Notes: generated by a model not told the origin, from the sequence alone. DNA of 64,000 nt from an uncultured virus (IMG/VR IMGVR_UViG_3300011339_000326) (IMGVR_UViG_3300011339_000326); one strand, 5' to 3'; counted from the stretch's first letter, positions 1 to 64,000 are shown. Numbers and translations: made by a program.

Positions 1-2
1 TG

Positions 3-281
3 CAGATTGCAACGGACGAACTGTCTACGATCGAAGGGATTAGGGACGCTATGGGAGCTAAAAAAACTGCACTGAGTGTTGTGGATGAGGGTAAATACTT
101 AGTCAAAACTAATGACAATGTTCAACTCTACGACGATACTACCCTCCCCATCGAATTCCGTGAAAAGCTGGGCTTGCTCAAGCTGGTAAACGAGCAACAG
201 TTCATCACGGATGTCGGGTGTAGGGTCAACAAGGAAATCTACGTACTGAAACTAGACGAACAAACAGAGGAACCAAAATGA
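3..281 (+). CDS. Hypothetical phage protein, 5'-truncated by the window edge
   Basis: Frame is open from position 3 (QIATDELSTIEG...) through the track ORF 51..281; stop overlaps the next ATG. Confidence 0.7.
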   Translation, partial: QIATDELSTIEGIRDAMGAKKTALSVVDEGKYLVKTNDNVQLYDDTTLPIEFREKLGLLKLVNEQQFITDVGCRVNKEIYVLKLDEQTEEPK

Positions 282-568
282 ACATGAAAAACCTAAACGT
301 ATTCCGTCGCCTTGACGAACTTGAGACCGATAACTTGTACTTGCGGACCATGTTGAAGAACGTACGCATGGAGGTCGAGGCACTGAGAGGCGCAGTGGGA
401 GACACCGTGGGAATTCTGGAGAACATGATACGGCCCAAGCCAAAAGCCAAACCCGGCCCGAAGCCAAAACCAAAGGTGGTTAAAGCAAGCGAGAAGCGGC
501 GTGAGTACGCACGTAAGTATTACGCCAAGAAGAAAGCAGAAAAGCTGGCAGCGATGGAGGCAGCATGA
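278..568 (+). CDS. Hypothetical basic protein (PKPK linker, RREYARKYY tail)
   Basis: ATGA-coupled ORF with GAGG SD. Confidence 0.7.
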   Translation: MNMKNLNVFRRLDELETDNLYLRTMLKNVRMEVEALRGAVGDTVGILENMIRPKPKAKPGPKPKPKVVKASEKRREYARKYYAKKKAEKLAAMEAA

Positions 569-765
569 ACCTAACGCAACAATTTAAACGGATGACCAGA
601 CGCCTGACCCCTGTGGAGATGGCCGCTGCTGAACTGGCCGAGGCTGAACTGCACCGCCTAGAAGCGCACAGTGCCGTGGAGTACGCATCAAGCGTGGTGT
701 CTTATGAGGACGCACGTATCAAACGACTGCGTAAATTTTTAGCAGATGCGGAGAAACAAGCATGA
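565..765 (+). CDS. Hypothetical helical protein
   Basis: ATGA coupling at both ends, GGAGG SD. Confidence 0.7.
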   Translation: MNLTQQFKRMTRRLTPVEMAAAELAEAELHRLEAHSAVEYASSVVSYEDARIKRLRKFLADAEKQA

Positions 766-1064
766 GCAAACACACACCGGGGCCGTGGAGGCTCAACGAG
801 AACAACAATTGGAAGACCAACCCGTTTTCCATAACCGTGCGTAAGCCCAGAGTCCACAGCACCACCATCGTCAACATCCCCACGCGCATGACCATACCAC
901 CGCAGGAACAGCAAGCCAACGCCCGACTAATCTCTGCTGCGCCTGACCTGTTGGAAGCACTACAAACCATGCCGCAAGGCTTGATGACCTCCGACGAGGA
1001 TTGGACGCGCTGGATTGAAACCGCACGGGCCGCAATTGACAAAGCAACTGGAGACACCGAATGA
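762..1064 (+). CDS. Small phage protein of the HTPGPW...ANARLIAAAPDLLEAL type
   Basis: Characteristic motifs; coupled ORF. Confidence 0.75.
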   Translation: MSKHTPGPWRLNENNNWKTNPFSITVRKPRVHSTTIVNIPTRMTIPPQEQQANARLISAAPDLLEALQTMPQGLMTSDEDWTRWIETARAAIDKATGDTE

Positions 1065-1357
1065 AATACACAGCATCACCTTGGTATAGCAGAGGCGCAT
1101 CAATACGCCCAGCCAAAGGCCCCGGCAGTTCAGGTGGGTACAAGCCCTTGGCATCAGCGCAGCACGACAAGCGCCTGCCAGATAACCGCATCGCAAACGC
1201 AAGGATGATCGCCGCTGCACCTGAACTATACGAAGCCCTTGCATGGCTGATGCGACAAGTACCTGAGCCAAGCCTTCAGGGTGAGTACACAACGGGCTAC
1301 CTTGCCTGCAAGGTTGCATTACACAAAGCTATAAACGGAGAAGGAGTAGGAGCATGA
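1061..1357 (+). CDS. Paralog of the preceding gene (YTASPW...ANARMIAAAPELYEAL)
   Basis: Shares motifs with 762..1064; ATGA coupling. Confidence 0.75.
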   Translation: MKYTASPWYSRGASIRPAKGPGSSGGYKPLASAQHDKRLPDNRIANARMIAAAPELYEALAWLMRQVPEPSLQGEYTTGYLACKVALHKAINGEGVGA

Positions 1358-1617
1358 GCATCCTAGAAGAGATCAAAGTCAACCGCACCCCCACACACAT
1401 GGTGCGCCCCGCAGCCCTTGAGTTGCAGAAGAAAACCAAGCAAACCCTTGGGGAATACGTAGAGAGGCAGAAGCTAGACGGTGAAGTTAAGGCAGCAGAA
1501 AACGATCTATGGCAGCGACCAGTGTACCGCTCGGGTGACGGCGACAGTATGCGGCAGGTTCCACGGGCAGGAAGTTTGGATGCGTTTGGCTTGCCAAGTA
1601 GGGGGAATCGGACATGA
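1354..1617 (+). CDS. Hypothetical protein (RAGSLDAFGLPSRG C-terminus)
   Basis: Coupled ORF with AGGAG SD. Confidence 0.7.
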   Translation: MSILEEIKVNRTPTHMVRPAALELQKKTKQTLGEYVERQKLDGEVKAAENDLWQRPVYRSGDGDSMRQVPRAGSLDAFGLPSRGNRT

Positions 1618-1706
1618 CATGGCCCTTCCCAACCCAACTGCCGCCGAACCGGCCTATCCCGCCGATGCCGTTTAACCCTGATAACTTTGAGGAGAGTCCG
1701 ATATGA
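1614..1706 (+). CDS. 30-aa Pro-rich micro-protein MTWPFPTQLPPNRPIPPMPFNPDNFEESPI
   Basis: Translated by hand; fills the gap exactly with ATGA overlaps at both ends. Confidence 0.65.
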   Translation: MTWPFPTQLPPNRPIPPMPFNPDNFEESPI

Positions 1707-1903
1707 GTAACACAGGAGGCCCAGCGTTTCCAAGAAACATCTCGTACCCACATGAAAGCGGCATGACCCTGCGCGACTACTTTGCGGCGAAGGCACTGCG
1801 AGGTTTTGTAAGAGACGAATACAACACGCCGACTTACGCTGCAGTAGCAACTGCTTGTTACCAAATGGCAGACGCCATGCTTGCCGCGAGGGAGCAGAAA
1901 TGA
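1703..1903 (+). CDS. Small phage protein of the GGPAFP...GMTLRDYFAAKA type
   Basis: Characteristic motifs, GAGGAG SD. Confidence 0.8.
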   Translation: MSNTGGPAFPRNISYPHESGMTLRDYFAAKALRGFVRDEYNTPTYAAVATACYQMADAMLAAREQK

Positions 1904-2157
1904 CAACACAACCAGAAGCCCTGCGTTTGGCTGATGAAATGGAATCCAACGGCGAATGTATGAGTGCCGCCGCCGAACTACGCCGGTTGCATGAGAGCAA
2001 CACTGAGTTGCTGGCGGCGTTGAAGGAAATTGATAGCTGGCTTGTGTGCGCCTGCATAGCGACGCCAGAGGATATGGCTCAGAGCTTTTCGCACATGGAG
2101 CAAGTGGCAAGTGCAGCAATCAACAAAGCAGAAGGAGAACACCATGAAAGACGATGA
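1900..2157 (+). CDS. Hypothetical protein (QPEALRLAD...AAAELRRLH)
   Basis: Start at the ATGA overlap at 1900. Confidence 0.7.
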   Translation: MTTQPEALRLADEMESNGECMSAAAELRRLHESNTELLAALKEIDSWLVCACIATPEDMAQSFSHMEQVASAAINKAEGEHHERR

Positions 2158-2263
2158 GATTGAAAACCTCTTCAAGTACGGCTGGATAGATGCCAGCATT
2201 GCCATTGCCATTGCGCTGCTTGCGTTAGTGGCGCTGTTCTTTTTTGCGGGGTATTTGACATGA
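2144..2263 (+). CDS. 39-aa single-pass membrane peptide
   Basis: MKDDEIENLFKYGWIDASIAIAIALLALVALFFFAGYLT; AAGGAG SD; ATGA overlap with the next gene. Confidence 0.65.
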   Translation: MKDDEIENLFKYGWIDASIAIAIALLALVALFFFAGYLT

Positions 2264-2448
2264 AACTACCTGAACCAAACCTAATCAACAAGTACCCGAC
2301 ACCGGGGCACTACACCGCCGAGCAGATGCTGGCGTGGGGCAAAGCAACCGCAGAGGCCGAGCGAGAGGCTTGCGCTGCAATGTTTGATGACCGCAACGTC
2401 TGGGACGAGGAAGTCGGTGAGCGCATCCGTGCAAGGGGAACGACATGA
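2260..2448 (+). CDS. Hypothetical protein (AEREACA...IRARG module)
   Basis: Coupled ORF. Confidence 0.7.
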   Translation: MKLPEPNLINKYPTPGHYTAEQMLAWGKATAEAEREACAAMFDDRNVWDEEVGERIRARGTT

Positions 2449-2690
2449 CAGGATTTGATTCAAAGCGCCAAGCAGCACAAGCCAAACTGACCGATGAGGC
2501 AGACACGCTGACGATTGTGTACCAGAGTGGTTTCTCAGATGGCAAGAGGTCAGAGCAGCGCAAGCCTCTGACGGAGGAGCGTGTGTACAAAATGTGGGAT
2601 GACAAGTACCGGTCGTGGATTGGCGGAGAGCAGTTTGAATCAATCGCCCGAGCCATTGAACGCGCCCACAACATCAAGGAGGGGACATGA
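2445..2690 (+). CDS. Hypothetical protein (RKPLT...ARAIERAH module)
   Basis: Coupled ORF. Confidence 0.7.
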   Translation: MTGFDSKRQAAQAKLTDEADTLTIVYQSGFSDGKRSEQRKPLTEERVYKMWDDKYRSWIGGEQFESIARAIERAHNIKEGT

Positions 2691-3058
2691 CTGACAGAGA
2701 AGTAATGCAGCAGGTGCTGGTGGCATGGGATGACCCAATGGGCATGAAAGACCTGTGTGTGGCGATGGACGCCCTACGCAACGTGCTGGAGCAGCAAGCC
2801 GAGCCGGTGGCGTGGATGTACACGCGACTCAAAGACGGCAGTTCTATTAAGTTGGTTGAAAAACGTGCAGAAATGCCTGAAGGGGGCTGGAGCTTATACA
2901 AAGAAGAGCCACTCTACACCACCCCACCCCAGCGCAAAGAGTTATCCGCAAGTGAAATCTTGGACATGATGCCAAGCACTATCCCTGCTGATTACGACGG
3001 CCCACTGATGGAGTTTGCCCGAGCAGTAGAAGCCAAACTAAAGGAGCGCAACACATGA
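2687..3058 (+). CDS. Modular EPVAW...LYTTP protein
   Basis: Coupled ORF; shares DNA blocks with 3055..3507. Confidence 0.75.
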   Translation: MTDREVMQQVLVAWDDPMGMKDLCVAMDALRNVLEQQAEPVAWMYTRLKDGSSIKLVEKRAEMPEGGWSLYKEEPLYTTPPQRKELSASEILDMMPSTIPADYDGPLMEFARAVEAKLKERNT

Positions 3059-3507
3059 CTGACAGAGAAGTAATGCAGCAGGCGCTGGAAGCGTTGGAAG
3101 AACTCGATGGATTGGACACCGAAACCGAGTGCGTGACGATTGACGTTGGCGATGTAATTGCCGCCCTGAAAACCGCGCTGGAGCAGCCGACCTGCATAGG
3201 AAAAGACCCGCGATGCCCATGTCAAGATGGCGATGCGTGTCACTACAAAGACTGCGGGGATACGCAGGCAAGGCCAAAGCCGCAAGCCGAGCCGGTGGCG
3301 TGGATGTCGCAAGCGGGAAATTTTCTATCCCTGCTTGAATTTACAAGGGCAGATGCAGAGCTTTACGGCTGGAAACCTGTCTACACCACCCCGCCCCAGC
3401 GCCAATGGGTAGGGCTGGAGATTGAAGAAGTGCAAGACTCATACAACAGTAACTATCAAGCGCAGACACGCGCCGTGGAAAAACTTTTGAAGGAGCGCAA
3501 CACATGA
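3055..3507 (+). CDS. Modular EPVAW...YTTP protein with a Cys-rich insert (CIGKDPRCPCQDGDACHYKDC)
   Basis: Coupled ORF; paralog of 2687..3058. Confidence 0.75.
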   Translation: MTDREVMQQALEALEELDGLDTETECVTIDVGDVIAALKTALEQPTCIGKDPRCPCQDGDACHYKDCGDTQARPKPQAEPVAWMSQAGNFLSLLEFTRADAELYGWKPVYTTPPQRQWVGLEIEEVQDSYNSNYQAQTRAVEKLLKERNT

Positions 3508-3674
3508 TTGAATACTTTCACCCAGACCACCCAAAGCTGTACCGCATTGGGGGTGAGTACGCACCGGGGCTGGCTAGGCTGTTCGGAGCGCATGAGTGCT
3601 ACGAGGGTGAGGCGCATGACATTGAGGACGGCGAGTGTACTAGGTGCAGTGTGCATGTAAAGGAGAACACATGA
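3504..3674 (+). CDS. 56-aa hypothetical protein (His/Cys-containing)
   Basis: Translated by hand (MIEYFHPDHPKLYRIGG...CTRCSVHVKENT); ATGA overlaps at both ends. Confidence 0.6.
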   Translation: MIEYFHPDHPKLYRIGGEYAPGLARLFGAHECYEGEAHDIEDGECTRCSVHVKENT

Positions 3675-3850
3675 CCCAAAAGAAACCGCAGCTACATGAA
3701 CGCCTTGGCATGTCCACGGAAGAAGCACTCAACCGTTTGATTTCGTTCGGGCAGCTTAACCACAAGTACAAGAAAGAACACGGCGAGAGCATCAACCCGC
3801 AGCACCTTGAGGCTGTGCTTAACGCCACACAACCAAAGGAGAAGACATGA
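3671..3850 (+). CDS. Hypothetical protein
   Basis: AAGGAG SD, coupled. Confidence 0.6.
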   Translation: MTQKKPQLHERLGMSTEEALNRLISFGQLNHKYKKEHGESINPQHLEAVLNATQPKEKT

Positions 3851-4029
3851 TTGAAGTACACAACATCAACGGCATGGACAGGACAAGAAATGTTTGGTAC
3901 ACAACCGATGACTACGGAACGCTGGTGCGGTTTGTTGAAACAGAAAGTGGCGTTAGGTTTTGGTGGGACGCCATCCATGAAACGGTGGTAATGAAAATTC
4001 TTGGGTACACACAATGGAGTAACACATGA
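3847..4029 (+). CDS. Hypothetical protein
   Basis: AAGGAG SD, coupled. Confidence 0.6.
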   Translation: MIEVHNINGMDRTRNVWYTTDDYGTLVRFVETESGVRFWWDAIHETVVMKILGYTQWSNT

Positions 4030-4271
4030 CACCCGAAGACGAAGAATTTGAACGCATCATGCACGAGCAGAAGTACAAGCTGGACAGCACCCGCGCAGCA
4101 GTGGTGGCACAAGACTACTACTGGATACCTATTGACGCAAGCACGCCAACCAGCGTAAAGATTCTGTTGCTCGGGCGCGGCGGCGTGGCGTCACTCGGGC
4201 AGTACGTACACCGACCCAATGAGACACAGTTCTGGGAATTTTGGGCACCGCTGCCGAGGAAGCGCCCATGA
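4026..4271 (+). CDS. Hypothetical protein (WIPI...P...W.PLP, DUF551-like module)
   Basis: Coupled ORF with motif pattern. Confidence 0.6.
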   Translation: MTPEDEEFERIMHEQKYKLDSTRAAVVAQDYYWIPIDASTPTSVKILLLGRGGVASLGQYVHRPNETQFWEFWAPLPRKRP

Positions 4272-4438
4272 GAGACAAACGCATCGCCAAACAGAAACGG
4301 GTAGGCGAGCCGCTGTCAGTGGTCTACTCAATCAAAGTAACGGAAAGCCAGCGCATTGCGCTTATGCGTTTAGGTCCGCAGTGGGTACGTGAGCAGATCG
4401 ACAACGCAACAAGGAAACCAAATGACAACAGGAATTGA
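4268..4438 (+). CDS. Small putative ribbon-helix-helix DNA-binding protein
   Basis: Basic arm, beta strand VVYSIKVT, then helices ...LGPQWVREQID. Confidence 0.5.
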   Translation: MRDKRIAKQKRVGEPLSVVYSIKVTESQRIALMRLGPQWVREQIDNATRKPNDNRN

Positions 4439-4628
4439 ATTCTTAAAGCTGCCCAAGAGGCGCATGGGGCGAGGCCCAAATAAGAAGCCCACACTGGTCA
4501 ACGTCAGCTTGCGCATTCCTCAGGAGGTGCTGGACTACTTCACGACGCAGTACCCGTACACCAAGCAAGCCAAGATACGCGAAGCCCTTATTGAGTTCGT
4601 CAAGAAGCAGAAAGGTAAAGATAAATGA
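4422..4628 (+). CDS. BrnA-antitoxin-like ribbon-helix-helix protein
   Basis: GRGP...VSLRIPQEVLDYF...QAKIREAL pattern. Confidence 0.65.
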   Translation: MTTGIEFLKLPKRRMGRGPNKKPTLVNVSLRIPQEVLDYFTTQYPYTKQAKIREALIEFVKKQKGKDK

Positions 4629-4840
4629 GCGACCCAGTGAATCATCCTGACCACTACAAGGTGGGGGGCATTGAGACCATTGACTTCATCGAGGCCAAGC
4701 AACTGACGTACAACATAGGCAACGTGGTCAAGTACATCACCCGTGCCGACCACAAAGGCAATCAGTTGCAGGACTTACAGAAGGCGCAGTGGTATCTGAC
4801 CCGAGAGATACAGCGCATACAGAAGAACACAGCAGCCTAA
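4625..4840 (+). CDS. DUF3310-family protein (T7 gp1.7-like, putative nucleotide kinase)
   Basis: DPVNHPDHY..GGIETIDFI...GNVVKY..R..HKG...DL.KA.WYL. Confidence 0.85.
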   Translation: MSDPVNHPDHYKVGGIETIDFIEAKQLTYNIGNVVKYITRADHKGNQLQDLQKAQWYLTREIQRIQKNTAA

Positions 4841-4849
4841 CAATGTTAG
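4837..4849. repeat. CTAACAnTGTTAG palindrome copy (contains the stop codon of the DUF3310 gene)
   Basis: cCTAACAATGTTAGg. Confidence 0.9.
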
Positions 4850-4859
4850 GGTAAACACC

Positions 4860-4882
4860 AACCGCCTTCGGGCGGTTTTTTT
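4860..4882 (+). terminator. Rho-independent terminator
   Basis: AACCGCC-TTCG-GGCGGTT followed by a T run. Confidence 0.9.
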
Positions 4883-4892
4883 ACGTCTGTAC

Positions 4893-4921
4893 TTGTACAA
4901 AGTCAAATGCCATGCTATAGT
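4893..4921 (+). promoter_or_regulatory. Sigma70-type promoter for the replication operon
   Basis: TTGTAC-17 bp-TATAGT with extended TGn. Confidence 0.7.
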
Positions 4922-4947
4922 CATCCCATAAACAACTGGAGTGTTAG

Positions 4948-5244
4948 ATGGCAACAACCCCCGAGGCCAAGGTCAAGGCAAAGATCAAGGACATCCTCAA
5001 AGCCCATAACGTCTATTACGCTATGCCAATAGGCACTGGCTACGGTAACTCAGGCGTCCCCGACTTCCTCTGCTGCGTCAACGGTCACTTCCTTGGTATC
5101 GAAGCCAAGGCAGGCAAAGGCACGACGACTGCACTGCAGGAAAAGAACATCCGACAGATCAAGGATGCGGGTGGTACAGCAGCGGTAATCAACGAGGGCA
5201 CCCTCGACTACCTAGAACAACTAATCCAACTGATGAGGACATAA
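4948..5244 (+). CDS. VRR-NUC domain nuclease (resolvase-like)
   Basis: TPE.KVK...GVPD...GIEAK...LQ motifs. Confidence 0.85.
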   Translation: MATTPEAKVKAKIKDILKAHNVYYAMPIGTGYGNSGVPDFLCCVNGHFLGIEAKAGKGTTTALQEKNIRQIKDAGGTAAVINEGTLDYLEQLIQLMRT

Positions 5245-5246
5245 AA

Positions 5247-5621
5247 ATGGCAGAGATATCCAATGGTGTAAAGATTCTCCTAGGGCGCATGGCGTCTCAC
5301 CCCGAAGACTTTTACGGTGACGCTTTGCAGTGGAGGTTCATGTTTTCTGAGAAGTTTCGTGATGTGCTCACCGAGCCAGAAAAGGGGATGATCCACGAAG
5401 CCCTGAAGGGGTTACGACGGGGTGAGTTCGATTCGCTAGTTTTACAAGCCATCCTGCGAGACGAAGAAGAGAAGAAAGAGGCAGAGGAGAAGGCGGCTGA
5501 AGCTATGAGAGCGAGGGAAAAGGCACTAGCCAAGCAGACTAAACAAAACTACCAAGCGATGAACCAGCAAGCAGGTATAAGTAACTCCTACATAAACCCA
5601 CTTCAGAACGCCTTCAAATGA
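5247..5621 (+). CDS. Hypothetical protein
   Basis: ORF coupled to the polymerase gene. Confidence 0.7.
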   Translation: MAEISNGVKILLGRMASHPEDFYGDALQWRFMFSEKFRDVLTEPEKGMIHEALKGLRRGEFDSLVLQAILRDEEEKKEAEEKAAEAMRAREKALAKQTKQNYQAMNQQAGISNSYINPLQNAFK

Positions 5622-7444
5622 AAATTCTCACCATAGACTTTGAGACTTTTTATTCTCAGGAGTTCAGCCTTACTAAGATGACCAATGAGGAGTACGTGCG
5701 CTCTCCCGAGTTCGAGGTCATTGGTGTGTCGGTGCAGATAGACGACGGTAAGCCCAAGTGGTTCACCGGGGACATGATAGAGACCGCTGTGTTTTTGATG
5801 CAGTTCGATTGGGAGAATAGCTTAGCCCTAGCTCACAATGCTGCGTTTGATGCGTCTATCCTTACGTGGGTATTCGGTATCAAGCCTAAGGGCTGGCTGG
5901 ACACGTTGTCGATGGGGCGTGCACTGCACGGTACTGAGGTCGGTGGTAGCTTGGCTGTACTTGCAAAACACTATGGGGTGGGCACTAAGGGCGCTGAAGT
6001 AGTCATGGCGAAGGGGCTGCGCCGTACGGACTTCCCCGAAAAGCAGCTAGCAGAGTACGGCGAGTACTGCTGTAACGACACGGCTATGACCTATGCCCTG
6101 TTCCAGAAGATGAGCGTTGAGTTTCCGCCGAGCGAGTTGCGGCTCATTGATCTGACCATACGCATGTTCTCCGACCCGGTGCTGCAGTTGGACGAAGGAG
6201 TTCTGACCGTGCACTTGGGTGAGGTTAGGCGCAAGAAGCAGGATTTGCTTAACAGGATGCTGATCGACAAGGATCAGTTGATGAGTAACCAGCAGCTTGC
6301 GAAGGTACTTGAGGGGTTTGGTGTAGTTGTGCCTATGAAGGTCAGCCCAGCCAACGGCAAACAGACGTACGCATTCTCTAAGACCGACGAGGAGTTTAAG
6401 GCGTTGCTTGAGCATGACAACGTGATCGTGCAGGCCATCGTCGCTGCGCGGCTTGGGGTCAAGTCAACCATTGAGGAGACACGAACTGAGAGGTTCCTCG
6501 GGATTGCCCGTCGCGGTTCTATGCCAGTTCCGCTCCGCTACTACGCCGCCCACACAGGACGGTGGGGTGGTGACGACAAGTTGAACCTGCAGAACCTACC
6601 CCGCAAGTCTCCACTGAAGTATTCCATCATTCCCCCCGATGGGTACGTGATATTGGACTCGGACTCCTCGCAAATCGAAGCTCGTACTTTAGCTTGGCTA
6701 GCTGGACAGAATGACTTGGTGGAAGCATTCGACAAGGGCGAGGATGTGTACAGAATCATGGCCTCTGCTATCTACGGCAAGCCAGCGGACGAGATTACCA
6801 AAGACGAAAGATTTGTTGGCAAGACGACAATTTTGGGTGCAGGGTACGGCATGGGCGCAGCGAAGTTCCAGTTGCAGCTAAAGAACTTTGGCGTTGTGAT
6901 TACGTTGGAAGAGGCCAAGCGGATCATTGATACGTACCGGGCTACCTACCCTAACATTGTTAGGCTGTGGGCAGAAGCTGGCGACATGCTCAAGGCCATG
7001 CTGCGGAATGCACAGACAACTCTGGGCCGCGACGAGATACTGGAGGTCGATGGGGCCAACGGTATCAAGCTACCCAACGGGCTGTATCTCAAATACCCTA
7101 ACCTGCGCATACGAGAGGATGAGAAGACTGGCAAGGTCGAGGTTGTGTACGACACCAAGAAGGGCAAAACGACTATCCCTAACCGCATATACGGTGGCAA
7201 GGTGATTGAGAACGTATGTCAGGCACTTGCTCGCATCATCATAGGTGAGCAGATGCTCAGAGTTGCAAAGAAGTACCGTGTGGTCATGACGGTGCACGAT
7301 GCGATTGCAGTCATTGCACCCAAAGCCGAGGCCGAGATAGCCAAGGAATATGTCGAACTGTGCATGCGGCTCCGACCCTCATGGGCAATGGAGCTACCCC
7401 TCAACTGTGAATCAGGATATGGAGATAGTTATGGAGACTGTTAA
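5618..7444 (+). CDS. polA: Family A DNA polymerase with 3'-5' exonuclease
   Basis: Exo motifs DFET, HNAAFD, YCCND; polymerase motifs TGRW, NLQNLP, DSSQIEAR, GKTTILGAGYG, VHD. Confidence 0.95.
   Translation: MKILTIDFETFYSQEFSLTKMTNEEYVRSPEFEVIGVSVQIDDGKPKWFTGDMIETAVFLMQFDWENSLALAHNAAFDASILTWVFGIKPKGWLDTLSMGRALHGTEVGGSLAVLAKHYGVGTKGAEVVMAKGLRRTDFPEKQLAEYGEYCCNDTAMTYALFQKMSVEFPPSELRLIDLTIRMFSDPVLQLDEGVLTVHLGEVRRKKQDLLNRMLIDKDQLMSNQQLAKVLEGFGVVVPMKVSPANGKQTYAFSKTDEEFKALLEHDNVIVQAIVAARLGVKSTIEETRTERFLGIARRGSMPVPLRYYAAHTGRWGGDDKLNLQNLPRKSPLKYSIIPPDGYVILDSDSSQIEARTLAWLAGQNDLVEAFDKGEDVYRIMASAIYGKPADEITKDERFVGKTTILGAGYGMGAAKFQLQLKNFGVVITLEEAKRIIDTYRATYPNIVRLWAEAGDMLKAMLRNAQTTLGRDEILEVDGANGIKLPNGLYLKYPNLRIREDEKTGKVEVVYDTKKGKTTIPNRIYGGKVIENVCQALARIIIGEQMLRVAKKYRVVMTVHDAIAVIAPKAEAEIAKEYVELCMRLRPSWAMELPLNCESGYGDSYGDC
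6951..6963. repeat. CTAACAnTGTTAG palindrome copy inside polA
   Basis: cCTAACATTGTTAGg, read as P-N-I-V-R. Confidence 0.9.
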
Positions 7445-8063
7445 GGCTATTGAAACTTTTTACAAGGGGTACCACTTCCGGTCAAGACTGGAAGCTAGGT
7501 GGGCTGTGTTCTTTGACACTCTTGGCATACCTTGGAGGTACGAAGACGAAGGGTTTGAGACAGAAGTTCACGGCGAAACAGTGAGATACCTACCCGATTT
7601 CTTCCTACCTTATCGTTGGGGTGGCGGCGGTTTTTACGTAGAAGTCAAAGGCGATACAAACGCGCTCAAGAAAGACTGGGAGAAACACGCCGAGATGCAC
7701 GATTTCGGAGGAATACTGCCCAACTTTATGGACTCGTACGGGGAAGACAAGGGGTTGATACTGCTTTCTGAAATACCCGAACCATCAAACAGCAAGGCAT
7801 ATTTCCACCCCATTCTCCAGCATCACAAAGGGCTTGTAAAAAGCTATGGCTCCTTTACGCCTCACGGTTTTGCGGTTGTTTGGCAATCTGAGTTAGCCTC
7901 ACTTCTAGCCATAGACCCGATTCATGGTTTAGATTTAAGCGGCGAAGACTGGGACATAGATACACATCAAGTGCACACTCATAGACATCACCCAACTGTA
8001 GTGAACGCATACGCCGCTGCACGGTCTGCTAGGTTCGAGCATGGGCAGAGAGGGGCTGCATGA
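7431..8063 (+). CDS. Putative PD-(D/E)XK endonuclease
   Basis: FRSRLEARWAVFFD...YLPDF...VEVKG. Confidence 0.75.
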   Translation: METVKAIETFYKGYHFRSRLEARWAVFFDTLGIPWRYEDEGFETEVHGETVRYLPDFFLPYRWGGGGFYVEVKGDTNALKKDWEKHAEMHDFGGILPNFMDSYGEDKGLILLSEIPEPSNSKAYFHPILQHHKGLVKSYGSFTPHGFAVVWQSELASLLAIDPIHGLDLSGEDWDIDTHQVHTHRHHPTVVNAYAAARSARFEHGQRGAA

Positions 8064-8734
8064 GTACTAAACCCATCGTCTGGTCGTTCAGTTCACTGAA
8101 GACCTTTCAGCAATGCCCACGCAAGTATTACCATGCCAAGATTGCCCCGGACGCTATACGTGAACCAGATACAACGGCTACGCTATACGGCAAGGCTGCA
8201 CACACTGTGGCCGAGGACTACATCAGCAAGGGCACACCAATCCCCCCGCAGTTTGAGTACATGCAGGATGTGCTGGACACGCTCAACGCAATCCCCGGAG
8301 AGAAGCTATGCGAAGTGAGGCTTGGGTTAACAAGAAACTTGGAGAGTTGCGATTTCGATGCACCGAATGTCTGGTGGCATGGAATAGCCGATCTGGTGAT
8401 TATCAATCGGACGACAGGAGTGGCCCACTCAGTGGACTACAAGACAAGCAAGAATGCGAGATATGCGGACAAAAAGCAACTGGACCTTGTAGCCTGTGGC
8501 CTGTTTGCGAAGTACCCGGAGATCAAGAGGGTTAAGTCCGCTCTCCTTTTCATAGTGAGTAAGGAGTTCGTCAAAGCCGAGCAGTTTGCCGAGTTCAAGG
8601 ACACCTACATGGACAAGTCCGCAGCAGACGTTGCGCGTATCGAAGCAGCAATAAAGAGTGGAGTGTGGAACCCCGTTAGTGGACCGCTATGTAAATTTTG
8701 TGCAGTCAAGGACTGCGAGTACAACAGGAGCTAA
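8060..8734 (+). CDS. Cas4/RecB-like PD-(D/E)XK exonuclease
   Basis: WSFSSL...CPR, G..AH, D, DYKT, QL, C-terminal CKFC...C. Confidence 0.85.
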   Translation: MSTKPIVWSFSSLKTFQQCPRKYYHAKIAPDAIREPDTTATLYGKAAHTVAEDYISKGTPIPPQFEYMQDVLDTLNAIPGEKLCEVRLGLTRNLESCDFDAPNVWWHGIADLVIINRTTGVAHSVDYKTSKNARYADKKQLDLVACGLFAKYPEIKRVKSALLFIVSKEFVKAEQFAEFKDTYMDKSAADVARIEAAIKSGVWNPVSGPLCKFCAVKDCEYNRS

Positions 8735-8736
8735 AG

Positions 8737-8994
8737 ATGAGCCAGATGACCAACGAAGAAACCGACACCGCCCTCATTCTTGAGGGCGAACTGAAGCGCC
8801 GAGTGACTGAGGTGCTGGGTACTGTTGTTCACAAGGTTGTGAACAAGTCTATAGAAGCGCATTTTGCTCAACACAAATCCGCCATGATGCTGGAGATTAG
8901 CGTAGCAGTCGGTAAGATGCTGCGTTCAATTGAAGAAGATGGCCGCAAACCCCTGTGGGAAAATGACAAAATATCAGCAATCACAAAGGACTAA
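8737..8994 (+). CDS. Hypothetical protein
   Basis: AGGAG SD before ATG 8737. Confidence 0.65.
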   Translation: MSQMTNEETDTALILEGELKRRVTEVLGTVVHKVVNKSIEAHFAQHKSAMMLEISVAVGKMLRSIEEDGRKPLWENDKISAITKD

Positions 8995-8996
8995 CC

Positions 8997-9275
8997 ATGC
9001 CTTACGTAAACAAAAAACGCCCGTACAAAAAAGAGTACCGGCAGCAAGTTGAGCGGGGCGAACTGCCCGCACGGATGGAACGACAGCGTGCGCGAAACGA
9101 GATGGACGCTAAGGGTATTGACCGCACAGGTAAGGACATTGACCACGTGACTCCCCTGAGCAAGGGTGGCACCAATGCGCCGAGCAACTTGAAGTTGGAG
9201 AGCCCAAGTGCCAACCGTTCCTTTAGTCGTAACTCAGACCATACCGTCAAGGTCAACAAACCAAAGAAAAAATGA
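8997..9275 (+). CDS. Small HNH endonuclease
   Basis: DIDHVTPLSKGG.N..SNL...S.NRS. Confidence 0.85.
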   Translation: MPYVNKKRPYKKEYRQQVERGELPARMERQRARNEMDAKGIDRTGKDIDHVTPLSKGGTNAPSNLKLESPSANRSFSRNSDHTVKVNKPKKK

Positions 9276-10660
9276 ATCTATCAGAATATGAATGGCCGCG
9301 ACCACATGGGCTTGAGCCATTCGACCACCAAAAGGTCACATCAGAGTTTTTGATTTCCAACCGCAAGGCGTTTTGCTTTAACGAGCAGGGTACCGGCAAG
9401 ACTGCATCGGTCATATGGGCGGTTGACTACCTAATGAGCGTCAGAGCGGTTAGACGGGTGTTAGTGATATGCCCCCTGTCCATCATGCGTGCTGCATGGC
9501 AGAACGACCTGTTCAAGTTTGCGATCCATAGAACCGTCGCCGTCGCTTACGGTAGCGCAGCAAAGCGCAAGGAGATCATCAACAGCGGTGCCGAGTTCGT
9601 TGTGATCAACTTTGACGGGGTTGCGATTGTCAAGAAGGAACTGCTGGCTGGTGGGTTTGACCTCATCGTCGTTGATGAAGCGTCGGCGTATAAGAATGCA
9701 CAGACGGACAGATGGAAAGCACTGCGGGACCTCAACAAGGTCATCAAAGGGCTGTGGATGCTTACTGGTACGCCAGCAGCACAATCTCCCGCCGACGCTT
9801 ACGGCCTAGCTAAGCTGATCAACCCCACAGCCGTGTCGCCGTTCTTTGGGCAGTTCAAAGATACGGTGATGACCAAGGTAAGCATGTACCGCTGGTTGCC
9901 TAAGCCGAACGCACAAGCTACGGTGCACAAGATACTGCAGCCAGCGATACGGTTCGAGAAAGCCCAGTGCCTTGATCTACCTCCGGTTACCTTCATAGAC
10001 AGAGACGCACCGCTCAGCGCACAGCAGCAGAAGTTCTACAACATCTTGCGAAAGCAGATGCTCATCGAGGCCGCAGGGGAAGAGATCACTGCAGTCAACG
10101 CCGCCGTGCAGGTCAGCAAGCTACTACAGATTGCATGCGGGTCGGTGTACACGGATACCCATGAGGTGATCGAGTTCGACGTAAGCAATCGGCTGAACGT
10201 GGTGCAGGAGATCATCGACGAGACCAGCAACAAAGTCCTCGTGTTCGTTCCGTTTACACATACTATCGACCTGTTAAAAAAACACCTCGAAAACCAACAT
10301 ATCATGTGCGAGGTCATCAACGGTTCCGTCAGCCTGAACCAGCGCAGCGACATCGTTAAGAGCTTCCAAGAGCAGCCGACCATCAAGGTGCTCATCATCC
10401 AGCCCCAAGCTGCATCCCACGGGTTAACCCTAACCGCCGCCGACACCATCATCTGGTACGCTCCCTGCACCAGCGTAGAGACATACCTGCAAGCCAACGC
10501 ACGTATTGACCGACCCGGCCAGAAGAACAACATGACCATCGTACATATCTCAGGAAGTCCCGTGGAAGCTAAGGTCTACTCTTTGCTGCGCAGCAACATC
10601 GGCAACCACCAAAAAATCATTGACCTGTACCGTCAAGAAATTTCTTCAGAAATCGTTTGA
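9272..10660 (+). CDS. SNF2-family helicase
   Basis: QGTGKT, VDEA, LTGTP, HGLTLT, QANARIDRPGQ. Confidence 0.92.
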   Translation: MNLSEYEWPRPHGLEPFDHQKVTSEFLISNRKAFCFNEQGTGKTASVIWAVDYLMSVRAVRRVLVICPLSIMRAAWQNDLFKFAIHRTVAVAYGSAAKRKEIINSGAEFVVINFDGVAIVKKELLAGGFDLIVVDEASAYKNAQTDRWKALRDLNKVIKGLWMLTGTPAAQSPADAYGLAKLINPTAVSPFFGQFKDTVMTKVSMYRWLPKPNAQATVHKILQPAIRFEKAQCLDLPPVTFIDRDAPLSAQQQKFYNILRKQMLIEAAGEEITAVNAAVQVSKLLQIACGSVYTDTHEVIEFDVSNRLNVVQEIIDETSNKVLVFVPFTHTIDLLKKHLENQHIMCEVINGSVSLNQRSDIVKSFQEQPTIKVLIIQPQAASHGLTLTAADTIIWYAPCTSVETYLQANARIDRPGQKNNMTIVHISGSPVEAKVYSLLRSNIGNHQKIIDLYRQEISSEIV

Positions 10661-10684
10661 CAATGTACAACCCTGTGATATAGT
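10657..10684 (+). promoter_or_regulatory. Sigma70-type promoter
   Basis: TTGACA-16 bp-TATAGT with extended TGn. Confidence 0.7.
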
Positions 10685-10795
10685 TCTTTTTGTGGGGAAA
10701 ACGGGGGACGCCTCGCTCTCTACCAATAAACTGGTGCCGTTCACAAGGAGAGCACCGTTAGTACCCACACCTTCATTAACCATTAGGAGTATTAG

Positions 10796-11218
10796 ATGAC
10801 TGAAGAAACTTCAGAGGGTAAGAGTTCCCCAAATTTAGACATGCTGGCGAACGTCTACATCAAGATTCGTGACGCCCGGACTGCGCTCAAAACGGAGTTC
10901 ACTACGCAGGACTCAGTTCTACAAGAGCAGATGGACCTGTTAGAAGCCAACATGCTCGATGCGTGCAAAGACCTGAATGCAAGCAGCATCAAAACCCAAC
11001 ACGGCACAATCATTCGCTCGGTCAAGTCACGGTACTGGACGAACGATTGGGATTCGATGTACACCTTCATCAAGGAGCAAGGTGCATTTGGCCTGTTAGA
11101 GAAACGACTTCACCAGACAAACATGAAGGAGTTTCTTGTTGAGAATCCTGACCTTCTGCCTATGGGCCTGAATGTCGAGAGTGAGTACACCGTGGTAGTT
11201 AGACGCCCAAAACCCTGA
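10796..11218 (+). CDS. Conserved phage replication-module protein (coiled coil, DWDS.Y.FI)
   Basis: AGGAG SD; motif pattern typical of genes preceding SSB-like genes. Confidence 0.75.
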   Translation: MTEETSEGKSSPNLDMLANVYIKIRDARTALKTEFTTQDSVLQEQMDLLEANMLDACKDLNASSIKTQHGTIIRSVKSRYWTNDWDSMYTFIKEQGAFGLLEKRLHQTNMKEFLVENPDLLPMGLNVESEYTVVVRRPKP

Positions 11219-11227
11219 AAGAACCAA

Positions 11228-12187
11228 ATGAGCAACATTACAGTTATTGACCAAGACCTCCCCGACTTCCTGCAAGCCTCGGGCATCAGCGAACTTACCA
11301 AGTCCCTTATGGGCAACACAGGCACGAAGCGTATCGTGCCTAAGAACGGCATCTTCCGTAAGGAGATTAGTGGCAAGGAGATGGGCAAGGTCAAGGGTGA
11401 CCTGAACGTCATCATCGTCAACTCATCCCCCAAGGTCGGGCGCATCTTTTACGCAGCACAGTGGACCCCCGACGCTAAGCCGGTGCCCCCTGATTGCTTC
11501 TCCAACGACGGCAATGTCCCCGACGCTGGGTCTGCGAACAAACAGGCTGATCGCTGCGACTCATGCCCCCAGAACATCAAAGGTTCAGGCATGGGTAACT
11601 CGAAGGCTTGCCGATACTCCCGCCGCATCGCCGTGCTGTTGGAAGACGACTTTGGCACCGCACTTGAGGGTGAGGTCTATCAGATGAACTTGGCATCCAA
11701 GTCTCTGTTCGGTGAGAGCCCATCTGCTACTGAGCACGTATTTGAGAGCTACGTCAAGTATCTGGGCAACAACGGCAAGAGCCTTGACTGGTACATCACC
11801 AAGTTGAGTTTCAATGAGAACAACGACAACCAGTCGATCCTGTTTTCTGCTGTGGAGCACATCAAGCGCCATCACTACGATGTGATTACCAAGGTGGGCA
11901 ACACCCCCGAGGTGCAGAAGCTGGTGACTATGACGCCGTTCCAAGCGCAGACAGACGGGGCTGCTAAATTGGAGGCTCCTAAGCCGGTGCAAGACAAAGT
12001 GACCGGCACTAGCCCCGCAGCAAATACTGAGTTGGCGTACGCTGCTAGCAAAGGTCGGGAGCGCGTTGCGGAAGTCGAAGAAGTCGCTGAGCCGGTCAAG
12101 CGAGAGAGCAAGAAGGTGGAAGTCCCCACCCCTGTGGCTAAGCGAGACTTGAACTCCGTGCTCGCTGCATGGAGTGACGAGGAGTAA
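11228..12187 (+). CDS. Putative ssDNA-binding/annealing protein
   Basis: PDCFSNDG, CDSCPQNIKGS...KACR; acidic WSDEE tail; replication context. Confidence 0.6.
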   Translation: MSNITVIDQDLPDFLQASGISELTKSLMGNTGTKRIVPKNGIFRKEISGKEMGKVKGDLNVIIVNSSPKVGRIFYAAQWTPDAKPVPPDCFSNDGNVPDAGSANKQADRCDSCPQNIKGSGMGNSKACRYSRRIAVLLEDDFGTALEGEVYQMNLASKSLFGESPSATEHVFESYVKYLGNNGKSLDWYITKLSFNENNDNQSILFSAVEHIKRHHYDVITKVGNTPEVQKLVTMTPFQAQTDGAAKLEAPKPVQDKVTGTSPAANTELAYAASKGRERVAEVEEVAEPVKRESKKVEVPTPVAKRDLNSVLAAWSDEE

Positions 12188-12190
12188 TCT

Positions 12191-12430
12191 ATGAGCTACG
12201 GATACAGCCAGCGGCTAGTCGATGCAAACAACAATGCAGACATTAGTTCGCGTGGCGTGTATCTGGGTAGTCGTTGCATAAAGCTCGGCATCTCGGTCAG
12301 TGAAGTAGCGGACAGGCTCGGCGTAAGTCGGGCCACCGTCTACAACTGGTTCTGGGGGTCAGTGACTCCCAGCGCTAGCCACACCGCCAAGATTAACAAG
12401 TATCTGCACGCACTCAGAAACCACAAGTAA
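12191..12430 (+). CDS. Cro/XRE-like helix-turn-helix protein
   Basis: ISVSEVADRLGVSRATVYNWFWG. Confidence 0.85.
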   Translation: MSYGYSQRLVDANNNADISSRGVYLGSRCIKLGISVSEVADRLGVSRATVYNWFWGSVTPSASHTAKINKYLHALRNHK

Positions 12431-12440
12431 CACGACAACT

Positions 12441-15287
12441 ATGTCCGACTTTGACCTACTCGCTGCAGTGCTACCCACAGAAGGGCGCTACTGTGTGATG
12501 GGGATTGGGCGGTACCCAGACCAGAAGTTTGTAGATACTAGAGAAGAACTTGATACCATAGCCGGGCAGTTTGTAGCCAAGGGTGTGGATGCGTATTTTG
12601 GTTGCGCCAAATACGGCCCCCTGAACAACCGCACACACGCCAACGCCACGTACTTCCGCGCACTATGGATGGATATCGACTGCGGCCCCACGAAGGCAGC
12701 ACCAGATGAGAAGGGCGTTATCAAGGGTTACATCGACCAAGCAACAGGGCTTAGCGAATTCCAAAAGTTTTGCACATCTGTCGGTTTGCCAAGACCTATC
12801 CTAGTGAGTTCCGGTTATGGAATTCACGCCTACTGGCTACTTAAAGAGACGGTCTCCCGTGCAGAATGGGAACCACTTGCCGAACGACTCCGAGAGCTTT
12901 GCATTGAGCAGAGTTTCATCGTGGACCCGTCGGTGTTTGAAGCATCGCGCATACTGCGCATACCCGGCACGTTCAACTTTAAGCAGAGCGAGCCACAACC
13001 CGTAGAGGTGATCAACGAACGCAGTGCACGTATAGAGTACGCACAACTGAAAGAGATACTAGGGGCAGCAGAGCCCAAGGAAGAGCGGCCTGATTTTATC
13101 CCCCGTGCTATGAGCCCCATGATGGAAGCTCTGATGGGCAACAAGATCAAGCGGTTCAAGACCATCATGATGAAGTCGGCTAACGGCACGGGCTGTAACC
13201 AGCTACTGCACTGCTTTGAGCACCAAGCAGACGTAGACGAGCCATTGTGGAGGTCAGCGTTATCCATCGCCGCATTTTGCATTGACAAGGACAAGGCAGC
13301 ACACAAGCTATCGAACAATCATCCGGGCTATGACCCTGATGAGGTAGAGCGCAAGGTGGAGCAGATCGTGAAGCATGGGGGTCCACACCGTTGCACCACG
13401 TTTGAGAAGTTGAACCCAGCAGGGTGCACCGACTGTCAGCACAAAGGGAAGATCAAGTCCCCCATCGTGCTCGGTGTTGAGATAGAGGAGGCTGATGACG
13501 CCGACAACGAGGTGACCGTAGAGACCAAGGAGGGGGTGGAGACTGTAACCATACCTGAGTATCCGTTTCCATTTTTCCGAGGTAAGAACGGTGGTGTCTA
13601 CAGGAAGCCGATGGAAGACGAGGCAGACCCTGAGATGGTCTATGAGCACGACTTGTACGTAGTGAAGCGCATGCGGGACCCCGGATTAGGCGAAGTCATC
13701 CTATTTCGCTTACACCTACCGCATGACGGCGTTAGAGAGTTTGCAATATCGACAGCAGCCATATCGTCCAAGGACGAGTTGCGTAAGGCACTAGCCCAGC
13801 AAGGTGTGATGGCACACCACAAGCAGTATGAGAACTTGGCCGTGTACGTGGTCACGTTCATCAAGAACCTACAGTATTCAAAGAAAGCAGACATTATGAG
13901 AACACAATTCGGATGGGTAGAGGGTGACAGCAAGTTCATCATGGGTGACCGAGAGATCACTAAGGACGGGGTGTTCTACAGCCCGCCGACAACAGCCACA
14001 GAGTTCTTTGCAGAGAAGATTCACCCCAAGGGTACCTTTGACAAGTGGAAGGAAGTGTTCAATCTATACGCTCGGCCCGGTATGGAGCCCCATGCGTTTG
14101 CAGCACTCACAGCATTTGGTTCGCCGCTTATGCCGTTCACTGGTTTGGACGGGGCGATCATCAACGTGATCTATGAAGAGGCTGGCTCTGGTAAGTCCAC
14201 CATCTTGCGTATGTGCAATAGTGTGTACGGCCAACCCAAGGAGTTGATGGCGATTGAGAAGGACACGTTTAACGCAAAGATGCAGCAGCTAGGCGTAATG
14301 AACAACCTACCCAATACCGTAGACGAGATTACCAACATGCGCCCTATGGACTTCTCGGACTTTGCGTATGGCATCAGTCATGGTCGAGGCAAGAACCGTA
14401 TGACCGGCTCAACCAACGCACTGCGCCTTAACAACACCTCATGGAAAAACATGACACTAGCGTCGGCTAACGCTAGTTTCCACGAGAAGCTGTCGATGCT
14501 CAAGAACACGCCCGACGGTGAGTCCGTGCGCTTGATGGAGTACAAGATTGAACCCAACAACGTGATTGGTGTGGCTCTGGGTAAGGAGATGTTTGATCAC
14601 CAACTCAATGAGAACTACGGCCATGCAGGTGAGATATACATAAGCTGGTTGGTCAACAACTTGGAGGAGGCCAAGGAGCTAGTCAGGAAGGTTCAGGCCC
14701 GCATCGACAAGGAGGTGCAGTTCACTAGCCGAGAGCGTTTCTGGTCGGCACAGGCAGCATGCAACATCGCTGGTGGTTTGATAGCTAGGCAGCTAGGACT
14801 GCACGACTACGATATGGCCGCTGTGTACGCATGGCTTAAAGGCATGTTGTCTGAGATGCGCCATGATGTGAAGCCACCGACTATCAATCCAGCGTCTGCA
14901 CTCGGCGAGTTCATCAACTCCCACATCCTCAACACGCTGGTGGTCAACGGCGAAGTGGATGCTCGAAGCAACTTGGTATCTATGCCGAGCCTAGAGCCAC
15001 GTGGGGAGCTACTGATACGCTACGAGCCAGATACCAAGCACCTGTACATTTCCGCTAAGAAGTTCAAAGACTTCTGCGTAGAGCGGCAAGTGAATTACAA
15101 GAACCTGCTAACCAAGCTCACCGAAACAAAGGTGTTCATGGAAGCCACGAACAAGCGGATGTCGAAGGGGATGAAGGTCGTATCACCTGCAGTGCGCGTC
15201 CTCAAGTTCAACGCAGCTAACTCCGAGTTCCTGCAAGTAGATGCACTGTTGGCAAATGAAGATCGAGACAGTCTCTTACCAGCTTAA
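12441..15287 (+). CDS. Primase-helicase (AEP/RepB-like primase, Cys cluster, DUF927-like region, P-loop ATPase)
   Basis: WMDID, SSGYGIHAYW, RILRIPGT.N; Walker A AGSGKST; Walker B VDE. Confidence 0.85.
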   Translation: MSDFDLLAAVLPTEGRYCVMGIGRYPDQKFVDTREELDTIAGQFVAKGVDAYFGCAKYGPLNNRTHANATYFRALWMDIDCGPTKAAPDEKGVIKGYIDQATGLSEFQKFCTSVGLPRPILVSSGYGIHAYWLLKETVSRAEWEPLAERLRELCIEQSFIVDPSVFEASRILRIPGTFNFKQSEPQPVEVINERSARIEYAQLKEILGAAEPKEERPDFIPRAMSPMMEALMGNKIKRFKTIMMKSANGTGCNQLLHCFEHQADVDEPLWRSALSIAAFCIDKDKAAHKLSNNHPGYDPDEVERKVEQIVKHGGPHRCTTFEKLNPAGCTDCQHKGKIKSPIVLGVEIEEADDADNEVTVETKEGVETVTIPEYPFPFFRGKNGGVYRKPMEDEADPEMVYEHDLYVVKRMRDPGLGEVILFRLHLPHDGVREFAISTAAISSKDELRKALAQQGVMAHHKQYENLAVYVVTFIKNLQYSKKADIMRTQFGWVEGDSKFIMGDREITKDGVFYSPPTTATEFFAEKIHPKGTFDKWKEVFNLYARPGMEPHAFAALTAFGSPLMPFTGLDGAIINVIYEEAGSGKSTILRMCNSVYGQPKELMAIEKDTFNAKMQQLGVMNNLPNTVDEITNMRPMDFSDFAYGISHGRGKNRMTGSTNALRLNNTSWKNMTLASANASFHEKLSMLKNTPDGESVRLMEYKIEPNNVIGVALGKEMFDHQLNENYGHAGEIYISWLVNNLEEAKELVRKVQARIDKEVQFTSRERFWSAQAACNIAGGLIARQLGLHDYDMAAVYAWLKGMLSEMRHDVKPPTINPASALGEFINSHILNTLVVNGEVDARSNLVSMPSLEPRGELLIRYEPDTKHLYISAKKFKDFCVERQVNYKNLLTKLTETKVFMEATNKRMSKGMKVVSPAVRVLKFNAANSEFLQVDALLANEDRDSLLPA

Positions 15288-15450
15288 TTGGTCAAAGTTT
15301 CGTAAGGGGTACTCGTTCTTTGTACCCTGCATCGACCACCGCGCAGCCAAGAAATCTGTACTCACCGTAACCGAGCGGCTAAAGATGGATGTCGTGATAA
15401 AAGTTGTGATTGAAGATGGCATAAAGGGGCTGCGCATCTGGAGGGTTTGA
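15256..15450 (+). CDS. Small hypothetical protein (GYSFFVPC...GLRIWRV)
   Basis: Overlaps the primase end; common phage motif. Confidence 0.65.
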   Translation: MKIETVSYQLNWSKFRKGYSFFVPCIDHRAAKKSVLTVTERLKMDVVIKVVIEDGIKGLRIWRV

Positions 15451-15501
15451 TGTACACTAGGCTTTTGTTGGTGCCTTCTCCTGTGGCGGCAACCCCGCCT
15501 T

Positions 15502-15529
15502 ACCCCCGGTCTTCACCGGGGGTTTTTTT
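15502..15529 (+). terminator. Rho-independent terminator at the convergence of the two arms
   Basis: ACCCCCGGT-CTTC-ACCGGGGGT followed by a T run. Confidence 0.9.
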
Positions 15530-18500
15530 ATGGCTTGGCTTCTTTCTTGTCGTAGGACTCTAGGGCTTCGATAGCACTATCTACCGCGTCGCCTACTATG
15601 GATACGTTTTTGGGGCTAACTCGTACACCAGCATTTTTCTCAAGGTCAGCTTTTATTTTCTTATCCGCAGCTATTAGGGCAGATATAGCACCCGGTTCAA
15701 ACTTGTACTTGGGGTACGCAACATTAAAATCCCTTAGTTTATCTACTGCTTCGTCAAACTTATCGTCAAATCTCTGGCGGTAGCTTTCAGGTTTGGACAA
15801 GTCCATAGATTTGCGGAAGCTATCTTTGATCTCTGCGGCAATCTTGTTTTTGTTTTCTTCGATGGTTTTTACAGCAGCGGAGGCTTTGAACCCACGCTCT
15901 TGCGCCTCAGCAGCTTTAGCTGGACGGAAACCAAGAGCCTGACCCGCAATTGCAGAAGCAGGGAGTTTGCCCTTTTCAAGCAGTTTGACTCCTCGCGTAT
16001 CCTCTACACCCTCAGTCGCGTATCTATTCGCAATCAATAGCTTACTTATGGAAGCAGGGAGAATCTTCTCCAAGGCAAGTTCATACTCACCATTGATGCC
16101 CAACTGCACACCCTTAGCAATATCTAGCGCGGTGCTAGCTCCAGCACCAGCTAACACCCAAGCTAGATTCATAGCTGTCTCGGAAAGATTTTTGCTGTGC
16201 GGCAACTCACGGAACCACATATCGTTGAGCGATATACGACTAGAGATATCCCAACCAGTCAATTTGTTGAGCACTCCAGTTTTGAGCAAGTCGGCAATAT
16301 GCGTGCTACCGAACACCTTATCCATATAGACGCTTTTCCACCAAGTCAGATAGTCCACGTCTTTCATTTCGGCTGGAGCGTCTGGGTCTTTACCCCACTT
16401 AGCCCATGCAGCACCGATGATAGACATGACTACGCCAAACAACGGCAGTGCGGTGAGACCACCGGCAAGTAGGTGAGTGCCCATAATGCCAAAAAACTTA
16501 GTTGCCGCAGCAACTTTGCCTTCCTTGTTCATAAGGGGCAACATACGAAAGAAGTTATTGACTAGCAGCTTGGTCGTAATCAACGGGAAAAACTTGTACA
16601 TGGTGACTAGCTTCCCGCCAGCACCACGCATAATCATTGGCTTGCCGTATGCAGCATAGTTGCCGAGGGCTTCTGTTACTTCCTGTACCGCGCTATGCAC
16701 AGCTTCCGCATGGGGTAAACCTTCACCCCGGTATAGATCGTATGAAGTAAGAAACATCACCTCTCGTGACAAGCGCTCACCGTGGTGCATGAGTCCACCC
16801 ATGATAAGAGTGTTCGCTGCATCTTTGCTGTTCTCTACCCACTTGCTATCCAGCTTGCTACCTGTTTTCCTAGCCTGCGAAAATACTTCGTTAGCTAGCG
16901 TATCATTAGTGACACCGTACATGGCGTTCATGTCCCGCACAGCTTTGCGCTGCTCAGGTGTAAGCCCACGAGCAAACTCGATGCTAGGTGCACGCCATGT
17001 TGTAGTCCCATCGGCGTTCTTCTGCACAACACCGTACTGGTTCCATATTTTCATTCGTTGCGAAAGTACCGCAAGAGCCTTTGGGCCGTGGTTTCCAACA
17101 AGTATTGGTGTGCCTTTTAGCACAACGTCAGCAGGCTGCAGCATAGCCGAGGACCAGCTAGTTAGGTTCCGAATGAACGACACCTTAGTCACCATGTCTG
17201 TTATCTGCTCAGCACCTTGGGCAATTCCAGTTTTATTCGGAGGCTCAAGGTACTCGGCGACCATCTCTTTTGCACGGGTAACAAACGGCCTGTACTTTTC
17301 TTCCGGGCCAACCAACCCACGCTCTGCCGCTGCCAACGCTTGCCGAACAGGGGTGCCAAACTTGAGTTTGCTGTACGCTTTAGAGGCTTTTAAACCGTAA
17401 GAGTTTAGGTTTCGTAGCACATCAGAGCTAAAGCCTGCAGTACCTTCGCGGTGGATGAACATCTTACGGGTACTGCCTTCGGGCATAGAGGCTAAGTACG
17501 CTTGGTACAAGTTGTCCTTCATCGCTGCACGCACAGGTGTAGGGTCAATGGCATACCCGATTGGCGCTGCGTCTATGGCAGCGTACCCCGCCTTTAAGAG
17601 TTCACTGCTAGATTCAATCGACCTACGCAACTCCACACCGCCAACATCTTGGCTCTTAACGATGTACCCATCTTGTACCAACTCCTGCACATTCACACCT
17701 TGGCTATCGGCATAGTTCTGCGCAGCGCGTTCACGCTCAGCTTTGGTGTCAAAGCGCATCGACAAATAGTTTGCGCTACCCCGCTTGCCTATTTTTAAGA
17801 TGAAGTCACCGTGCCGCATGAGCGGAAAGTACGGCTCAATACGATTTTCTTTTTCGTATATTTCACGAATACCAGCAATCAACCTTTTGCGGTCAGCGTC
17901 GGGGATGTCTAACTTGTCAAGATTTTCAGTGACGAGGTGAACCTGAAGCTCATTCATCGCTTTGTAGTAGTCGCGCAGATCACGGTACAGTTGCTGCCCT
18001 TTCTCAGGTAGCGCTGCAAATGCGGTGTCTAGCGGTACATTTCGCGCCGTGTTTCCAACTTTAGCGGGGTCGTACTTAGCAAGGGTAGTTGTGTGCACCA
18101 AGTTTTCAAACGCAACCCGTGCATCGGGGTGGTCACGGTAAAAGCGCTTTGTTTGTTCTGCTATCTTAGAAGTGCTACGCAAAATGTTTTGCGTCATACC
18201 AGACATCTGCTGCATGATCTTAGCTACATCTTGCAGCGCAGGTATACGCTCACCGGGTCCACGGGCAATAGCATCTAGGTCGAAGAAGTTAGATATTCTG
18301 CTACGGGCGCTATCGTTCATCCCATCCCAAGCACCACTCAATGCTCTCCATATCTGGATTGGATCACGCAGTGCAGCTTGAATAGATACCGCCTTGCCTA
18401 GCTCTTCACCAGCGCGGCTATTAGCAGTAGTTTTTGCTGCTTTAGAGGCATCCTTGTCTAGCTGTTCAGCTTCTTCCTCGGGGGTCAGTGCAGCCTTGGA

Positions 18501-21500
18501 AGTTTTGGGCTCGGCGAGAGAGCGTTGGGCGAGTGCCTTATTGCCAGCCTCAAGCATCCGCATGATTCCAGATTTCTGACCGCTAAGAAGTTTGTCAGTA
18601 GCCAGAACCAAGTCCATTATGGCGTTGTTTTCGTCTTTACCCAAGTTTAAGATTTTGCGGATAGCACCCACAAAACGATTGAAGAACGACGGACCACCTT
18701 CGGAACCTTTGGCACCAAGCAGGAAAGTCTGCATAGCCTCATCGCTCATGCCGTAAGCAAGGAACTCTTGTGGGCTAGTGAAAATGGAACCGTGCTCTTT
18801 GAGACTCCTGATCTCGTGGGGCAATTCTCCAGCAGCCCCAAGTTGATTGAACCGGGCTTCGGCGCTCTTCATAATGCCCAGAATGTCTTTAGACGCTTGA
18901 GTTATTGCGTTGGTTGTGGAGAACCCGCGTTCCAGTGCCTTAAGGCCCAAGTACAGCTTCTGGTTCGTAGCTGCGTGCAGTAGTTCGTGCAGTACAACTA
19001 CATTGCTAACCCCATGACCTGAACCAAAGCTAGCACCGCGCAGGTAGACAGTTCTTTCGCCCGTTGCATCATTCTGTACATACATACCACGGGCTTTGGC
19101 CCACTCTGCCGCCACACGGGGGGTCTTCAATCGGTCAGGTACTGGGCTGTCTTTTTCCAGCACGACAAAATTTACGTTACCGACAAAGCTCCTAATCCGC
19201 TGGGCGACTAGCTTCTGAAACGGGGTGCCAGTCTTGATGGTGTGCGTAATTGCCTGCATACCATTTGTAAACTTGGAGAACTTAGGATCAGCCTTGGCTA
19301 TAGACGCTGCACCCTCTATGCTCGGCAGGGTCTTGACACCTTTCTCGTCAGCAACTTCGCGCTTGAGAGTTTCAAGTTCCGCAGGGGTAAACCGATTGCT
19401 ATGTTTCTCCAATGTGGCCTTAATGGCTTTGCGTATGGATTCAGTGCCAGTGCCTGAAGCCCGCAGCTTGAGGAGTTCTTTATACGCAGCACGGCGGTTT
19501 GTCTGATTGCCGGTATTGATCGCGGATTCAAGCGCAGTGGTCTGCTTCCCCGCTGCACGCTTAGTTCGTTCGTTGGCTGCATTAGTGGCCTTGCGCTCCG
19601 TTGCCTTGCTAGCCTCTTGCTCAGGCGTCAGTACAAGGGAAGGCCGACCACGTTTCTTGATCTCAGCGATAGCAGCCTTAGCCTGCTCAACCACTTCGTT
19701 TGCCGGTGGGTTTACTACAGGGGCTTCGGCTTCGGTAGGGGTTTCGGCTATTGGGGGGTTATGTAGATTGAGTTCATCATCCGTAACTTTAAAAGTTTTT
19801 GTAGCTACGCGGTTTCCGTCTTCATCGTAGCCGTCAGGGTGTTGGCTTACATCGACCTCAAGCGTGTAACTTGTTGGCACGTAGCTAGCTTTATCCTGCG
19901 AGGGCTCTTCTACTGCGACTACTTTTGCGGGTGCTCCGGGGTACCGCATCTGAACAACTTCTGCACCGGGGTAGAAGTGCGTCCACGGCTTGCCATTAAA
20001 ATAAGAGGTCAGTCTGTCTTTTTTCTCTTCTACTGCAGCGGGCTGTGTTCCTTCTCCCACTGCAGGCCCCTCAGCAGTAGCTCCAGTTGGAACCACTCCT
20101 CCGGGTTCAGACTCCGTAAGTCCTTCGGTTGCGGCAACTCCTGCGGGTTGTTCAGCCACAGTAGTGCTTGTTCTATCTGGTTCACCGACAGACTCTGTAG
20201 GGACAGTGGCTGGGACATTTTCAACTTCCTCTCTCTCAACTCGTTGCGTTGCAATCTTGATCGCGTCTTCTTCCGTAGCCCCAGTAATGTCTTCGAGTTT
20301 TAATGCCAGTTCCTTGATCCGCGCTTCTCGCTCTGCGGGGACTACAGGGGCTTCGGTTTTAGTTTCAGTTGCTGGCGCTGGGGTAGCAGCACCCACCTCG
20401 CCTATTTCACCTATACCAATATCCCCAAGGCTAAATTCTTCACCGGGGGCCGCAGCACCCATCTCGCCTAGGTTTGAAATATCAATAGGAGTGTTATCGA
20501 ACCCGGAAGCGGAATCAAGACGAGGGTCTAAGTTCGGAAGGTCGATAGGAGTGTTATCGAACCCCTCCATTTCACCTATGTCAGTAGCAGCAGTTGTATC
20601 TTCACCGGGGGTAGCCGTACCAATATCCCCTAGACCAAAGTCTTCAGTTGCAACAGGGGCAGTAGCCTCAGGGGCAGGGGCAGGGGCAGGGGCAGTAGCC
20701 TCAGGGGTCAGGAACCCCTTGCTCCTAGCCAAGAGTTCAGCAAGTCCGTCGGTGCTTGTGTCTTGTGTATAGCCTTGTCGTTGCCCCGGAAGCATACCCT
20801 TTACAGTAGACGAAGTTTTCTGCAGCGCTTGCACACCAGCGGAATGACCGCCAGCCATAGCAATACCGGTTATCAGTCCTTGGGCTGCAGCTTTGTCTAT
20901 GCCCTCATCCCAAGGCTTACCCGTTGCAATATTCTTAAAAATCTGTTCTTGAGTGGACTGAGGCATTTCTTCAAGAAAGCCTTCTTTGGCAATCTCTTTG
21001 AAGAACTTAGTGAGGAACGGACCTTGCCCTACGCCTACACCTTTGACCCCAGCGGACCGAGCAGCAATATTTGTCTCCACATCCCCTATGCCGAATTTCT
21101 GCCCCACTTTGCCAGACACAGCACCAATGGCTGCAGTACCGAACCCCGCAGATAAGGCGGGTAGCACATACGCATTCCAATCCCTGCCCGACTGCCTACC
21201 AGCTTCTGCGATAGAACCCGCTGTTTGGGCGCCTTCAGCACCCCCAGCAACAGATGCAATTTTGAAAGCCTGCTTTTTAACCTTGTCGGTGATAAACTTC
21301 TCCGCCCTTGCACCACGTAGCCCTAGACTAGACGCTTCCGCTGCGGCCTTACCGACCAGAAAACGTACAAATTGACCACCTACAGCGCCAGCAGCTACTG
21401 TGCCGGGCAAGGATTCTGCAACACCTCCAATAAGCGCTGTAGGGTTGACTGCTAACGCCTTCAGAGTGTCTAGAAAGCCCACTGCTTCTTTTACGTTTTC

Positions 21501-22298
21501 GGTAGCATTCTGGCGAGTCAGTGACTGGAAGCCAGTCAGAAACTTATCCGTGCTCTTAGGGTTGTAACCTGCTTTAGCAAGCACGCGCCCCGCTGCACCG
21601 CCAGAAGTCAGATCAAGCAAGCCTACGTAGCTTTCACCAAATCCAACAACACCTTTAGCTACATCAAGTCCGGTGTCTGAAGCAAAGTCAGTAACGCCGT
21701 AATCTTCGTTTTTAGCACCCGTGCGTAACTTTTCTCTAGCTGCTTTTGCGTCGGCTTCTTTCTTAGCCCCGATAGCTACTAGCCTGTTAGCTTCTTTTGC
21801 AGCCTTACGATTTGCTTCAGTATCTGGAAGCTGCGGTATTTGCCTACCCTCAAGCACAGAACCTTTACGGTCCCCATCCCCAACAGGTACGCCAGTAGCC
21901 CAATCACGAACAGCATTCATGCCCGTGCCAAGAGTATCGAGAAAGCCCCCGGAAGCGGGGGCTGGAGCTTGAGCTTGGGCTACTGGCGCTTGGGCTACTG
22001 GCGCTTGGGCTACTGGCGCTTGGGCTACTGGCGCTTGGGTTACTGGGGCTTGGGCTACTGGGGCTTGGGCTACTGGGGCTACCGGTGCTGGGGTCGCAGA
22101 GGCCAAGGCTTCCGCTAACGTAAATTCTTGCGGGGCAACGGCTTGCGCAGCCATAGCCGGTTTTTGCCCACGACCTTTCATCGCCGCATCATAGTCCCCA
22201 CCGGGGTTGCGATCCTCCCACTCAGCGCGGGAAGGTATCTTAGTAGGAGCAACAGGGGCGGGGGTTAATACCTCCGCAAGGGTGAACTCTTTCGCCAT
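15528..22298 (-). CDS. 2256-aa large polyvalent / DNA-ejection protein with a zincin-like metallopeptidase motif
   Basis: Last gene of the virion operon; VVLHELLH...QEFLAYG; low-complexity linkers; helical C-terminal region. Confidence 0.75.
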   Translation of the reverse strand: MAKEFTLAEVLTPAPVAPTKIPSRAEWEDRNPGGDYDAAMKGRGQKPAMAAQAVAPQEFTLAEALASATPAPVAPVAQAPVAQAPVTQAPVAQAPVAQAPVAQAPVAQAQAPAPASGGFLDTLGTGMNAVRDWATGVPVGDGDRKGSVLEGRQIPQLPDTEANRKAAKEANRLVAIGAKKEADAKAAREKLRTGAKNEDYGVTDFASDTGLDVAKGVVGFGESYVGLLDLTSGGAAGRVLAKAGYNPKSTDKFLTGFQSLTRQNATENVKEAVGFLDTLKALAVNPTALIGGVAESLPGTVAAGAVGGQFVRFLVGKAAAEASSLGLRGARAEKFITDKVKKQAFKIASVAGGAEGAQTAGSIAEAGRQSGRDWNAYVLPALSAGFGTAAIGAVSGKVGQKFGIGDVETNIAARSAGVKGVGVGQGPFLTKFFKEIAKEGFLEEMPQSTQEQIFKNIATGKPWDEGIDKAAAQGLITGIAMAGGHSAGVQALQKTSSTVKGMLPGQRQGYTQDTSTDGLAELLARSKGFLTPEATAPAPAPAPEATAPVATEDFGLGDIGTATPGEDTTAATDIGEMEGFDNTPIDLPNLDPRLDSASGFDNTPIDISNLGEMGAAAPGEEFSLGDIGIGEIGEVGAATPAPATETKTEAPVVPAEREARIKELALKLEDITGATEEDAIKIATQRVEREEVENVPATVPTESVGEPDRTSTTVAEQPAGVAATEGLTESEPGGVVPTGATAEGPAVGEGTQPAAVEEKKDRLTSYFNGKPWTHFYPGAEVVQMRYPGAPAKVVAVEEPSQDKASYVPTSYTLEVDVSQHPDGYDEDGNRVATKTFKVTDDELNLHNPPIAETPTEAEAPVVNPPANEVVEQAKAAIAEIKKRGRPSLVLTPEQEASKATERKATNAANERTKRAAGKQTTALESAINTGNQTNRRAAYKELLKLRASGTGTESIRKAIKATLEKHSNRFTPAELETLKREVADEKGVKTLPSIEGAASIAKADPKFSKFTNGMQAITHTIKTGTPFQKLVAQRIRSFVGNVNFVVLEKDSPVPDRLKTPRVAAEWAKARGMYVQNDATGERTVYLRGASFGSGHGVSNVVVLHELLHAATNQKLYLGLKALERGFSTTNAITQASKDILGIMKSAEARFNQLGAAGELPHEIRSLKEHGSIFTSPQEFLAYGMSDEAMQTFLLGAKGSEGGPSFFNRFVGAIRKILNLGKDENNAIMDLVLATDKLLSGQKSGIMRMLEAGNKALAQRSLAEPKTSKAALTPEEEAEQLDKDASKAAKTTANSRAGEELGKAVSIQAALRDPIQIWRALSGAWDGMNDSARSRISNFFDLDAIARGPGERIPALQDVAKIMQQMSGMTQNILRSTSKIAEQTKRFYRDHPDARVAFENLVHTTTLAKYDPAKVGNTARNVPLDTAFAALPEKGQQLYRDLRDYYKAMNELQVHLVTENLDKLDIPDADRKRLIAGIREIYEKENRIEPYFPLMRHGDFILKIGKRGSANYLSMRFDTKAERERAAQNYADSQGVNVQELVQDGYIVKSQDVGGVELRRSIESSSELLKAGYAAIDAAPIGYAIDPTPVRAAMKDNLYQAYLASMPEGSTRKMFIHREGTAGFSSDVLRNLNSYGLKASKAYSKLKFGTPVRQALAAAERGLVGPEEKYRPFVTRAKEMVAEYLEPPNKTGIAQGAEQITDMVTKVSFIRNLTSWSSAMLQPADVVLKGTPILVGNHGPKALAVLSQRMKIWNQYGVVQKNADGTTTWRAPSIEFARGLTPEQRKAVRDMNAMYGVTNDTLANEVFSQARKTGSKLDSKWVENSKDAANTLIMGGLMHHGERLSREVMFLTSYDLYRGEGLPHAEAVHSAVQEVTEALGNYAAYGKPMIMRGAGGKLVTMYKFFPLITTKLLVNNFFRMLPLMNKEGKVAAATKFFGIMGTHLLAGGLTALPLFGVVMSIIGAAWAKWGKDPDAPAEMKDVDYLTWWKSVYMDKVFGSTHIADLLKTGVLNKLTGWDISSRISLNDMWFRELPHSKNLSETAMNLAWVLAGAGASTALDIAKGVQLGINGEYELALEKILPASISKLLIANRYATEGVEDTRGVKLLEKGKLPASAIAGQALGFRPAKAAEAQERGFKASAAVKTIEENKNKIAAEIKDSFRKSMDLSKPESYRQRFDDKFDEAVDKLRDFNVAYPKYKFEPGAISALIAADKKIKADLEKNAGVRVSPKNVSIVGDAVDSAIEALESYDKKEAKP
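21972..22090 (-). repeat. 15-bp tandem repeat (about 7 copies) encoding (APVAQ)n
   Basis: Repeated gcttgggctactggc units. Confidence 0.9.
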
Positions 22299-22311
22299 AT
22301 TAACCCTTTGA

Positions 22312-25300
22312 TTACCGTGCTATAACAGTAAACTTCTTAGTCTTAGCATTCCATATTGCTGGTACTGCTGCTCCAGCGGGACCTTTAGGGATCAAATATA
22401 CCGCACCGTTCACCAATCCTGTTTCTGTAGGGTTGGCTGGCAACGGAATAGGGGCAGCTTGAGGGGCAGCTGGAGGGGCAGCTTGAGGGGCAGCTGGAGG
22501 GGCAGCGGTAGGTGCGTTTGCGCCGGGTCTAGAAATCTTAGCGGCGGTAGCAGCTTGCGCTTCCATTACTTCCCCTACTCGAGCTTCAATAATTTTATTT
22601 TTTTCTGCGGGTGGTAATTTTCTAGTCTCCCTATCAGTATCTACTTCGTCTGATATCCTAGCCCTAAGTGCCTGAGCAAGCGTTTCACGTTTAAGCTGAG
22701 CGGCTTGATCAAGAGCGTTGGCAGTATCCTCACGCTTACCGGGCCCTGCTTCGCTAACGCTTGTACCAAAGGAAGTACGCGCTGCACTCAACACTTCCAT
22801 AGCAGCATCCGCTTTTGTTTTATTCTCAAGGGTTGGGTTTAGCCGGTACGCAGTTACAGCAGCAAGTGCTGCCTCAGGAAGTTTTGCTCCTGTTGCTTCT
22901 TTCGGGGGCTTCGTAGCTGCAAGAATACCTTGCTGCATTGTGCGCTGACGGTAGTTTTCATCTTGTCTAGCTGCGTGAGCGGCACGCCGGTTCTGTTCAG
23001 CGGTGGCAACTAACGCTTGAGCCTCACGGTGCAAGCCCATTTTTTCTTTGCGCTCGGCGTCGGCCAAGTTAATACGCATGTTTTGCAAGGCGCGTTCTTC
23101 TGCTTGTGACGCCTGATTCGAAGCACCATAAGCCCGCCCAAATGTTGCGGCACCTGCACCTAAACCACGAGCTAAGTCGTTGCCTTGCAGCATATCTCCA
23201 GCGGCTTGTATTGCTGCTAGCCCCATATTCTGTCTTTTGTTAGTTGCGTTTGCTTCTTGCATGCGTTTGATGTTCGCACGCTCTTCGTCATATTGGCTGG
23301 GCCCAGCCGAATCTGTAAGTTCTTTCCTAGCTGCCATCACCGCCGCCAGACGTTGCTCGGGGGTTTGTTCCGCGTATGCCGGGGCTGGAGTCAGGTAATC
23401 TTTGTACAGCTTTCTGAGCAACCCTTTACGCATGCCTTCTTCGTCTAACTCTGGCTCTTCTACGCTAGCGTTAATCCCAGTATCACTAGAAAAACTTGCG
23501 TTAGGGTTGTAACCAAATTCATCCATGCCCCCACGGGCAAAAGCAACGATGCCTCCACGGGCCATGCTCTGTTCAGTTGGCAACATCTGCGCCATGTCTA
23601 CGGGCAAAGCGCCAAGGCCATTTTTCATAGATGCACGGGCAGCTTTCTCCATTTGAATGGCCTGCAGTTGCTCTTGATCCCCACGAGCTTTTGCCGCTTC
23701 TTCAGCCTGAGTCAACTGTTGATCTGACAACTTGTGTACGATGCTTTCAATGTTCTGCTGGCTATCGACGCTACCGCCGTCGGCAAAGAACTGCTTCAGA
23801 CCCCAAGCAGCAGAGCCTGCGGAACCTAACATTTGACCGAATGACGGGGAACCCGGATTTTGAGTGCCGGTGTAATTAGTGGTGCTGCCAATTGGAAGCC
23901 CCCGCATCATGTTAGCCATGTTGCTCAATTGCTGCTGCGGGTACTCCCGTTGGTTCTGGTAGTCTTGGTACGCTTGGTTCAGCCCTTGCTGCCCCATAGC
24001 TTGTTTCTGCGCACCGTAGGCAGCTTGTAACTGATTGACATCCATACCTTGCTGAAACTGCTGTGCACCCAAGCCACCCAACTGCCCTGAGGCGCTCAGA
24101 CCTGTCTGAAGTCCCTGCATACCGTAATTTGCACCAAACTGCTTAGACTGCTCCGCTGCTTGCTGCGCAGCTTGTCCATACTGAGCGGCCATCTGAGCGC
24201 TAGTCATACCTTGATTAGCACCAAACTGCTTAGATTGCTCCGCTGCTTGTTGCCCAGCTAGTCCGTACTGAGCGGCCATCTGAGCGCTAGTCATACCTTG
24301 ATTAGCACCAAACTGCTTAGACTGCTCCGCTGCTTGCTGCGCAGTTAAACCCGCCTGCTGGTTGGCAAGTTGTGCCTGCATACTTTGACCAGAACCAAGC
24401 TGCTGCGTTTGTAGGTTAGCCGCAAGATTTTGTTGTCCTACGGTCAAACCGGCTTGCTGGTTTGCCAGTGCCGCTTGTTGCGCCAACTGAGCGTCCTGCA
24501 TTGATGCGGCTTGGTTAAACTGGCCTTGCTGCAGACCATACTGCCCTTTTAGCGATTGGTTTGACAGGGCCGCTTGTTGCGCCAACTGAGCATTTTGCAG
24601 ATTGGTGTTGTAGCCCATCTGAGAATTGAACTGCCCCGTTTGCATACCGGCTTGCTGATTTGCTAACAACGCCTGCAACCCGGTCTGCTGATTGGATTGC
24701 TGGGCTTGGAGCCCTGTTTGCGCTTGAAGCCCTTGCGTTTGCAGCGCAGCGCTTAGGTTTTGAAGTCCCGTTTGTTGTTGAACCCCTTGATTTGCCTGCG
24801 CAGCAGTAAGACCTGTTTGTTGGTTAGCCTGTGCTGCCTGAAGTCGTGCTGCTTGCTCTGCATTGAACTGTTGTTGTGCGTTTTGAAAACCTGCTTGTGA
24901 CCCCGTAGCTTGTATATCCCCCATCTGCTGAGCAAGATTTCGCTCCCGCTCTGCACGCATAATAGCGTCCCGCGAACCACCAAAAGCCCCCGCTTGAGCC
25001 GCTTGTGCTTGCTGCTGCGTCCCTTGAATCCCCGATTGCCGTGCAGCCTCTCGCTTTTGTATATCGACGACACTCTGCATGTACGGTGACATGTAGGCAT
25101 CGGCAGTGCCGGGTTGGGTAAAACTATTTGTGCCGATACGCTCTGCTGAAATATCCCCTGCAGCCCGCATCTGCAAATCGCGCAAGGGCAACGCTTGGAT
25201 TCGTTCGGCTTCAGCGCGTTCAAAACTTGTACGTTCGGGTCCTTGCAACTGGGCAGCGGAGACTTCGGGAGCATTTTGCAACTGGGCAGCGGAAGTTTTT

Positions 25301-25791
25301 TGGCCGAACACATCCGCTGGCCCTTCCATTTGGTAGTTAGTAAGGGTTGGAGAATCAACTTTGTCGTAGTTAAAGTTGCTAGATGTATATTTATCTGGTG
25401 CAGAAAACTGATTGCTAAACGCGCTAGCACTGTATGGATTTGGCGCAGAAAACTGACTGTCAAATTCACTCGGAGAATAAGAGGCCGATTTGGCTTTATT
25501 AGCAATGTCCCCAGCTATACCCGCCGCTTGCGCTGTAAGGGGGGAGGTTTGCATGTTCGCAGCTTGCTGCTGCGCTTGTAGCTGCATGGGGTCAAAACCT
25601 TGAATGCGTTTAGCCCCGTAGGCTTCGTAGGGTCGGTCTGCAAGCGCGGCTTGTTTGGCTAGCGTGTCTTGCGCATAGCCTTTAGCCCAGTCGGGTAAAC
25701 CCGTAGTCGATGTGCCACTCGAAGAAGCAGGGGAACCGCCCATAAAGCCGTTCAACGGCATCAGCTTGCGTTTCAGGTCCAAAATATTCAT
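22312..25791 (-). CDS. 1159-aa Gln/Ala/Gly-rich ejection (pilot/internal virion) protein
   Basis: Position after the GNAT-like gene; AFGGSR motif; QQ-rich coiled coil. Confidence 0.7.
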   Translation of the reverse strand: MNILDLKRKLMPLNGFMGGSPASSSGTSTTGLPDWAKGYAQDTLAKQAALADRPYEAYGAKRIQGFDPMQLQAQQQAANMQTSPLTAQAAGIAGDIANKAKSASYSPSEFDSQFSAPNPYSASAFSNQFSAPDKYTSSNFNYDKVDSPTLTNYQMEGPADVFGQKTSAAQLQNAPEVSAAQLQGPERTSFERAEAERIQALPLRDLQMRAAGDISAERIGTNSFTQPGTADAYMSPYMQSVVDIQKREAARQSGIQGTQQQAQAAQAGAFGGSRDAIMRAERERNLAQQMGDIQATGSQAGFQNAQQQFNAEQAARLQAAQANQQTGLTAAQANQGVQQQTGLQNLSAALQTQGLQAQTGLQAQQSNQQTGLQALLANQQAGMQTGQFNSQMGYNTNLQNAQLAQQAALSNQSLKGQYGLQQGQFNQAASMQDAQLAQQAALANQQAGLTVGQQNLAANLQTQQLGSGQSMQAQLANQQAGLTAQQAAEQSKQFGANQGMTSAQMAAQYGLAGQQAAEQSKQFGANQGMTSAQMAAQYGQAAQQAAEQSKQFGANYGMQGLQTGLSASGQLGGLGAQQFQQGMDVNQLQAAYGAQKQAMGQQGLNQAYQDYQNQREYPQQQLSNMANMMRGLPIGSTTNYTGTQNPGSPSFGQMLGSAGSAAWGLKQFFADGGSVDSQQNIESIVHKLSDQQLTQAEEAAKARGDQEQLQAIQMEKAARASMKNGLGALPVDMAQMLPTEQSMARGGIVAFARGGMDEFGYNPNASFSSDTGINASVEEPELDEEGMRKGLLRKLYKDYLTPAPAYAEQTPEQRLAAVMAARKELTDSAGPSQYDEERANIKRMQEANATNKRQNMGLAAIQAAGDMLQGNDLARGLGAGAATFGRAYGASNQASQAEERALQNMRINLADAERKEKMGLHREAQALVATAEQNRRAAHAARQDENYRQRTMQQGILAATKPPKEATGAKLPEAALAAVTAYRLNPTLENKTKADAAMEVLSAARTSFGTSVSEAGPGKREDTANALDQAAQLKRETLAQALRARISDEVDTDRETRKLPPAEKNKIIEARVGEVMEAQAATAAKISRPGANAPTAAPPAAPQAAPPAAPQAAPIPLPANPTETGLVNGAVYLIPKGPAGAAVPAIWNAKTKKFTVIAR
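22451..22506 (-). repeat. 15-bp tandem repeat encoding AAPPA/AAPQA
   Basis: ggggcagct(t/g)ga units. Confidence 0.85.
24131..24344 (-). repeat. 87-bp tandem repeat (about 2.5 copies), 29-aa unit QQAAEQSKQFGANQGMTSAQMAAQYG
   Basis: gcaccaaactgcttag at 24131, 24218 and 24305. Confidence 0.9.
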
Positions 25792-26195
25792 AGCTTTACC
25801 CCAACAATACGGTATTTTTCTTTAAAGCCGTAGCGTTGCCACAGCCTAGCAATTGATTCCCTAGCAGCACCTTCTATAGTTGTAGCACCCATAGACCTTG
25901 CATAGGCCCGTAGTTGCTCAAACGTATCCTCATTGCTTACTAGCTTACCGCCTATAGCAGTAATAAATGCAACCCGATCATCAGGGCGATTGAAAAACTC
26001 AACTGTCGCTGCACCGTGGATAACACCAGAATCATCAACCGCGACGATCAGTGCCCACTTACCTTGGGTTACGAATACCTTAGCATGCGTTACTGTGTAG
26101 TCCCCATTGGAATGAGCTAGCGCATCGGATATAAACCCCTCAACCTTGTCCCAAGTATAGTTCACCCACTCTGAGGCGACATACTGTATTTTCAT
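25788..26195 (-). CDS. GNAT-fold protein (P22 gp14-like position)
   Basis: YARSMGATTIEG...RLWQRYGF pattern; immediately upstream of the ejection genes. Confidence 0.65.
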   Translation of the reverse strand: MKIQYVASEWVNYTWDKVEGFISDALAHSNGDYTVTHAKVFVTQGKWALIVAVDDSGVIHGAATVEFFNRPDDRVAFITAIGGKLVSNEDTFEQLRAYARSMGATTIEGAARESIARLWQRYGFKEKYRIVGVKL

Positions 26196-27235
26196 GCTGG
26201 CAGGTGTTTATCCATGCGGCTGTTTGTAGCAACATTGTTTTTACCCATAGACTTTGCACGCCCTGCTTGAATACGAGCAAGCATGGCATACAGCTTACGC
26301 GCACCCGCTTCAGTCGATCCATTGCCTAGCTCGGACACGATACGCGCAGGGACCACAAATTCACCATCGGCAAGTCGCGCAGGTTTTTTTGCTCTGCCAA
26401 TAGTTGCCGGGATGCTATCTGACACGCCATCACCGGGACCGCGCAGGAGTCGTCCGCCATCTGAGTAGCCACCGAGGGTGCCAAGTCCACCACGAGCAAA
26501 ACGCCCAACTACACCGCCGTTAGCTTGCGGACCAGCATCTCCTTGACCACCTCCGTTTTCGCCGCCTTGACCACCGCCACCGCCGCCACCGCCGCCGCCA
26601 CCGCCGCCACCATCACCACCATCACCACCATCACCACTATCAGCACTATCAGCACCTGAAATGGCATTTGCCATAGCGTCTGCAAGTGCCGCTTGAGAAT
26701 CTACATTAGGTGCATTCTGGTTAGTACGACCCTCATGGCTGTAGTTAGGGTCTACGTTTCTGGCGATTGCGTCTGAAATACCTCTTAAACCCATATTGCC
26801 CAACGTAGCTGCTGCGCTATTTGCAAGCGAAGCTAAACCCGTTGTTGGTCCGCTAACGCCATTGATGTTAGTAGCGCCGGGGATACCGTAACCACCCCCC
26901 GGACCCGGACCCGGCCCGTTCTCCCCACCAGCGGGAGGTTCTAGCGTGGTTGCTTGGGTTGTCGGGGTCGGGGTCGGAGTAACGGCACCAGCGGGAACCC
27001 ATGTGTATTGACCCGTTGCTGCGTCGTACACGTACTTGCCGCTACTGTAGGTTTTTTCTCCAGCCGCTGCGTTTGCAGTGTCAATAGCTGCAGACCTAGG
27101 CGAGTAGCCGTAGTACATCTGTTCTTTGCCGAAGTTACTACCGTAGTTACCGTTAGTGGGTACATCGGGTTGGGGAAACTCGTATACCTGAGGCAGTGGA
27201 GTTACAAAATAGTTGGGGTCGTTTCTGAGGCTCAT
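26192..27235 (-). CDS. Gly-rich virion protein with GPGDGVSDSIPA...LADGEFVVP domain
   Basis: Motif resembles tape-measure C-terminal modules; poly-Gly tract. Confidence 0.7.
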   Translation of the reverse strand: MSLRNDPNYFVTPLPQVYEFPQPDVPTNGNYGSNFGKEQMYYGYSPRSAAIDTANAAAGEKTYSSGKYVYDAATGQYTWVPAGAVTPTPTPTTQATTLEPPAGGENGPGPGPGGGYGIPGATNINGVSGPTTGLASLANSAAATLGNMGLRGISDAIARNVDPNYSHEGRTNQNAPNVDSQAALADAMANAISGADSADSGDGGDGGDGGGGGGGGGGGGGGQGGENGGGQGDAGPQANGGVVGRFARGGLGTLGGYSDGGRLLRGPGDGVSDSIPATIGRAKKPARLADGEFVVPARIVSELGNGSTEAGARKLYAMLARIQAGRAKSMGKNNVATNSRMDKHLPA

Positions 27236-27549
27236 ATTGCGGTCTTTATTCTAAGCACTTGGCTGTTGATGGTAGCACCCGTAGTGGTGTCTCGATAGAC
27301 GTCCCCGATTCTCAAACTGGCAAATTCAACGTCTGTCGGCAAGCTGGGGGACGTGCCAGACGTAGGGAAAAAGCTCAAGCCCGATACTACATCGGTTCCG
27401 TTAGTTTGTGTAGACCCTGCCATTGGCCCAGCGTTGTCCAGTTGGTTGAAGTACAGCCGCAACAAACTCAACAGTTGGTTCATGTAAACAGGGTCATACT
27501 CCTGCGGGGGGCTAGGTAGCCGGGGGGCTACTACGTTCTTTTGTGCCAT
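27232..27549 (-). CDS. Putative tail/needle-position protein
   Basis: Coupled to the gp10-like gene; P.LP.PP.EY...LRLYFNQLD. Confidence 0.6.
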   Translation of the reverse strand: MAQKNVVAPRLPSPPQEYDPVYMNQLLSLLRLYFNQLDNAGPMAGSTQTNGTDVVSGLSFFPTSGTSPSLPTDVEFASLRIGDVYRDTTTGATINSQVLRIKTAI

Positions 27550-29645
27550 TACCTTCTGCCATCAGGACGGATGTCGATTCTTGGAGCGCCTAGCTGCCAC
27601 TGTGTGCCAAGGGTGTTTGAACTGATCTTCATTGACATCTGCCGCGCCCTAACCCGAATGTTCAGTTGTCCGTTGTAGGTATCTAGGTCAATGGGGTAGG
27701 TCTGGGTGGCTGTGACTGTGCCCTCTGCGCTGGCGCTGGTTCCACCGATTGACTTGGGGTTGTTATACCCAGAGCCAGAGTTTTGTAACGGCAGGAGTTG
27801 CATGGTCAAGCTAGGCGTTGTTCCGTCTGTAGAGCCGTTAAAGGTTAGGTCAGGCAGCATTCTCCAGACAAACGCAAAGTTGTGCCCGTCACCAATGTCA
27901 AACTGAGACGAGGTGATGAATGCGTTGATTGGGGTAAGCGTAGCTGCTGTTCCGTCATCTACACCCAGTTCGTGCTGGACAAGGTTGTTGCTGTATGTTG
28001 CTGCAACCGGGTAATCTTGGAGGCCGCTATCCAGCCATGCGGTTCGTGCCATAGTGCCGTAGTACCAGACATTCTCTACGTAGTTGAAGACCACATAGCT
28101 GTCGTTGGTCGTAGAACCGTTACTGGGGTAGAACCACCACACCTCGTTGAAACCCTCATTGGTAGCTGCATAAACTTGGTCAAACTGACTCCGGTCAATG
28201 TCGTTGTAGACATACCTGAGTAGGTCACAGTTGAGCGTTTGCAGCCGTCCGTCGTACTTGTAGAACTTGTCTACGCCCATCCAGTAAATAATCCCCGCTG
28301 CCAAAGCCACCGCATTGGGGCCAGCCAGAGATGTGTTGTCGGCCAGAAGTTGTGATCCCCAGACATACGGTGGGCCAAGGTACTGAAGGGAATACAGGGC
28401 AGCATCCGTAAACACCACAATCTCTTGCTTGCTTTGGATAGCGGTGATGATGGTCGAGCCGTGGGACAGCGTAATACTACCTGCCTGATTGGTGATTGCT
28501 GGTGCCCACTCCGTAACACTTTCTTGGTCAGACCAACGAATCAAGAGCGGATTGACGGACGTTGATCCAATGTCATTTGTCCCAAAGCACAGCACAAAAC
28601 GGCTGGCGTCAGAGACAAGGAAAAAGATTTGAGACAGAGGAACGCTGCTTGCCCCATTTAGCTGCGACACCAATACGCCACGGGGGGATATCGTGTGCGT
28701 ACCCGACTGACTGCCCGTAGTGATGATGAGCGCCCCGGTGGGGGTTAGAGACAGGTTGAACGTGCTAGAAGATACATACCGGGTGTAGTAAGTCGTACCC
28801 ACCAGCAGACCTGTGGGCAGTGCGCCAGTGGTCTCAAACACAATGGCGGTCAGATCAGGGATATTTATGGTAGAAGTGACAACGCAGGGGTTGGCAATTG
28901 TCATGCTAACGGTAGCCGCTTGGTAGCCGATAGTGGCGTCCCAGTAATACAGAGGTCCGTTCCTCGGGCCGTAGATCAGGTCTTCACCAAAGTTAAATTG
29001 GTTCCATATCCGCATAGCGTCCGAAGAAGTGGCGCTGTTCCCCCAAGTGCCAGAACCCCATGTGCCAGAACCCCAACCTACCAACGGTACAGCGTAAGGC
29101 GGGCCAGTATTGACTTGATAAACAGCGTAGACTGTCCCGCCACCCGTAGTTGTGGATGTTGCCGCAGATGCAGCGGTGATGGTGTATACGGTGGAACTGG
29201 AAGTTGTTATTTTGTATTCGCCGGAAATGGTCAGGCCACCAACAGCAGTAGCACCTGTAAACGTCACGAAATCGTTGTTGATGAAGCCGCCCGTGGCGTC
29301 CGTGACTGTGACTGTAGTAGAACCGTTGACTGTGGCAAACGGGTTGGTCAGCGTGCGGACAGTTTGGGTAGGCGTGATGTCATAGTACGCACCGCCGTTG
29401 AGTATGTAGAACTTGAGGTTTGTGCCAACCCCAATCAGGTTCTGAAAGGCAAAGGTGACCCAGTTCCACAATGAGCGGCAAACGCCCAAGAACGTGTTAG
29501 CAGATATGCGTACCCAGCCGCCTATCTTTTCAGGCGTACCTTGCCGAAACCGGACGTTATCCGACTCGTAATAGCCGCCCTCGTTCGTGTAGCGGGTGTT
29601 TTCACGATTTACTCCGGGCTTGAGTAGAATTTTCTGTAACGGCAT
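27549..29645 (-). CDS. Tail hub / DNA stabilization protein (P22 gp10 / tubular protein B-like)
   Basis: 698 aa, beta-rich; NVRF..G.PEKIGGW, IRWSDQE, EVWWFYP, DIRPDGRR. Confidence 0.75.
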   Translation of the reverse strand: MPLQKILLKPGVNRENTRYTNEGGYYESDNVRFRQGTPEKIGGWVRISANTFLGVCRSLWNWVTFAFQNLIGVGTNLKFYILNGGAYYDITPTQTVRTLTNPFATVNGSTTVTVTDATGGFINNDFVTFTGATAVGGLTISGEYKITTSSSTVYTITAASAATSTTTGGGTVYAVYQVNTGPPYAVPLVGWGSGTWGSGTWGNSATSSDAMRIWNQFNFGEDLIYGPRNGPLYYWDATIGYQAATVSMTIANPCVVTSTINIPDLTAIVFETTGALPTGLLVGTTYYTRYVSSSTFNLSLTPTGALIITTGSQSGTHTISPRGVLVSQLNGASSVPLSQIFFLVSDASRFVLCFGTNDIGSTSVNPLLIRWSDQESVTEWAPAITNQAGSITLSHGSTIITAIQSKQEIVVFTDAALYSLQYLGPPYVWGSQLLADNTSLAGPNAVALAAGIIYWMGVDKFYKYDGRLQTLNCDLLRYVYNDIDRSQFDQVYAATNEGFNEVWWFYPSNGSTTNDSYVVFNYVENVWYYGTMARTAWLDSGLQDYPVAATYSNNLVQHELGVDDGTAATLTPINAFITSSQFDIGDGHNFAFVWRMLPDLTFNGSTDGTTPSLTMQLLPLQNSGSGYNNPKSIGGTSASAEGTVTATQTYPIDLDTYNGQLNIRVRARQMSMKISSNTLGTQWQLGAPRIDIRPDGRR

Positions 29646-29653
29646 TTTTTACC

Positions 29654-30130
29654 CTAAGATAGGAACAGAGCGCGTTCATCGTTTCTGCGCTTGACTAGCC
29701 CCGGAAGGATTTTACCCCCGCCCCGTGTAAACTTCAAGAACTCGTCTGCCGCCGCTTCCACTTCACCCCGAAGAACCTTCTGACGGAGGGTTGATCGCTG
29801 TACGCCGCCCAAACCGAGATTAAAAGCAAAACTGACAAGAGCGTCGTTTTGACCTTGGGTAAGACCCACAGGAAAAAGTTTGGCGACCCCAACTTCAAAT
29901 CGGCGGAGATCAGCACCAAGGATTCCATCTACTTCGGCTCCTGAAAATACGCGGTTATCTTCCGCTTTAAGCGGGTAAGCGTCTCTTTGATCCAGAGGTA
30001 AACGACCCTGTTCGGGGTATAAAACGTGGCCTACGCCAACAGTGTGAAGACGCGCACTGCAAATATATGGCCGGTAACGGACGCCTTCCCAATGCTTGAT
30101 GAGTTGTATCCCCCGCGCCGATATCTTCAT
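29654..30130 (-). CDS. Endolysin, GH24 lysozyme
   Basis: IKHWEG...Y.C...TVGVGH, ALVSFAFNLG, LPGLVKRRNDE. Confidence 0.92.
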   Translation of the reverse strand: MKISARGIQLIKHWEGVRYRPYICSARLHTVGVGHVLYPEQGRLPLDQRDAYPLKAEDNRVFSGAEVDGILGADLRRFEVGVAKLFPVGLTQGQNDALVSFAFNLGLGGVQRSTLRQKVLRGEVEAAADEFLKFTRGGGKILPGLVKRRNDERALFLS

Positions 30131-30131
30131 C

Positions 30132-30160
30132 TTGCTATCCTATCAGTGTCATGCTACAAT
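30132..30160 (+). promoter_or_regulatory. Sigma70 promoter of the inserted HNH gene
   Basis: TTGCTA-17 bp-TACAAT with extended TGn. Confidence 0.75.
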
Positions 30161-30188
30161 ATGGACTCAACAATCCATAGGAACGGTC

Positions 30189-30749
30189 ATGAACCCGATG
30201 AAAGTTATTGAAAAAGGCGCTGTTTGGCTTGTCTATGCTGACGGCAGTATTTGGAATGAAGGCAGAGAAAGAATTACCAAACGCATTAGAAATGGAAAAG
30301 AACAGGCTTTTACAAGTCAGTTTCCATCGGTCAAACTGTCGCCGTTCTTGAGTCATTCTGGTTATCTTACTGTTGCTACCTTGACAAATGGCAAGCGCCC
30401 AAAAGTTTTTGTGCATCGTCTTATCGCAATGTGTTTTGTACCCGGTTACAGGCCGGGGCTTACTGTTAATCACATTAACGGTATAAAAACTGACAATAGA
30501 CCTGAAAATCTGGAGTGGGTTACTTTGGCAGAAAACACCAAACATGAATGGGCAACGGGCCTTGTTAATTTGCGGGGTGAAAACCAGCCTACTCACAAAC
30601 TTACGCAAAAACAAGTGATACACATCCGCAGGGCATTGCGACTTGGCGTCCCTGCCAATTCTTTGTCCATCATCGCCAACGTAAGCCCCTCCACCGTTCA
30701 CCTTATTGAAAAAGGGAAACGCTGGGCCAGTGTCTACGATACTGAGTGA
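30189..30749 (+). mobile_element. Free-standing HNH homing endonuclease inserted antisense in the lysis module
   Basis: VHRLIAMCF...VNHINGIKTDNRPENLEWVT..EN; C-terminal HTH-like region; AT-richer than flanks; opposite strand. Confidence 0.85.
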
Positions 30750-30754
30750 GACTT

Positions 30755-31246
30755 TCACTCCTTGCCGCCTTTAAACGCCCGACCCCCGAAATGAAAGCTG
30801 ATGATTGACGCAAAGATGATCTGAGTGTCAGCATCCCACAACTTGGTCAGCAGCACATCAAATGCTACCCCGTGGTTCCAAGCGTAGACAAACCCGCCAA
30901 TCTCGACAAAAGCAAACAGCAGAAAGAAGCCATACGTCAGCAAGGGGCGTACACCGGCCCGGAGGTTCACCATCCACTGTGATGCACCCTGACCTATTGC
31001 TATGTCATGTGCGTACAGTGCAGCGCGTTCTGATGCCTCTGCTTCAATAGCCTGCCCCTCTACCCTGATCCCCTCCACCCGCTGTTGAGCCTCAAAGCCT
31101 GCCTTACGTAGTTCAAGTTCACGCTCAGTCTGGAGCTTTGCCATCGTTAGTTCGTGGCTCTTGTCGGCGCGGTCTTGGAAAAACCCTAGCAGTTTAGGTA
31201 AACCACCGGCCAAGAAACTGATGAGTGTGGAGAATAGGGTTAGCAT
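30755..31246 (-). CDS. Holin-like protein (3TM holin type)
   Basis: Hydrophobic segments, D..HE, VRP..TY, F.FG.R; adjacent to the lysozyme. Confidence 0.7.
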   Translation of the reverse strand: MLTLFSTLISFLAGGLPKLLGFFQDRADKSHELTMAKLQTERELELRKAGFEAQQRVEGIRVEGQAIEAEASERAALYAHDIAIGQGASQWMVNLRAGVRPLLTYGFFLLFAFVEIGGFVYAWNHGVAFDVLLTKLWDADTQIIFASIISFHFGGRAFKGGKE

Positions 31247-31248
31247 AG

Positions 31249-31704
31249 TCAGCCTTTTAAGTCAAAACTTAGGTTTGCATGGCGGGGGTACTGAACGACA
31301 CGCTCACCCTCGGGGCATTTGTATTTGATGGTTGCCAACAGTGTGGCTGTGCCGGGTGCAATCTTTTCTTTTCTGACCATTGTCAATTGGTATGTAAACG
31401 TGTCAATTGTTGGCCCAGCGGGGCCACTGAACTTACTTGCGGTGGTCGTTGCCTCATGCACCATGCCTGCGGCATCCCTGATGCTGGGGGTAAAACTCTC
31501 CACCGAGCAGTCATCCCGCTTCTTGATTCTGGCCACCGTGACGTTGATAGGCTGTCCTGCCGCTGCGGTAATCTTAAAATGCTCTGGTGACCACTCAAGG
31601 ATAGCCCTGTCAAACCATCCAAACTTGTCTGCCAACGTGTACCCGCCGCCAATGGCTGCAATGCTGGCTGCGACTGCCCCGATGGTTTTGGTTACGTCGA
31701 TCAT
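31249..31704 (-). CDS. Hypothetical protein with an N-terminal hydrophobic segment (lysis module)
   Basis: ORF packed in the operon. Confidence 0.6.
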   Translation of the reverse strand: MIDVTKTIGAVAASIAAIGGGYTLADKFGWFDRAILEWSPEHFKITAAAGQPINVTVARIKKRDDCSVESFTPSIRDAAGMVHEATTTASKFSGPAGPTIDTFTYQLTMVRKEKIAPGTATLLATIKYKCPEGERVVQYPRHANLSFDLKG

Positions 31705-31706
31705 AG

Positions 31707-31916
31707 CTACCCCTTGCTAAACCAATGACTCAGGTAACCAACGATAGAGGAAACGGCAGAAATAAGTGCCATACCGACCCAGATACCGCCACGGCCCCTG
31801 TTAGCAAGAGCCAACAACTCTTCCATGCCAGCCTCTAGCTTGTCCACCTTTTTGTCAAGGTCTTGGACTTTTTGCCAGAGTACGCCGTACTTTACTGGGT
31901 CAATTTCCCCGCTCAT
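31707..31916 (-). CDS. Small coiled-coil plus TM protein (holin/XhlA-like)
   Basis: GGAG SD before ATG 31916; C-terminal TM helix. Confidence 0.65.
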   Translation of the reverse strand: MSGEIDPVKYGVLWQKVQDLDKKVDKLEAGMEELLALANRGRGGIWVGMALISAVSSIVGYLSHWFSKG

Positions 31917-31917
31917 A

Positions 31918-32067
31918 TCAATCTCCAAAGGTTGGCTCATCTGGAGTCACCGGGGGTTTTGCAGCCTCTTGAATGGCTTGAATCATCTGGAACACCTCTT
32001 GGTAGGGGCGGGTTCCAAGGTAGCCAAGGACTTGGTTTACCAACTCAACTGGTAGCTTGATGTTCAT
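31918..32067 (-). CDS. 49-aa protein MNIKLPVELVNQVLGYLGTRPYQEVFQMIQAIQ...
   Basis: Translated by hand; ATGA overlap with the upstream chaperone gene. Confidence 0.7.
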   Translation of the reverse strand: MNIKLPVELVNQVLGYLGTRPYQEVFQMIQAIQEAAKPPVTPDEPTFGD

Positions 32068-32564
32068 GGTGCGTCAGGCCAAGTAATAGTCCAAGGGAAG
32101 CCAGCCTGTGCGGTTACGTCACGCAGTGCTTGGCGGTAAGTTGCCCATGCAGTCTTGTCAACGGTAGCATCAGTGATCTGAGTCCAGTCGCAATCTTTGA
32201 GCTTGTCGTTGCGGCTGGTGCGTACAGAATTGGCTTGCTCTGCGTCCTTGCTGGCCTTGTATGCTGCCTCTTGCTCGGCAGCAGTCTGGGCGAGGGTTGT
32301 GTCCGTTGCTGCTGTGTCGGTAAAGGTAGGGCCAAGCACATACTTGGTGTACCACTTGCCATCAATCTGCTCAACCCCAGCCGCTTGGCTGAATTGGTAG
32401 ACCGTACCACCTGTAGCTTGTGGGCCTTCAAAGACAACATCAGCGCCTAAAGCCGTCAAGACCTCGGCTGTTGTTGTGTCCCAAGCTGGGCCACCATTGG
32501 CTTTTTGGTATGCACGAAACTCTGCTTCGTACATGACCTGACCGTCATTTGTTCTGATTTGCAT
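32064..32564 (-). CDS. Tail fibre assembly chaperone
   Basis: VR..RN.KL..CDWTQ..D...WATYRQALRDV..Q.GFPW.I.WP. Confidence 0.85.
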   Translation of the reverse strand: MQIRTNDGQVMYEAEFRAYQKANGGPAWDTTTAEVLTALGADVVFEGPQATGGTVYQFSQAAGVEQIDGKWYTKYVLGPTFTDTAATDTTLAQTAAEQEAAYKASKDAEQANSVRTSRNDKLKDCDWTQITDATVDKTAWATYRQALRDVTAQAGFPWTITWPDAP

Positions 32565-32573
32565 TGTGTTTCC

Positions 32574-34523
32574 TTATGCGATTGCCAAGAAGATGTAGGT
32601 TCCAGCATTCACGTTGATTGCCGCCAAGATGGCTGAGTTCAAAGCAAAGCCTGTTGTCACTGTGGTCACAGAGCCAAGCGTAGCCGTTTCAGCCGCTGTG
32701 CTGTTTAAAAGCAAATACGGGTCTGTCAGTGTAGTCATGCCTCGGGCTGTGTCGTAGGTATACCAGTCGCCTGTTGAGTCAGTGCGCTTGATGAGAACGA
32801 ACCTTGCCCCGCCTGTGAAGCCGCAGTCAATGGTCTGGGTTGTGCCGTTGCCTGTGTATGAGCCTACTTTGGAAACACCGGGGCAGGTTGCAAAAAGATA
32901 AGCAACAAAATTTTCAGATGTAATTCCGTTTGTTCCGCCTGCTGACGTTCCAACCGTAAAAACACTACTTGTAGGGGATGTAGAAGTCCAAGCCGAAGAC
33001 CCCGTACCAACAGCAGAAGTATCATTAAGAAATAATCTTGATGTATTTCCAAGCGATGCAGAATATACCCACCAATTGTTTGTAGCGGTAGTTCTGTTTT
33101 TAACAATCATTAACTCGGGGACAGCGCCAAGGTTATGTGATATCGACGGGCCTGTAGTATTTGTCCCAGCATAGCAAACCTCATCAAAGAAGCCGGGGGC
33201 GCGTTGAAACGCATAATCAACAAAATTTATTGTCCCACCTTGTGTCAAAATTTGATACTGAGATGATCCGGAACCTGTATTAAATTGAATATAATCAAAT
33301 GTTCCTTCAGCACTAGTTACATTGCTGTAAAGAGCTTTTGTATTTCCCCTTAAACGGTCTTCCCATGTAGGATATGAAAAAGTTGACCTTGACATATCAA
33401 CTACCAAATCTGGTGGGAAACCAGAACTTATTGTGCTTGTAGAGCCACTATCTGTACGAATAGTAGGTATAAACACCTTAGTCGCATCCGTAGGCACTTT
33501 CATCGGGCCACGGCGTATGGCTATGTAGATGTAGGGTGCTGATGCTTGAAGTTGGTTTGAAGATTTAAACCCTGTGCTTGTTGGTTCTAAATAAGAATCA
33601 AGACCTTCTGCAATGTTATAGTTTGCATATAGCAAGTTGCTATTGTTAGTGTTATTTCTTGTGAACCCTCGCATCGTATCGTTTATCGCCCAAGGTACGG
33701 CTATTGTCGAGGATTTTGATAGTATCCATTGGGGTTCATACCCAATATTAACATCACAACCCCCACTGGCATCAGTAGTAAAGCTCCCACACGTAATCAC
33801 ATTGTCCGTACCCGTCAGGCCAAAGCCGCCTGCGTTGTGGGCAAAGAGGTAGGCTACGTATGTGACTCCGGTATCGTTAACAATACCCCCGAACCCCGGC
33901 CCGTAAATATCAAAAGTAGTTGATGAGGTTTGAGAAGCAAAATTTTGCACGGCTCCACTAAAGGCTGCGGTTGTGTTCAAATATCCTTGAAGCGCATCTG
34001 TTGATCTGTGCCAAACAGCCCAATTCCCCGTTGCGCTTGTTGCTTTAACTATAATAAACCCCGGTACAGCGCCAAGGCTGTGTGAAATAGACCTGCTTGC
34101 TGCCCCATTCCCCGTATACGTCACAACATCAAAGAACTTTGGCTGCTCTCGGAATGTCCATGAGACGTAGGTTCCACCTGAATTGTTGTACCCACCAGCA
34201 GAACCAATGGTGTAGCCAGTAGTACCAAAACTTGTCAATCCAGTTGAATTTACAGATGATGCGCCCGTTGTATCTGAAGACATTTCATACGTTGCGCCTC
34301 TTGCCGTATCAACAAGGCGGTGACTAATACCAAGATACCTTGCCTTTGTCCAAACCAACCCACCCTTTGTAGACAGGTCAATGTTGTTGGTGATGGTCTG
34401 TGTAGCACCTGTACCCGTATAAACGTAGGTGCTCATGACGTCTTCTATATACGTAGGCACAACAGCCACACCGCCGCCAAAGCCGTCATAACTAGCCGCA
34501 CCACTTGTTGCTTGCAATGGCAT
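32574..34523 (-). CDS. Tail fibre / receptor-binding protein with repeated YTGNG modules
   Basis: Four related beta modules; upstream of the chaperone. Confidence 0.75.
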   Translation of the reverse strand: MPLQATSGAASYDGFGGGVAVVPTYIEDVMSTYVYTGTGATQTITNNIDLSTKGGLVWTKARYLGISHRLVDTARGATYEMSSDTTGASSVNSTGLTSFGTTGYTIGSAGGYNNSGGTYVSWTFREQPKFFDVVTYTGNGAASRSISHSLGAVPGFIIVKATSATGNWAVWHRSTDALQGYLNTTAAFSGAVQNFASQTSSTTFDIYGPGFGGIVNDTGVTYVAYLFAHNAGGFGLTGTDNVITCGSFTTDASGGCDVNIGYEPQWILSKSSTIAVPWAINDTMRGFTRNNTNNSNLLYANYNIAEGLDSYLEPTSTGFKSSNQLQASAPYIYIAIRRGPMKVPTDATKVFIPTIRTDSGSTSTISSGFPPDLVVDMSRSTFSYPTWEDRLRGNTKALYSNVTSAEGTFDYIQFNTGSGSSQYQILTQGGTINFVDYAFQRAPGFFDEVCYAGTNTTGPSISHNLGAVPELMIVKNRTTATNNWWVYSASLGNTSRLFLNDTSAVGTGSSAWTSTSPTSSVFTVGTSAGGTNGITSENFVAYLFATCPGVSKVGSYTGNGTTQTIDCGFTGGARFVLIKRTDSTGDWYTYDTARGMTTLTDPYLLLNSTAAETATLGSVTTVTTGFALNSAILAAINVNAGTYIFLAIA

Positions 34524-34526
34524 GGT

Positions 34527-35108
34527 TTACGCCTTGAATTGTGTAACTGAGGCAAGGATGGTGAAAGTCGCGCTGCCTGTCTTGATGATCAGGTAGCGGT
34601 ACGAATCAATGCCGCTGGCATTCCCCGCAGTAGGCGCACCGCCAAGCCAGCGAGTAGTCACGCCAGAAGTTGTGCCATCCACTTGCACGGCAGAGTTGTA
34701 GTAGGCAGTCGAGCCTTGGGTCACCAAGAAGGCCACGGTCATTGACTGGCCTGTGCTCATCAAAGTGTTCAGCGACGTACCAGATGAGCCTCTGAAGTTC
34801 ACCGTCCAGTTGGCACTTGCGTTGCTTGTGTAGTACAAGACAGACTGGGTGGTAATGTCATAGGCGATCGTGCCTGTAGCCGCTGTTGCCGATACTGTTG
34901 TTACCTCTGCCGCGTCGTTCAGGACAATGGCTGTGGCTGATGATGTGCCGCTGAATGTCTTTGTGCCTGTGGCGGTCTGGGCCGTAGACAGGCTTGCCAC
35001 ATCAGACAGGGTGTTGCTACCAAAAGCAATGGTCTTGTTGGTCAGGGTCTCGGTGCCAGTTGCCGTGACAAGGTTTGTTGGCGTGATGATTGCAGATAGG
35101 GTTGTCAT
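34527..35108 (-). CDS. Tail fibre-associated protein
   Basis: T/S/A-rich; TETLTNKT motif. Confidence 0.65.
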   Translation of the reverse strand: MTTLSAIITPTNLVTATGTETLTNKTIAFGSNTLSDVASLSTAQTATGTKTFSGTSSATAIVLNDAAEVTTVSATAATGTIAYDITTQSVLYYTSNASANWTVNFRGSSGTSLNTLMSTGQSMTVAFLVTQGSTAYYNSAVQVDGTTSGVTTRWLGGAPTAGNASGIDSYRYLIIKTGSATFTILASVTQFKA

Positions 35109-35111
35109 GGC

Positions 35112-35366
35112 TTACTCCGATTTAGGGTATTTTGCTTTGACCGCAAGACACGCATCAACGTATGCCTGCACCTGTGCTTGGTCACCCTTAACAATTGCGT
35201 CTAGGTAGTCTGCCATTGGCGGGTACTCAGCGGCTCGTTGACGTTGGTACTGTGTTTTAGCAAGTGCCGCTTGCTTGACTAACTCCTGCGCCTCTTCCGC
35301 ATCACGTTGCGCTTCTTCCTCTGCCGTGAACGGGACATTGCCTTCTGATGTTGCGTGGTATCTCAT
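35112..35366 (-). CDS. Small fibre chaperone-like protein
   Basis: YQRQRAAEYP...YLDAI...VKAKYPK. Confidence 0.7.
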   Translation of the reverse strand: MRYHATSEGNVPFTAEEEAQRDAEEAQELVKQAALAKTQYQRQRAAEYPPMADYLDAIVKGDQAQVQAYVDACLAVKAKYPKSE

Positions 35367-35375
35367 GTTGATTCC

Positions 35376-37034
35376 TTATTTGGCAATTCCGTAGAGTTTG
35401 AAGGTTCCGGTTAAATTTCCAGAAGATGAGAAAAATCGGACACCAGAAAGTACGCTGCTGCTATTAGCATAACCAAGTGTGCCGCCACCTTTGTTGTTGT
35501 ACAAAGCGTAAGCACCATTTGTATAAATGGATTTAGTTCCTGAATTATTTACAGCCAACAGAAACATTGACATGGAAAAATTGTCACCTATTGACCCGCC
35601 CAGACCAGACGCTGCAGAAAGTTGCAACGATGTGTCGCCCCCTAAAAATTCAGGAACATTTGTAGCCACACTTGTTGACCGTGTATCGGTGTTCCAATAA
35701 TAAATTGCTGATGTGTTATATGAACCGCCAAGTTTTAACCGACCCAATAAAGTGGTTGCAGATGAACTATTGAACAAACCCGAAACAGTAATCATGTAGT
35801 CGTCATAAGTCGACGAGAATCCCGTTTCTACATCCACAGTTCCTGATGCACTTGCGGTGACAGTGGAGAGTAATACAAGCGCACTAGCACCACCCGCTGC
35901 CGAACTTACCCAAGTCGTGCCGTTAGAAGTCAGCACATTGCCGTTGGTGCTAGGGGCTACAAAGGTGGGTGCTGATGTGCCGTTGCCAAGGATGACATTG
36001 TTGGCCGTGAGGGTGGTTAGGCTTGTTCCGCCATTGGCTACGGGGAGTGTGCCTGTCACGCCCGTACTGAGGGGCAGTCCTGTTGCATTGGTCAGCGTTC
36101 CGCTTGCCGGTGTGCCAAGAACCGGTGCAGTCAATACTGGGGCTGTCAGCGTCTTGTTGGTCAGGGTCTGTGTGCCGGTCAGCGTGACAGCCGTACCGCC
36201 GTTGCCGCCAATCTGTGCAAACACCTCCCAGCTTGCTGTACCAGAACTGTTGTAGACAAACTGAACAGACGCTCCGCTGATATCGCAAACCAAGTCCTGC
36301 GCTACATCAGCAATGTTGTTGCCGTTGCGCCCTACGGTGAGGTTGTTTGTCCCCCAAGTACCAGCCGCATCCGCAACAATGACTTGAGCGCCGTTAGTTG
36401 GAGATGCTGGCAGGGTGACAGTGAATGCCCCAGCAGTTGTGTTGGTCAGCACACCGTCATTGGCAACGGCTGTGTAAGTGGATGTTTTGGTGGTGGTGTA
36501 TGTGATGCCCCCTGCCGCTGGTGCGCTGGATACCCATGCGCTCCCCGTGCTTGTCAGCACGTTTCCAGATGCGCCTGATGCTGTTAATCCTGTACCGCCA
36601 GATGCCACCGGCAGCGCAGCGCCTAGAGTCAAAGCGGCAAAGTAGTTCTCGGCGGTTATGATGTCTGTGCCGTTGCTGACTAGGGCTATCTTTGCTGCGG
36701 CTGGGATGGACACCCCGGTCTGTCCTGTGACCTTGAATGTGATGGCAGATGCGGTGTTGTTAAAAACAAAGTACATCTTTGTCTTGGCTGTGGGGACTGC
36801 CACACTACCGCCGCCTGTGCCGTTAAGCTGGATGTAGATGCTCCGGGCTACCCCTGTTGTACCATCAGGGATGGTGATCGTGTCTGCACCCCCGGTGGCT
36901 GTGTACGCCTGATAGCCCAACGCTTCGTCAAGCATGTTGGTGATGTTGCTGTTTACAACTGTGCCCCAAGTACCCGACAACTCCCCCGTAACAGGTAGGG
37001 CCAGAGCCAGATTCGTGCTGTATGACGTTGCCAT
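35376..37034 (-). CDS. Tail fibre protein
   Basis: GTWG..VN anchor, LPVASGGTG / LPVANGGT repeats, TQTLTNKT. Confidence 0.75.
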
Positions 37035-37043
37035 TAATTTCTC

Positions 37044-37787
37044 CTAAGTCGTTGAAACAGCAGACCAGCTTGCTGTCTGCGTGTTACCGATATTCTGCCA
37101 GTTGGCGTTCTGCGTATCATCAATTACATCCCAAAACGGTCGCCCCGTCATGGCGTCTGTCCCGGTTGCCAACTCCACGATGGAAGCTACGAAGGCTGCT
37201 GCCGCTGTTAGCGTGTCTGCACTGACTGCCGTCTCTGCTACCGATACACCAAAACTCGCCGTTGTTACAACTGAATCTGTACCTGTCGCGCTTTCAGTTA
37301 CCGTCGAGTTAAGTGACCGTAACGAATCAACTGCATCTGCCCCTGTCGCTGTCTCCGTTATCGTCCCAAAGAACGTAAAGCTAGAATTTACCTCATCAGA
37401 CCCCGTTCCCGTCTCACTGATAACTGCGCTGTATGTCGGAACACTAACTACCGCATCTGATCCTGTCGCTGTCTCCGCTACTGTTGCGGGGTACGTTGGT
37501 ACAGATGTAATTACATCACTACCTGTTGCCGTTTCAGTGACCGCTGCTCCCGACCCTTGCGCCGCGACAACATCATCTGTGCCTGTTGCCGTCTCCGTAA
37601 CCGCCGCGCTAACGCCAACTAGACTTGTTACTGCGTCTGCCCCTGTCCCAGTTTCACTAACCGAGGCTAGTAAACTTGCTAACGCTGCTACCGCATCCGA
37701 CCCCGTGGCAGTTTCGTCAATGGAAGAATCGTAGCCAGAACCACCCCAGCCTGATATCCCCCATCCACCGGAACCCCACCCGGCCAT
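37044..37787 (-). CDS. Virion protein with ~19-aa ETATGxD repeats
   Basis: About 11 periodic V.ETATG.D.V units; GWG N-terminus. Confidence 0.7.
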   Translation of the reverse strand: MAGWGSGGWGISGWGGSGYDSSIDETATGSDAVAALASLLASVSETGTGADAVTSLVGVSAAVTETATGTDDVVAAQGSGAAVTETATGSDVITSVPTYPATVAETATGSDAVVSVPTYSAVISETGTGSDEVNSSFTFFGTITETATGADAVDSLRSLNSTVTESATGTDSVVTTASFGVSVAETAVSADTLTAAAAFVASIVELATGTDAMTGRPFWDVIDDTQNANWQNIGNTQTASWSAVSTT

Positions 37788-37788
37788 A

Positions 37789-38367
37789 TTAACCTGCCAA
37801 GCTGAATGTGTAAGTCACAGACAAAGTGTCACCGCTCACCACAGAACGATCACCGGGGGAGCCAAAGTCAGCCGCAGAAAACAACGTACCGGTCGTACCG
37901 CTCTTAGCACTGCCGCTGGTCAGGAAAGCCCCGCCCACAGTCGTTGTGCCGTTGATGTTAAACGCAGCAGGAGAAGCTGAGTTTGTCACTACAGAAGGGT
38001 TGGCAGTCGTAGCCGTTGCAAACGTAGCAGCTACTCGGGTTGAATTACTGTAAGCCACAACCTCTGTCCAGCCAGCGTGGGAAGACATAGTGTCGCCTGC
38101 CGCAGGTGTGTTACTAGCCCCAGCGCCGTACAAACCCAGATACCAAGAGGTAATTTGTGCGACTGAAGTCAAGGCAGTGCCTGCCATATAAGCTAGACCC
38201 GCATTCACCACGAGGTTCTTGGAGTCTGCCTGCCACTTCAGATTACCGTCTTTGTCGTGGCACTCAATGTGGTACACGCCCGTAGCTTGTGCAGCTTCAC
38301 CGGCTTTTAGATTGCAAGTCAGGCCGCTGGAAACAGTGTCAGTGGCTTTAAGTTTTTCGGTAGTCAT
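37789..38367 (-). CDS. Putative tail structural protein
   Basis: NLVVNAGL, GDTLSVTYTF; operon context. Confidence 0.65.
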   Translation of the reverse strand: MTTEKLKATDTVSSGLTCNLKAGEAAQATGVYHIECHDKDGNLKWQADSKNLVVNAGLAYMAGTALTSVAQITSWYLGLYGAGASNTPAAGDTMSSHAGWTEVVAYSNSTRVAATFATATTANPSVVTNSASPAAFNINGTTTVGGAFLTSGSAKSGTTGTLFSAADFGSPGDRSVVSGDTLSVTYTFSLAG

Positions 38368-38777
38368 GGTAGCCTTATTAATGCGGTTGTTGCGGAGTTG
38401 GTGGGCATTACAACTGTAAACGAGGTCGTAGTGGTTTTGTCAGCGCCGAAGTCCAATACTGCCACCGATTTGTTACCCTTGGATGTATTGTAAATCAAGG
38501 CACCCCGTGCTGTAAACGCACCTGTAGTCCATACCACGTTGGTGAAACTCACAAAGGCAGTGGTGTCCGTGACACTGACAGACACACCGGTCATTACCTG
38601 ACCCGCAGCGGTGTAGCCTGTACCTGAAATCTCCCCACTTGTTGTGTAAACAGTGGTAGTCGCTCCCAAATCGGCATTGGCTGTGTACAACACCATGTAG
38701 AAGGTGTCTGTGGAGAAGTCATGTACCGCTTGAAGCAGTTGCTGCTTAAAGGATGTGGTTAGGGTTTGGGCAATCAT
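38364..38777 (-). CDS. Putative tail structural protein
   Basis: SFK..LL...HDF, TARGALIYN, VLDFGADK. Confidence 0.65.
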   Translation of the reverse strand: MIAQTLTTSFKQQLLQAVHDFSTDTFYMVLYTANADLGATTTVYTTSGEISGTGYTAAGQVMTGVSVSVTDTTAFVSFTNVVWTTGAFTARGALIYNTSKGNKSVAVLDFGADKTTTTSFTVVMPTNSATTALIRLP

Positions 38778-39427
38778 GTTACTGGAATCCTAGCCTGCCC
38801 ACTGCGGTATGCGTCCTGACGCTCAAGTCCATCACCCAGACGTTTAAGCTGCCCTATTGCCTCTTTGTACTTGCCGTCGTATAAGGCAATCATGTCCTGC
38901 TCACCCTTCATGTAGGTGTAGGCTTCAACCAGTGTCCCATACAAAAGCGCGGGATCGTAGTTGTCACCAAGCCATGTGGTTGAGGCGGTGACGATGGACT
39001 CTGGGTAGTAGAAGTAATGAAGTTCTGTGCCGTACGCAGCGTCAGGTGTGGGGCCAAGGATGAACGTCAGTTCTGTCTCGTTGTCTGACCGGGGGCCGAA
39101 TATGGCGTAGTACTTGGGCGCTCCGGTGGACGTTGGCTTGGGATACGCTTCCCTGATGAAGTTCACATCCTTGTTCAGCAGGTACGTGTACGCTCCCGTA
39201 GTGGGGTTGATTGCCGCCAAGGAGAATGTGGACAGGAAATCAGTGGGGCACTGGAGGTACTTGTTGCTTGCTGTTGTGCTGCCTGTGACGTTCTTGCGTA
39301 GGGATGGAAGCTGTACGGCGTTGTATATGCGTTTCTCTGCCTGTGTAATAAACACATTCATGTCCGTCGTAGGGAACGTATTTTCCGTGTAGGAGGCAAC
39401 GGCAGCAACCAACGCAGCGTAGTTCAT
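38774..39427 (-). CDS. Head-tail adaptor / tubular protein A-like
   Basis: FI.QAE.RI, GPTPD..Y, LLYG.LVEA. Confidence 0.7.
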   Translation of the reverse strand: MNYAALVAAVASYTENTFPTTDMNVFITQAEKRIYNAVQLPSLRKNVTGSTTASNKYLQCPTDFLSTFSLAAINPTTGAYTYLLNKDVNFIREAYPKPTSTGAPKYYAIFGPRSDNETELTFILGPTPDAAYGTELHYFYYPESIVTASTTWLGDNYDPALLYGTLVEAYTYMKGEQDMIALYDGKYKEAIGQLKRLGDGLERQDAYRSGQARIPVT

Positions 39428-39705
39428 GCCATCGGACCCCGAGACATCGTGCCTTTAGTGGCGCAACCAGTTCCACGCATCTGGATACCAGAGGTCTTTA
39501 TAGGTTCGTTACCAGCCGATTTGCTGATGTTGCCAATGCTAACGTCCAAGGTATCGAGCTTACTACGGTTGGGGGGAAAGCCGGGGTTAGTGCCAAACTC
39601 TACTGGAGCTTTGGTCATTTTCTTTCCGTCCATCGTATGCGGTTGTGCATAGACGGCAGCAGAGCCAACCTCTTTGCCCATAAGTTTTTGACTGAACTTA
39701 GTCAT
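39424..39705 (-). CDS. Small basic virion protein (GIQMRGTGCATKG tail)
   Basis: GGAGG SD, coupled. Confidence 0.7.
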   Translation of the reverse strand: MTKFSQKLMGKEVGSAAVYAQPHTMDGKKMTKAPVEFGTNPGFPPNRSKLDTLDVSIGNISKSAGNEPIKTSGIQMRGTGCATKGTMSRGPMA

Positions 39706-39706
39706 A

Positions 39707-39895
39707 TTAACCTCCGCGACCAGATTTCTGGTTCATCACTTTAGCCATGCCACGACCATACTTCATCATGTCCATGTCTGTCTTGCCACCTTTGGCAAAT
39801 TTAGTCATCGGTTTGCCGGGATGCAGCTTCTTCTCGTGCTTGTGCACAGCCCCAGCTATCATCTTTTTATCCTGTTTCAAATCTGCCTTGTCCAT
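39707..39895 (-). CDS. Small basic protein (HKHE...H; FAKGG)
   Basis: AGGAG SD. Confidence 0.7.
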   Translation of the reverse strand: MDKADLKQDKKMIAGAVHKHEKKLHPGKPMTKFAKGGKTDMDMMKYGRGMAKVMNQKSGRGG

Positions 39896-39903
39896 ATCAA
39901 CTC

Positions 39904-40287
39904 CTAAGTTACTGTAACTGAACCAAGTTCTAATGCTGCTACCAAGTAGTTGGGAGTCAGCCCATCATCGTTTGCCCTAGAACCACCTACCGGGTTCCAG
40001 TTCCACTGAAATACTCGGCTTCCTTCGCCTGAATACCCATCTACCAGCAAGCCAGAAGCGTAGTAGCTCAAATCCCTACGCGGCTCCCGCACTCCTTGTG
40101 GATCATCCACCGGATACATCCCCAACTGTAACTGAGGTTGATCTGGTGTCCAGCAGGTTGGGCACACTAGTAAGTTGTAAGTTTTGGTCTTGACAACTTC
40201 CTTCTTCAGTTCCTTCAACTTGTAGCGAAACCCGCAGCGGTCACATTCCGCTATCGAATTCTTACCGGATGAAAACCTGTTGCCCAT
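39904..40287 (-). CDS. Zn-ribbon protein
   Basis: CDRCGF...VCPTCW..DQPQ. Confidence 0.7.
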   Translation of the reverse strand: MGNRFSSGKNSIAECDRCGFRYKLKELKKEVVKTKTYNLLVCPTCWTPDQPQLQLGMYPVDDPQGVREPRRDLSYYASGLLVDGYSGEGSRVFQWNWNPVGGSRANDDGLTPNYLVAALELGSVTVT

Positions 40288-40289
40288 GT

Positions 40290-41210
40290 CTAGCCTAGGA
40301 ACATCTGCCGGGGCACAAATCGAACTGAGGCTTTCTCACGGTCCTCATCCTGCGCCAACTGCCATGCCTCATCATATTGCATCTTCAATACCTGCAGCCG
40401 CTCCATTCCGTTGGGTATCTTGAGTGCCAAATAGTAGGCTAACCCTGCTGCTACGCACGGAATAAACCTGAACGGCACATCCATAGTATCCGAGCCGTCC
40501 CCAGCGTTTTGGTTCCTACGCAACCGCCAGTACACAAAGGTATAGGTCTGGGAGCCATCAGGCGTGGGCCAGACGCTGATTGCAGGGGGGTTTGATACAT
40601 ACACGGCTGTACTCGTCGTATGCGTGGCTGCGGTAGTATTTGCCTGCCCCCTAGAGCAAGCTGTCAGGACATTGCCTACGATATACCCGTAGTAGATGAT
40701 CTCGTTATCCACCTTGATGTAACCCGCAGCAGCTAGTCCTATGACAGAATCCAAAGTGATCGTGGTGGCTGTAGCAGTCACCGCACCACTAAGTGCTAGG
40801 GTTGTGGCGGAAGTTTGCCCCGAGTTGCGCTGGATCATTACCTGAATGGGCCTAGCTTGCGTCAGCTTGTTAGGCAACGTAGCGTAGGTACTAACGCTGA
40901 TACGTGTGATGGTCAGGTCAGATTGATTAGAAGTTGAGTTGGCGTTTGTGCGGATGACATGCTCAAGCAAGTCTACGGTATCCACCGGCAGCGCATAGGT
41001 GTTCAACCCCTGAGTCAGGGCGAATGATCCCTGCTCAATTGTCCACATGTTGATGCCCCGGTTGGCCCAGTCGGCAAACATGATGTTGAGTGACCGACGC
41101 GCTGTACGCATGTCATAGCCAGAACGAAGCTCAGAGCCTGCGCGTTCAAACGCATCCTCAATGACCTCACTCAGGTCCATGTCAAAGTTAGCAACGCCTG
41201 AAGTAGTCAT
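40290..41210 (-). CDS. Head-tail adaptor (P22 gp4-like) with an inserted beta domain
   Basis: IEDAFER.G, ARRSLN....WANRG, VWPTPD, GLAYYLA. Confidence 0.7.
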   Translation of the reverse strand: MTTSGVANFDMDLSEVIEDAFERAGSELRSGYDMRTARRSLNIMFADWANRGINMWTIEQGSFALTQGLNTYALPVDTVDLLEHVIRTNANSTSNQSDLTITRISVSTYATLPNKLTQARPIQVMIQRNSGQTSATTLALSGAVTATATTITLDSVIGLAAAGYIKVDNEIIYYGYIVGNVLTACSRGQANTTAATHTTSTAVYVSNPPAISVWPTPDGSQTYTFVYWRLRRNQNAGDGSDTMDVPFRFIPCVAAGLAYYLALKIPNGMERLQVLKMQYDEAWQLAQDEDREKASVRFVPRQMFLG

Positions 41211-41431
41211 TATTTAGCCGAATCTATAAATGCTTGATCAGTTGGAGCGCCCGGAGAACCGGGTTTCCGCATTTTGCCGCCTCGCTTGCGTTTGGCATTA
41301 ATGTTGGCCCATAAACCAACTTTTCCACCTTCAGCATACTGCGTAAAGTCCGTGTTGTCACGGCGTGCTGTTTTCTTGGCCTTCGGCATCTTGCTGGGGT
41401 TGATGTCCCCCATGCCACGACTGGCTATCAT
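41210..41431 (-). CDS. Small basic protein (SRGMG; YAEGG)
   Basis: GAGG SD, coupled. Confidence 0.7.
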   Translation of the reverse strand: MIASRGMGDINPSKMPKAKKTARRDNTDFTQYAEGGKVGLWANINAKRKRGGKMRKPGSPGAPTDQAFIDSAK

Positions 41432-41916
41432 ACAAACCTACCTCTGGTTTTACCACGCTGCTCAATGCCACCGCCACGGGCGTACTTCTTAACCTTGCCG
41501 CCTTTTTTCATGCCTTCTTTCTCGGCGTCAATCTCGCGCAGGGCCTTATCGTTCTCCATATCTGCGATCCGTTGCTTGGCATCCTCAGACAACTTGACAC
41601 GCTCACTGCTACCCAGCTTGTCACCGATAGTCCTAAGGATGTTAGAACCCCCAACTATCTTCTTACCAGCGCCAGTGCGCTCATCAAGGGCGCGGCCAAC
41701 TTCATACCCAGCTTGTAGCGCAGCGCCCGCTAGGCCCGCTCTACCTGCATTTCTGTTTTGTCCGCGCTGACCAGCTTCACGAACTACTTCACGAGCACTA
41801 CCTTTGATTTTAGAAGAGTCAACATTCTGACCCTTCTTCATTTTTTTGTAGTCCTCAATACTGCGTTCCACAACATCATCGTTGAGGCCGGGTAGGTTAT
41901 CCCATCTAGTAGCCAT
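41428..41916 (-). CDS. Small protein with MKKGG...GIEQRGKTRG tail
   Basis: AAGGAG SD. Confidence 0.75.
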   Translation of the reverse strand: MATRWDNLPGLNDDVVERSIEDYKKMKKGQNVDSSKIKGSAREVVREAGQRGQNRNAGRAGLAGAALQAGYEVGRALDERTGAGKKIVGGSNILRTIGDKLGSSERVKLSEDAKQRIADMENDKALREIDAEKEGMKKGGKVKKYARGGGIEQRGKTRGRFV

Positions 41917-41925
41917 ACTAACTCC

Positions 41926-42171
41926 TTAGCACATTTTGCCGCGAGTTTTACCCCGCTGGGCAATGCCATCAGCACGGGATGAGACTGAACCGCCTTGTTT
42001 CATGCCCGCCGCTTTGTTGTAAGCCTTGGTAGTGGCAGCTTGGTCTTTAGCAGTTTTACTTTGCTGCTCCATACCATAACGCTGCGCGGGCGTTACATAT
42101 TCCTCATCGGATTCGTCCGTGCGCTGCGGGTTCACAAACCCACGCCCAGCACCAGCTTCTTTTTTAGCCAT
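41926..42171 (-). CDS. Small protein with MKQGG...GIAQRGKTRG tail
   Basis: AAGGGG SD. Confidence 0.75.
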   Translation of the reverse strand: MAKKEAGAGRGFVNPQRTDESDEEYVTPAQRYGMEQQSKTAKDQAATTKAYNKAAGMKQGGSVSSRADGIAQRGKTRGKMC

Positions 42172-42181
42172 GATATACCCC

Positions 42182-42637
42182 TTAACAGGCTTTGCCGCCC
42201 TTGTTCATTTTGATCTGCGTAGCTTTGGTCTTGCCTTTGGAAGCAATTCCGTTAGCGGACGCACGGAATGTACCGCCTCCAGCCATGCCGCCCTTTTTCA
42301 TGCCCATCATCTGTTTTTTATCAGATGCCATTTCAGCTTTGGAACCTTCTTTCATGCCCTTTTTCTTGGCAATCATTGCCATGAAGCCGGGGTTCATTTT
42401 CGTAGCCATAGTGTCACCACCTTTTTTGAAAAGTTCGTTACGACCTTGATTGGTCTTGGGTTTGTTAACTGTCTGCAAATCGGCTCGATTACGCGCACTG
42501 GTAGAAAGTTTTAACGCCTTATCAGCCGCTGTAAAATCCTTGCCCACGGACTGTGGGACACCTACCTTCTTGGCAAAGCTCGGGCTGTTAGCTATTGCCC
42601 CCATGAAATTGTGCTGCTTTTTGCTCGTGCTTGGCAT
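42182..42637 (-). CDS. Lys/Met-rich protein with multiple xKxGG motifs and GIASKGKT
   Basis: MPSTSKKQHNFM..IA N-terminus. Confidence 0.75.
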   Translation of the reverse strand: MPSTSKKQHNFMGAIANSPSFAKKVGVPQSVGKDFTAADKALKLSTSARNRADLQTVNKPKTNQGRNELFKKGGDTMATKMNPGFMAMIAKKKGMKEGSKAEMASDKKQMMGMKKGGMAGGGTFRASANGIASKGKTKATQIKMNKGGKAC

Positions 42638-42955
42638 TTAGCGCATCCGACCTTTAGTCTTACCGCGCTGGGCAATACCATCACCACGGGAAGAGGCCTT
42701 TACAACGCCACCTTTAGCTTTTGCAATGGGTTTATTGGCACGCATTCTTTCCGTATTGGCACGCGCTCTTTCCTTCATTGCTTGTATGATTGGGTCATCA
42801 TCAAGGCCGGGGGTAACCCTATTTTTAAGAGCCTCTAATTGGTCTTTAGATGTTTGCCGTCTTTGGTCAAAAACATCTTTGGTTACAACCTCATTGTTAT
42901 GGGTATAGACAGGGTTCCCTGCCGCATCTTCTGTAACCCTAAAAAAATTATTCAT
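42638..42955 (-). CDS. Small protein with KAKGG...GIAQRGKTKG tail
   Basis: AGGAG SD. Confidence 0.75.
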   Translation of the reverse strand: MNNFFRVTEDAAGNPVYTHNNEVVTKDVFDQRRQTSKDQLEALKNRVTPGLDDDPIIQAMKERARANTERMRANKPIAKAKGGVVKASSRGDGIAQRGKTKGRMR

Positions 42956-42964
42956 AATATTCTC

Positions 42965-43222
42965 CTAGCATTTCCATCTTGCAAGAGAAGCGGCCTTCCG
43001 GGTGGGCTTACCCTTCTCGTCTTTCATCGGCCCCGGCATACCGCTCATCCGGGCGCAGAACGAGTCCTTGCGCTTTCCACCTTGGGGCTGTGGAGCCTTG
43101 AGGTTGCTGCCTGTTGCTGCGTTGTACTTGGCCCTGCCCTTGGCAGTCAGACCGGCCCCCTGAGATACAGGGAGCTTTTCCCCCCGACCAACAGAGAGAA
43201 CCGGGCCTTGCTTCTTAGCCAT
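42965..43222 (-). CDS. Small basic protein (GLTAKGR...SFCARM...W.C; DUF6321-like)
   Basis: Likely start ATG 43222 overlapping the previous stop region. Confidence 0.7.
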   Translation of the reverse strand: MAKKQGPVLSVGRGEKLPVSQGAGLTAKGRAKYNAATGSNLKAPQPQGGKRKDSFCARMSGMPGPMKDEKGKPTRKAASLARWKC

Positions 43223-43499
43223 AAAACACCGTGCATGCGGAAACGTTTGAAAGCTCAACATACATGCCGCTGGAAAACAAAATTCCCTCACCGGGTAGCA
43301 AAACGTAAATTGTGAACGAGTCGCTGGTGCCAACATCTAATTCGCACAAAATTGTGCCGCTTCCGCCGCCATTGCGAAATTTTATAAACCCATCGGTGCC
43401 GTTGCCACGATAGGATACAGATTTCAAACGGTTTCGGCTAAGCCCGTTGATATTGCTACTCGAAGTTATGTGCTGCGAGTGTACGTCTGTTTGCATCAT
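43215..43499 (-). CDS. Small beta-rich virion protein (LPGEGILF)
   Basis: AGGAG SD before ATG 43499. Confidence 0.7.
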   Translation of the reverse strand: MMQTDVHSQHITSSSNINGLSRNRLKSVSYRGNGTDGFIKFRNGGGSGTILCELDVGTSDSFTIYVLLPGEGILFSSGMYVELSNVSACTVFYG

Positions 43500-43518
43500 A
43501 ATCAATCTCCTGTAAGAC

Positions 43519-43534
43519 GGGGGCCGAAGCCCCC
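43519..43534 (-). terminator. UUCG hairpin (weak terminator or stabilizer)
   Basis: GGGGGC-TTCG-GCCCCC on the - strand with a poor U tail. Confidence 0.5.
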
Positions 43535-43542
43535 AAGATCAA

Positions 43543-44067
43543 TTAAGCAGACGCTGGGAACTGCAAACCAGTAGAGTCGGCAACCACGTACATGATTGTG
43601 TACTGCACAGTACCTGCGGTCACTGCTGCAACGGTTGGAGTCATTGTGGCAACCACTTTAACGTCTGTAGCACCGATACCAATCCCGTTGGGGGATGTAG
43701 TAGAAGCTGCACCACACCATGCGCCCAACTTGGCTGCTGCGTTACTAACAGCCGCACGACCCGCAGTAGTTACGTCAGTAGCAGCCCAGTACAAAGCGGC
43801 GGTAGTGCCGTCACCAATGGACACGTTTGCGGCAGTTGAGCCTGTAAATGCAACGGTGGTGTCAATCAGAATGTCAACGATTTGAGCGCCAGCAGGCAGT
43901 ACACAGATGGTGTCGGTAGTCGCGGAAGCGGCCTGACCTGTGTAGTTTTTCTTGAATGTTTGCGAAACAACGGTAGCACCGCAGTTCTCAATATTACCAA
44001 CCGTTGTGCCCGTTGTGTTGCGGACAGTACCGAGCAGCCAAGGGCCAAGGTGAGTTGCGAATCCCAT
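43543..44067 (-). CDS. Putative capsid decoration/cement protein
   Basis: LPAGAQIVDI, beta-rich; downstream of the major capsid gene. Confidence 0.6.
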   Translation of the reverse strand: MGFATHLGPWLLGTVRNTTGTTVGNIENCGATVVSQTFKKNYTGQAASATTDTICVLPAGAQIVDILIDTTVAFTGSTAANVSIGDGTTAALYWAATDVTTAGRAAVSNAAAKLGAWCGAASTTSPNGIGIGATDVKVVATMTPTVAAVTAGTVQYTIMYVVADSTGLQFPASA

Positions 44068-44077
44068 GATGTCATTC

Positions 44078-44150
44078 CTTCATGCGTTAAGGTGTATCAA
44101 TCTTGCATGTAAGTCAGCCGGGACTGTTTGATACACCGGAAAGCCCGGAT
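44078..44150 (-). ncRNA. Candidate pseudoknotted cis-regulatory RNA
   Basis: 10-bp stem plus two loop-flank pairings, one reaching the SD (see findings). Confidence 0.5.
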
Positions 44151-44163
44151 TAGCTGCACTGTA

Positions 44164-44784
44164 TCACTTCTTGGGCGGGAATGCAATGGCCTCAGAATCA
44201 TCAGGCAAAGCATTTGATTTACGTAGGTTGTCTGCTTGCGTCAGGATACGGAGATTCCACGGTACGTGCAAGCCGCATACAACTTCGGACCGTAGGGGGT
44301 AGATGTGATCCACTACGTACCTCTGGCCTGTAATTTGTGTTGACAGCATCGCCGCCTGATAAATAGCGCGGATTTCTGTTTTCTGCTTCCTAGAGAGCCA
44401 TGTAGGCGTAGCTTCGCGGTGCTTGCGACGACGAGCTTTATTGTCCGCGTTAATAGCCAACACGTTGTTGTCTTTCCACGCCTGTCGATATTGGTTCTTT
44501 AACTCGTTCGGCGTAGCACGAGCCTTGGCGACGACATCCGCCTTATTTGCTTCGTAGTACCTATTCTTAGCCTTTTGCCCCGCGTCAGACTTGTTGTACG
44601 CCTTAAAGTAGCTAGCGCGAGTTTCAAGCGCTTTTTGCCACTCAACCTTCAAACAATCTATACAGGCCCCCTTGGTCTTGCGTGGGGCAACGTGTCCGTG
44701 CTTGCAAGGCTCTCCAGTGAAATAGTGAGTTGCCTTAGTCGCCGTAGCTTCGGCACGAGTTTTGGGTAGTTTCTGTGTGTCCAT
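44164..44784 (-). mobile_element. Free-standing HNH endonuclease after the major capsid gene
   Basis: G.PCKHGH...CIDC; ATP.WL; VDHIYPL...VCGLHVPWNL...N..KSN. Confidence 0.85.
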
Positions 44785-44847
44785 TTATGCTCCTGTGGTT
44801 TGACACAGGTAATGTACCATAGAAGCGTGCTGGTTACCAGTGGACGT

Positions 44848-44874
44848 AAAAAAGGCCCCCGAAGGAGCCTTTTT
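44848..44874 (-). terminator. Bidirectional Rho-independent terminator after the major capsid gene
   Basis: AAAAAGGCTCC-TTCG-GGGGCCTTTTTT on the - strand. Confidence 0.9.
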
Positions 44875-44893
44875 AGAACAACACCAGTCGTTT

Positions 44894-45805
44894 TTAAGAC
44901 GAACCGGGGCTTCCGAACACGCCCAGAGGGTCAGACCAGCCAAAACTGTAACGCTCGCGGCTCTTATACCGGACATTGCCAGTGTCGAAGTCACCGTCCA
45001 TTGAGTTAGCCAGAGGCGAACGCACAAAGTGCTTCAGACCGTTGGGCACATCAGTGGTCAGATACCAACCATTGGTGTCGGTCAAGAAGTGGTTGATTGC
45101 ATAGCCTTCAGGGATTGAACCGTTGCTCTTCAACGCATTGATATCGTTGTCGGTAGTGCCAACACGGAGGCTGGTTTCCAACAGACGGGTAGCAACGAAT
45201 TGCAAAGCCGGGGGAACAATCATCTTTTTGGGCTTCGCAGCGATCAGCAGACCACGCTCATCCGTCCAAGCAGCGATCTGAATGACAGCGGCTTCCAAAG
45301 AAGTCTCGTTCAAATCAGCGCCAACTGAGGGGCGGTTAGAGTTGGTACCACCGTTGACCAGCGGGTGGGCAGTGGAAAACAAAGCAACGCCGTCGCCACC
45401 GGGGTAAGCCGCAGAGAAACCGTTGTTGATAACGGCAGCGCCCTTGACTTGCTTGGTGTACGCCATCGCACGAGCCAGACCCTTGGTGTAACGAGCAGAC
45501 AGTGAGTCATACAAGTTATCTTCCACGGCCTCTTCAGTGATGGAGAAGCCTAGAGCAATGGTTTCGTGGTTGTAGCGAGTCGTCCATGCTTCCTGTGCGT
45601 TGTCATAAGCGATGGCAGAACCCTCGTTTTTGACTGGTGCAGCAGAGAAACCGGACAGCTTGGTTTCCTCTTCGAACGAACGCTCAGAAGATTCAACTTC
45701 GTAGAGTTCTTTGTGCTCCTCGCCGTAGCGAGAGTACTCAAGGCCAAACAAGGCATTGAGGCCGGGGAGCAGTTCTTTAAGTAGTTGTGCGCGTGAAATT
45801 GCCAT
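44894..45805 (-). CDS. Major capsid protein
   Basis: AISRAQLLKEL.PGL, SERSFEE, DGVALFSTAHP, VPPALQF.A.RLL, RERYSFGWSDP; followed by a terminator. Confidence 0.88.
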   Translation of the reverse strand: MAISRAQLLKELLPGLNALFGLEYSRYGEEHKELYEVESSERSFEEETKLSGFSAAPVKNEGSAIAYDNAQEAWTTRYNHETIALGFSITEEAVEDNLYDSLSARYTKGLARAMAYTKQVKGAAVINNGFSAAYPGGDGVALFSTAHPLVNGGTNSNRPSVGADLNETSLEAAVIQIAAWTDERGLLIAAKPKKMIVPPALQFVATRLLETSLRVGTTDNDINALKSNGSIPEGYAINHFLTDTNGWYLTTDVPNGLKHFVRSPLANSMDGDFDTGNVRYKSRERYSFGWSDPLGVFGSPGSS

Positions 45806-45816
45806 GATTTAGCTCC

Positions 45817-46653
45817 TTAAGCGCCAGTGGCAGAGTAGTAGCCATGCAGAGCTTGGTTCATTTTGACCAAGATTTCAGGATACTGAGTGAAAACCACAGT
45901 CGATGTGTAAACACCGGAGTTCAGCGTAAAGGTAGCAGCTTGGTCAAGCACAACAGAAGTTGCACCAGCGGCGGCAGCAGTTTTTACGAAAGAACCCGTC
46001 TGTGCAACTTGACCACTAGTGGTCAACACAGAAACGTCCGTGCCAATTGGTAACGCAAACGGCAGAGCACTTACGGTCAAGGTACTAGTACCCGAACTGA
46101 AAGTAACTGTACCCAGCGATACTGCGGTCTCAGGCACAACACCAACCATGCGCAGAGGCAGAGTGGTAGTGACTGGGGTGTCCGTAGGAGCCAGAACAGC
46201 ATTGGAAGAATTGCCGGTATTGGTGTTACCAGTAGCGTTATTGATGGCTGACAGGTTAGTGCCAATCATCGCCAAAGCGCCAGAAGCAACAGTAGTGCCG
46301 GAACTGCAAACAACAGCCTTGAACACAGCATCAGGGTCGTCCAAAATATAGGCTTGGCAGTCACCGGCAGCGGTGCTTGCGGGCCAATATTGCGAGAACA
46401 ACTTTTGCTTAGTTGTGGGGTTGGTGAAAGTGCAGCCCAAGAAGATACCGACAGTCTGGTTCAAACCAGTACCGGCAGCAACGGCAGCGCGTGTGGCAAA
46501 GCCACGGGATAGGACAACAAAATCACCATAGAAGATGTTAGTCGCATAACCGTACTGGATGTTGTACATGCGGGTAGAACCAGCAAATACTTGACCTCCA
46601 ATTAGGTTCTGCGGCAACAGCCCATACGGTGCTGATACTACAGGGTAAGCCAT
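45817..46653 (-). CDS. Capsid-associated protein
   Basis: APYGL.P, IFYGD.V, VGIFLGC.F, DDPD..F; directly upstream of the major capsid gene. Confidence 0.7.
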   Translation of the reverse strand: MAYPVVSAPYGLLPQNLIGGQVFAGSTRMYNIQYGYATNIFYGDFVVLSRGFATRAAVAAGTGLNQTVGIFLGCTFTNPTTKQKLFSQYWPASTAAGDCQAYILDDPDAVFKAVVCSSGTTVASGALAMIGTNLSAINNATGNTNTGNSSNAVLAPTDTPVTTTLPLRMVGVVPETAVSLGTVTFSSGTSTLTVSALPFALPIGTDVSVLTTSGQVAQTGSFVKTAAAAGATSVVLDQAATFTLNSGVYTSTVVFTQYPEILVKMNQALHGYYSATGA

Positions 46654-46671
46654 TTAAGACTCCTTAAAAAA

Positions 46672-47139
46672 TTAAGAACCAGAACCAAACGTCACTTTTG
46701 TCGATTTTTCTGAAAACTTCGACATCCGTGGATCGTTATCTCGAAGAAAGTTATTGTCTACTGACTCCATCTGAGCTTTGTTCTGATTAGCGTAATAAGC
46801 AGAACGCTGTTTCAGAAACTCTTCTGGAATACGGCAAAGCAATAGTCCGCCTACTTCGACGTTGCCTTTGAAACGTCCTTCAGTAGAAGCGTGCACCAAT
46901 AGCTCAGGATAGTCCTCTGCTTTGCAGGGCTCATACCCCTCGCGTAACTTAGAAGAAGTGTTACTAGGATCAGCTTGTCCCAGCATGCTAATACGAACCC
47001 AGCGATGATCCCAACCCGGACGTTTATCCGGTGATGGCAGCGTTTCTGGAGGACGCCAAGCAGTAGGGCGTGCAAAAGATTCACGACTGTCCAGTTCACG
47101 AACCAGACGGTTTTGAGTTTTGTCCAAAGTCTTTTCCAT
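46672..47139 (-). CDS. Conserved head-module protein
   Basis: W.PP..LP, RWVR, REGYEP, VGGLLLCRIP. Confidence 0.7.
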   Translation of the reverse strand: MEKTLDKTQNRLVRELDSRESFARPTAWRPPETLPSPDKRPGWDHRWVRISMLGQADPSNTSSKLREGYEPCKAEDYPELLVHASTEGRFKGNVEVGGLLLCRIPEEFLKQRSAYYANQNKAQMESVDNNFLRDNDPRMSKFSEKSTKVTFGSGS

Positions 47140-47141
47140 TT

Positions 47142-48146
47142 TTAACCTCTAGTAAGTAAAGCAACCTGTTTCGCGTATTGTTCTGGGGTCACCCCAAGTC
47201 GCCGGGCAATGGCTACTTCGGATGCCTTTAACCGAATACGGTTAGGCGGTGTGCTGCGGGTAGCTGGAGCTACAACCGAAGCTGGTTTTGTTGCACGGAC
47301 GGGGGTGTAATCCTCCTCCGGTTCAGAAACTTTTTTGGAAGGAGTTTCATCATCCTCATAGCTCTGAGAGTCTGAAAAACTCTCAGGAAAACGCTTTCGC
47401 ATTGTTTTGTCAATGGTCTCAAAGTAGTCTTTGGAACCAATATAGTCAGCACCATACTGCCTTTGCAGCTTTCTGTCAAGTCCTGATGCTGCAGCAGTCA
47501 TTTCTTCGTCTTTGCCCCACCAGTCTGAGTTTGCTTCTAGCCACTTAGCAGTACGTGGTGCAAGTTGTGGTGGGGCGTTTTGCGGTTGCTCAGGTATAAA
47601 CCTATTAGTCTCGGCTGGGATAGGCTGCATATTTTCAGCCTTGTCCAATCTCAACGTAGCTTTGGCAATTCTGGTCTGCGCTGCAGCAATAAGGTCGGGG
47701 TCCCCAGCCTCGTAGGCTTCTTTGTACCCACGTTCAGCAGCCGCCAAGTCACTTTCTGCAGAGGTTTTGTTCTGCGCAATAAATGCTTGGCTTCCTGTAG
47801 AAAGCTGTTGTTGTAGGCGTTTGTTGTCTTCAAACACTTGTTTTGCAAAGGTCTCCGCAGCTTGGCGCTCACGGATAGCCTCTTCTTTCGCTCGGCGCTC
47901 GTCGTGGTACCCACGAGTAAACTTCTTGATGCGTGCCTGTACCTTCTCGTCGTACGAAGCAAGCTCGTCTTCAGAAGCATCTTCAGGCGGGGGCGCAGCT
48001 TTGCGATTGCGGTCTTCCGGTGGCGTATCGTTCTCGATCTCAATTACAAACTCGCCATCACCCGCTTCTGTACCTACGGGTTTACCCTTAGCCTCAGCTT
48101 CCTTTTCGTCGGGGAACTTGAATTCGTCTTGTCCAAATCTAGCCAT
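47142..48146 (-). CDS. Capsid scaffolding protein
   Basis: Acidic N-terminus, coiled coil, C-terminal IARRLGVTPEQYAKQ. Confidence 0.7.
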   Translation of the reverse strand: MARFGQDEFKFPDEKEAEAKGKPVGTEAGDGEFVIEIENDTPPEDRNRKAAPPPEDASEDELASYDEKVQARIKKFTRGYHDERRAKEEAIRERQAAETFAKQVFEDNKRLQQQLSTGSQAFIAQNKTSAESDLAAAERGYKEAYEAGDPDLIAAAQTRIAKATLRLDKAENMQPIPAETNRFIPEQPQNAPPQLAPRTAKWLEANSDWWGKDEEMTAAASGLDRKLQRQYGADYIGSKDYFETIDKTMRKRFPESFSDSQSYEDDETPSKKVSEPEEDYTPVRATKPASVVAPATRSTPPNRIRLKASEVAIARRLGVTPEQYAKQVALLTRG

Positions 48147-48156
48147 TATTTACTCC

Positions 48157-48567
48157 TTATGCAGCGCGGGTAATTCCACGCGGATCGTCAACTGTTGCTT
48201 CAACCGAGTCATCATTGATGATTCGGAACTCGCGGCCATGAATCTTCAAACGGGTACCGGAATTTGGTCGGCAAATAACAAAATCACCTTCCGCGCACGA
48301 TGGCCCATTGGGGAAACGAGTCGCGTCTTTGTACGCATCAGGTCCAAGTTTCACTACAAATAGCACTGGGGTCAGCACCTCTTCATAGTGCATAGTCTTT
48401 GAGTCTTTGATAATCCCCACAGAACTCTCTGCAAACTCCTCCATAGCCTCTGGGACTACGCAAAGAACGTGAAAGGTTTTGGGGTCAGGCAACTGCTTCG
48501 CTTTTTCCTCGGCACCCTTATTCAGAATACCGGAGAGGTCCACCGCAGTGATGTCAAATTCACTCAT
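48157..48567 (-). CDS. groES: GroES/Cpn10-like co-chaperonin
   Basis: P...VL.V, GII, VVKLGPDAY, GDFV, G.EFRIINDD.V.A.V. Confidence 0.8.
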   Translation of the reverse strand: MSEFDITAVDLSGILNKGAEEKAKQLPDPKTFHVLCVVPEAMEEFAESSVGIIKDSKTMHYEEVLTPVLFVVKLGPDAYKDATRFPNGPSCAEGDFVICRPNSGTRLKIHGREFRIINDDSVEATVDDPRGITRAA

Positions 48568-48760
48568 CTTCAGATTTCTCCATACGTTGCACGAGGTCGT
48601 TTAGGATAGATTCTGCATGGCTCAGACCCCGGATGATCCCGCAGATGTGCCGGTATTCAGGGTAGTCCCCTGCTCTCCCAGCGGAAAGAAAACTCGCTTG
48701 CTCATTACGCAATTTGTCTATCTCTCGGGCAATGAACCCGAGCAAGCGATGTTGATCCAT
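48560..48760 (-). CDS. Small conserved protein downstream of the portal gene
   Basis: DY.EYR..CG.IRGL. Confidence 0.7.
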   Translation of the reverse strand: MDQHRLLGFIAREIDKLRNEQASFLSAGRAGDYPEYRHICGIIRGLSHAESILNDLVQRMEKSEDE

Positions 48761-51261
48761 TATTTAGTTTCCTTAGCGGGTTTTGGCTGCTGCTGTTGCT
48801 GCATACGTTGTTGAGCTTGTTGCCGTTGCTGTTGCGCCAACTGCGACTGGTGCTTCGAGATGTCCACGCGCAAGCGGGCGGTATCTGTTTCTTGCTGTTT
48901 AGCCACCCGATCTCGTGCAGTGGCTGAATTAGCCGCAATCTGCATACGCGCAATCTCCTTCTGAGCCTCAATGCGGGCCTGCTCAACAGTCAATTGCGCT
49001 GCTTTGGCGTGTGCCTCGGCGTTCTGCTTCTGCTCCTTGAGCCTCAGTTCCTGCTGCTTGATCTGCAGTTCCTGCTGTTGCATTTGTACAACAGGGTCTT
49101 GCTGCTGTTGCTGCGCTGCTTGTTGCTTCGCTTCCTGCTGGTTCTGCTGCAGTAGTTTCTGCGATGCCTGCGCTGCCATCATTGCAATACGATCAGCAAG
49201 TTCTGGAGTGACCTCTTTGTTCTGCTCCTTAGTCGGCAGCGGCAAGCCCATCTCCATCTCAACCTGCTTGCGGTACTCAAACGCAATATGCTCGTTCATG
49301 TGAGCCATAGCTGCCGCCATGATTGCCGGTGCTTGGGGATTCATCTGCATCAACTGCTGAATCTTGGGGTCTTGCATCGCCGCTTGGTGCACTGCAATAT
49401 GCGCTTGGTGATTCTGCTCAATGAACGCCTTTACCGGCTTGCCTGTGAGGACGTCTTGGTTCTCCTGCACGGGGTCCACTGGAACTGCGTCATCTTCAGT
49501 AGGTACAAGTTTGGCTGCGTTTTTAACCCCTAAAATCTCAATCATCTGGCGGTGCAGGAGCGGGAGGTCATACAACTGAGGTGCTGACTGGGCCAACTGC
49601 AGTACTGCCTGATACTGCACAACCTTCTGCGCCATCGTTGCGGCGTTAGGATCACTAACCGGAATAACGTCCACCGCGTCATAGTCGGACTTCTTAACAT
49701 CCCGATCCCCGCCCTCTGGCTTGTAGTCGTATTCTTCCGGTGTGTAGTCTGCAATGATGACCTTCAGCAGTTTGAACTCCTGCTTCATCGCATAGTGCAG
49801 GCGAGCCTGAACTGCAGACATGACCTTTAACGTGCGCTCAAGCAGGGCCAAAGTGGTGCCAACTGGAGCGTTTGCGCTCATATCACTCACGTTCATGTCG
49901 CCCGATGACGCAAACGCACGGCCTTCAGACACGATATTTTGGAATAAAGCGAATAGAACTTGGCTAGGTTCTTTGTACGGCAAGGGGAGAATGTTGTCTC
50001 TGATGCTGCCGCTTGGCACATCCACATCCCTAAATTCACCCGGAGCAATGGGCGTATCGTCCCCTTTAATCCGTAGACCACGGGATTTCAGACCACCGGG
50101 CAAGTTGCTCAGTGTGCCAGCATCCACCAACTGACGGATCAACATCGTGGATGACTTGGCGTAGCCACCAATCAAGTGGATCAGACCATATCCGTAGAAC
50201 CCAAAGCCGGGGATGTACTGGTAGTGTACGAAGTGCTGGCGTTTCAGGTGCAGCTTGTCTCCCTCGTACCAATTCCTACGCACGGACAAGACCTTTGTAG
50301 TGCCCTTCTCAATAGTGACTACATACGGCAGGGCTATGCCTGTCATCTCACCTTCACTGTCTTTGTCCTCATACCCCTCAAGGTCCAAGTCAACGTGCAT
50401 CTCTAGTATGCGGAACCGATTGTCCTGTGTAGCAGACAGGCCCATCTCCTCGGCCTTTTGCTTCTCGATGTCGTCCAATTCATTCGACGGCTCACCAAGC
50501 TCAACATCTGAGTAGAACCCAGCAGCCATCAGCTTCTTCAACTCATTCGGTGTCTTCCGCATCACGTGCGTAACCCGCTCCGCTGTCTCTAAACTAGACG
50601 CACCATACGGCACGACAATATCCTCTGCGGGAATAAACATCGCCACCTGCCGACCTTTGCTCGGGTCGTAGTACACCTTCTTGAACGCTGAGCCTGCCAG
50701 CGGCAACGACCACAATAGCTTCTCATGTTCTGGCCGGTACTCAGCCATTACCTCGGTCAACTGGTAATTCATGTCATCACGAACACGGGCGGCAGATTCC
50801 TCAGCCAATACGTCAATTGCCCCAATAATCTGGGTCTTCACCGGGCCCATAGCCGGGAACGTCTCCATCATTGCTTCTGACTGGAACCTTACAACACTCT
50901 CAGTAAGCATTGGGTGGAACACACCACAAGCGCCATTCCACGGTTCTGTACGCTCTTCGTACTTCAATCCAAGTAGCTTCAGCCCTTCTACATACGTGCG
51001 CATCCAGTCCTTGCGGTCCATCAGGTCTTTGTCAACCTCTGATACAAGCTCTGAGCCCAAGGAGTCCAGCACGCTGTCACTGATGTACTCAGCGAGGTTG
51101 TCGTCGAACCCCTCCTCGTTACCTTCTCCCGGCTCCAAGTCAATCTCTAGCCCGCCTATGTCAATGTGCACAGCCTCCGGGTCCTCGATCTCAATCTCAA
51201 TGTCAGGCTGCAGTGACTCAAGCCCCTGCGGTGCTGCGTATAAACCTTTGTCCATTGCCAT
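48760..51261 (-). CDS. Portal protein (P22-like, long Q-rich C-terminal barrel)
   Basis: 833 aa after TerL; HPMLTE..VRFQ, GSAFKKVYYD, NLPGG.K. Confidence 0.85.
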   Translation of the reverse strand: MAMDKGLYAAPQGLESLQPDIEIEIEDPEAVHIDIGGLEIDLEPGEGNEEGFDDNLAEYISDSVLDSLGSELVSEVDKDLMDRKDWMRTYVEGLKLLGLKYEERTEPWNGACGVFHPMLTESVVRFQSEAMMETFPAMGPVKTQIIGAIDVLAEESAARVRDDMNYQLTEVMAEYRPEHEKLLWSLPLAGSAFKKVYYDPSKGRQVAMFIPAEDIVVPYGASSLETAERVTHVMRKTPNELKKLMAAGFYSDVELGEPSNELDDIEKQKAEEMGLSATQDNRFRILEMHVDLDLEGYEDKDSEGEMTGIALPYVVTIEKGTTKVLSVRRNWYEGDKLHLKRQHFVHYQYIPGFGFYGYGLIHLIGGYAKSSTMLIRQLVDAGTLSNLPGGLKSRGLRIKGDDTPIAPGEFRDVDVPSGSIRDNILPLPYKEPSQVLFALFQNIVSEGRAFASSGDMNVSDMSANAPVGTTLALLERTLKVMSAVQARLHYAMKQEFKLLKVIIADYTPEEYDYKPEGGDRDVKKSDYDAVDVIPVSDPNAATMAQKVVQYQAVLQLAQSAPQLYDLPLLHRQMIEILGVKNAAKLVPTEDDAVPVDPVQENQDVLTGKPVKAFIEQNHQAHIAVHQAAMQDPKIQQLMQMNPQAPAIMAAAMAHMNEHIAFEYRKQVEMEMGLPLPTKEQNKEVTPELADRIAMMAAQASQKLLQQNQQEAKQQAAQQQQQDPVVQMQQQELQIKQQELRLKEQKQNAEAHAKAAQLTVEQARIEAQKEIARMQIAANSATARDRVAKQQETDTARLRVDISKHQSQLAQQQRQQAQQRMQQQQQPKPAKETK

Positions 51262-51272
51262 GATGTATCCTT

Positions 51273-51308
51273 AAACTGTGTAGAACCGTTTCAAACTGTG
51301 TAGAACCG
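51273..51308. repeat. 16-bp direct repeat duplicating the TerL 3' end
   Basis: aaactgtgtagaaccg at 51273 and 51293. Confidence 0.9.
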
Positions 51309-52814
51309 CTCTCGGCGGGCACTTTTGAACCACTTGATCTCTTCTGGTTCGTCAGTGGGCAGTCGTAGGAACCCACCCTGTCTGAACCGCATGAGTGCTA
51401 ATGTTGTGGCGTCAACCAAGTCATCGTGTTCCCCGGAAGGAAACGAAGCAACCTCGTCAACTAGCTCCTCGGCCCATCGGGTACGGGGAACCCACACTTT
51501 TCCAGACGCAATTATGTCCGAGACCGCATTTAGACGAGCAATTTTGTCTTGGCCCTTACCCGGCGTAAACTCCTGCACAGGTATGCCCATTGAGCGAAGC
51601 TCGTAGATCAAAGGTGCGCCACTAGCTTTTTTCTCGATCAACACCCCATCAGGCTCGTACTCGTTGTACTCCTTGAGCACATCTTTCTTTAAGTCCGGGT
51701 ACTCGACCCGCTTCTTATATGTGTTCAGCAGGATGATGTTAGGCGCATTATTGTCCTCGTCTAGGTTAAATATGCCCCATGTAGTGCCCGCAGAATAGTC
51801 AGCCCGTTGGTTTTTCTCAAAAGCTGTGTCCCATGTCTGCAAAATGTAGTCACAACGGGGTGGATCATCCTTTTCCCACCACTTCCACCAGTCGCGTTTT
51901 ACGATGGCGCTTTCGTTGCCAACAGGATTCTGCTGATACTGTGCCTGCCATTTGGAGTTTGGCAGTTCAGCACGGAGGGCTTCAAGCTCTTCGAGGGGCC
52001 AGAATTCGGGCCAAAGAGGAGTACCGGACGGCAAAATGGCCGGAAATTCGATGACTTCCCAATCTTCACCTGCTCGTTGTGCTGCACTTTTGAGTACCTG
52101 TCCAGTTAAATCCCGCTGAGCCCAGCGCGTCATCACTATAACAATAGCCGCACTTGGCTGCAAACGCTGTCTTGGCCCCGATGTATACCACTCGTACACC
52201 TTATCGTAGACTTCTGGGTTGCTGGAGGCCATCGCAGCCTCTTGTTCTGAGTGCGGATCGTCAATAATGAGCACATCTGCGCCCTTACCGGTCACCGTAC
52301 CCCCTACGCCGATAGCAAAATAGTCACCGCCCTTGCTGGTATTCCACCTACCCGCAGCTTTTGAGTCTGCTTGGAGCGTCAATTCGGGAAAAATGTCATG
52401 GTAAACCTCGGAATCGACCAGATTTCGCACCTTTCGACCAAAACCAACTGCCAACTCGCCCGTATTTGAGGTCTGAATCACCTTCTTGTGTGGAAACTTA
52501 CCTAGAAACCACGCAGGGAGCAGATAAGACGCAAATTCTGACTTGGTATGCCGGGGCGGCATGTTGATAATGAGTCGTTTACATGTCCCGTTCGCAACTC
52601 GCTCAAACGCTTCGGCCATCCGCTTATGGTGCCTACCCGAAATGAAGCTCGGCCACACCGCTTCCACAAACTTGATGAACTTAGTCTGACTAAGCTCCCG
52701 TTGTTTCATCTTCTCCAGCTTATCTAGCTGCGCTTCCAGCACGCGCATGTCCGACTCGGAGAGTTTCCCCGTATTTATGAGCGTCTCGATATCTCTAAGC
52801 GAGATGTTACTCAT
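51291..52814 (-). CDS. terL: Terminase large subunit
   Basis: NMPPRHTKS, IIDDPH, MTRW, QYQQ.P, WDTA, ADYSA, IEKKASG, HDDLVD. Confidence 0.95.
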   Translation of the reverse strand: MSNISLRDIETLINTGKLSESDMRVLEAQLDKLEKMKQRELSQTKFIKFVEAVWPSFISGRHHKRMAEAFERVANGTCKRLIINMPPRHTKSEFASYLLPAWFLGKFPHKKVIQTSNTGELAVGFGRKVRNLVDSEVYHDIFPELTLQADSKAAGRWNTSKGGDYFAIGVGGTVTGKGADVLIIDDPHSEQEAAMASSNPEVYDKVYEWYTSGPRQRLQPSAAIVIVMTRWAQRDLTGQVLKSAAQRAGEDWEVIEFPAILPSGTPLWPEFWPLEELEALRAELPNSKWQAQYQQNPVGNESAIVKRDWWKWWEKDDPPRCDYILQTWDTAFEKNQRADYSAGTTWGIFNLDEDNNAPNIILLNTYKKRVEYPDLKKDVLKEYNEYEPDGVLIEKKASGAPLIYELRSMGIPVQEFTPGKGQDKIARLNAVSDIIASGKVWVPRTRWAEELVDEVASFPSGEHDDLVDATTLALMRFRQGGFLRLPTDEPEEIKWFKSARRERFYTV

Positions 52815-53415
52815 CTTGGGTTTGCTCTAGGTCTAGTTCTGGTTCTGGTTCAGGCACAGGCTCGGGTAGTCCTAGCTGCGCATCCAGATCATCTATTGGG
52901 GTTACGTCCGTAACCGTAGTATTCAGCAGACGTTTGACTCGTTCCTTGATGGAGTTCTCAAGAGACGCAGACGTTGTATGGTGCACAGTAATCTCGCTGC
53001 GCTCTGTAAAAATTCCTATGTCGCTGTGCTTGCCCAAAAGCTCCAACGCCTTTAGTTCAAACCGAGGGTCTCCGCAGTCTGCCAACTCGATGAGCTTATT
53101 GGTGATGAAGTTGCGGGCCTGAATTGCATCCGCAATCGCTTGGTAGTCGTAAACCTTGAGGATTTGCGCAGCCTTCTTGGCTACGCCGGGGATAGATACA
53201 GTTTTTGGTTCTTCGCCCTTTGCCTCCCCCTTGATCAGGGTGCGGGCCTTCGCTTCGTCCTCTTCTGAGAAATCAATGCTGCCCCCCAACTGATCTATGA
53301 GGTCTGCAGTATTTGCAGCAATGGCAATACTGTCTGCATGCGTTTTGGGCTGCTCTGCGGACAGATCAAAGGGCAGTGGATGTTCTGCAGTAGGCGTAAT
53401 TTCTATCATGTGCAC
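52807..53415 (-). CDS. Putative terminase small subunit
   Basis: Directly upstream of and overlapping terL; LKALELLGK...F.E..E. Confidence 0.55.
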   Translation of the reverse strand: MHMIEITPTAEHPLPFDLSAEQPKTHADSIAIAANTADLIDQLGGSIDFSEEDEAKARTLIKGEAKGEEPKTVSIPGVAKKAAQILKVYDYQAIADAIQARNFITNKLIELADCGDPRFELKALELLGKHSDIGIFTERSEITVHHTTSASLENSIKERVKRLLNTTVTDVTPIDDLDAQLGLPEPVPEPEPELDLEQTQDE

Positions 53416-53815
53416 CGGGTTAGCGGGAGTTGGGCCAAATGTAACACAAAAATATATGGGGGTGGGGGTGTTTGATTTAGAAAAGTGACGGGGGGTGTTT
53501 CTGGGGCAGCAGTTGGCGGAATGGCTTGGTGGATTTTGTAGGGGGTGGGGGGTGTTTTGTTAGGAAAAATTTAAAAGTGAGTATCGGGTGTGCAACGCAC
53601 AGAGTATAGGTACCGGGTACCCTAAACAGCCCTTTCGGGGTGGTGGGGTCGTCGTCAGCGTCGCCATCTAAACTTGTTAGGCCGTACGGGGTCTGATTCC
53701 CTGTATTTATTGTCCACGCTTATTATGGTTTTTCGTCATACGATGTTATACATTAGACCCATCGATTCATACAGCACATTGCCTGTATGTCGATTAAACC
53801 TAGAAGGGGTTTATC

Positions 53816-54334
53816 ATGTTAGAAGTTATCGTCACGGTTCCTACATTGTCCGACATTGCTGTCCTGCGCACTAGGGCTGTAGATTCAGAAGCTAGTGTGT
53901 ACGGGGCGCGTAAAGACTACGCAAAGGGAATCAATGGGCTGTCCGATATCGCATGGTATAGAGACGGGGTTCAATTGCCTAAGGCAATAGCTGAGGAGAA
54001 GGCCGAATACTATAAGGCCTTGAAGGCCATCGGATACTCTAACCCCAGTAACGCGTGGAAGATGGTCAAGCAATACGCCTTCGAGGCCGCGAAGGCCGAA
54101 GGGTTATTTGGCGAAGTGGCCGAAACGGGCGAAGAGGGCGAAGAGGGCGAAGCTGGCGAAACCCGCGAAACCCGCTCGTTAACCCTTCGCATGGTCGAAG
54201 AGCTTACGACGCTCCATAAAGCGGCCATGAAAACTCGGGACAATAAGCCTGAGCAATACAGCCCGAAAGTGGCGCTCGCGCACCATCATGTGATCGAAGC
54301 ACTCAAGGCAATGGGTGTTGACGTAGGCATCTAA
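53816..54334 (+). CDS. First rightward early gene, hypothetical (acidic linker GEEGEEGE)
   Basis: AAGGGG SD; 172-aa ORF flanked by hairpins. Confidence 0.75.
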   Translation: MLEVIVTVPTLSDIAVLRTRAVDSEASVYGARKDYAKGINGLSDIAWYRDGVQLPKAIAEEKAEYYKALKAIGYSNPSNAWKMVKQYAFEAAKAEGLFGEVAETGEEGEEGEAGETRETRSLTLRMVEELTTLHKAAMKTRDNKPEQYSPKVALAHHHVIEALKAMGVDVGI

Positions 54335-54361
54335 GGGAATGGGGCAGGGTAAACCCTGCCC

Positions 54362-54374
54362 CTAACAATGTTAG
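54362..54374. repeat. CTAACAnTGTTAG palindrome copy (intergenic)
   Basis: cCTAACAATGTTAGg. Confidence 0.9.
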
Positions 54375-54468
54375 GTTTACCATGAAATAGCTACCCGGCG
54401 TGCGCAGGCCGTAAAACTGCGCAGGATGTTGGGTTCCTACTAACAAAGCCCTTCGTATGCTCACGCAG

Positions 54469-54499
54469 GCCCTGATCTCGTCGGATCGGGGCTTTTTTT
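54469..54499 (+). terminator. Rho-independent terminator
   Basis: GCCCTGATC...GATCGGGGC followed by T7. Confidence 0.85.
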
Positions 54500-54637
54500 C
54501 GTCCGCGATTTATGCCAGTTCCCACGTAGTTGCTCGGGGCTGGCGCTCGGCTTGCTGCTGCCGTGGAATCTGCAGGGGGTTGGTTTTGGGGCTTGGGCTT
54601 TTATGCCAGTTCCCATGTCCGAGTCCGGGGCTGCGGC

Positions 54638-54928
54638 CTACTCGATGTTCTGCTGTAACTGCAGCAGGGTTTGCCGTTCCCGGTCTAACACTGTTAGGCG
54701 ATGGGCAATGTAGTCGGCGACGGACTTGTTACCTTTGCGGAAGTTGCACTGCTTGCAAGCCACTACTAAGTTATCCGCATTGAACGCACCGCCTTTGGAT
54801 TCGGGGTGAACGTGGTCTATGTTTAGCTGAGTTTTGTAGAGCTTCGACTTGCCGCAGTATCTGCAAGTCCTTTTGTCCCGCGCTATCACATCATCGCGGA
54901 GTTGCTTGGCGGCTTCCCGCATGTTCAT
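54638..54928 (-). CDS. HNH endonuclease (McrA-like)
   Basis: RDKRTCRYCG...IDHVHPESKGG...NLVVACKQCN.RKG; AGGGG SD before ATG 54928. Confidence 0.85.
   Translation of the reverse strand: MNMREAAKQLRDDVIARDKRTCRYCGKSKLYKTQLNIDHVHPESKGGAFNADNLVVACKQCNFRKGNKSVADYIAHRLTVLDRERQTLLQLQQNIE
54685..54697. repeat. CTAACAnTGTTAG palindrome copy inside the HNH gene
   Basis: tCTAACACTGTTAGg. Confidence 0.85.
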
Positions 54929-54953
54929 CTTGTTACCCCTTAAACTGCTTAGC

Positions 54954-54982
54954 AGTTTAACCGTGGATTTACTGAAAGTCAA
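54954..54982 (-). promoter_or_regulatory. Sigma70 promoter of the HNH gene, overlapped by a 21-bp palindrome
   Basis: TTGACT-17 bp-TAAACT on the - strand. Confidence 0.75.
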
Positions 54983-55014
54983 GCCTTTTTGGTAGTATTT
55001 CGCAGCATCGGGGG

Positions 55015-55027
55015 CTAACAATGTTAG
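55015..55027. repeat. CTAACAnTGTTAG palindrome copy (intergenic)
   Basis: gCTAACAATGTTAGg. Confidence 0.9.
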
Positions 55028-55039
55028 GTTTTGGGGCTT

Positions 55040-55412
55040 TTGCGTTACGTTTTTAGGGGTATTGTTACTTTTCACATAGTGAAAAGGCTGGGAACCCGCA
55101 TGGATGCTAGGTTCCTTGCTATTAAGTTAGATGTTACGTGTTACAACGAGGGTATGAAGGTTGGAAAATCTGCAAGAGCGGCAAAACGAGGGGCAACGAG
55201 CCAGCAAGAGTATTTTGTATTACGCACTTTCCAGCGCCATACCCTTTTTTACTCAAAACATTATAATTTATATATATAAAAGTATCCTAACCTATTGATT
55301 TCATTGGGTTTTTTACGTTACGTTTTTTTCATTTTTTCTCCCTTTGTTACAACAGCCTTTTGTAACGCACCCTTGCCCATCCCCGACACGTGTTATAATC
55401 TATATAGTTACA
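55040..55412. other. Candidate replication origin (GTTAC repeats plus AT-rich core)
   Basis: Multiple GTTAC/GTAAC; TTATAATTTATATATATAAAA at 55261. Confidence 0.45.
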
Positions 55413-55431
55413 CCACAACCAAAGGATTGCC

Positions 55432-55749
55432 ATGAAGCCCAAGTTACGACTGACAAGTCTGATCTCCACCGTTTCCTCACAACAAATGAGCGAAGCCATA
55501 GAAGTTCTGAACTGCAGTAAATCGGACGCAATCCGTGAGGCAATGTCGGTGCACGCCTACAAAGCCAAGTCGTTGCATGTACCGCCGAAGTTCCAACCCC
55601 CCAAGACGTACGCAGACAGGTTGTTCATAAATGCAGTCGTCGATGCGGAGACGAAGCAGGACTACGAGATACTCGCAAGACGCTACGGCGTACCTGTATC
55701 CGAGCTAGTCCTACGCTGCCTAAGTGCATACGTGCTGCGGAGCCAATAA
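55432..55749 (+). CDS. Putative tandem ribbon-helix-helix DNA-binding protein
   Basis: Two RHH-like units (CSKSDAIREAM; YGVPVSELVLRCL); TGnTATAAT promoter at 55391. Confidence 0.6.
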   Translation: MKPKLRLTSLISTVSSQQMSEAIEVLNCSKSDAIREAMSVHAYKAKSLHVPPKFQPPKTYADRLFINAVVDAETKQDYEILARRYGVPVSELVLRCLSAYVLRSQ

Positions 55750-55798
55750 CACCCCAAAACCTTTACTCTTACCCCAAGTGCAACGCTGCCGCTTACTC

Positions 55799-55827
55799 TT
55801 GCATAGTACATAACAATGTGATACACT
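55799..55827 (+). promoter_or_regulatory. Sigma70 early promoter
   Basis: TTGCAT-17 bp-TACACT with extended TGn. Confidence 0.75.
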
Positions 55828-55877
55828 ATAGGCTCAGGTGGGAAATCTCCTACCTGCAACCCGGCAAGCAAGCCAAC

Positions 55878-55890
55878 CTAACAATGTTAG
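55878..55890. repeat. CTAACAnTGTTAG palindrome copy (5' UTR)
   Basis: cCTAACAATGTTAGg. Confidence 0.9.
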
Positions 55891-55912
55891 GTCTAACAGC
55901 AAAGGAAGCATC

Positions 55913-56290
55913 ATGAGCAAGCAAATCAACCAAAACAGTATCAACGTCCTTATGCGCCACGTGCGTCATACCCTCGCACCCAACACAGAGGTGCGCCAAG
56001 TCAGCGCATCGAGCGAGGGCGTAGGGTTCTACATGGACTCCCGGCATGGGGAGAAAACCCGTGATCTAGTGCACTTTTCGTGCACACCAACAGACCCCGA
56101 AGATGGGCAAGCCGAAGGCGGCTGGAATATCCTTGCCCGACTAGATGGCGGGCAGTTTGTCGGCGAGTGGGTTGCACAGGGCGAAAGCCTCAACGCAGAC
56201 TGGTACGCTGCATGGTTCAGCGTAATGGCTAACTGCAGCGGGGCTAACTACTGGCTGCGTTTCGTCGAGGTCGAGGAGGTGCTGGAATGA
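55913..56290 (+). CDS. Hypothetical early protein
   Basis: AAGGA SD before ATG 55913. Confidence 0.65.
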   Translation: MSKQINQNSINVLMRHVRHTLAPNTEVRQVSASSEGVGFYMDSRHGEKTRDLVHFSCTPTDPEDGQAEGGWNILARLDGGQFVGEWVAQGESLNADWYAAWFSVMANCSGANYWLRFVEVEEVLE

Positions 56291-56412
56291 AGCCCAAGAC
56301 CAAATCCGACCTAACATTGTTAGGCATGACGCCAATACAACGCGCCGAACGCATCGTGTTCCTCTTGTGCCTCATTGTGCTGGCACTCGATCTTTTATTT
56401 TGGAGGCCATGA
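56287..56412 (+). CDS. 41-aa membrane peptide ending LDLLFWRP
   Basis: Translated by hand; ATGA overlaps at both ends. Confidence 0.65.
   Translation: MKPKTKSDLTLLGMTPIQRAERIVFLLCLIVLALDLLFWRP
56311..56323. repeat. CTAACAnTGTTAG palindrome copy inside the micro-gene
   Basis: cCTAACATTGTTAGg. Confidence 0.9.
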
Positions 56413-56648
56413 TGGGACAAGTAAAAGCCCTTCTCTGCACCTGCAGTCACTGCGGTGACGATATTGACCCTCGGCGAGTAACCCTAGGGTATCGGCTCTG
56501 CCTGTGGTGCGGTGAGGAAGCCGCAACCCAGACCCGGAAGGGCTGGACCGTGGTGCAGGAATACACCAAGGGTAACTATCAGTTCATTACCCCTAGCAGC
56601 GTAGCAGTAACACTTAAGCAGACTAACCCGAAGAACCTGAGGACATAA
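56409..56648 (+). CDS. C4 zinc-finger protein (DksA/TraR-like finger)
   Basis: CSHCGDDIDPRR..LGYRLCLWC. Confidence 0.65.
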   Translation: MMGQVKALLCTCSHCGDDIDPRRVTLGYRLCLWCGEEAATQTRKGWTVVQEYTKGNYQFITPSSVAVTLKQTNPKNLRT

Positions 56649-56650
56649 GC

Positions 56651-56899
56651 ATGACAACGACCACAACAAAACGACCCTACATCACCCAATACTTTGAGGC
56701 ACCCAATGCCTCGGGTAAGAAGCCAGCATCCACCGGGTATGCGGCAACCCTGCGCGGTGCGCGTAGGAACATGGCCGTGCGCATCGTGCTCGGCCAATAC
56801 GGCTTGGCTATAGTAGCCGAGAGGGAGAAGGTAACGACAACGCCCCTGTGCGTCATGCGCAGGACAACCACAGGCATAGATATCAAGGAGGGTGTATGA
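56651..56899 (+). CDS. Hypothetical protein
   Basis: GAGGA SD. Confidence 0.6.
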   Translation: MTTTTTKRPYITQYFEAPNASGKKPASTGYAATLRGARRNMAVRIVLGQYGLAIVAEREKVTTTPLCVMRRTTTGIDIKEGV

Positions 56900-57132
56900 A
56901 ACTCAGGGGGTTGAAGAAGGTACGGCACGGGATGGTGAACCGTGCCGACTGGATCGCAGCCGACAACGACACGAGGATGTATTTCATCCGAGGGGTCAAG
57001 CCATGCAAAACCTACTCACCTTGGTGCAGTGACTGCAATGCGGTCAAGTTTAGGCGGGACATGGCTCGGTTCCCCTACTCCATCGTGGAGTTCAACGAGT
57101 ACGAGGACAAGCAACAGGAGAAAACGGAATGA
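56896..57132 (+). CDS. Hypothetical protein (C...CSDC)
   Basis: AGGAGG SD, coupled. Confidence 0.6.
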   Translation: MKLRGLKKVRHGMVNRADWIAADNDTRMYFIRGVKPCKTYSPWCSDCNAVKFRRDMARFPYSIVEFNEYEDKQQEKTE

Positions 57133-57338
57133 TCACCAACACATTCATCACCGAGGATGGCAAGTACCACATCGAGTCACTCGGCAACGGGTGGGCGTAC
57201 TCAGTCACCTGCCAGCGTACAGGTAACAACTTCTTTGTGCAGGACCACGATGCCGACACCCTGCAGCAGGAGACGAGCAACTTCGAGTGCACTGGTGCAC
57301 TGGACAACTATATGGAGGCCCTTGGGGGAGAAGCATGA
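57129..57338 (+). CDS. Hypothetical acidic protein
   Basis: AGGAG SD, coupled. Confidence 0.65.
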   Translation: MITNTFITEDGKYHIESLGNGWAYSVTCQRTGNNFFVQDHDADTLQQETSNFECTGALDNYMEALGGEA

Positions 57339-57583
57339 GTAACCGAAAACAAATCGACACAAGTGGACCACTCACCGAGGCAGAGCAGAAGTCAATGAGG
57401 CAGAAGGTGGACCTGATTCTGTCCCTTGCAGGCTCAGACCCTGCAACGATGCTAGCTGCTATTAGCTATGCGCTGGTAAATGCAGCAGCTAAGTGTGACG
57501 TCACGCCGATGAGCGTGATCAGTGTATTGGCCCAGATGTTTGACGACACAGAGGAGAGTGAAGATGAAGATCAAGACGAGTGA
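57335..57583 (+). CDS. Hypothetical protein with an acidic tail
   Basis: ATGA coupling at 57335. Confidence 0.6.
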   Translation: MSNRKQIDTSGPLTEAEQKSMRQKVDLILSLAGSDPATMLAAISYALVNAAAKCDVTPMSVISVLAQMFDDTEESEDEDQDE

Positions 57584-57959
57584 CCTAACATTGTTAGCCC
57601 TTGATTGGGCAGTGGCTGAGTCCGAGAAGATGGATATTGAGATACGCCCAGCGGGTGCGTGTGGACGGCCTTTGTACGTGCTTGCTGCTGAGGCTGGCCG
57701 TACACCATGGACATGGACTCCGACAACAAGCTGGCACCAAGGTGGGCCGATTATTGATCGGGAGAAGATCGCAACGTCCCCGCTGCCTAATAACTCATGG
57801 AGGGCCTATGCGCCGATGGGCACTCGCGTTCTGAATGGACGGGAGATATTTAGCTGGCAACACAAAGGGAATGGCCCAACCCTACTCATCGCAGCCATGC
57901 GCTGCTATGTGGCCTCAAAACTCGGCGACACCGTTGACATACCAGAGGAGTTGGTATGA
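57564..57959 (+). CDS. DUF2591/NinX-like protein
   Basis: ALDWAVA...P.TSW.QGGPIIDRE.I...GPT.LIAAMRC.VASKLG..V.IPEEL. Confidence 0.8.
   Translation: MKIKTSDLTLLALDWAVAESEKMDIEIRPAGACGRPLYVLAAEAGRTPWTWTPTTSWHQGGPIIDREKIATSPLPNNSWRAYAPMGTRVLNGREIFSWQHKGNGPTLLIAAMRCYVASKLGDTVDIPEELV
57585..57597. repeat. CTAACAnTGTTAG palindrome copy inside the DUF2591-like gene
   Basis: cCTAACATTGTTAGc. Confidence 0.9.
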
Positions 57960-58216
57960 GTAAATGGATAAAGGCCAATAAGTATTGCGAGTACGTTGAC
58001 TTCGACAAGGAGTTGTACCGACTGCCCGACAAGGGCAACACGAGCGTGGACATACGGCTGACGTTCAACACAGACATGCGCACGTGCTACTACACGATCA
58101 GCTTGAAGAACGACGATGGCGATACGCGTGATTGGCAGCAAGACCACCGCGTACCTTGGGCCGTGGGCGTTGCAATGCTCGGTGACGAGGTGGAAGTGCC
58201 CGAGGAGTTGCAGTGA
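57956..58216 (+). CDS. Hypothetical protein sharing the LGDEVEVPEEL tail with the previous gene
   Basis: Coupled ORF. Confidence 0.65.
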   Translation: MSKWIKANKYCEYVDFDKELYRLPDKGNTSVDIRLTFNTDMRTCYYTISLKNDDGDTRDWQQDHRVPWAVGVAMLGDEVEVPEELQ

Positions 58217-58365
58217 TCAGGTTCTTTGTGTCTGGCTGGAGTAGCCGCTTCAGCCTGTGGCACTCAGAGGTCATCGAGGCCAAGAGCAAGGCTGCGGCCA
58301 AGGAGCGGTTCGTCGCCCTGCGGCCTACGCTGAAACATGTCAAGGTTTTAATTTTAGGAGATTAG
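58213..58365 (+). CDS. 50-aa hypothetical protein
   Basis: GTGA overlap; translated by hand (..EVIEAKSKAAAKERF..). Confidence 0.55.
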   Translation: MIRFFVSGWSSRFSLWHSEVIEAKSKAAAKERFVALRPTLKHVKVLILGD

Positions 58366-58366
58366 C

Positions 58367-59269
58367 ATGTATGGAAATGGAAGTATGCGCGAGATCAAGC
58401 GTATAACGACATACGAGGAAGCGAAGCTGCGGTACGAGCAGGTCAAGCCGATCAGGGGCAGGGCTGGAGATGTGCGCCCATTGGGCGAGCGAAGGAATGA
58501 CAACTTCAGGATAGCCAAGCGAGTGAACCCACTAAGCGGCATCACAGCCTATCAGTGCATCCTGTACTCGACCCCGGTGGTGGAGTTCAAGCCCGACGGT
58601 GATGTGGAGATCGTTATGGGTGGGTGGGCCACGACTGCAACCCGGACATTCATAGAACGACTGCTGCACCTTAGCTGTTACTCAAAGAACGACAGTAGTG
58701 TGCTGTGTCTTGGCAATAAAGCCGAGGTTGTGCTGCACCCGACCAAGACCACAGTGATCCGTCGGCTGGAGGTCTATCCGTACACGTGGGAACTAACATC
58801 GAGCGAGCCGGTGTACGAAACGCAGTTGAACAAGAAGAAGGCTAACAATGTTAGGGCGCAGTACAGCGAGTTCGAGAAGTACCTGAAGGCAATGGTCAAC
58901 CTGCGCGAAGAAACACGGATGGAAGGTTTCATGAGGGGCAAGTACGTCTACAAACGTATCACGTTCACCAAAACCGAGTTCATCGAGGCGGATTTGGGCG
59001 GCATGGTGCAGGTGGAGCTAATGCGGAACGACCAACCGGAGGAGAGCAAGCACAGCAACTTCTACAAAGCAGCGCTTGGGATTGCTATATCTATTAGAGG
59101 AGGGTTTACGGCCGTTAGGGGGGGTCCCGAGATGTACTTGCAGTCAAACACTTTGCTGCCCAAGTTCCGCGAGATTGTGTACCGACACCATAAGAACGAG
59201 GTGTTCGAGAAGGTGCTGCTGCCCGTAGGTAAGGCAGCGAACAAGAAGTACGACAGTTGGGTCAAGTAA
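58367..59269 (+). CDS. Hypothetical 300-aa early protein
   Basis: AGGAG SD; VKPIRGR..VRPLG.RR. Confidence 0.75.
   Translation: MYGNGSMREIKRITTYEEAKLRYEQVKPIRGRAGDVRPLGERRNDNFRIAKRVNPLSGITAYQCILYSTPVVEFKPDGDVEIVMGGWATTATRTFIERLLHLSCYSKNDSSVLCLGNKAEVVLHPTKTTVIRRLEVYPYTWELTSSEPVYETQLNKKKANNVRAQYSEFEKYLKAMVNLREETRMEGFMRGKYVYKRITFTKTEFIEADLGGMVQVELMRNDQPEESKHSNFYKAALGIAISIRGGFTAVRGGPEMYLQSNTLLPKFREIVYRHHKNEVFEKVLLPVGKAANKKYDSWVK
58842..58854. repeat. CTAACAnTGTTAG palindrome copy inside the CDS
   Basis: gCTAACAATGTTAGg. Confidence 0.9.
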
Positions 59270-59291
59270 AGAGTAAAGGTTGTGCTTACGC

Positions 59292-59320
59292 TTGACATAG
59301 GTACTATATTGTGTTACAAT
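59292..59320 (+). promoter_or_regulatory. Strong sigma70 promoter
   Basis: TTGACA-17 bp-TACAAT with extended TGn. Confidence 0.85.
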
Positions 59321-59357
59321 GTAGTTTGATTAGCGGTAGTGTGGTTAGGGCTAGCCC

Positions 59358-59370
59358 CTAACAATGTTAG
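59358..59370. repeat. CTAACAnTGTTAG palindrome copy (5' UTR)
   Basis: cCTAACAATGTTAGt. Confidence 0.9.
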
Positions 59371-59414
59371 TAGTGGGCGTCTTGCCCGGTTAGTGTTATT
59401 TTAAGGAGTTAGAA

Positions 59415-60479
59415 ATGGCTGAAGTCACATTTGGTAAGAGCATCACGCTCAAGCAAGCTGCGGACCTGATTTGCAGCAACCCGGAAACCCGCTTCCTCTT
59501 GCAGGGCGAGCCCGGTATCGGCAAGTCCAGTCTGCTGGAAATGATCAGCGCACGCATGGGTTTTGCTCATTCGTATATTGACGTACCCAATATGGATTTG
59601 GGCGACATTGCGATGCCGGTGATTGATCACGAGACCAAGACAACCCGGTATTACCCGAATGCCCGCTTTAATGTGCACGAGGGCAAGCCTGTGGTGGTGA
59701 TGCTTGACGAGTTCACCAAGGGTGCCGACCCGGTGAAGAACATGCTGCACCCTATGCTAGAGAAGGCAAACCCACGGCTGGGTGACATCAGCTTGAACAA
59801 GGACTGCATCGTGTTCTTGACGGGCAACCTGTCTACCGACGGTGTGGGCGACAACCTGAAAGCACATAGCCGTAATCGTTTAGTCCCGGTGACGATCAGC
59901 AAACCCAATGCCGAGCAGTGGATTGAGTGGGCTATCAACAAGAACATCGAGGCCGAGGTGATTGCATGGGTGAGTCGGTTCCCTCAGGTGCTTGCATCGT
60001 ATACGGACGGGGGGCAGAACGACAACCCGTACATCTACAACCCTAAGCGCAACCAGAATGCGTTCGTGTCGCCCCGCTCACTGGAGACTGCATCTAACAT
60101 TGTTAGGACCCGCAAGCAGAACGACCCGGATGCGGTGATCGCGGCACTCAGTGGTGCTATCGGTGAGTCAGGTGCACGGGACATGCAGGCGTACATCGAG
60201 TTTGCCGACCAGCTACCAACGTGGGAGGCGACGGTGAGTAAGCCCGACACAGCGCCTGTGCCTACTAGCCCCGGTGCATGCTCAATCGTGGTGTTTGGTG
60301 CTATCTCCCGTGTGACCAAGGAGACGATCACGCCGTTCATGCAGTATCTGGAGCGGTTCGAGCCTGAGTGGCAGGCAGTGTTCGCAGTCAACATCGCCAA
60401 GGCCCCGGCCAAGCAGTCCATTGCGTTCAGTTGCAAGGCGTTTGCAACGTGGGTTGCCAAGAACCAAGACCTACTGTAA
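59415..60479 (+). CDS. MoxR/dynein-related AAA+ ATPase
   Basis: GEPGIGKS, MLDEF, TGN, NR, SPRS. Confidence 0.88.
   Translation: MAEVTFGKSITLKQAADLICSNPETRFLLQGEPGIGKSSLLEMISARMGFAHSYIDVPNMDLGDIAMPVIDHETKTTRYYPNARFNVHEGKPVVVMLDEFTKGADPVKNMLHPMLEKANPRLGDISLNKDCIVFLTGNLSTDGVGDNLKAHSRNRLVPVTISKPNAEQWIEWAINKNIEAEVIAWVSRFPQVLASYTDGGQNDNPYIYNPKRNQNAFVSPRSLETASNIVRTRKQNDPDAVIAALSGAIGESGARDMQAYIEFADQLPTWEATVSKPDTAPVPTSPGACSIVVFGAISRVTKETITPFMQYLERFEPEWQAVFAVNIAKAPAKQSIAFSCKAFATWVAKNQDLL
60094..60106. repeat. CTAACAnTGTTAG palindrome copy inside the AAA+ gene
   Basis: tCTAACATTGTTAGg. Confidence 0.9.
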
Positions 60480-60494
60480 TACAAGGAGTTAAAC

Positions 60495-61700
60495 ATGGAA
60501 GCAGAACGTAAATTGCAGAAGGCGAAGATCGCCTTGATGCGCAACAAGAACTTTGCCCTGTTGCAGGGCGTGATGATGATTGGCAAGACGCGAGTGGATG
60601 AGCACACGCCGACTGCCTGTACTAACGGACGGGATGAGGTGTACGGGCGTGAGTTCGTGACCAAGCTGCGTGATCCTGAGTTGTGCTTTGTGATTGCCCA
60701 CGAGGCAGGGCACAAGATGTACCGGCACATGACCACGTGGAAGAAGCTGCACGACGAGGACCACCGGCTAGCCAACATTGCCTGTGACCACGTGATCAAC
60801 CTGATGCTCAAGGAGTTGGACCCGCAAGGTGTGGTGATAGCTATGCCTGTGTACCGGGATGGTCCACACAAGGGCAAGCAGATGGGCATGTGCGATGCGC
60901 GGTTCAAGAACATGAACAGCAAGCAGGTGTTCGACATACTGAAAGAGGAGAAGAAGTCGGGCGGCGGAAGCGGTGAGAGTGGCGACGGTGGCGTCGACGA
61001 GCACGACTGGGATGGTGCCGAGGGTATGACCGACGAGGAGAAGCGCGAGCTAGTGCGAGACATTGACCAAGCTATACGGCAGGGGTTGATGGCGCACAAC
61101 AAGCAGGTGGGTGAGGGTGCGGGTGGACTAGACCGCGAGTTGCAGGAGTTGCTTGAGCCCAAGGTCAACTGGCGTGAGGTGCTGCGTGACTACGTGAAGT
61201 CCATGTGTCACAGCAAGGACGCGAGTAGCTGGCGCAGGGTTAACCGTAGGTTCCTATCCACAGGTGTTTACATGCCGAGCATGATCGGTGAGAAGGTGGG
61301 GCATCTGGTGGTTGCGATAGACACATCAGGCTCCATTGGGCAGGAGGCGTTATCCGAGTTCCTGTCCGAGGTTAAGGGTATCGCCGAAGAGGTAAGCCCT
61401 GAGCTTGTGGACTTGATCTATTGGGACAGCGCAGTGGCTGCACATGAGACCTACACGGAGTCCGAGGTACCTAACATTGTTAGCTCTACCAAGCCACGAG
61501 GCGGTGGGGGTACATCACCTAGCTGTGTGTCGGACTACCTGAAGAAGGAGCAGATCGTGCCTCAGTGCGTGATCGTGCTGACTGACGGATACGTGGGTAG
61601 TGACTGGGGTAACGACTGGACTGCGCCCGTTATGTGGGCCATCGTAGGAGGTAATGATGTGGTGGCACCGAACGGCAAAACAATTCACATTAAAGACTAA
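60495..61700 (+). CDS. DUF2201-type metallopeptidase plus VWA domain protein
   Basis: TACTNG, HEAGH, N.ACD.VIN; MIDAS DTSGS, GGGGT, LTDG. Confidence 0.88.
   Translation: MEAERKLQKAKIALMRNKNFALLQGVMMIGKTRVDEHTPTACTNGRDEVYGREFVTKLRDPELCFVIAHEAGHKMYRHMTTWKKLHDEDHRLANIACDHVINLMLKELDPQGVVIAMPVYRDGPHKGKQMGMCDARFKNMNSKQVFDILKEEKKSGGGSGESGDGGVDEHDWDGAEGMTDEEKRELVRDIDQAIRQGLMAHNKQVGEGAGGLDRELQELLEPKVNWREVLRDYVKSMCHSKDASSWRRVNRRFLSTGVYMPSMIGEKVGHLVVAIDTSGSIGQEALSEFLSEVKGIAEEVSPELVDLIYWDSAVAAHETYTESEVPNIVSSTKPRGGGGTSPSCVSDYLKKEQIVPQCVIVLTDGYVGSDWGNDWTAPVMWAIVGGNDVVAPNGKTIHIKD
61471..61483. repeat. CTAACAnTGTTAG palindrome copy inside the VWA gene
   Basis: cCTAACATTGTTAGc. Confidence 0.9.
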
Positions 61701-61710
61701 GGAGGACGAC

Positions 61711-61956
61711 ATGGTGGTTATAGAGTTTGGCTACAACACCAGTAGCTTAGTGATGTCGCCTAAGGATGCGCTGGCGATGGCCGAGATCATGCAGCGTGCG
61801 GAGAAGTACGAGAAGAAGTACCGCCCCGGAAGTGGCGGGGGCGAGAGCAGTTACACGTACCACGTGTGGACTAACCCCGATGAGATCACCATGAAGCTCA
61901 TCAGCGACGACACCTACCGCATGGCAAAGCTGGCGGGTAAATCGGAGAAGGAATGA
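61711..61956 (+). CDS. Hypothetical protein
   Basis: AGGAGG SD before ATG 61711. Confidence 0.7.
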   Translation: MVVIEFGYNTSSLVMSPKDALAMAEIMQRAEKYEKKYRPGSGGGESSYTYHVWTNPDEITMKLISDDTYRMAKLAGKSEKE

Positions 61957-62393
61957 TGCTAGACCCAGAACTGCAGATCAAACTGCTGATAGCTGAACGA
62001 CCTTGGGAGCAAGAGTGCAAACACTTCGAGGAGTGGATTGATAAAGGTACGGGGTACACGTGCACGATCTGGCGACACCCGACGCTAGGCCATCTGTGTG
62101 GATACGTGGGGATACCCAAGGGGCACCGCTGCTGTGGGCTTGGGTACAACGACATGAATGACATCGAGGTTCATGGTGGGCTGACGTACTCAGAGGTAGA
62201 CGATAAGCGGCAGTTGCATGTGTTTGGATTCGATGCTGGTCACGGTGGAGATTATTCACCGGGGCTGACGGTCACTCTGCTGAGGGTTACCGGGGAGTTC
62301 AATAGAGTGAGCAGAGGCCAAACGTACCGTACGTGGGCGTACATGAAAGAGCAAGTGTTGAGTTTGTGTAATCAATTGAAACTGAAGGAGTAA
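61953..62393 (+). CDS. Conserved phage protein (GHLCGYVG...VHGGLTYS...GFDAGH)
   Basis: Motif pattern; coupled. Confidence 0.75.
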   Translation: MMLDPELQIKLLIAERPWEQECKHFEEWIDKGTGYTCTIWRHPTLGHLCGYVGIPKGHRCCGLGYNDMNDIEVHGGLTYSEVDDKRQLHVFGFDAGHGGDYSPGLTVTLLRVTGEFNRVSRGQTYRTWAYMKEQVLSLCNQLKLKE

Positions 62394-62397
62394 TGAA

Positions 62398-63249
62398 ATG
62401 AGTATTAGTGCATCAGCAGTGTTAGTGGAACTGAACATCAGTGTGTGGCCTGCGTCGAAGATCGACCGGGAGACAACTGAGCTAACCAATACAAACGCAG
62501 GGGCAGTGCGAGACGCATCGCAGACCAAGAAGAACCTGTTCGCAGGTACGGGTTTGCGCAAGGACATCGAGAAGTTCGCTGCTCGGGCTCGGCTGTATCA
62601 CAACCTGCACACATTGCCGTGGGCTGACAAGGGTGAGCGCATGCTGCCGACCAAGTTGTTCATGGAGTACAAGCAGACGATTAATGGGTTCGAGCGGACG
62701 TTCGACGTTATGTGCCAGAACTTCTTTGTGCAGTACCCGCGTCTGGTATCTGAAGCCCCTACCAACCTAGGTGCACTGTACAAGGCAGGTGACTACCCTG
62801 ACCTTGAGGAGGTCAAGCAGAAGTTCGGGTTCCGTCGCTCAGTCAACCCCATGCCTGACTCCGGCGACTTTCGCTTGGACATACCAGCAGAGGACTTGGA
62901 TGATGTGCGAGCAGAGTTCCGCGACAAGTTCGACGAGCGGCTGAAGGAGGCTATGCGTGCACCGTGGGACAAGCTGCACTCAATGTTGCTAGGTGTATCT
63001 GACAAGCTGAAGGAGGGCAACGAGGGGGACAAGAAGCGATACCACGACTCACTGCTGACCAACCCACTGGAGTTGTGTGCACTGCTGACTAAGCTCAACG
63101 TGACCAACGACCCGCTGTTGGAAGAGGCACGGCGACAGGTAGAGCTAACAATGTTAGGGGCTAACATGGACAACATCAAAGAGGACGCTGACTCACGCAG
63201 CGAGTTGAAGTCCAAGGTCGATTCGATCTTGGGTAAGTTTAATTGGTAA
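62398..63249 (+). CDS. DUF3150-like helical protein
   Basis: LV.LNISVW, TLPW.D.G.R.LP, LNVTNDP.L; usual neighbour of AAA+/VWA genes. Confidence 0.6.
   Translation: MSISASAVLVELNISVWPASKIDRETTELTNTNAGAVRDASQTKKNLFAGTGLRKDIEKFAARARLYHNLHTLPWADKGERMLPTKLFMEYKQTINGFERTFDVMCQNFFVQYPRLVSEAPTNLGALYKAGDYPDLEEVKQKFGFRRSVNPMPDSGDFRLDIPAEDLDDVRAEFRDKFDERLKEAMRAPWDKLHSMLLGVSDKLKEGNEGDKKRYHDSLLTNPLELCALLTKLNVTNDPLLEEARRQVELTMLGANMDNIKEDADSRSELKSKVDSILGKFNW
63145..63157. repeat. CTAACAnTGTTAG palindrome copy inside the CDS
   Basis: gCTAACAATGTTAGg. Confidence 0.9.
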
Positions 63250-63259
63250 GGAGAGACAC

Positions 63260-63784
63260 ATGGCAACGAAAAAGAAGACAACCGAGGCACCGGCACCGGT
63301 AACACCGATGACCCCCAAGGAGATAGCCTATAAGCTGCGGGCTAAGTTCATTGTGGCTGCTACCGCAGTAGCTAACGATGCAGTGGCCGACCAAGTAGCG
63401 GAAAGCATCATCGCTGACCTGAACGCACAGAAGCGTGCGGTGACGCTAAGCCTGTTGGGTCTGACTGACAAGTGGGGCAGGTGGGAGGTAGAGAGCCGCG
63501 ATTCCCCCATCACTAAGCACTTGACAGAAGCGGCTAGAGCAACGGTTATGCAGTGGGTCAACGATGCTGTCGCCGAGGTGCTGACCGAGGAGCGCAAGGT
63601 GAAGGTCAAGAACACCGTTAAGAATGCAATGAAGGCGCATATAGAGGGCATCGTGAACGATAGCGTACACGACTACACCATTCGGAAAAAAGCCGAGGGA
63701 CTGGTTGAGACGATGCTGCAGAAAGCCGCAGATGAGGTACGCGACGAACTTGGACTGGAATTCAAAGTAGGAGCAAAGAAATGA
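63260..63784 (+). CDS. Hypothetical protein
   Basis: AAGGAG SD. Confidence 0.7.
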   Translation: MATKKKTTEAPAPVTPMTPKEIAYKLRAKFIVAATAVANDAVADQVAESIIADLNAQKRAVTLSLLGLTDKWGRWEVESRDSPITKHLTEAARATVMQWVNDAVAEVLTEERKVKVKNTVKNAMKAHIEGIVNDSVHDYTIRKKAEGLVETMLQKAADEVRDELGLEFKVGAKK

Positions 63785-64000
63785 GCATAACAAACAACGC
63801 GATGGATTTGCCTAACGTACACGCAGCCGAAACCAAAGAGCCTGTTGGTGCGTACAAGGTAACGTCCATCCTCGCCACAGTCATATGGGAACTGGCATTG
63901 AAAAACCCGATGTGGTCGTTCAAAGTAACAAACTTTAGCTGGGCAGTAGACGACAAACAACAAAGAACGATGGTGGCAAACAAGTTCGTAGTAAGCCACA
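63781..64000 (+). CDS. Hypothetical protein, 3'-truncated by the window edge
   Basis: ATGA overlap, AGGAG SD; open to the end (MSITNNAMDLPNV...). Confidence 0.65.
   Translation, partial: MSITNNAMDLPNVHAAETKEPVGAYKVTSILATVIWELALKNPMWSFKVTNFSWAVDDKQQRTMVANKFVVSH

Follow-up and report, generated by a model that had tools for sequence, protein, structure and literature searches.

A 13-bp palindrome dispersed along one arm of an uncultured phage genome is kept by selection on DNA and tracks the first gene of that arm, a candidate for its reader

What keeps many copies of one 13-bp palindrome in a single arm of a phage genome, several of them inside genes, and what protein, if any, reads them? The question arises from a stretch of 64,000 nucleotides (the window) from an uncultured virus (IMGVR_UViG_3300011339_000326), for which an earlier note had claimed thirteen exact copies of CTAACANTGTTAG, none of them between about 7 and 54 kb, and a spacing that widens away from the strand switch next to terS. 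An exact scan of the whole 64-kb stretch gives the same 13 copies, starting at 4837, 6951, 54362, 54685, 55015, 55878, 56311, 57585, 58842, 59358, 60094, 61471 and 63145, against a chance expectation of 0 and with 0/100 dinucleotide-preserving shuffles containing any match. Being a perfect palindrome, CTAACANTGTTAG matches on both strands at every copy; twelve of the 13 copies have A or T as the centre base and one (54685) has C, with C before the site in 8/13 and G after it in 10/13. Allowing up to two mismatches yields a total of 15 matches (2.7 expected), and as the sole additions are at 41633 and 53668, the motif is nearly all-or-none. The computed scan finds no exact copy from 6964 to 54361, a range that includes the entire minus-strand structural arm (15528–53415), and zero copies therefore fall in the late arm; the widening of the spacing with distance is likewise confirmed (Spearman rho 0.86 in the window).

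The array starts at the first gene (53816–54334, plus strand) of the arm that is presumably expressed first, hence "early"; this gene encodes a 172-aa protein of an orphan family, the candidate palindrome reader. A GC-rich hairpin read from the sequence (GGGGCAGGG-TAAA-CCCTGCCCC; 54341–54362, plus strand) abuts site 1 (54362–54374), which lies 28 bp past the first-gene stop. A degenerate fourteenth site with two mismatches, CTAAACTTGTTAG (53668–53680), stands 136 bp before the gene, and in public contigs of the same phage it is the perfect CTAACATTGTTAG (53672 A>C, 53673 C>A): three public runs (X1, X5, X7), which may come from the very samples that yielded this DNA, each contain one 7282-base contig with that reading. 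Eight copies had been assigned to coding sequences; in-gene copies are real, and seven lie safely in genes (54685, 57585, 58842, 60094, 61471, 63145 and 6951). Three placements are corrected here: site 2 (54685–54697) lies inside a minus-strand HNH endonuclease gene (54641–54927; PF01844, E = 1.1e-13), where it is read LTVL, this gene being an early-arm insertion with its ORF listed to 55075 and a likely ATG at 54927; site 5 (56311–56323) is between genes or in an ORF of <50 aa, the sole ORF over it; and site 12 (4837–4849) includes the TAA stop of a DUF3310 gene (4625–4840) that directly follows a ribbon-helix-helix-like gene (4389–4628). Site 3 (55015–55027) is intergenic. Site 4 (55878–55890) was correctly assigned to a 5′ UTR, since it stands 35 bp before the likely ATG at 55913, and site 8 (59358–59370) occupies the 5′ UTR of the ATPase gene, 38 bp downstream of a plus-strand sigma-70-like promoter (TTGACA-17-TACAAT, 11/12; 59292–59320). 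The remaining copies are read in frame: site 6 (57585–57597) as LTLL in a NinX-like gene (57522–57959); site 7 (58842–58854) as ANNVR in a 300-aa gene (58367–59269), with the full site at the equivalent codons in 5/5 aligned orthologues; site 9 (60094–60106, exact scan and orthologue comparison) as SNIVR in the AAA ATPase gene (59415–60479); site 10 (61471–61483) as PNIVS in a DUF2201 metallopeptidase/VWA gene (60495–61700); site 11 (63145–63157) as LTML in a 283-aa gene (62398–63249); and site 13 (6951–6963) as PNIVR in the family A DNA polymerase gene (5618–7444), this last site being present only in the window among six aligned genomes.

Relatives of the phage were collected from IMG/VR, in which at least 192 stretches bear the motif and 331 encode a relative of the ATPase. 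The ten complete array-bearing relatives have 11–27 copies each (11-bp core, spacers 1–3), in 10/10 confined to the first 1–23 kb after the terL/terS strand switch, the sole outlier being one 11-bp core match at 54986 in genome G002, and in 10/10 the correlation of spacing with distance is positive. Their sites fall into the classes TAACA-N1-TGTTA, TAACA-N2-TGTTA, TAACA-N3-TGTTA and TGACA-N2-TGTCA: the half-site TAACA is kept while the gap varies, or the half-site is switched to TGACA. To judge from these sequences, a two-fold symmetric binder fits the variation in half-site spacing between genomes.

The palindromes are kept by selection on DNA and not on the peptide, as the earlier note had argued from the two reading frames. 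Synonymous codon identity, determined from unique sequences of spacer-1 loci only, is 0.90, 0.87 and 1.00 at the motif codons of three genes versus 0.54, 0.52 and 0.56 gene-wide, and 0/294, 0/337 and 0/259 other sequence windows score as high; in-gene copies are therefore synonymously conserved in relatives. Codon spelling follows the site class. The ATPase peptide SNIVR is spelt TCT AAC ATT GTT AGR in 30/33 spacer-1 genomes without an unrelated first gene, and SNIVR or SNIVK is spelt as the site in 2/2 spacer-1 loci with such a gene, versus 1/23 spacer-2, 0/6 TGACA and 0/5 array-less loci (a count that leaves out 9 of 82 ATPase sequences falling off the search pattern). The synonymous positions of site 9 are frozen in spacer-1 genomes only. 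Locus L218, one of those with an unrelated first gene, shows drift at five positions of its ATPase site, all synonymous. Loci that lack the first gene still have an intact DUF2201 site. The array also shows that coding sequence can accommodate presumed regulatory sites if codon choice gives way, and the trace left is a set of synonymous positions that are frozen class by class.

Both the presence and the type of the sites track the first gene. Where the first gene belongs to the 172-aa family, the locus carries an array in 49/49 cases (0.67–2.08 sites per kb), whereas density is 0–0.84 sites per kb in the six loci whose first gene is an unrelated one of 170 aa, three of which have at most a single site; two further loci in the survey have neither gene, and 25 end short of the first-gene position. 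Among 51 first genes, 45 have a site within 200 bp upstream (about 115–155 bp before the gene in relatives) and 45 have one within 100 bp downstream, and this bracketing by its own sites suggests that the gene controls itself. The deepest split in the tree of the first-gene proteins (51 in all, 8 duplicates and 43 different) separates 26 spacer-1 rows and 1 spacer-2 row from 17 spacer-2, 4 TGACA, 2 mixed and 1 spacer-1 rows. The connector between the columns of E61 and W81 has 19–21 residues in 27/27 spacer-1 proteins and at least 22 in 22/22 spacer-2 proteins, and its length fits both rows on the "wrong" side of the tree; one protein feature, by a post hoc rule found after the data had been seen, thus already predicts the spacing in 49/49. 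Site class changes 4 times on the first-gene tree versus 4–7 times on those of eight other genes (p300 4, on 27 rows only; p100 5; the ATPase and p290 6; the remaining four 7), and as the class is phylogenetically clustered on every gene tree, the co-variation rests on few independent events. No family present in at least 8 of 11 complete genomes is missing solely from the array-less genome.

In the first-gene protein (pI 5.5), a four-helix domain at the N-terminus is joined by an acidic disordered linker to a helical hairpin at the C-terminus. Pfam, PHROG and PDB return zero matches, sequence and fold searches assign it to no known fold and recognise no DNA-binding fold or family, and the fold-search listings contain no HTH with stoperator domain, which by itself says little. 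A homodimer model scores 0.54 (best control 0.00), a mark reached by 20/30 known one-chain pairs and by 1/23 single-chain proteins; agreement between runs is at least 79% of contacts and partner pLDDT at least 75, and on this model the protein is predicted to dimerise. A language model gives a likeness of 0.81, below the tool's own lead level, to a cluster carrying PF25746, the family of the phiC31 repressor c; PF25746 is not listed in Pfam scans of 15 first-gene family members (E up to 10). Among the binders put forward in the earlier note, the first-gene product holds up, as it tracks site presence and type and is predicted to pair with itself, and two others find no support: five complete array-bearing relatives lack any homologue of the "tandem RHH" at 55432, and the HTH gene at 12191 is also found in the array-less complete relative. 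The ribbon-helix-helix-like gene (4389–4628) gains no support either, being present in the array-less complete relative and in loci without an array, with a strand region out of step with site class.

Given these results, the explanation that we favour, at slightly better than even confidence, is that the palindromes are operator or roadblock sites for a two-fold symmetric phage protein, most likely the first-gene dimer. A subunit would recognise a single TAACA half-site, with the gap between half-sites dictated by how the dimer is built. The first gene would be under its own control through the bracketing sites, and with sites after promoters, at gene ends and within genes along the first 10–18 kb, the array, once occupied, would restrain or stop host RNA polymerase throughout the early block, acting as a roadblock or early shut-off network. 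A sigma-70-like promoter ends 5–70 bp upstream of 22/169 sites, versus 3.6% of random positions. We infer, with caution, that the first-gene protein binds DNA and that this binding represses or blocks transcription.

Could the array exist with no protein reader, or with another one? The copies might result from conserved peptides, belong to a mobile palindromic element, or have to do with recombination or restriction, and several in-gene copies do lie at conserved peptides (SNIVR, PNIVS, LTML, ANNVR); but the equal peptide takes other codons wherever the site class differs, the gene-wide synonymous figures argue against a general codon bias, no flank beyond one base is common to the copies, intergenic and in-gene copies are identical in sequence, and the spacing classes behave as paired half-sites. 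The synonymous-codon and class-spelling results bring this reading close to refutation, and we regard it as extremely improbable. A different reader, either a DNA-binding protein of the host or some other conserved protein of the phage such as the HTH at 12191 or the product of the ribbon-helix-helix-like gene at 4389, is unlikely; the first gene would then be linked to the sites by descent and position only. The lack of a recognisable DNA-binding fold in the first-gene protein would agree with such a reader, as would the clustering of site class on all gene trees and locus L219, which has an unrelated first gene yet retains 6 sites in 4 kb. Furthermore, the plasmid antitoxin MtvA binds the identical 11-bp core TAACATTGTTA (PMC11826091), so that cellular proteins of such specificity exist. 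A host factor is, however, hard to fit to site classes that differ between phages with ATPases about 80% identical and to the one genome that mixes N1 and N2 sites. Both phage candidates are encoded in the complete genome that lacks an array, and the ribbon-helix-helix-like one has a strand region that is off class; no MazE/AbrB, ParB or other DNA-binding family is found among the 69 Pfam-scanned window proteins, and bacterial and archaeal loci have a single copy of the motif in the 80 listed of at least 120 matches.

An unlikely explanation concerns the DNA itself: the first-gene dimer would bind the incoming end and ratchet its entry, shield it from nucleases and restriction, or mark self versus superinfecting kin, with control of transcription secondary. 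If packaging resembles that of lambda, the terminase-side end would be the last to be packaged and the first to enter; the first gene adjoins terS-proximal G-rich repeats, and site density is greatest at the terminase end and falls with distance in 10/10 genomes. In-gene sites are kept as strongly as intergenic ones, and 87% of sites lie away from any promoter-like element, which a simple operator role leaves unexplained; rapid class change between close relatives is the expected product of conflict between phages. On the other hand, public contigs run across the strand-switch region, several relatives are marked as having direct terminal repeats in IMG/VR (which may merely reflect circular assembly), and the protein needs to be made before it could pull in its own coding DNA. 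It is very improbable that the sites work like a centromere or organise a DNA domain, segregating, condensing or positioning the phage genome as parS/ParB, KorB operators or matS/MatP do, even though the 13-bp odd palindrome has the geometry of matS and the KorB operator, the copies spread over about 10 kb with some in genes, and the predicted reader is a dimer. The scanned window proteins (Pfam, PHROGs) include no ParA, ParB, KorB or MatP-like protein, and the 89 PHROG and 69 Pfam scans show no integrase, repressor or partition family, a lack of matches that is no proof of a lytic lifestyle; with no plasmid-maintenance or protelomerase gene seen in the window either, nothing points to a state in which the phage is stably carried. 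Gene control is the better fit to an array that begins at the first gene, flanks it on both sides and often lies downstream of promoters.

Control of the early block by the first-gene dimer can be extended to a bolder proposal, which we advance only tentatively. The first-made protein would be a DNA-binding dimer with a fold new to DNA binding, and would stamp the first-entering 10 kb with a lineage-specific mark of half-site and spacing, the N1, N2, N3 and TGACA classes being immunity groups among lytic phages. At the due time it would turn its own early genes off, and it would silence or exclude any related phage arriving later, or else assist entry of the DNA end and guard it; a one-base-pair adjustment of the reading distance would come from connector length. 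If the first-gene product does read the sites, an extensive group of uncultured phages from rivers, lakes and the sea would govern an entire block of genes by one orphan protein and a dispersed palindrome. This would add a DNA-binding fold missed by sequence and fold searches, and provide a natural series (N1, N2, N3, TGACA) for the evolution of a dimer's reading distance and base preference.

Among known systems, the stoperators of Cluster A mycobacteriophages are asymmetric, orientation-dependent 13-base sites whose orientation follows transcription and which occur throughout the genomes of these temperate phages, in promoters and short intergenic spaces; their repressor (L5 gp71-type) is a monomer with an N-terminal HTH and a "stoperator" domain, would stop both initiation and elongation, and confers immunity (PMC9283540). 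As in Cluster A, many copies of one 13-mer are dispersed in the phage genome, and site and protein change together between relatives. Here, unlike there, the site is perfectly palindromic, the array ends with the early arm and has at least 7/13 sites in genes, the candidate is a predicted dimer in which no HTH was found, and Pfam and PHROG scans of the window proteins show no lysogeny gene. The CIRs of the temperate Streptomyces phage phiC31 are 17-bp conserved inverted repeats bound by repressor c. They share with the present array a multi-copy inverted-repeat site concentrated in the early region, there under one phage regulator, and differ in length (17 bp versus 13), the sole link being the 0.81 likeness to the PF25746 cluster. 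matS (GTGACRNYGTCAC) and the RK2 KorB operators are 13-bp odd palindromes in about 10–25 copies, each read by a dimer; MatP itself combines an RHH, a four-helix bundle and a coiled coil. An odd palindrome dispersed over a defined DNA domain is common to all three, but the domain here is a phage early operon and no MatP, KorB or ParB-like protein was found among the window proteins scanned, and the likeness to matS drawn in the earlier note is not supported: by direct comparison, CTAACANTGTTAG differs at 4/12 fixed positions and just 9/13 are compatible. MtvA of plasmid pPAD8 is a MazE-like small dimeric antitoxin shown by gel shifts to bind TAACATTGTTA (PMC11826091). The 11-bp core is identical, whereas the operator there is a single autoregulatory site and no MazE/AbrB-type protein was found among the window proteins scanned, and the match may be coincidental.

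An exact scan of the 64-kb window for the palindrome CTAACANTGTTAG returned 13 copies at exactly the positions listed in an earlier note, and 100 dinucleotide-preserving shuffles of the window contained no match. All 13 lie in the plus-strand (early) arm (53816-64000, then 1-15287), 11 of them inside 54362-63157. The exact scan found none in the minus-strand structural arm (15528-53415), so the equal frequency in the late arm that had been named as the result counting against the array is not what is seen. Allowing up to two mismatches gave 15 places in total against 2.7 expected and thereby added just two, indicating that copies are essentially perfect or absent. The site at 54362 falls at a gene end, after a hairpin, and that at 4837 over a stop codon, while further sites are deep inside genes. 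The near-copy CTAAACTTGTTAG at 53668 is perfect in one 7282-base contig from each of three public runs: positions 53672-53673 read AC in the window and CA in these contigs of the same phage, which converts CTAAACTTGTTAG into a fourteenth site, 136 bp upstream of the first gene (53816-54334, plus strand, 172 aa) and at the conserved upstream position. As the three runs may be the source samples, the perfect form at 53668 counts as a within-population variant rather than as independent support; the difference in the window may reflect a variant operator or an assembly error.

The first-gene protein is also on record, in identical form, from a contig of 64,534 bases, and from this we infer that the window is probably a nearly whole genome whose ends would lie some 534 bases from each other on the circular map. 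The ends were joined for analysis and, because the true contig is probably longer by that amount, the junction-spanning ORF 63781-281 is unreal as built; it entered the clustering only. Genes recognised on the plus arm specify a family A DNA polymerase (5618-7444), an SNF2 helicase, a DUF927 primase-helicase, the HTH protein at 12191, a PD-(D/E)XK nuclease, a NinX-like protein and an AAA ATPase (PHROG 1297; 59415-60479), the last with a DUF2201 metallopeptidase/VWA protein after it; small genes of no assigned family are numerous. This ATPase-DUF2201 pair (59415-61700) is conserved in all relatives, in each case in the early arm. Both terminase subunits (small and large), portal, capsid, tail components and an endolysin are encoded on the minus arm, together with a 2256-aa polyvalent protein (15528-22298, minus strand) that has an LPD39 domain and, at its C terminus, a DarB-like part; such polyvalent proteins presumably enter the cell with the injected DNA. 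Within its gene, near 21892-22066, are seven copies of the 11-mer CCAGTAGCCCA, most of them 15 bases apart. On the opposite (minus) strand inside the early arm, an HNH endonuclease gene (54641-54927; PF01844, E 1.1e-13) carries the sole C-centred site and has the look of a homing-type insertion. The interval between terS and the first gene holds three G-rich repeats of the form GGGGGTGTTT (53460-53565), a possible region for terminase recognition (pac or cos). Among the window proteins scanned, no family of integrases, repressors or partition proteins turned up. The cultured-phage collection yielded no nucleotide match, near or distant, and no tblastn match to the first-gene protein; its nearest TerL matches are 47-57% identical (DSL-LC04, two pelagiphages and cyanophages), and the first 40 kb of DSL-LC04 differ in layout and lack the palindrome.

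Scanning IMG/VR with the 15-base form identified at least 192 stretches, with many contigs containing several clustered copies. Another ten complete genomes (G002-G011; 61-66 kb) were rotated so that each begins at the start of terL; in the five measured (G002-G006), GC content is 43-54% and conserved genes share 64-78% DNA identity with the window. Sites number 11-27 (11-bp core, spacers 1-3 counted) in nine of these genomes and are limited to the first 1-23 kb past the strand switch with the exception of one core match at 54986 in G002. The widening of spacing first noticed in the window recurs in all ten array-bearing complete genomes (these nine and the window), in each of which the inter-site gap grows with distance (Spearman rho 0.44-0.88). 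The relatives also proved to have palindromes of their own within the same zone, as the earlier note had proposed to check. Classes were assigned among 83 sources, namely the window, G002, G003 and the best 80 of 331 ATPase-homologue loci, using author-set thresholds of at least three sites and 80% of one type: 36 sources are TAACA-N1-TGTTA (spacer-1, the class of the window, N being the gap between half-sites), 26 TAACA-N2-TGTTA (spacer-2), six TGACA-N2-TGTCA and one TAACA-N3-TGTTA, with seven mixed and seven having fewer than three sites. G005 is itself a mixture, with 6 N1 and 11 N2 sites. Judged from the sequences, a constant half-site with a changing gap is the behaviour of paired half-sites read by a dimer. 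The site in locus L255 reads CTAAC-TAT-GTTAG, L263 also varies at inner or outer positions, and L247 and L250 do not keep the outer C and G, so the classes are finer than the four used. The array-less complete genome, G007 (the L223 contig), has at the first-gene position two tandem copies of an unrelated gene of about 170 aa; an alternative palindrome there, GGGTTAACCC, occurs four times (rotated 85, 3840, 6414 and 20355), too few for an array.

The in-gene copies fall at the same codons in orthologues, and flanking synonymous positions vary freely. For unique sequences from spacer-1 loci, the motif is present in 26/28 ATPase, 25/28 DUF2201 and 24/27 283-aa genes, with synonymous identities at the motif codons of 0.90, 0.87 and 1.00 versus gene-wide values of 0.54, 0.52 and 0.56; none of the 294, 337 and 259 comparison windows, respectively, scored as high. 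The ATPase peptide SNIVR or SNIVK occurs in every class. Its spelling as TCT AAC ATT GTT followed by AGR or AAG, counted without the 9/82 ATPase sequences outside the search pattern, is found in 30/33 spacer-1 sources lacking the unrelated first gene and 2/2 having it, 1/23 spacer-2, 0/6 TGACA, 0/5 array-less and 2/4 mixed sources. Judged by this codon usage, the ATPase protein can do without the site codons, and genomes of the matching site class alone retain them. Frozen motif codons and class-specific spelling thus bear out the proposal that selection acts on the DNA, not the peptide.

The presence of the array follows the first gene. An ATPase was called in 82 sources, 25 of which stop short of the first-gene position; each of the 49 sources with a first gene of the 172-aa family carries the array, at a density of 0.67-2.08 sites per kb, another six have the unrelated gene (0-0.84 sites per kb, with one site or none in three of the six) and two have neither. 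The unrelated gene has no convincing homology to the 172-aa family (probability 0.1-17%). In locus L218, with TerL 96% and ATPase 93.5% identical to those of the window, the unrelated gene takes the place of the first gene and the ATPase site is changed at five positions, all synonymous; in these sequences, first-gene loss seemingly goes with site decay. None of the ORF families found in at least 8 of the 11 complete genomes is missing solely from G007. Downstream of the unrelated gene in two loci (L216:1038-1620 and L218:6532-7078) are 7-9 repeats containing AAAAAATAGGCA at about 19-bp spacing, a candidate array of cognate sites for that module.

The class of site also follows the first gene. 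Its family has two deeply split branches with homologous N-terminal domains (hhalign probability 97.9%, E 3.6e-13, 91 columns), and the deepest branch of the tree (SH-aLRT 99) separates 26 spacer-1 and 1 spacer-2 rows from 17 spacer-2, 4 TGACA, 2 mixed and 1 spacer-1 rows. The connector, counted as the stretch lying between E61 and W81 in the alignment, is 19-21 residues long in 27/27 proteins from spacer-1 genomes, 22-39 in 22/22 from spacer-2 genomes (18 TAACA, 4 TGACA) and 22 in 2/2 from mixed genomes, a post hoc rule in which 8/51 proteins are duplicates (43 different) and the IMG/VR contigs overlap in origin. Connector length resolves both tree misfits, namely a 21-residue connector with N1 sites on the spacer-2 branch and a 24-residue connector with N2 sites on the spacer-1 branch. 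A two-copy model of the protein scored 0.54 (best control 0.00), a mark reached by 20/30 proteins solved as one-chain pairs versus 1/23 single chains; the runs share at least 79% of contacts, with partner pLDDT of at least 75, and the modelling supports a predicted dimer. The suggestion that the 172-aa product reads the palindrome stands insofar as the gene tracks site presence and class, and falls short in that sequence, profile and fold searches returned no recognised DNA-binding family or fold. The protein is acidic overall (pI 5.5); Foldseek against the PDB gave no match at E ≤ 0.001 (pLDDT 77 for the whole protein, 76 for the N-domain alone), the best VIA Z of 6.6 (helical hairpins, the KaiA four-helix domain) is in the noise range for helical proteins, and profile searches of PDB sequences retrieved nothing meaningful. 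The ESM Atlas rows for DUF3102 (0.84) and repressor c (0.81) were below lead level and were set aside, the remaining rows being unnamed viral clusters only.

Other readers were weighed against the first-gene product. On all the gene trees (FastTree, loci with a first gene only) the site classes fall into clusters, with four changes on the first-gene tree versus four to seven on eight other genes (p300 4, from 27 rows only; p100 5; ATPase and p290 6; the other four 7), implying few independent transitions, perhaps three or four, and tree-based co-variation was accordingly discarded as too weak an argument by itself. Locus L219 has the unrelated first gene yet six sites in 4 kb, and the DUF2201 site persists everywhere, including in loci without the first gene; either a recent exchange of the module or a different reader could account for these two cases. 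The HTH at 12191, one candidate of the earlier note, is universal in the 11 complete genomes, G007 included, and for another, a 'tandem RHH' at 55432, five complete relatives lack any homologue; neither was retained. A ribbon-helix-helix-like 79-aa gene (4389-4628, pI 10.4) is likewise present in 11/11 complete genomes, the array-less one included, and its strand region does not vary with site class, so that it too was rejected as reader. The small C4 zinc-ribbon protein at 56409-56648 (weak DUF7577 match), conserved in 11/11 complete genomes, was rejected as reader because it also occurs in loci without the array. Its motif presumably resembles TraR/DksA; TraR-type zinc ribbons bind RNA polymerase, not DNA, and this protein may act on the host enzyme. 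A host factor could also read the sites, but switches of site class between close phage relatives argue against one, and the bacterial and archaeal palindrome matches listed are single copies in all 80 rows. In the available part of one report, a MazE-like plasmid antitoxin binds the identical 11-bp core in vitro (PMC11826091); no such protein was found encoded in the window.

A site lies within 200 bp upstream of 45/51 first-gene copies (two modes, about 15-40 and 115-155 bp) and within 100 bp downstream of 45/51 (median 33 bp), and this self-bracketing suggests that the first gene would regulate itself. Two genomes have tandem first-gene pairs with each copy bracketed by sites (G002, rotated 2440-2952 and 3893-4420; L243:5273-5848 and 6532-7023). 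The rest of the array would form a roadblock or shut-off network over the early block, the role towards which we lean. In the window, the site at 59358 sits 38 bp after a TTGACA-17-TACAAT element, and across ten genomes a promoter-like element ends 5-70 bp upstream of 22/169 sites versus 3.6% of random positions. Site density that drops with distance from the end near the terminase genes, together with strong retention of in-gene sites, would also suit an array that helps the DNA to enter, protects it or excludes kin, a role that we regard as rather improbable.

Literature searches (motif strings, stoperator, phiC31 inverted repeats, KorB) found no description of this array, and its membership of the matS/MatP and ParB/KorB systems was rejected. 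The closest parallel in mode of action to a shut-off network of this type would be the stoperators of Cluster A mycobacteriophages, a network which the available part of the published account describes as an asymmetric, orientation-dependent site bound by a monomeric HTH repressor, genome-wide and in temperate phages (PMC9283540). The array described here departs from that network in these defining features: the asymmetry and orientation of the site, the monomeric HTH repressor, the genome-wide spread and, as far as the gene content suggests, the temperate lifestyle.
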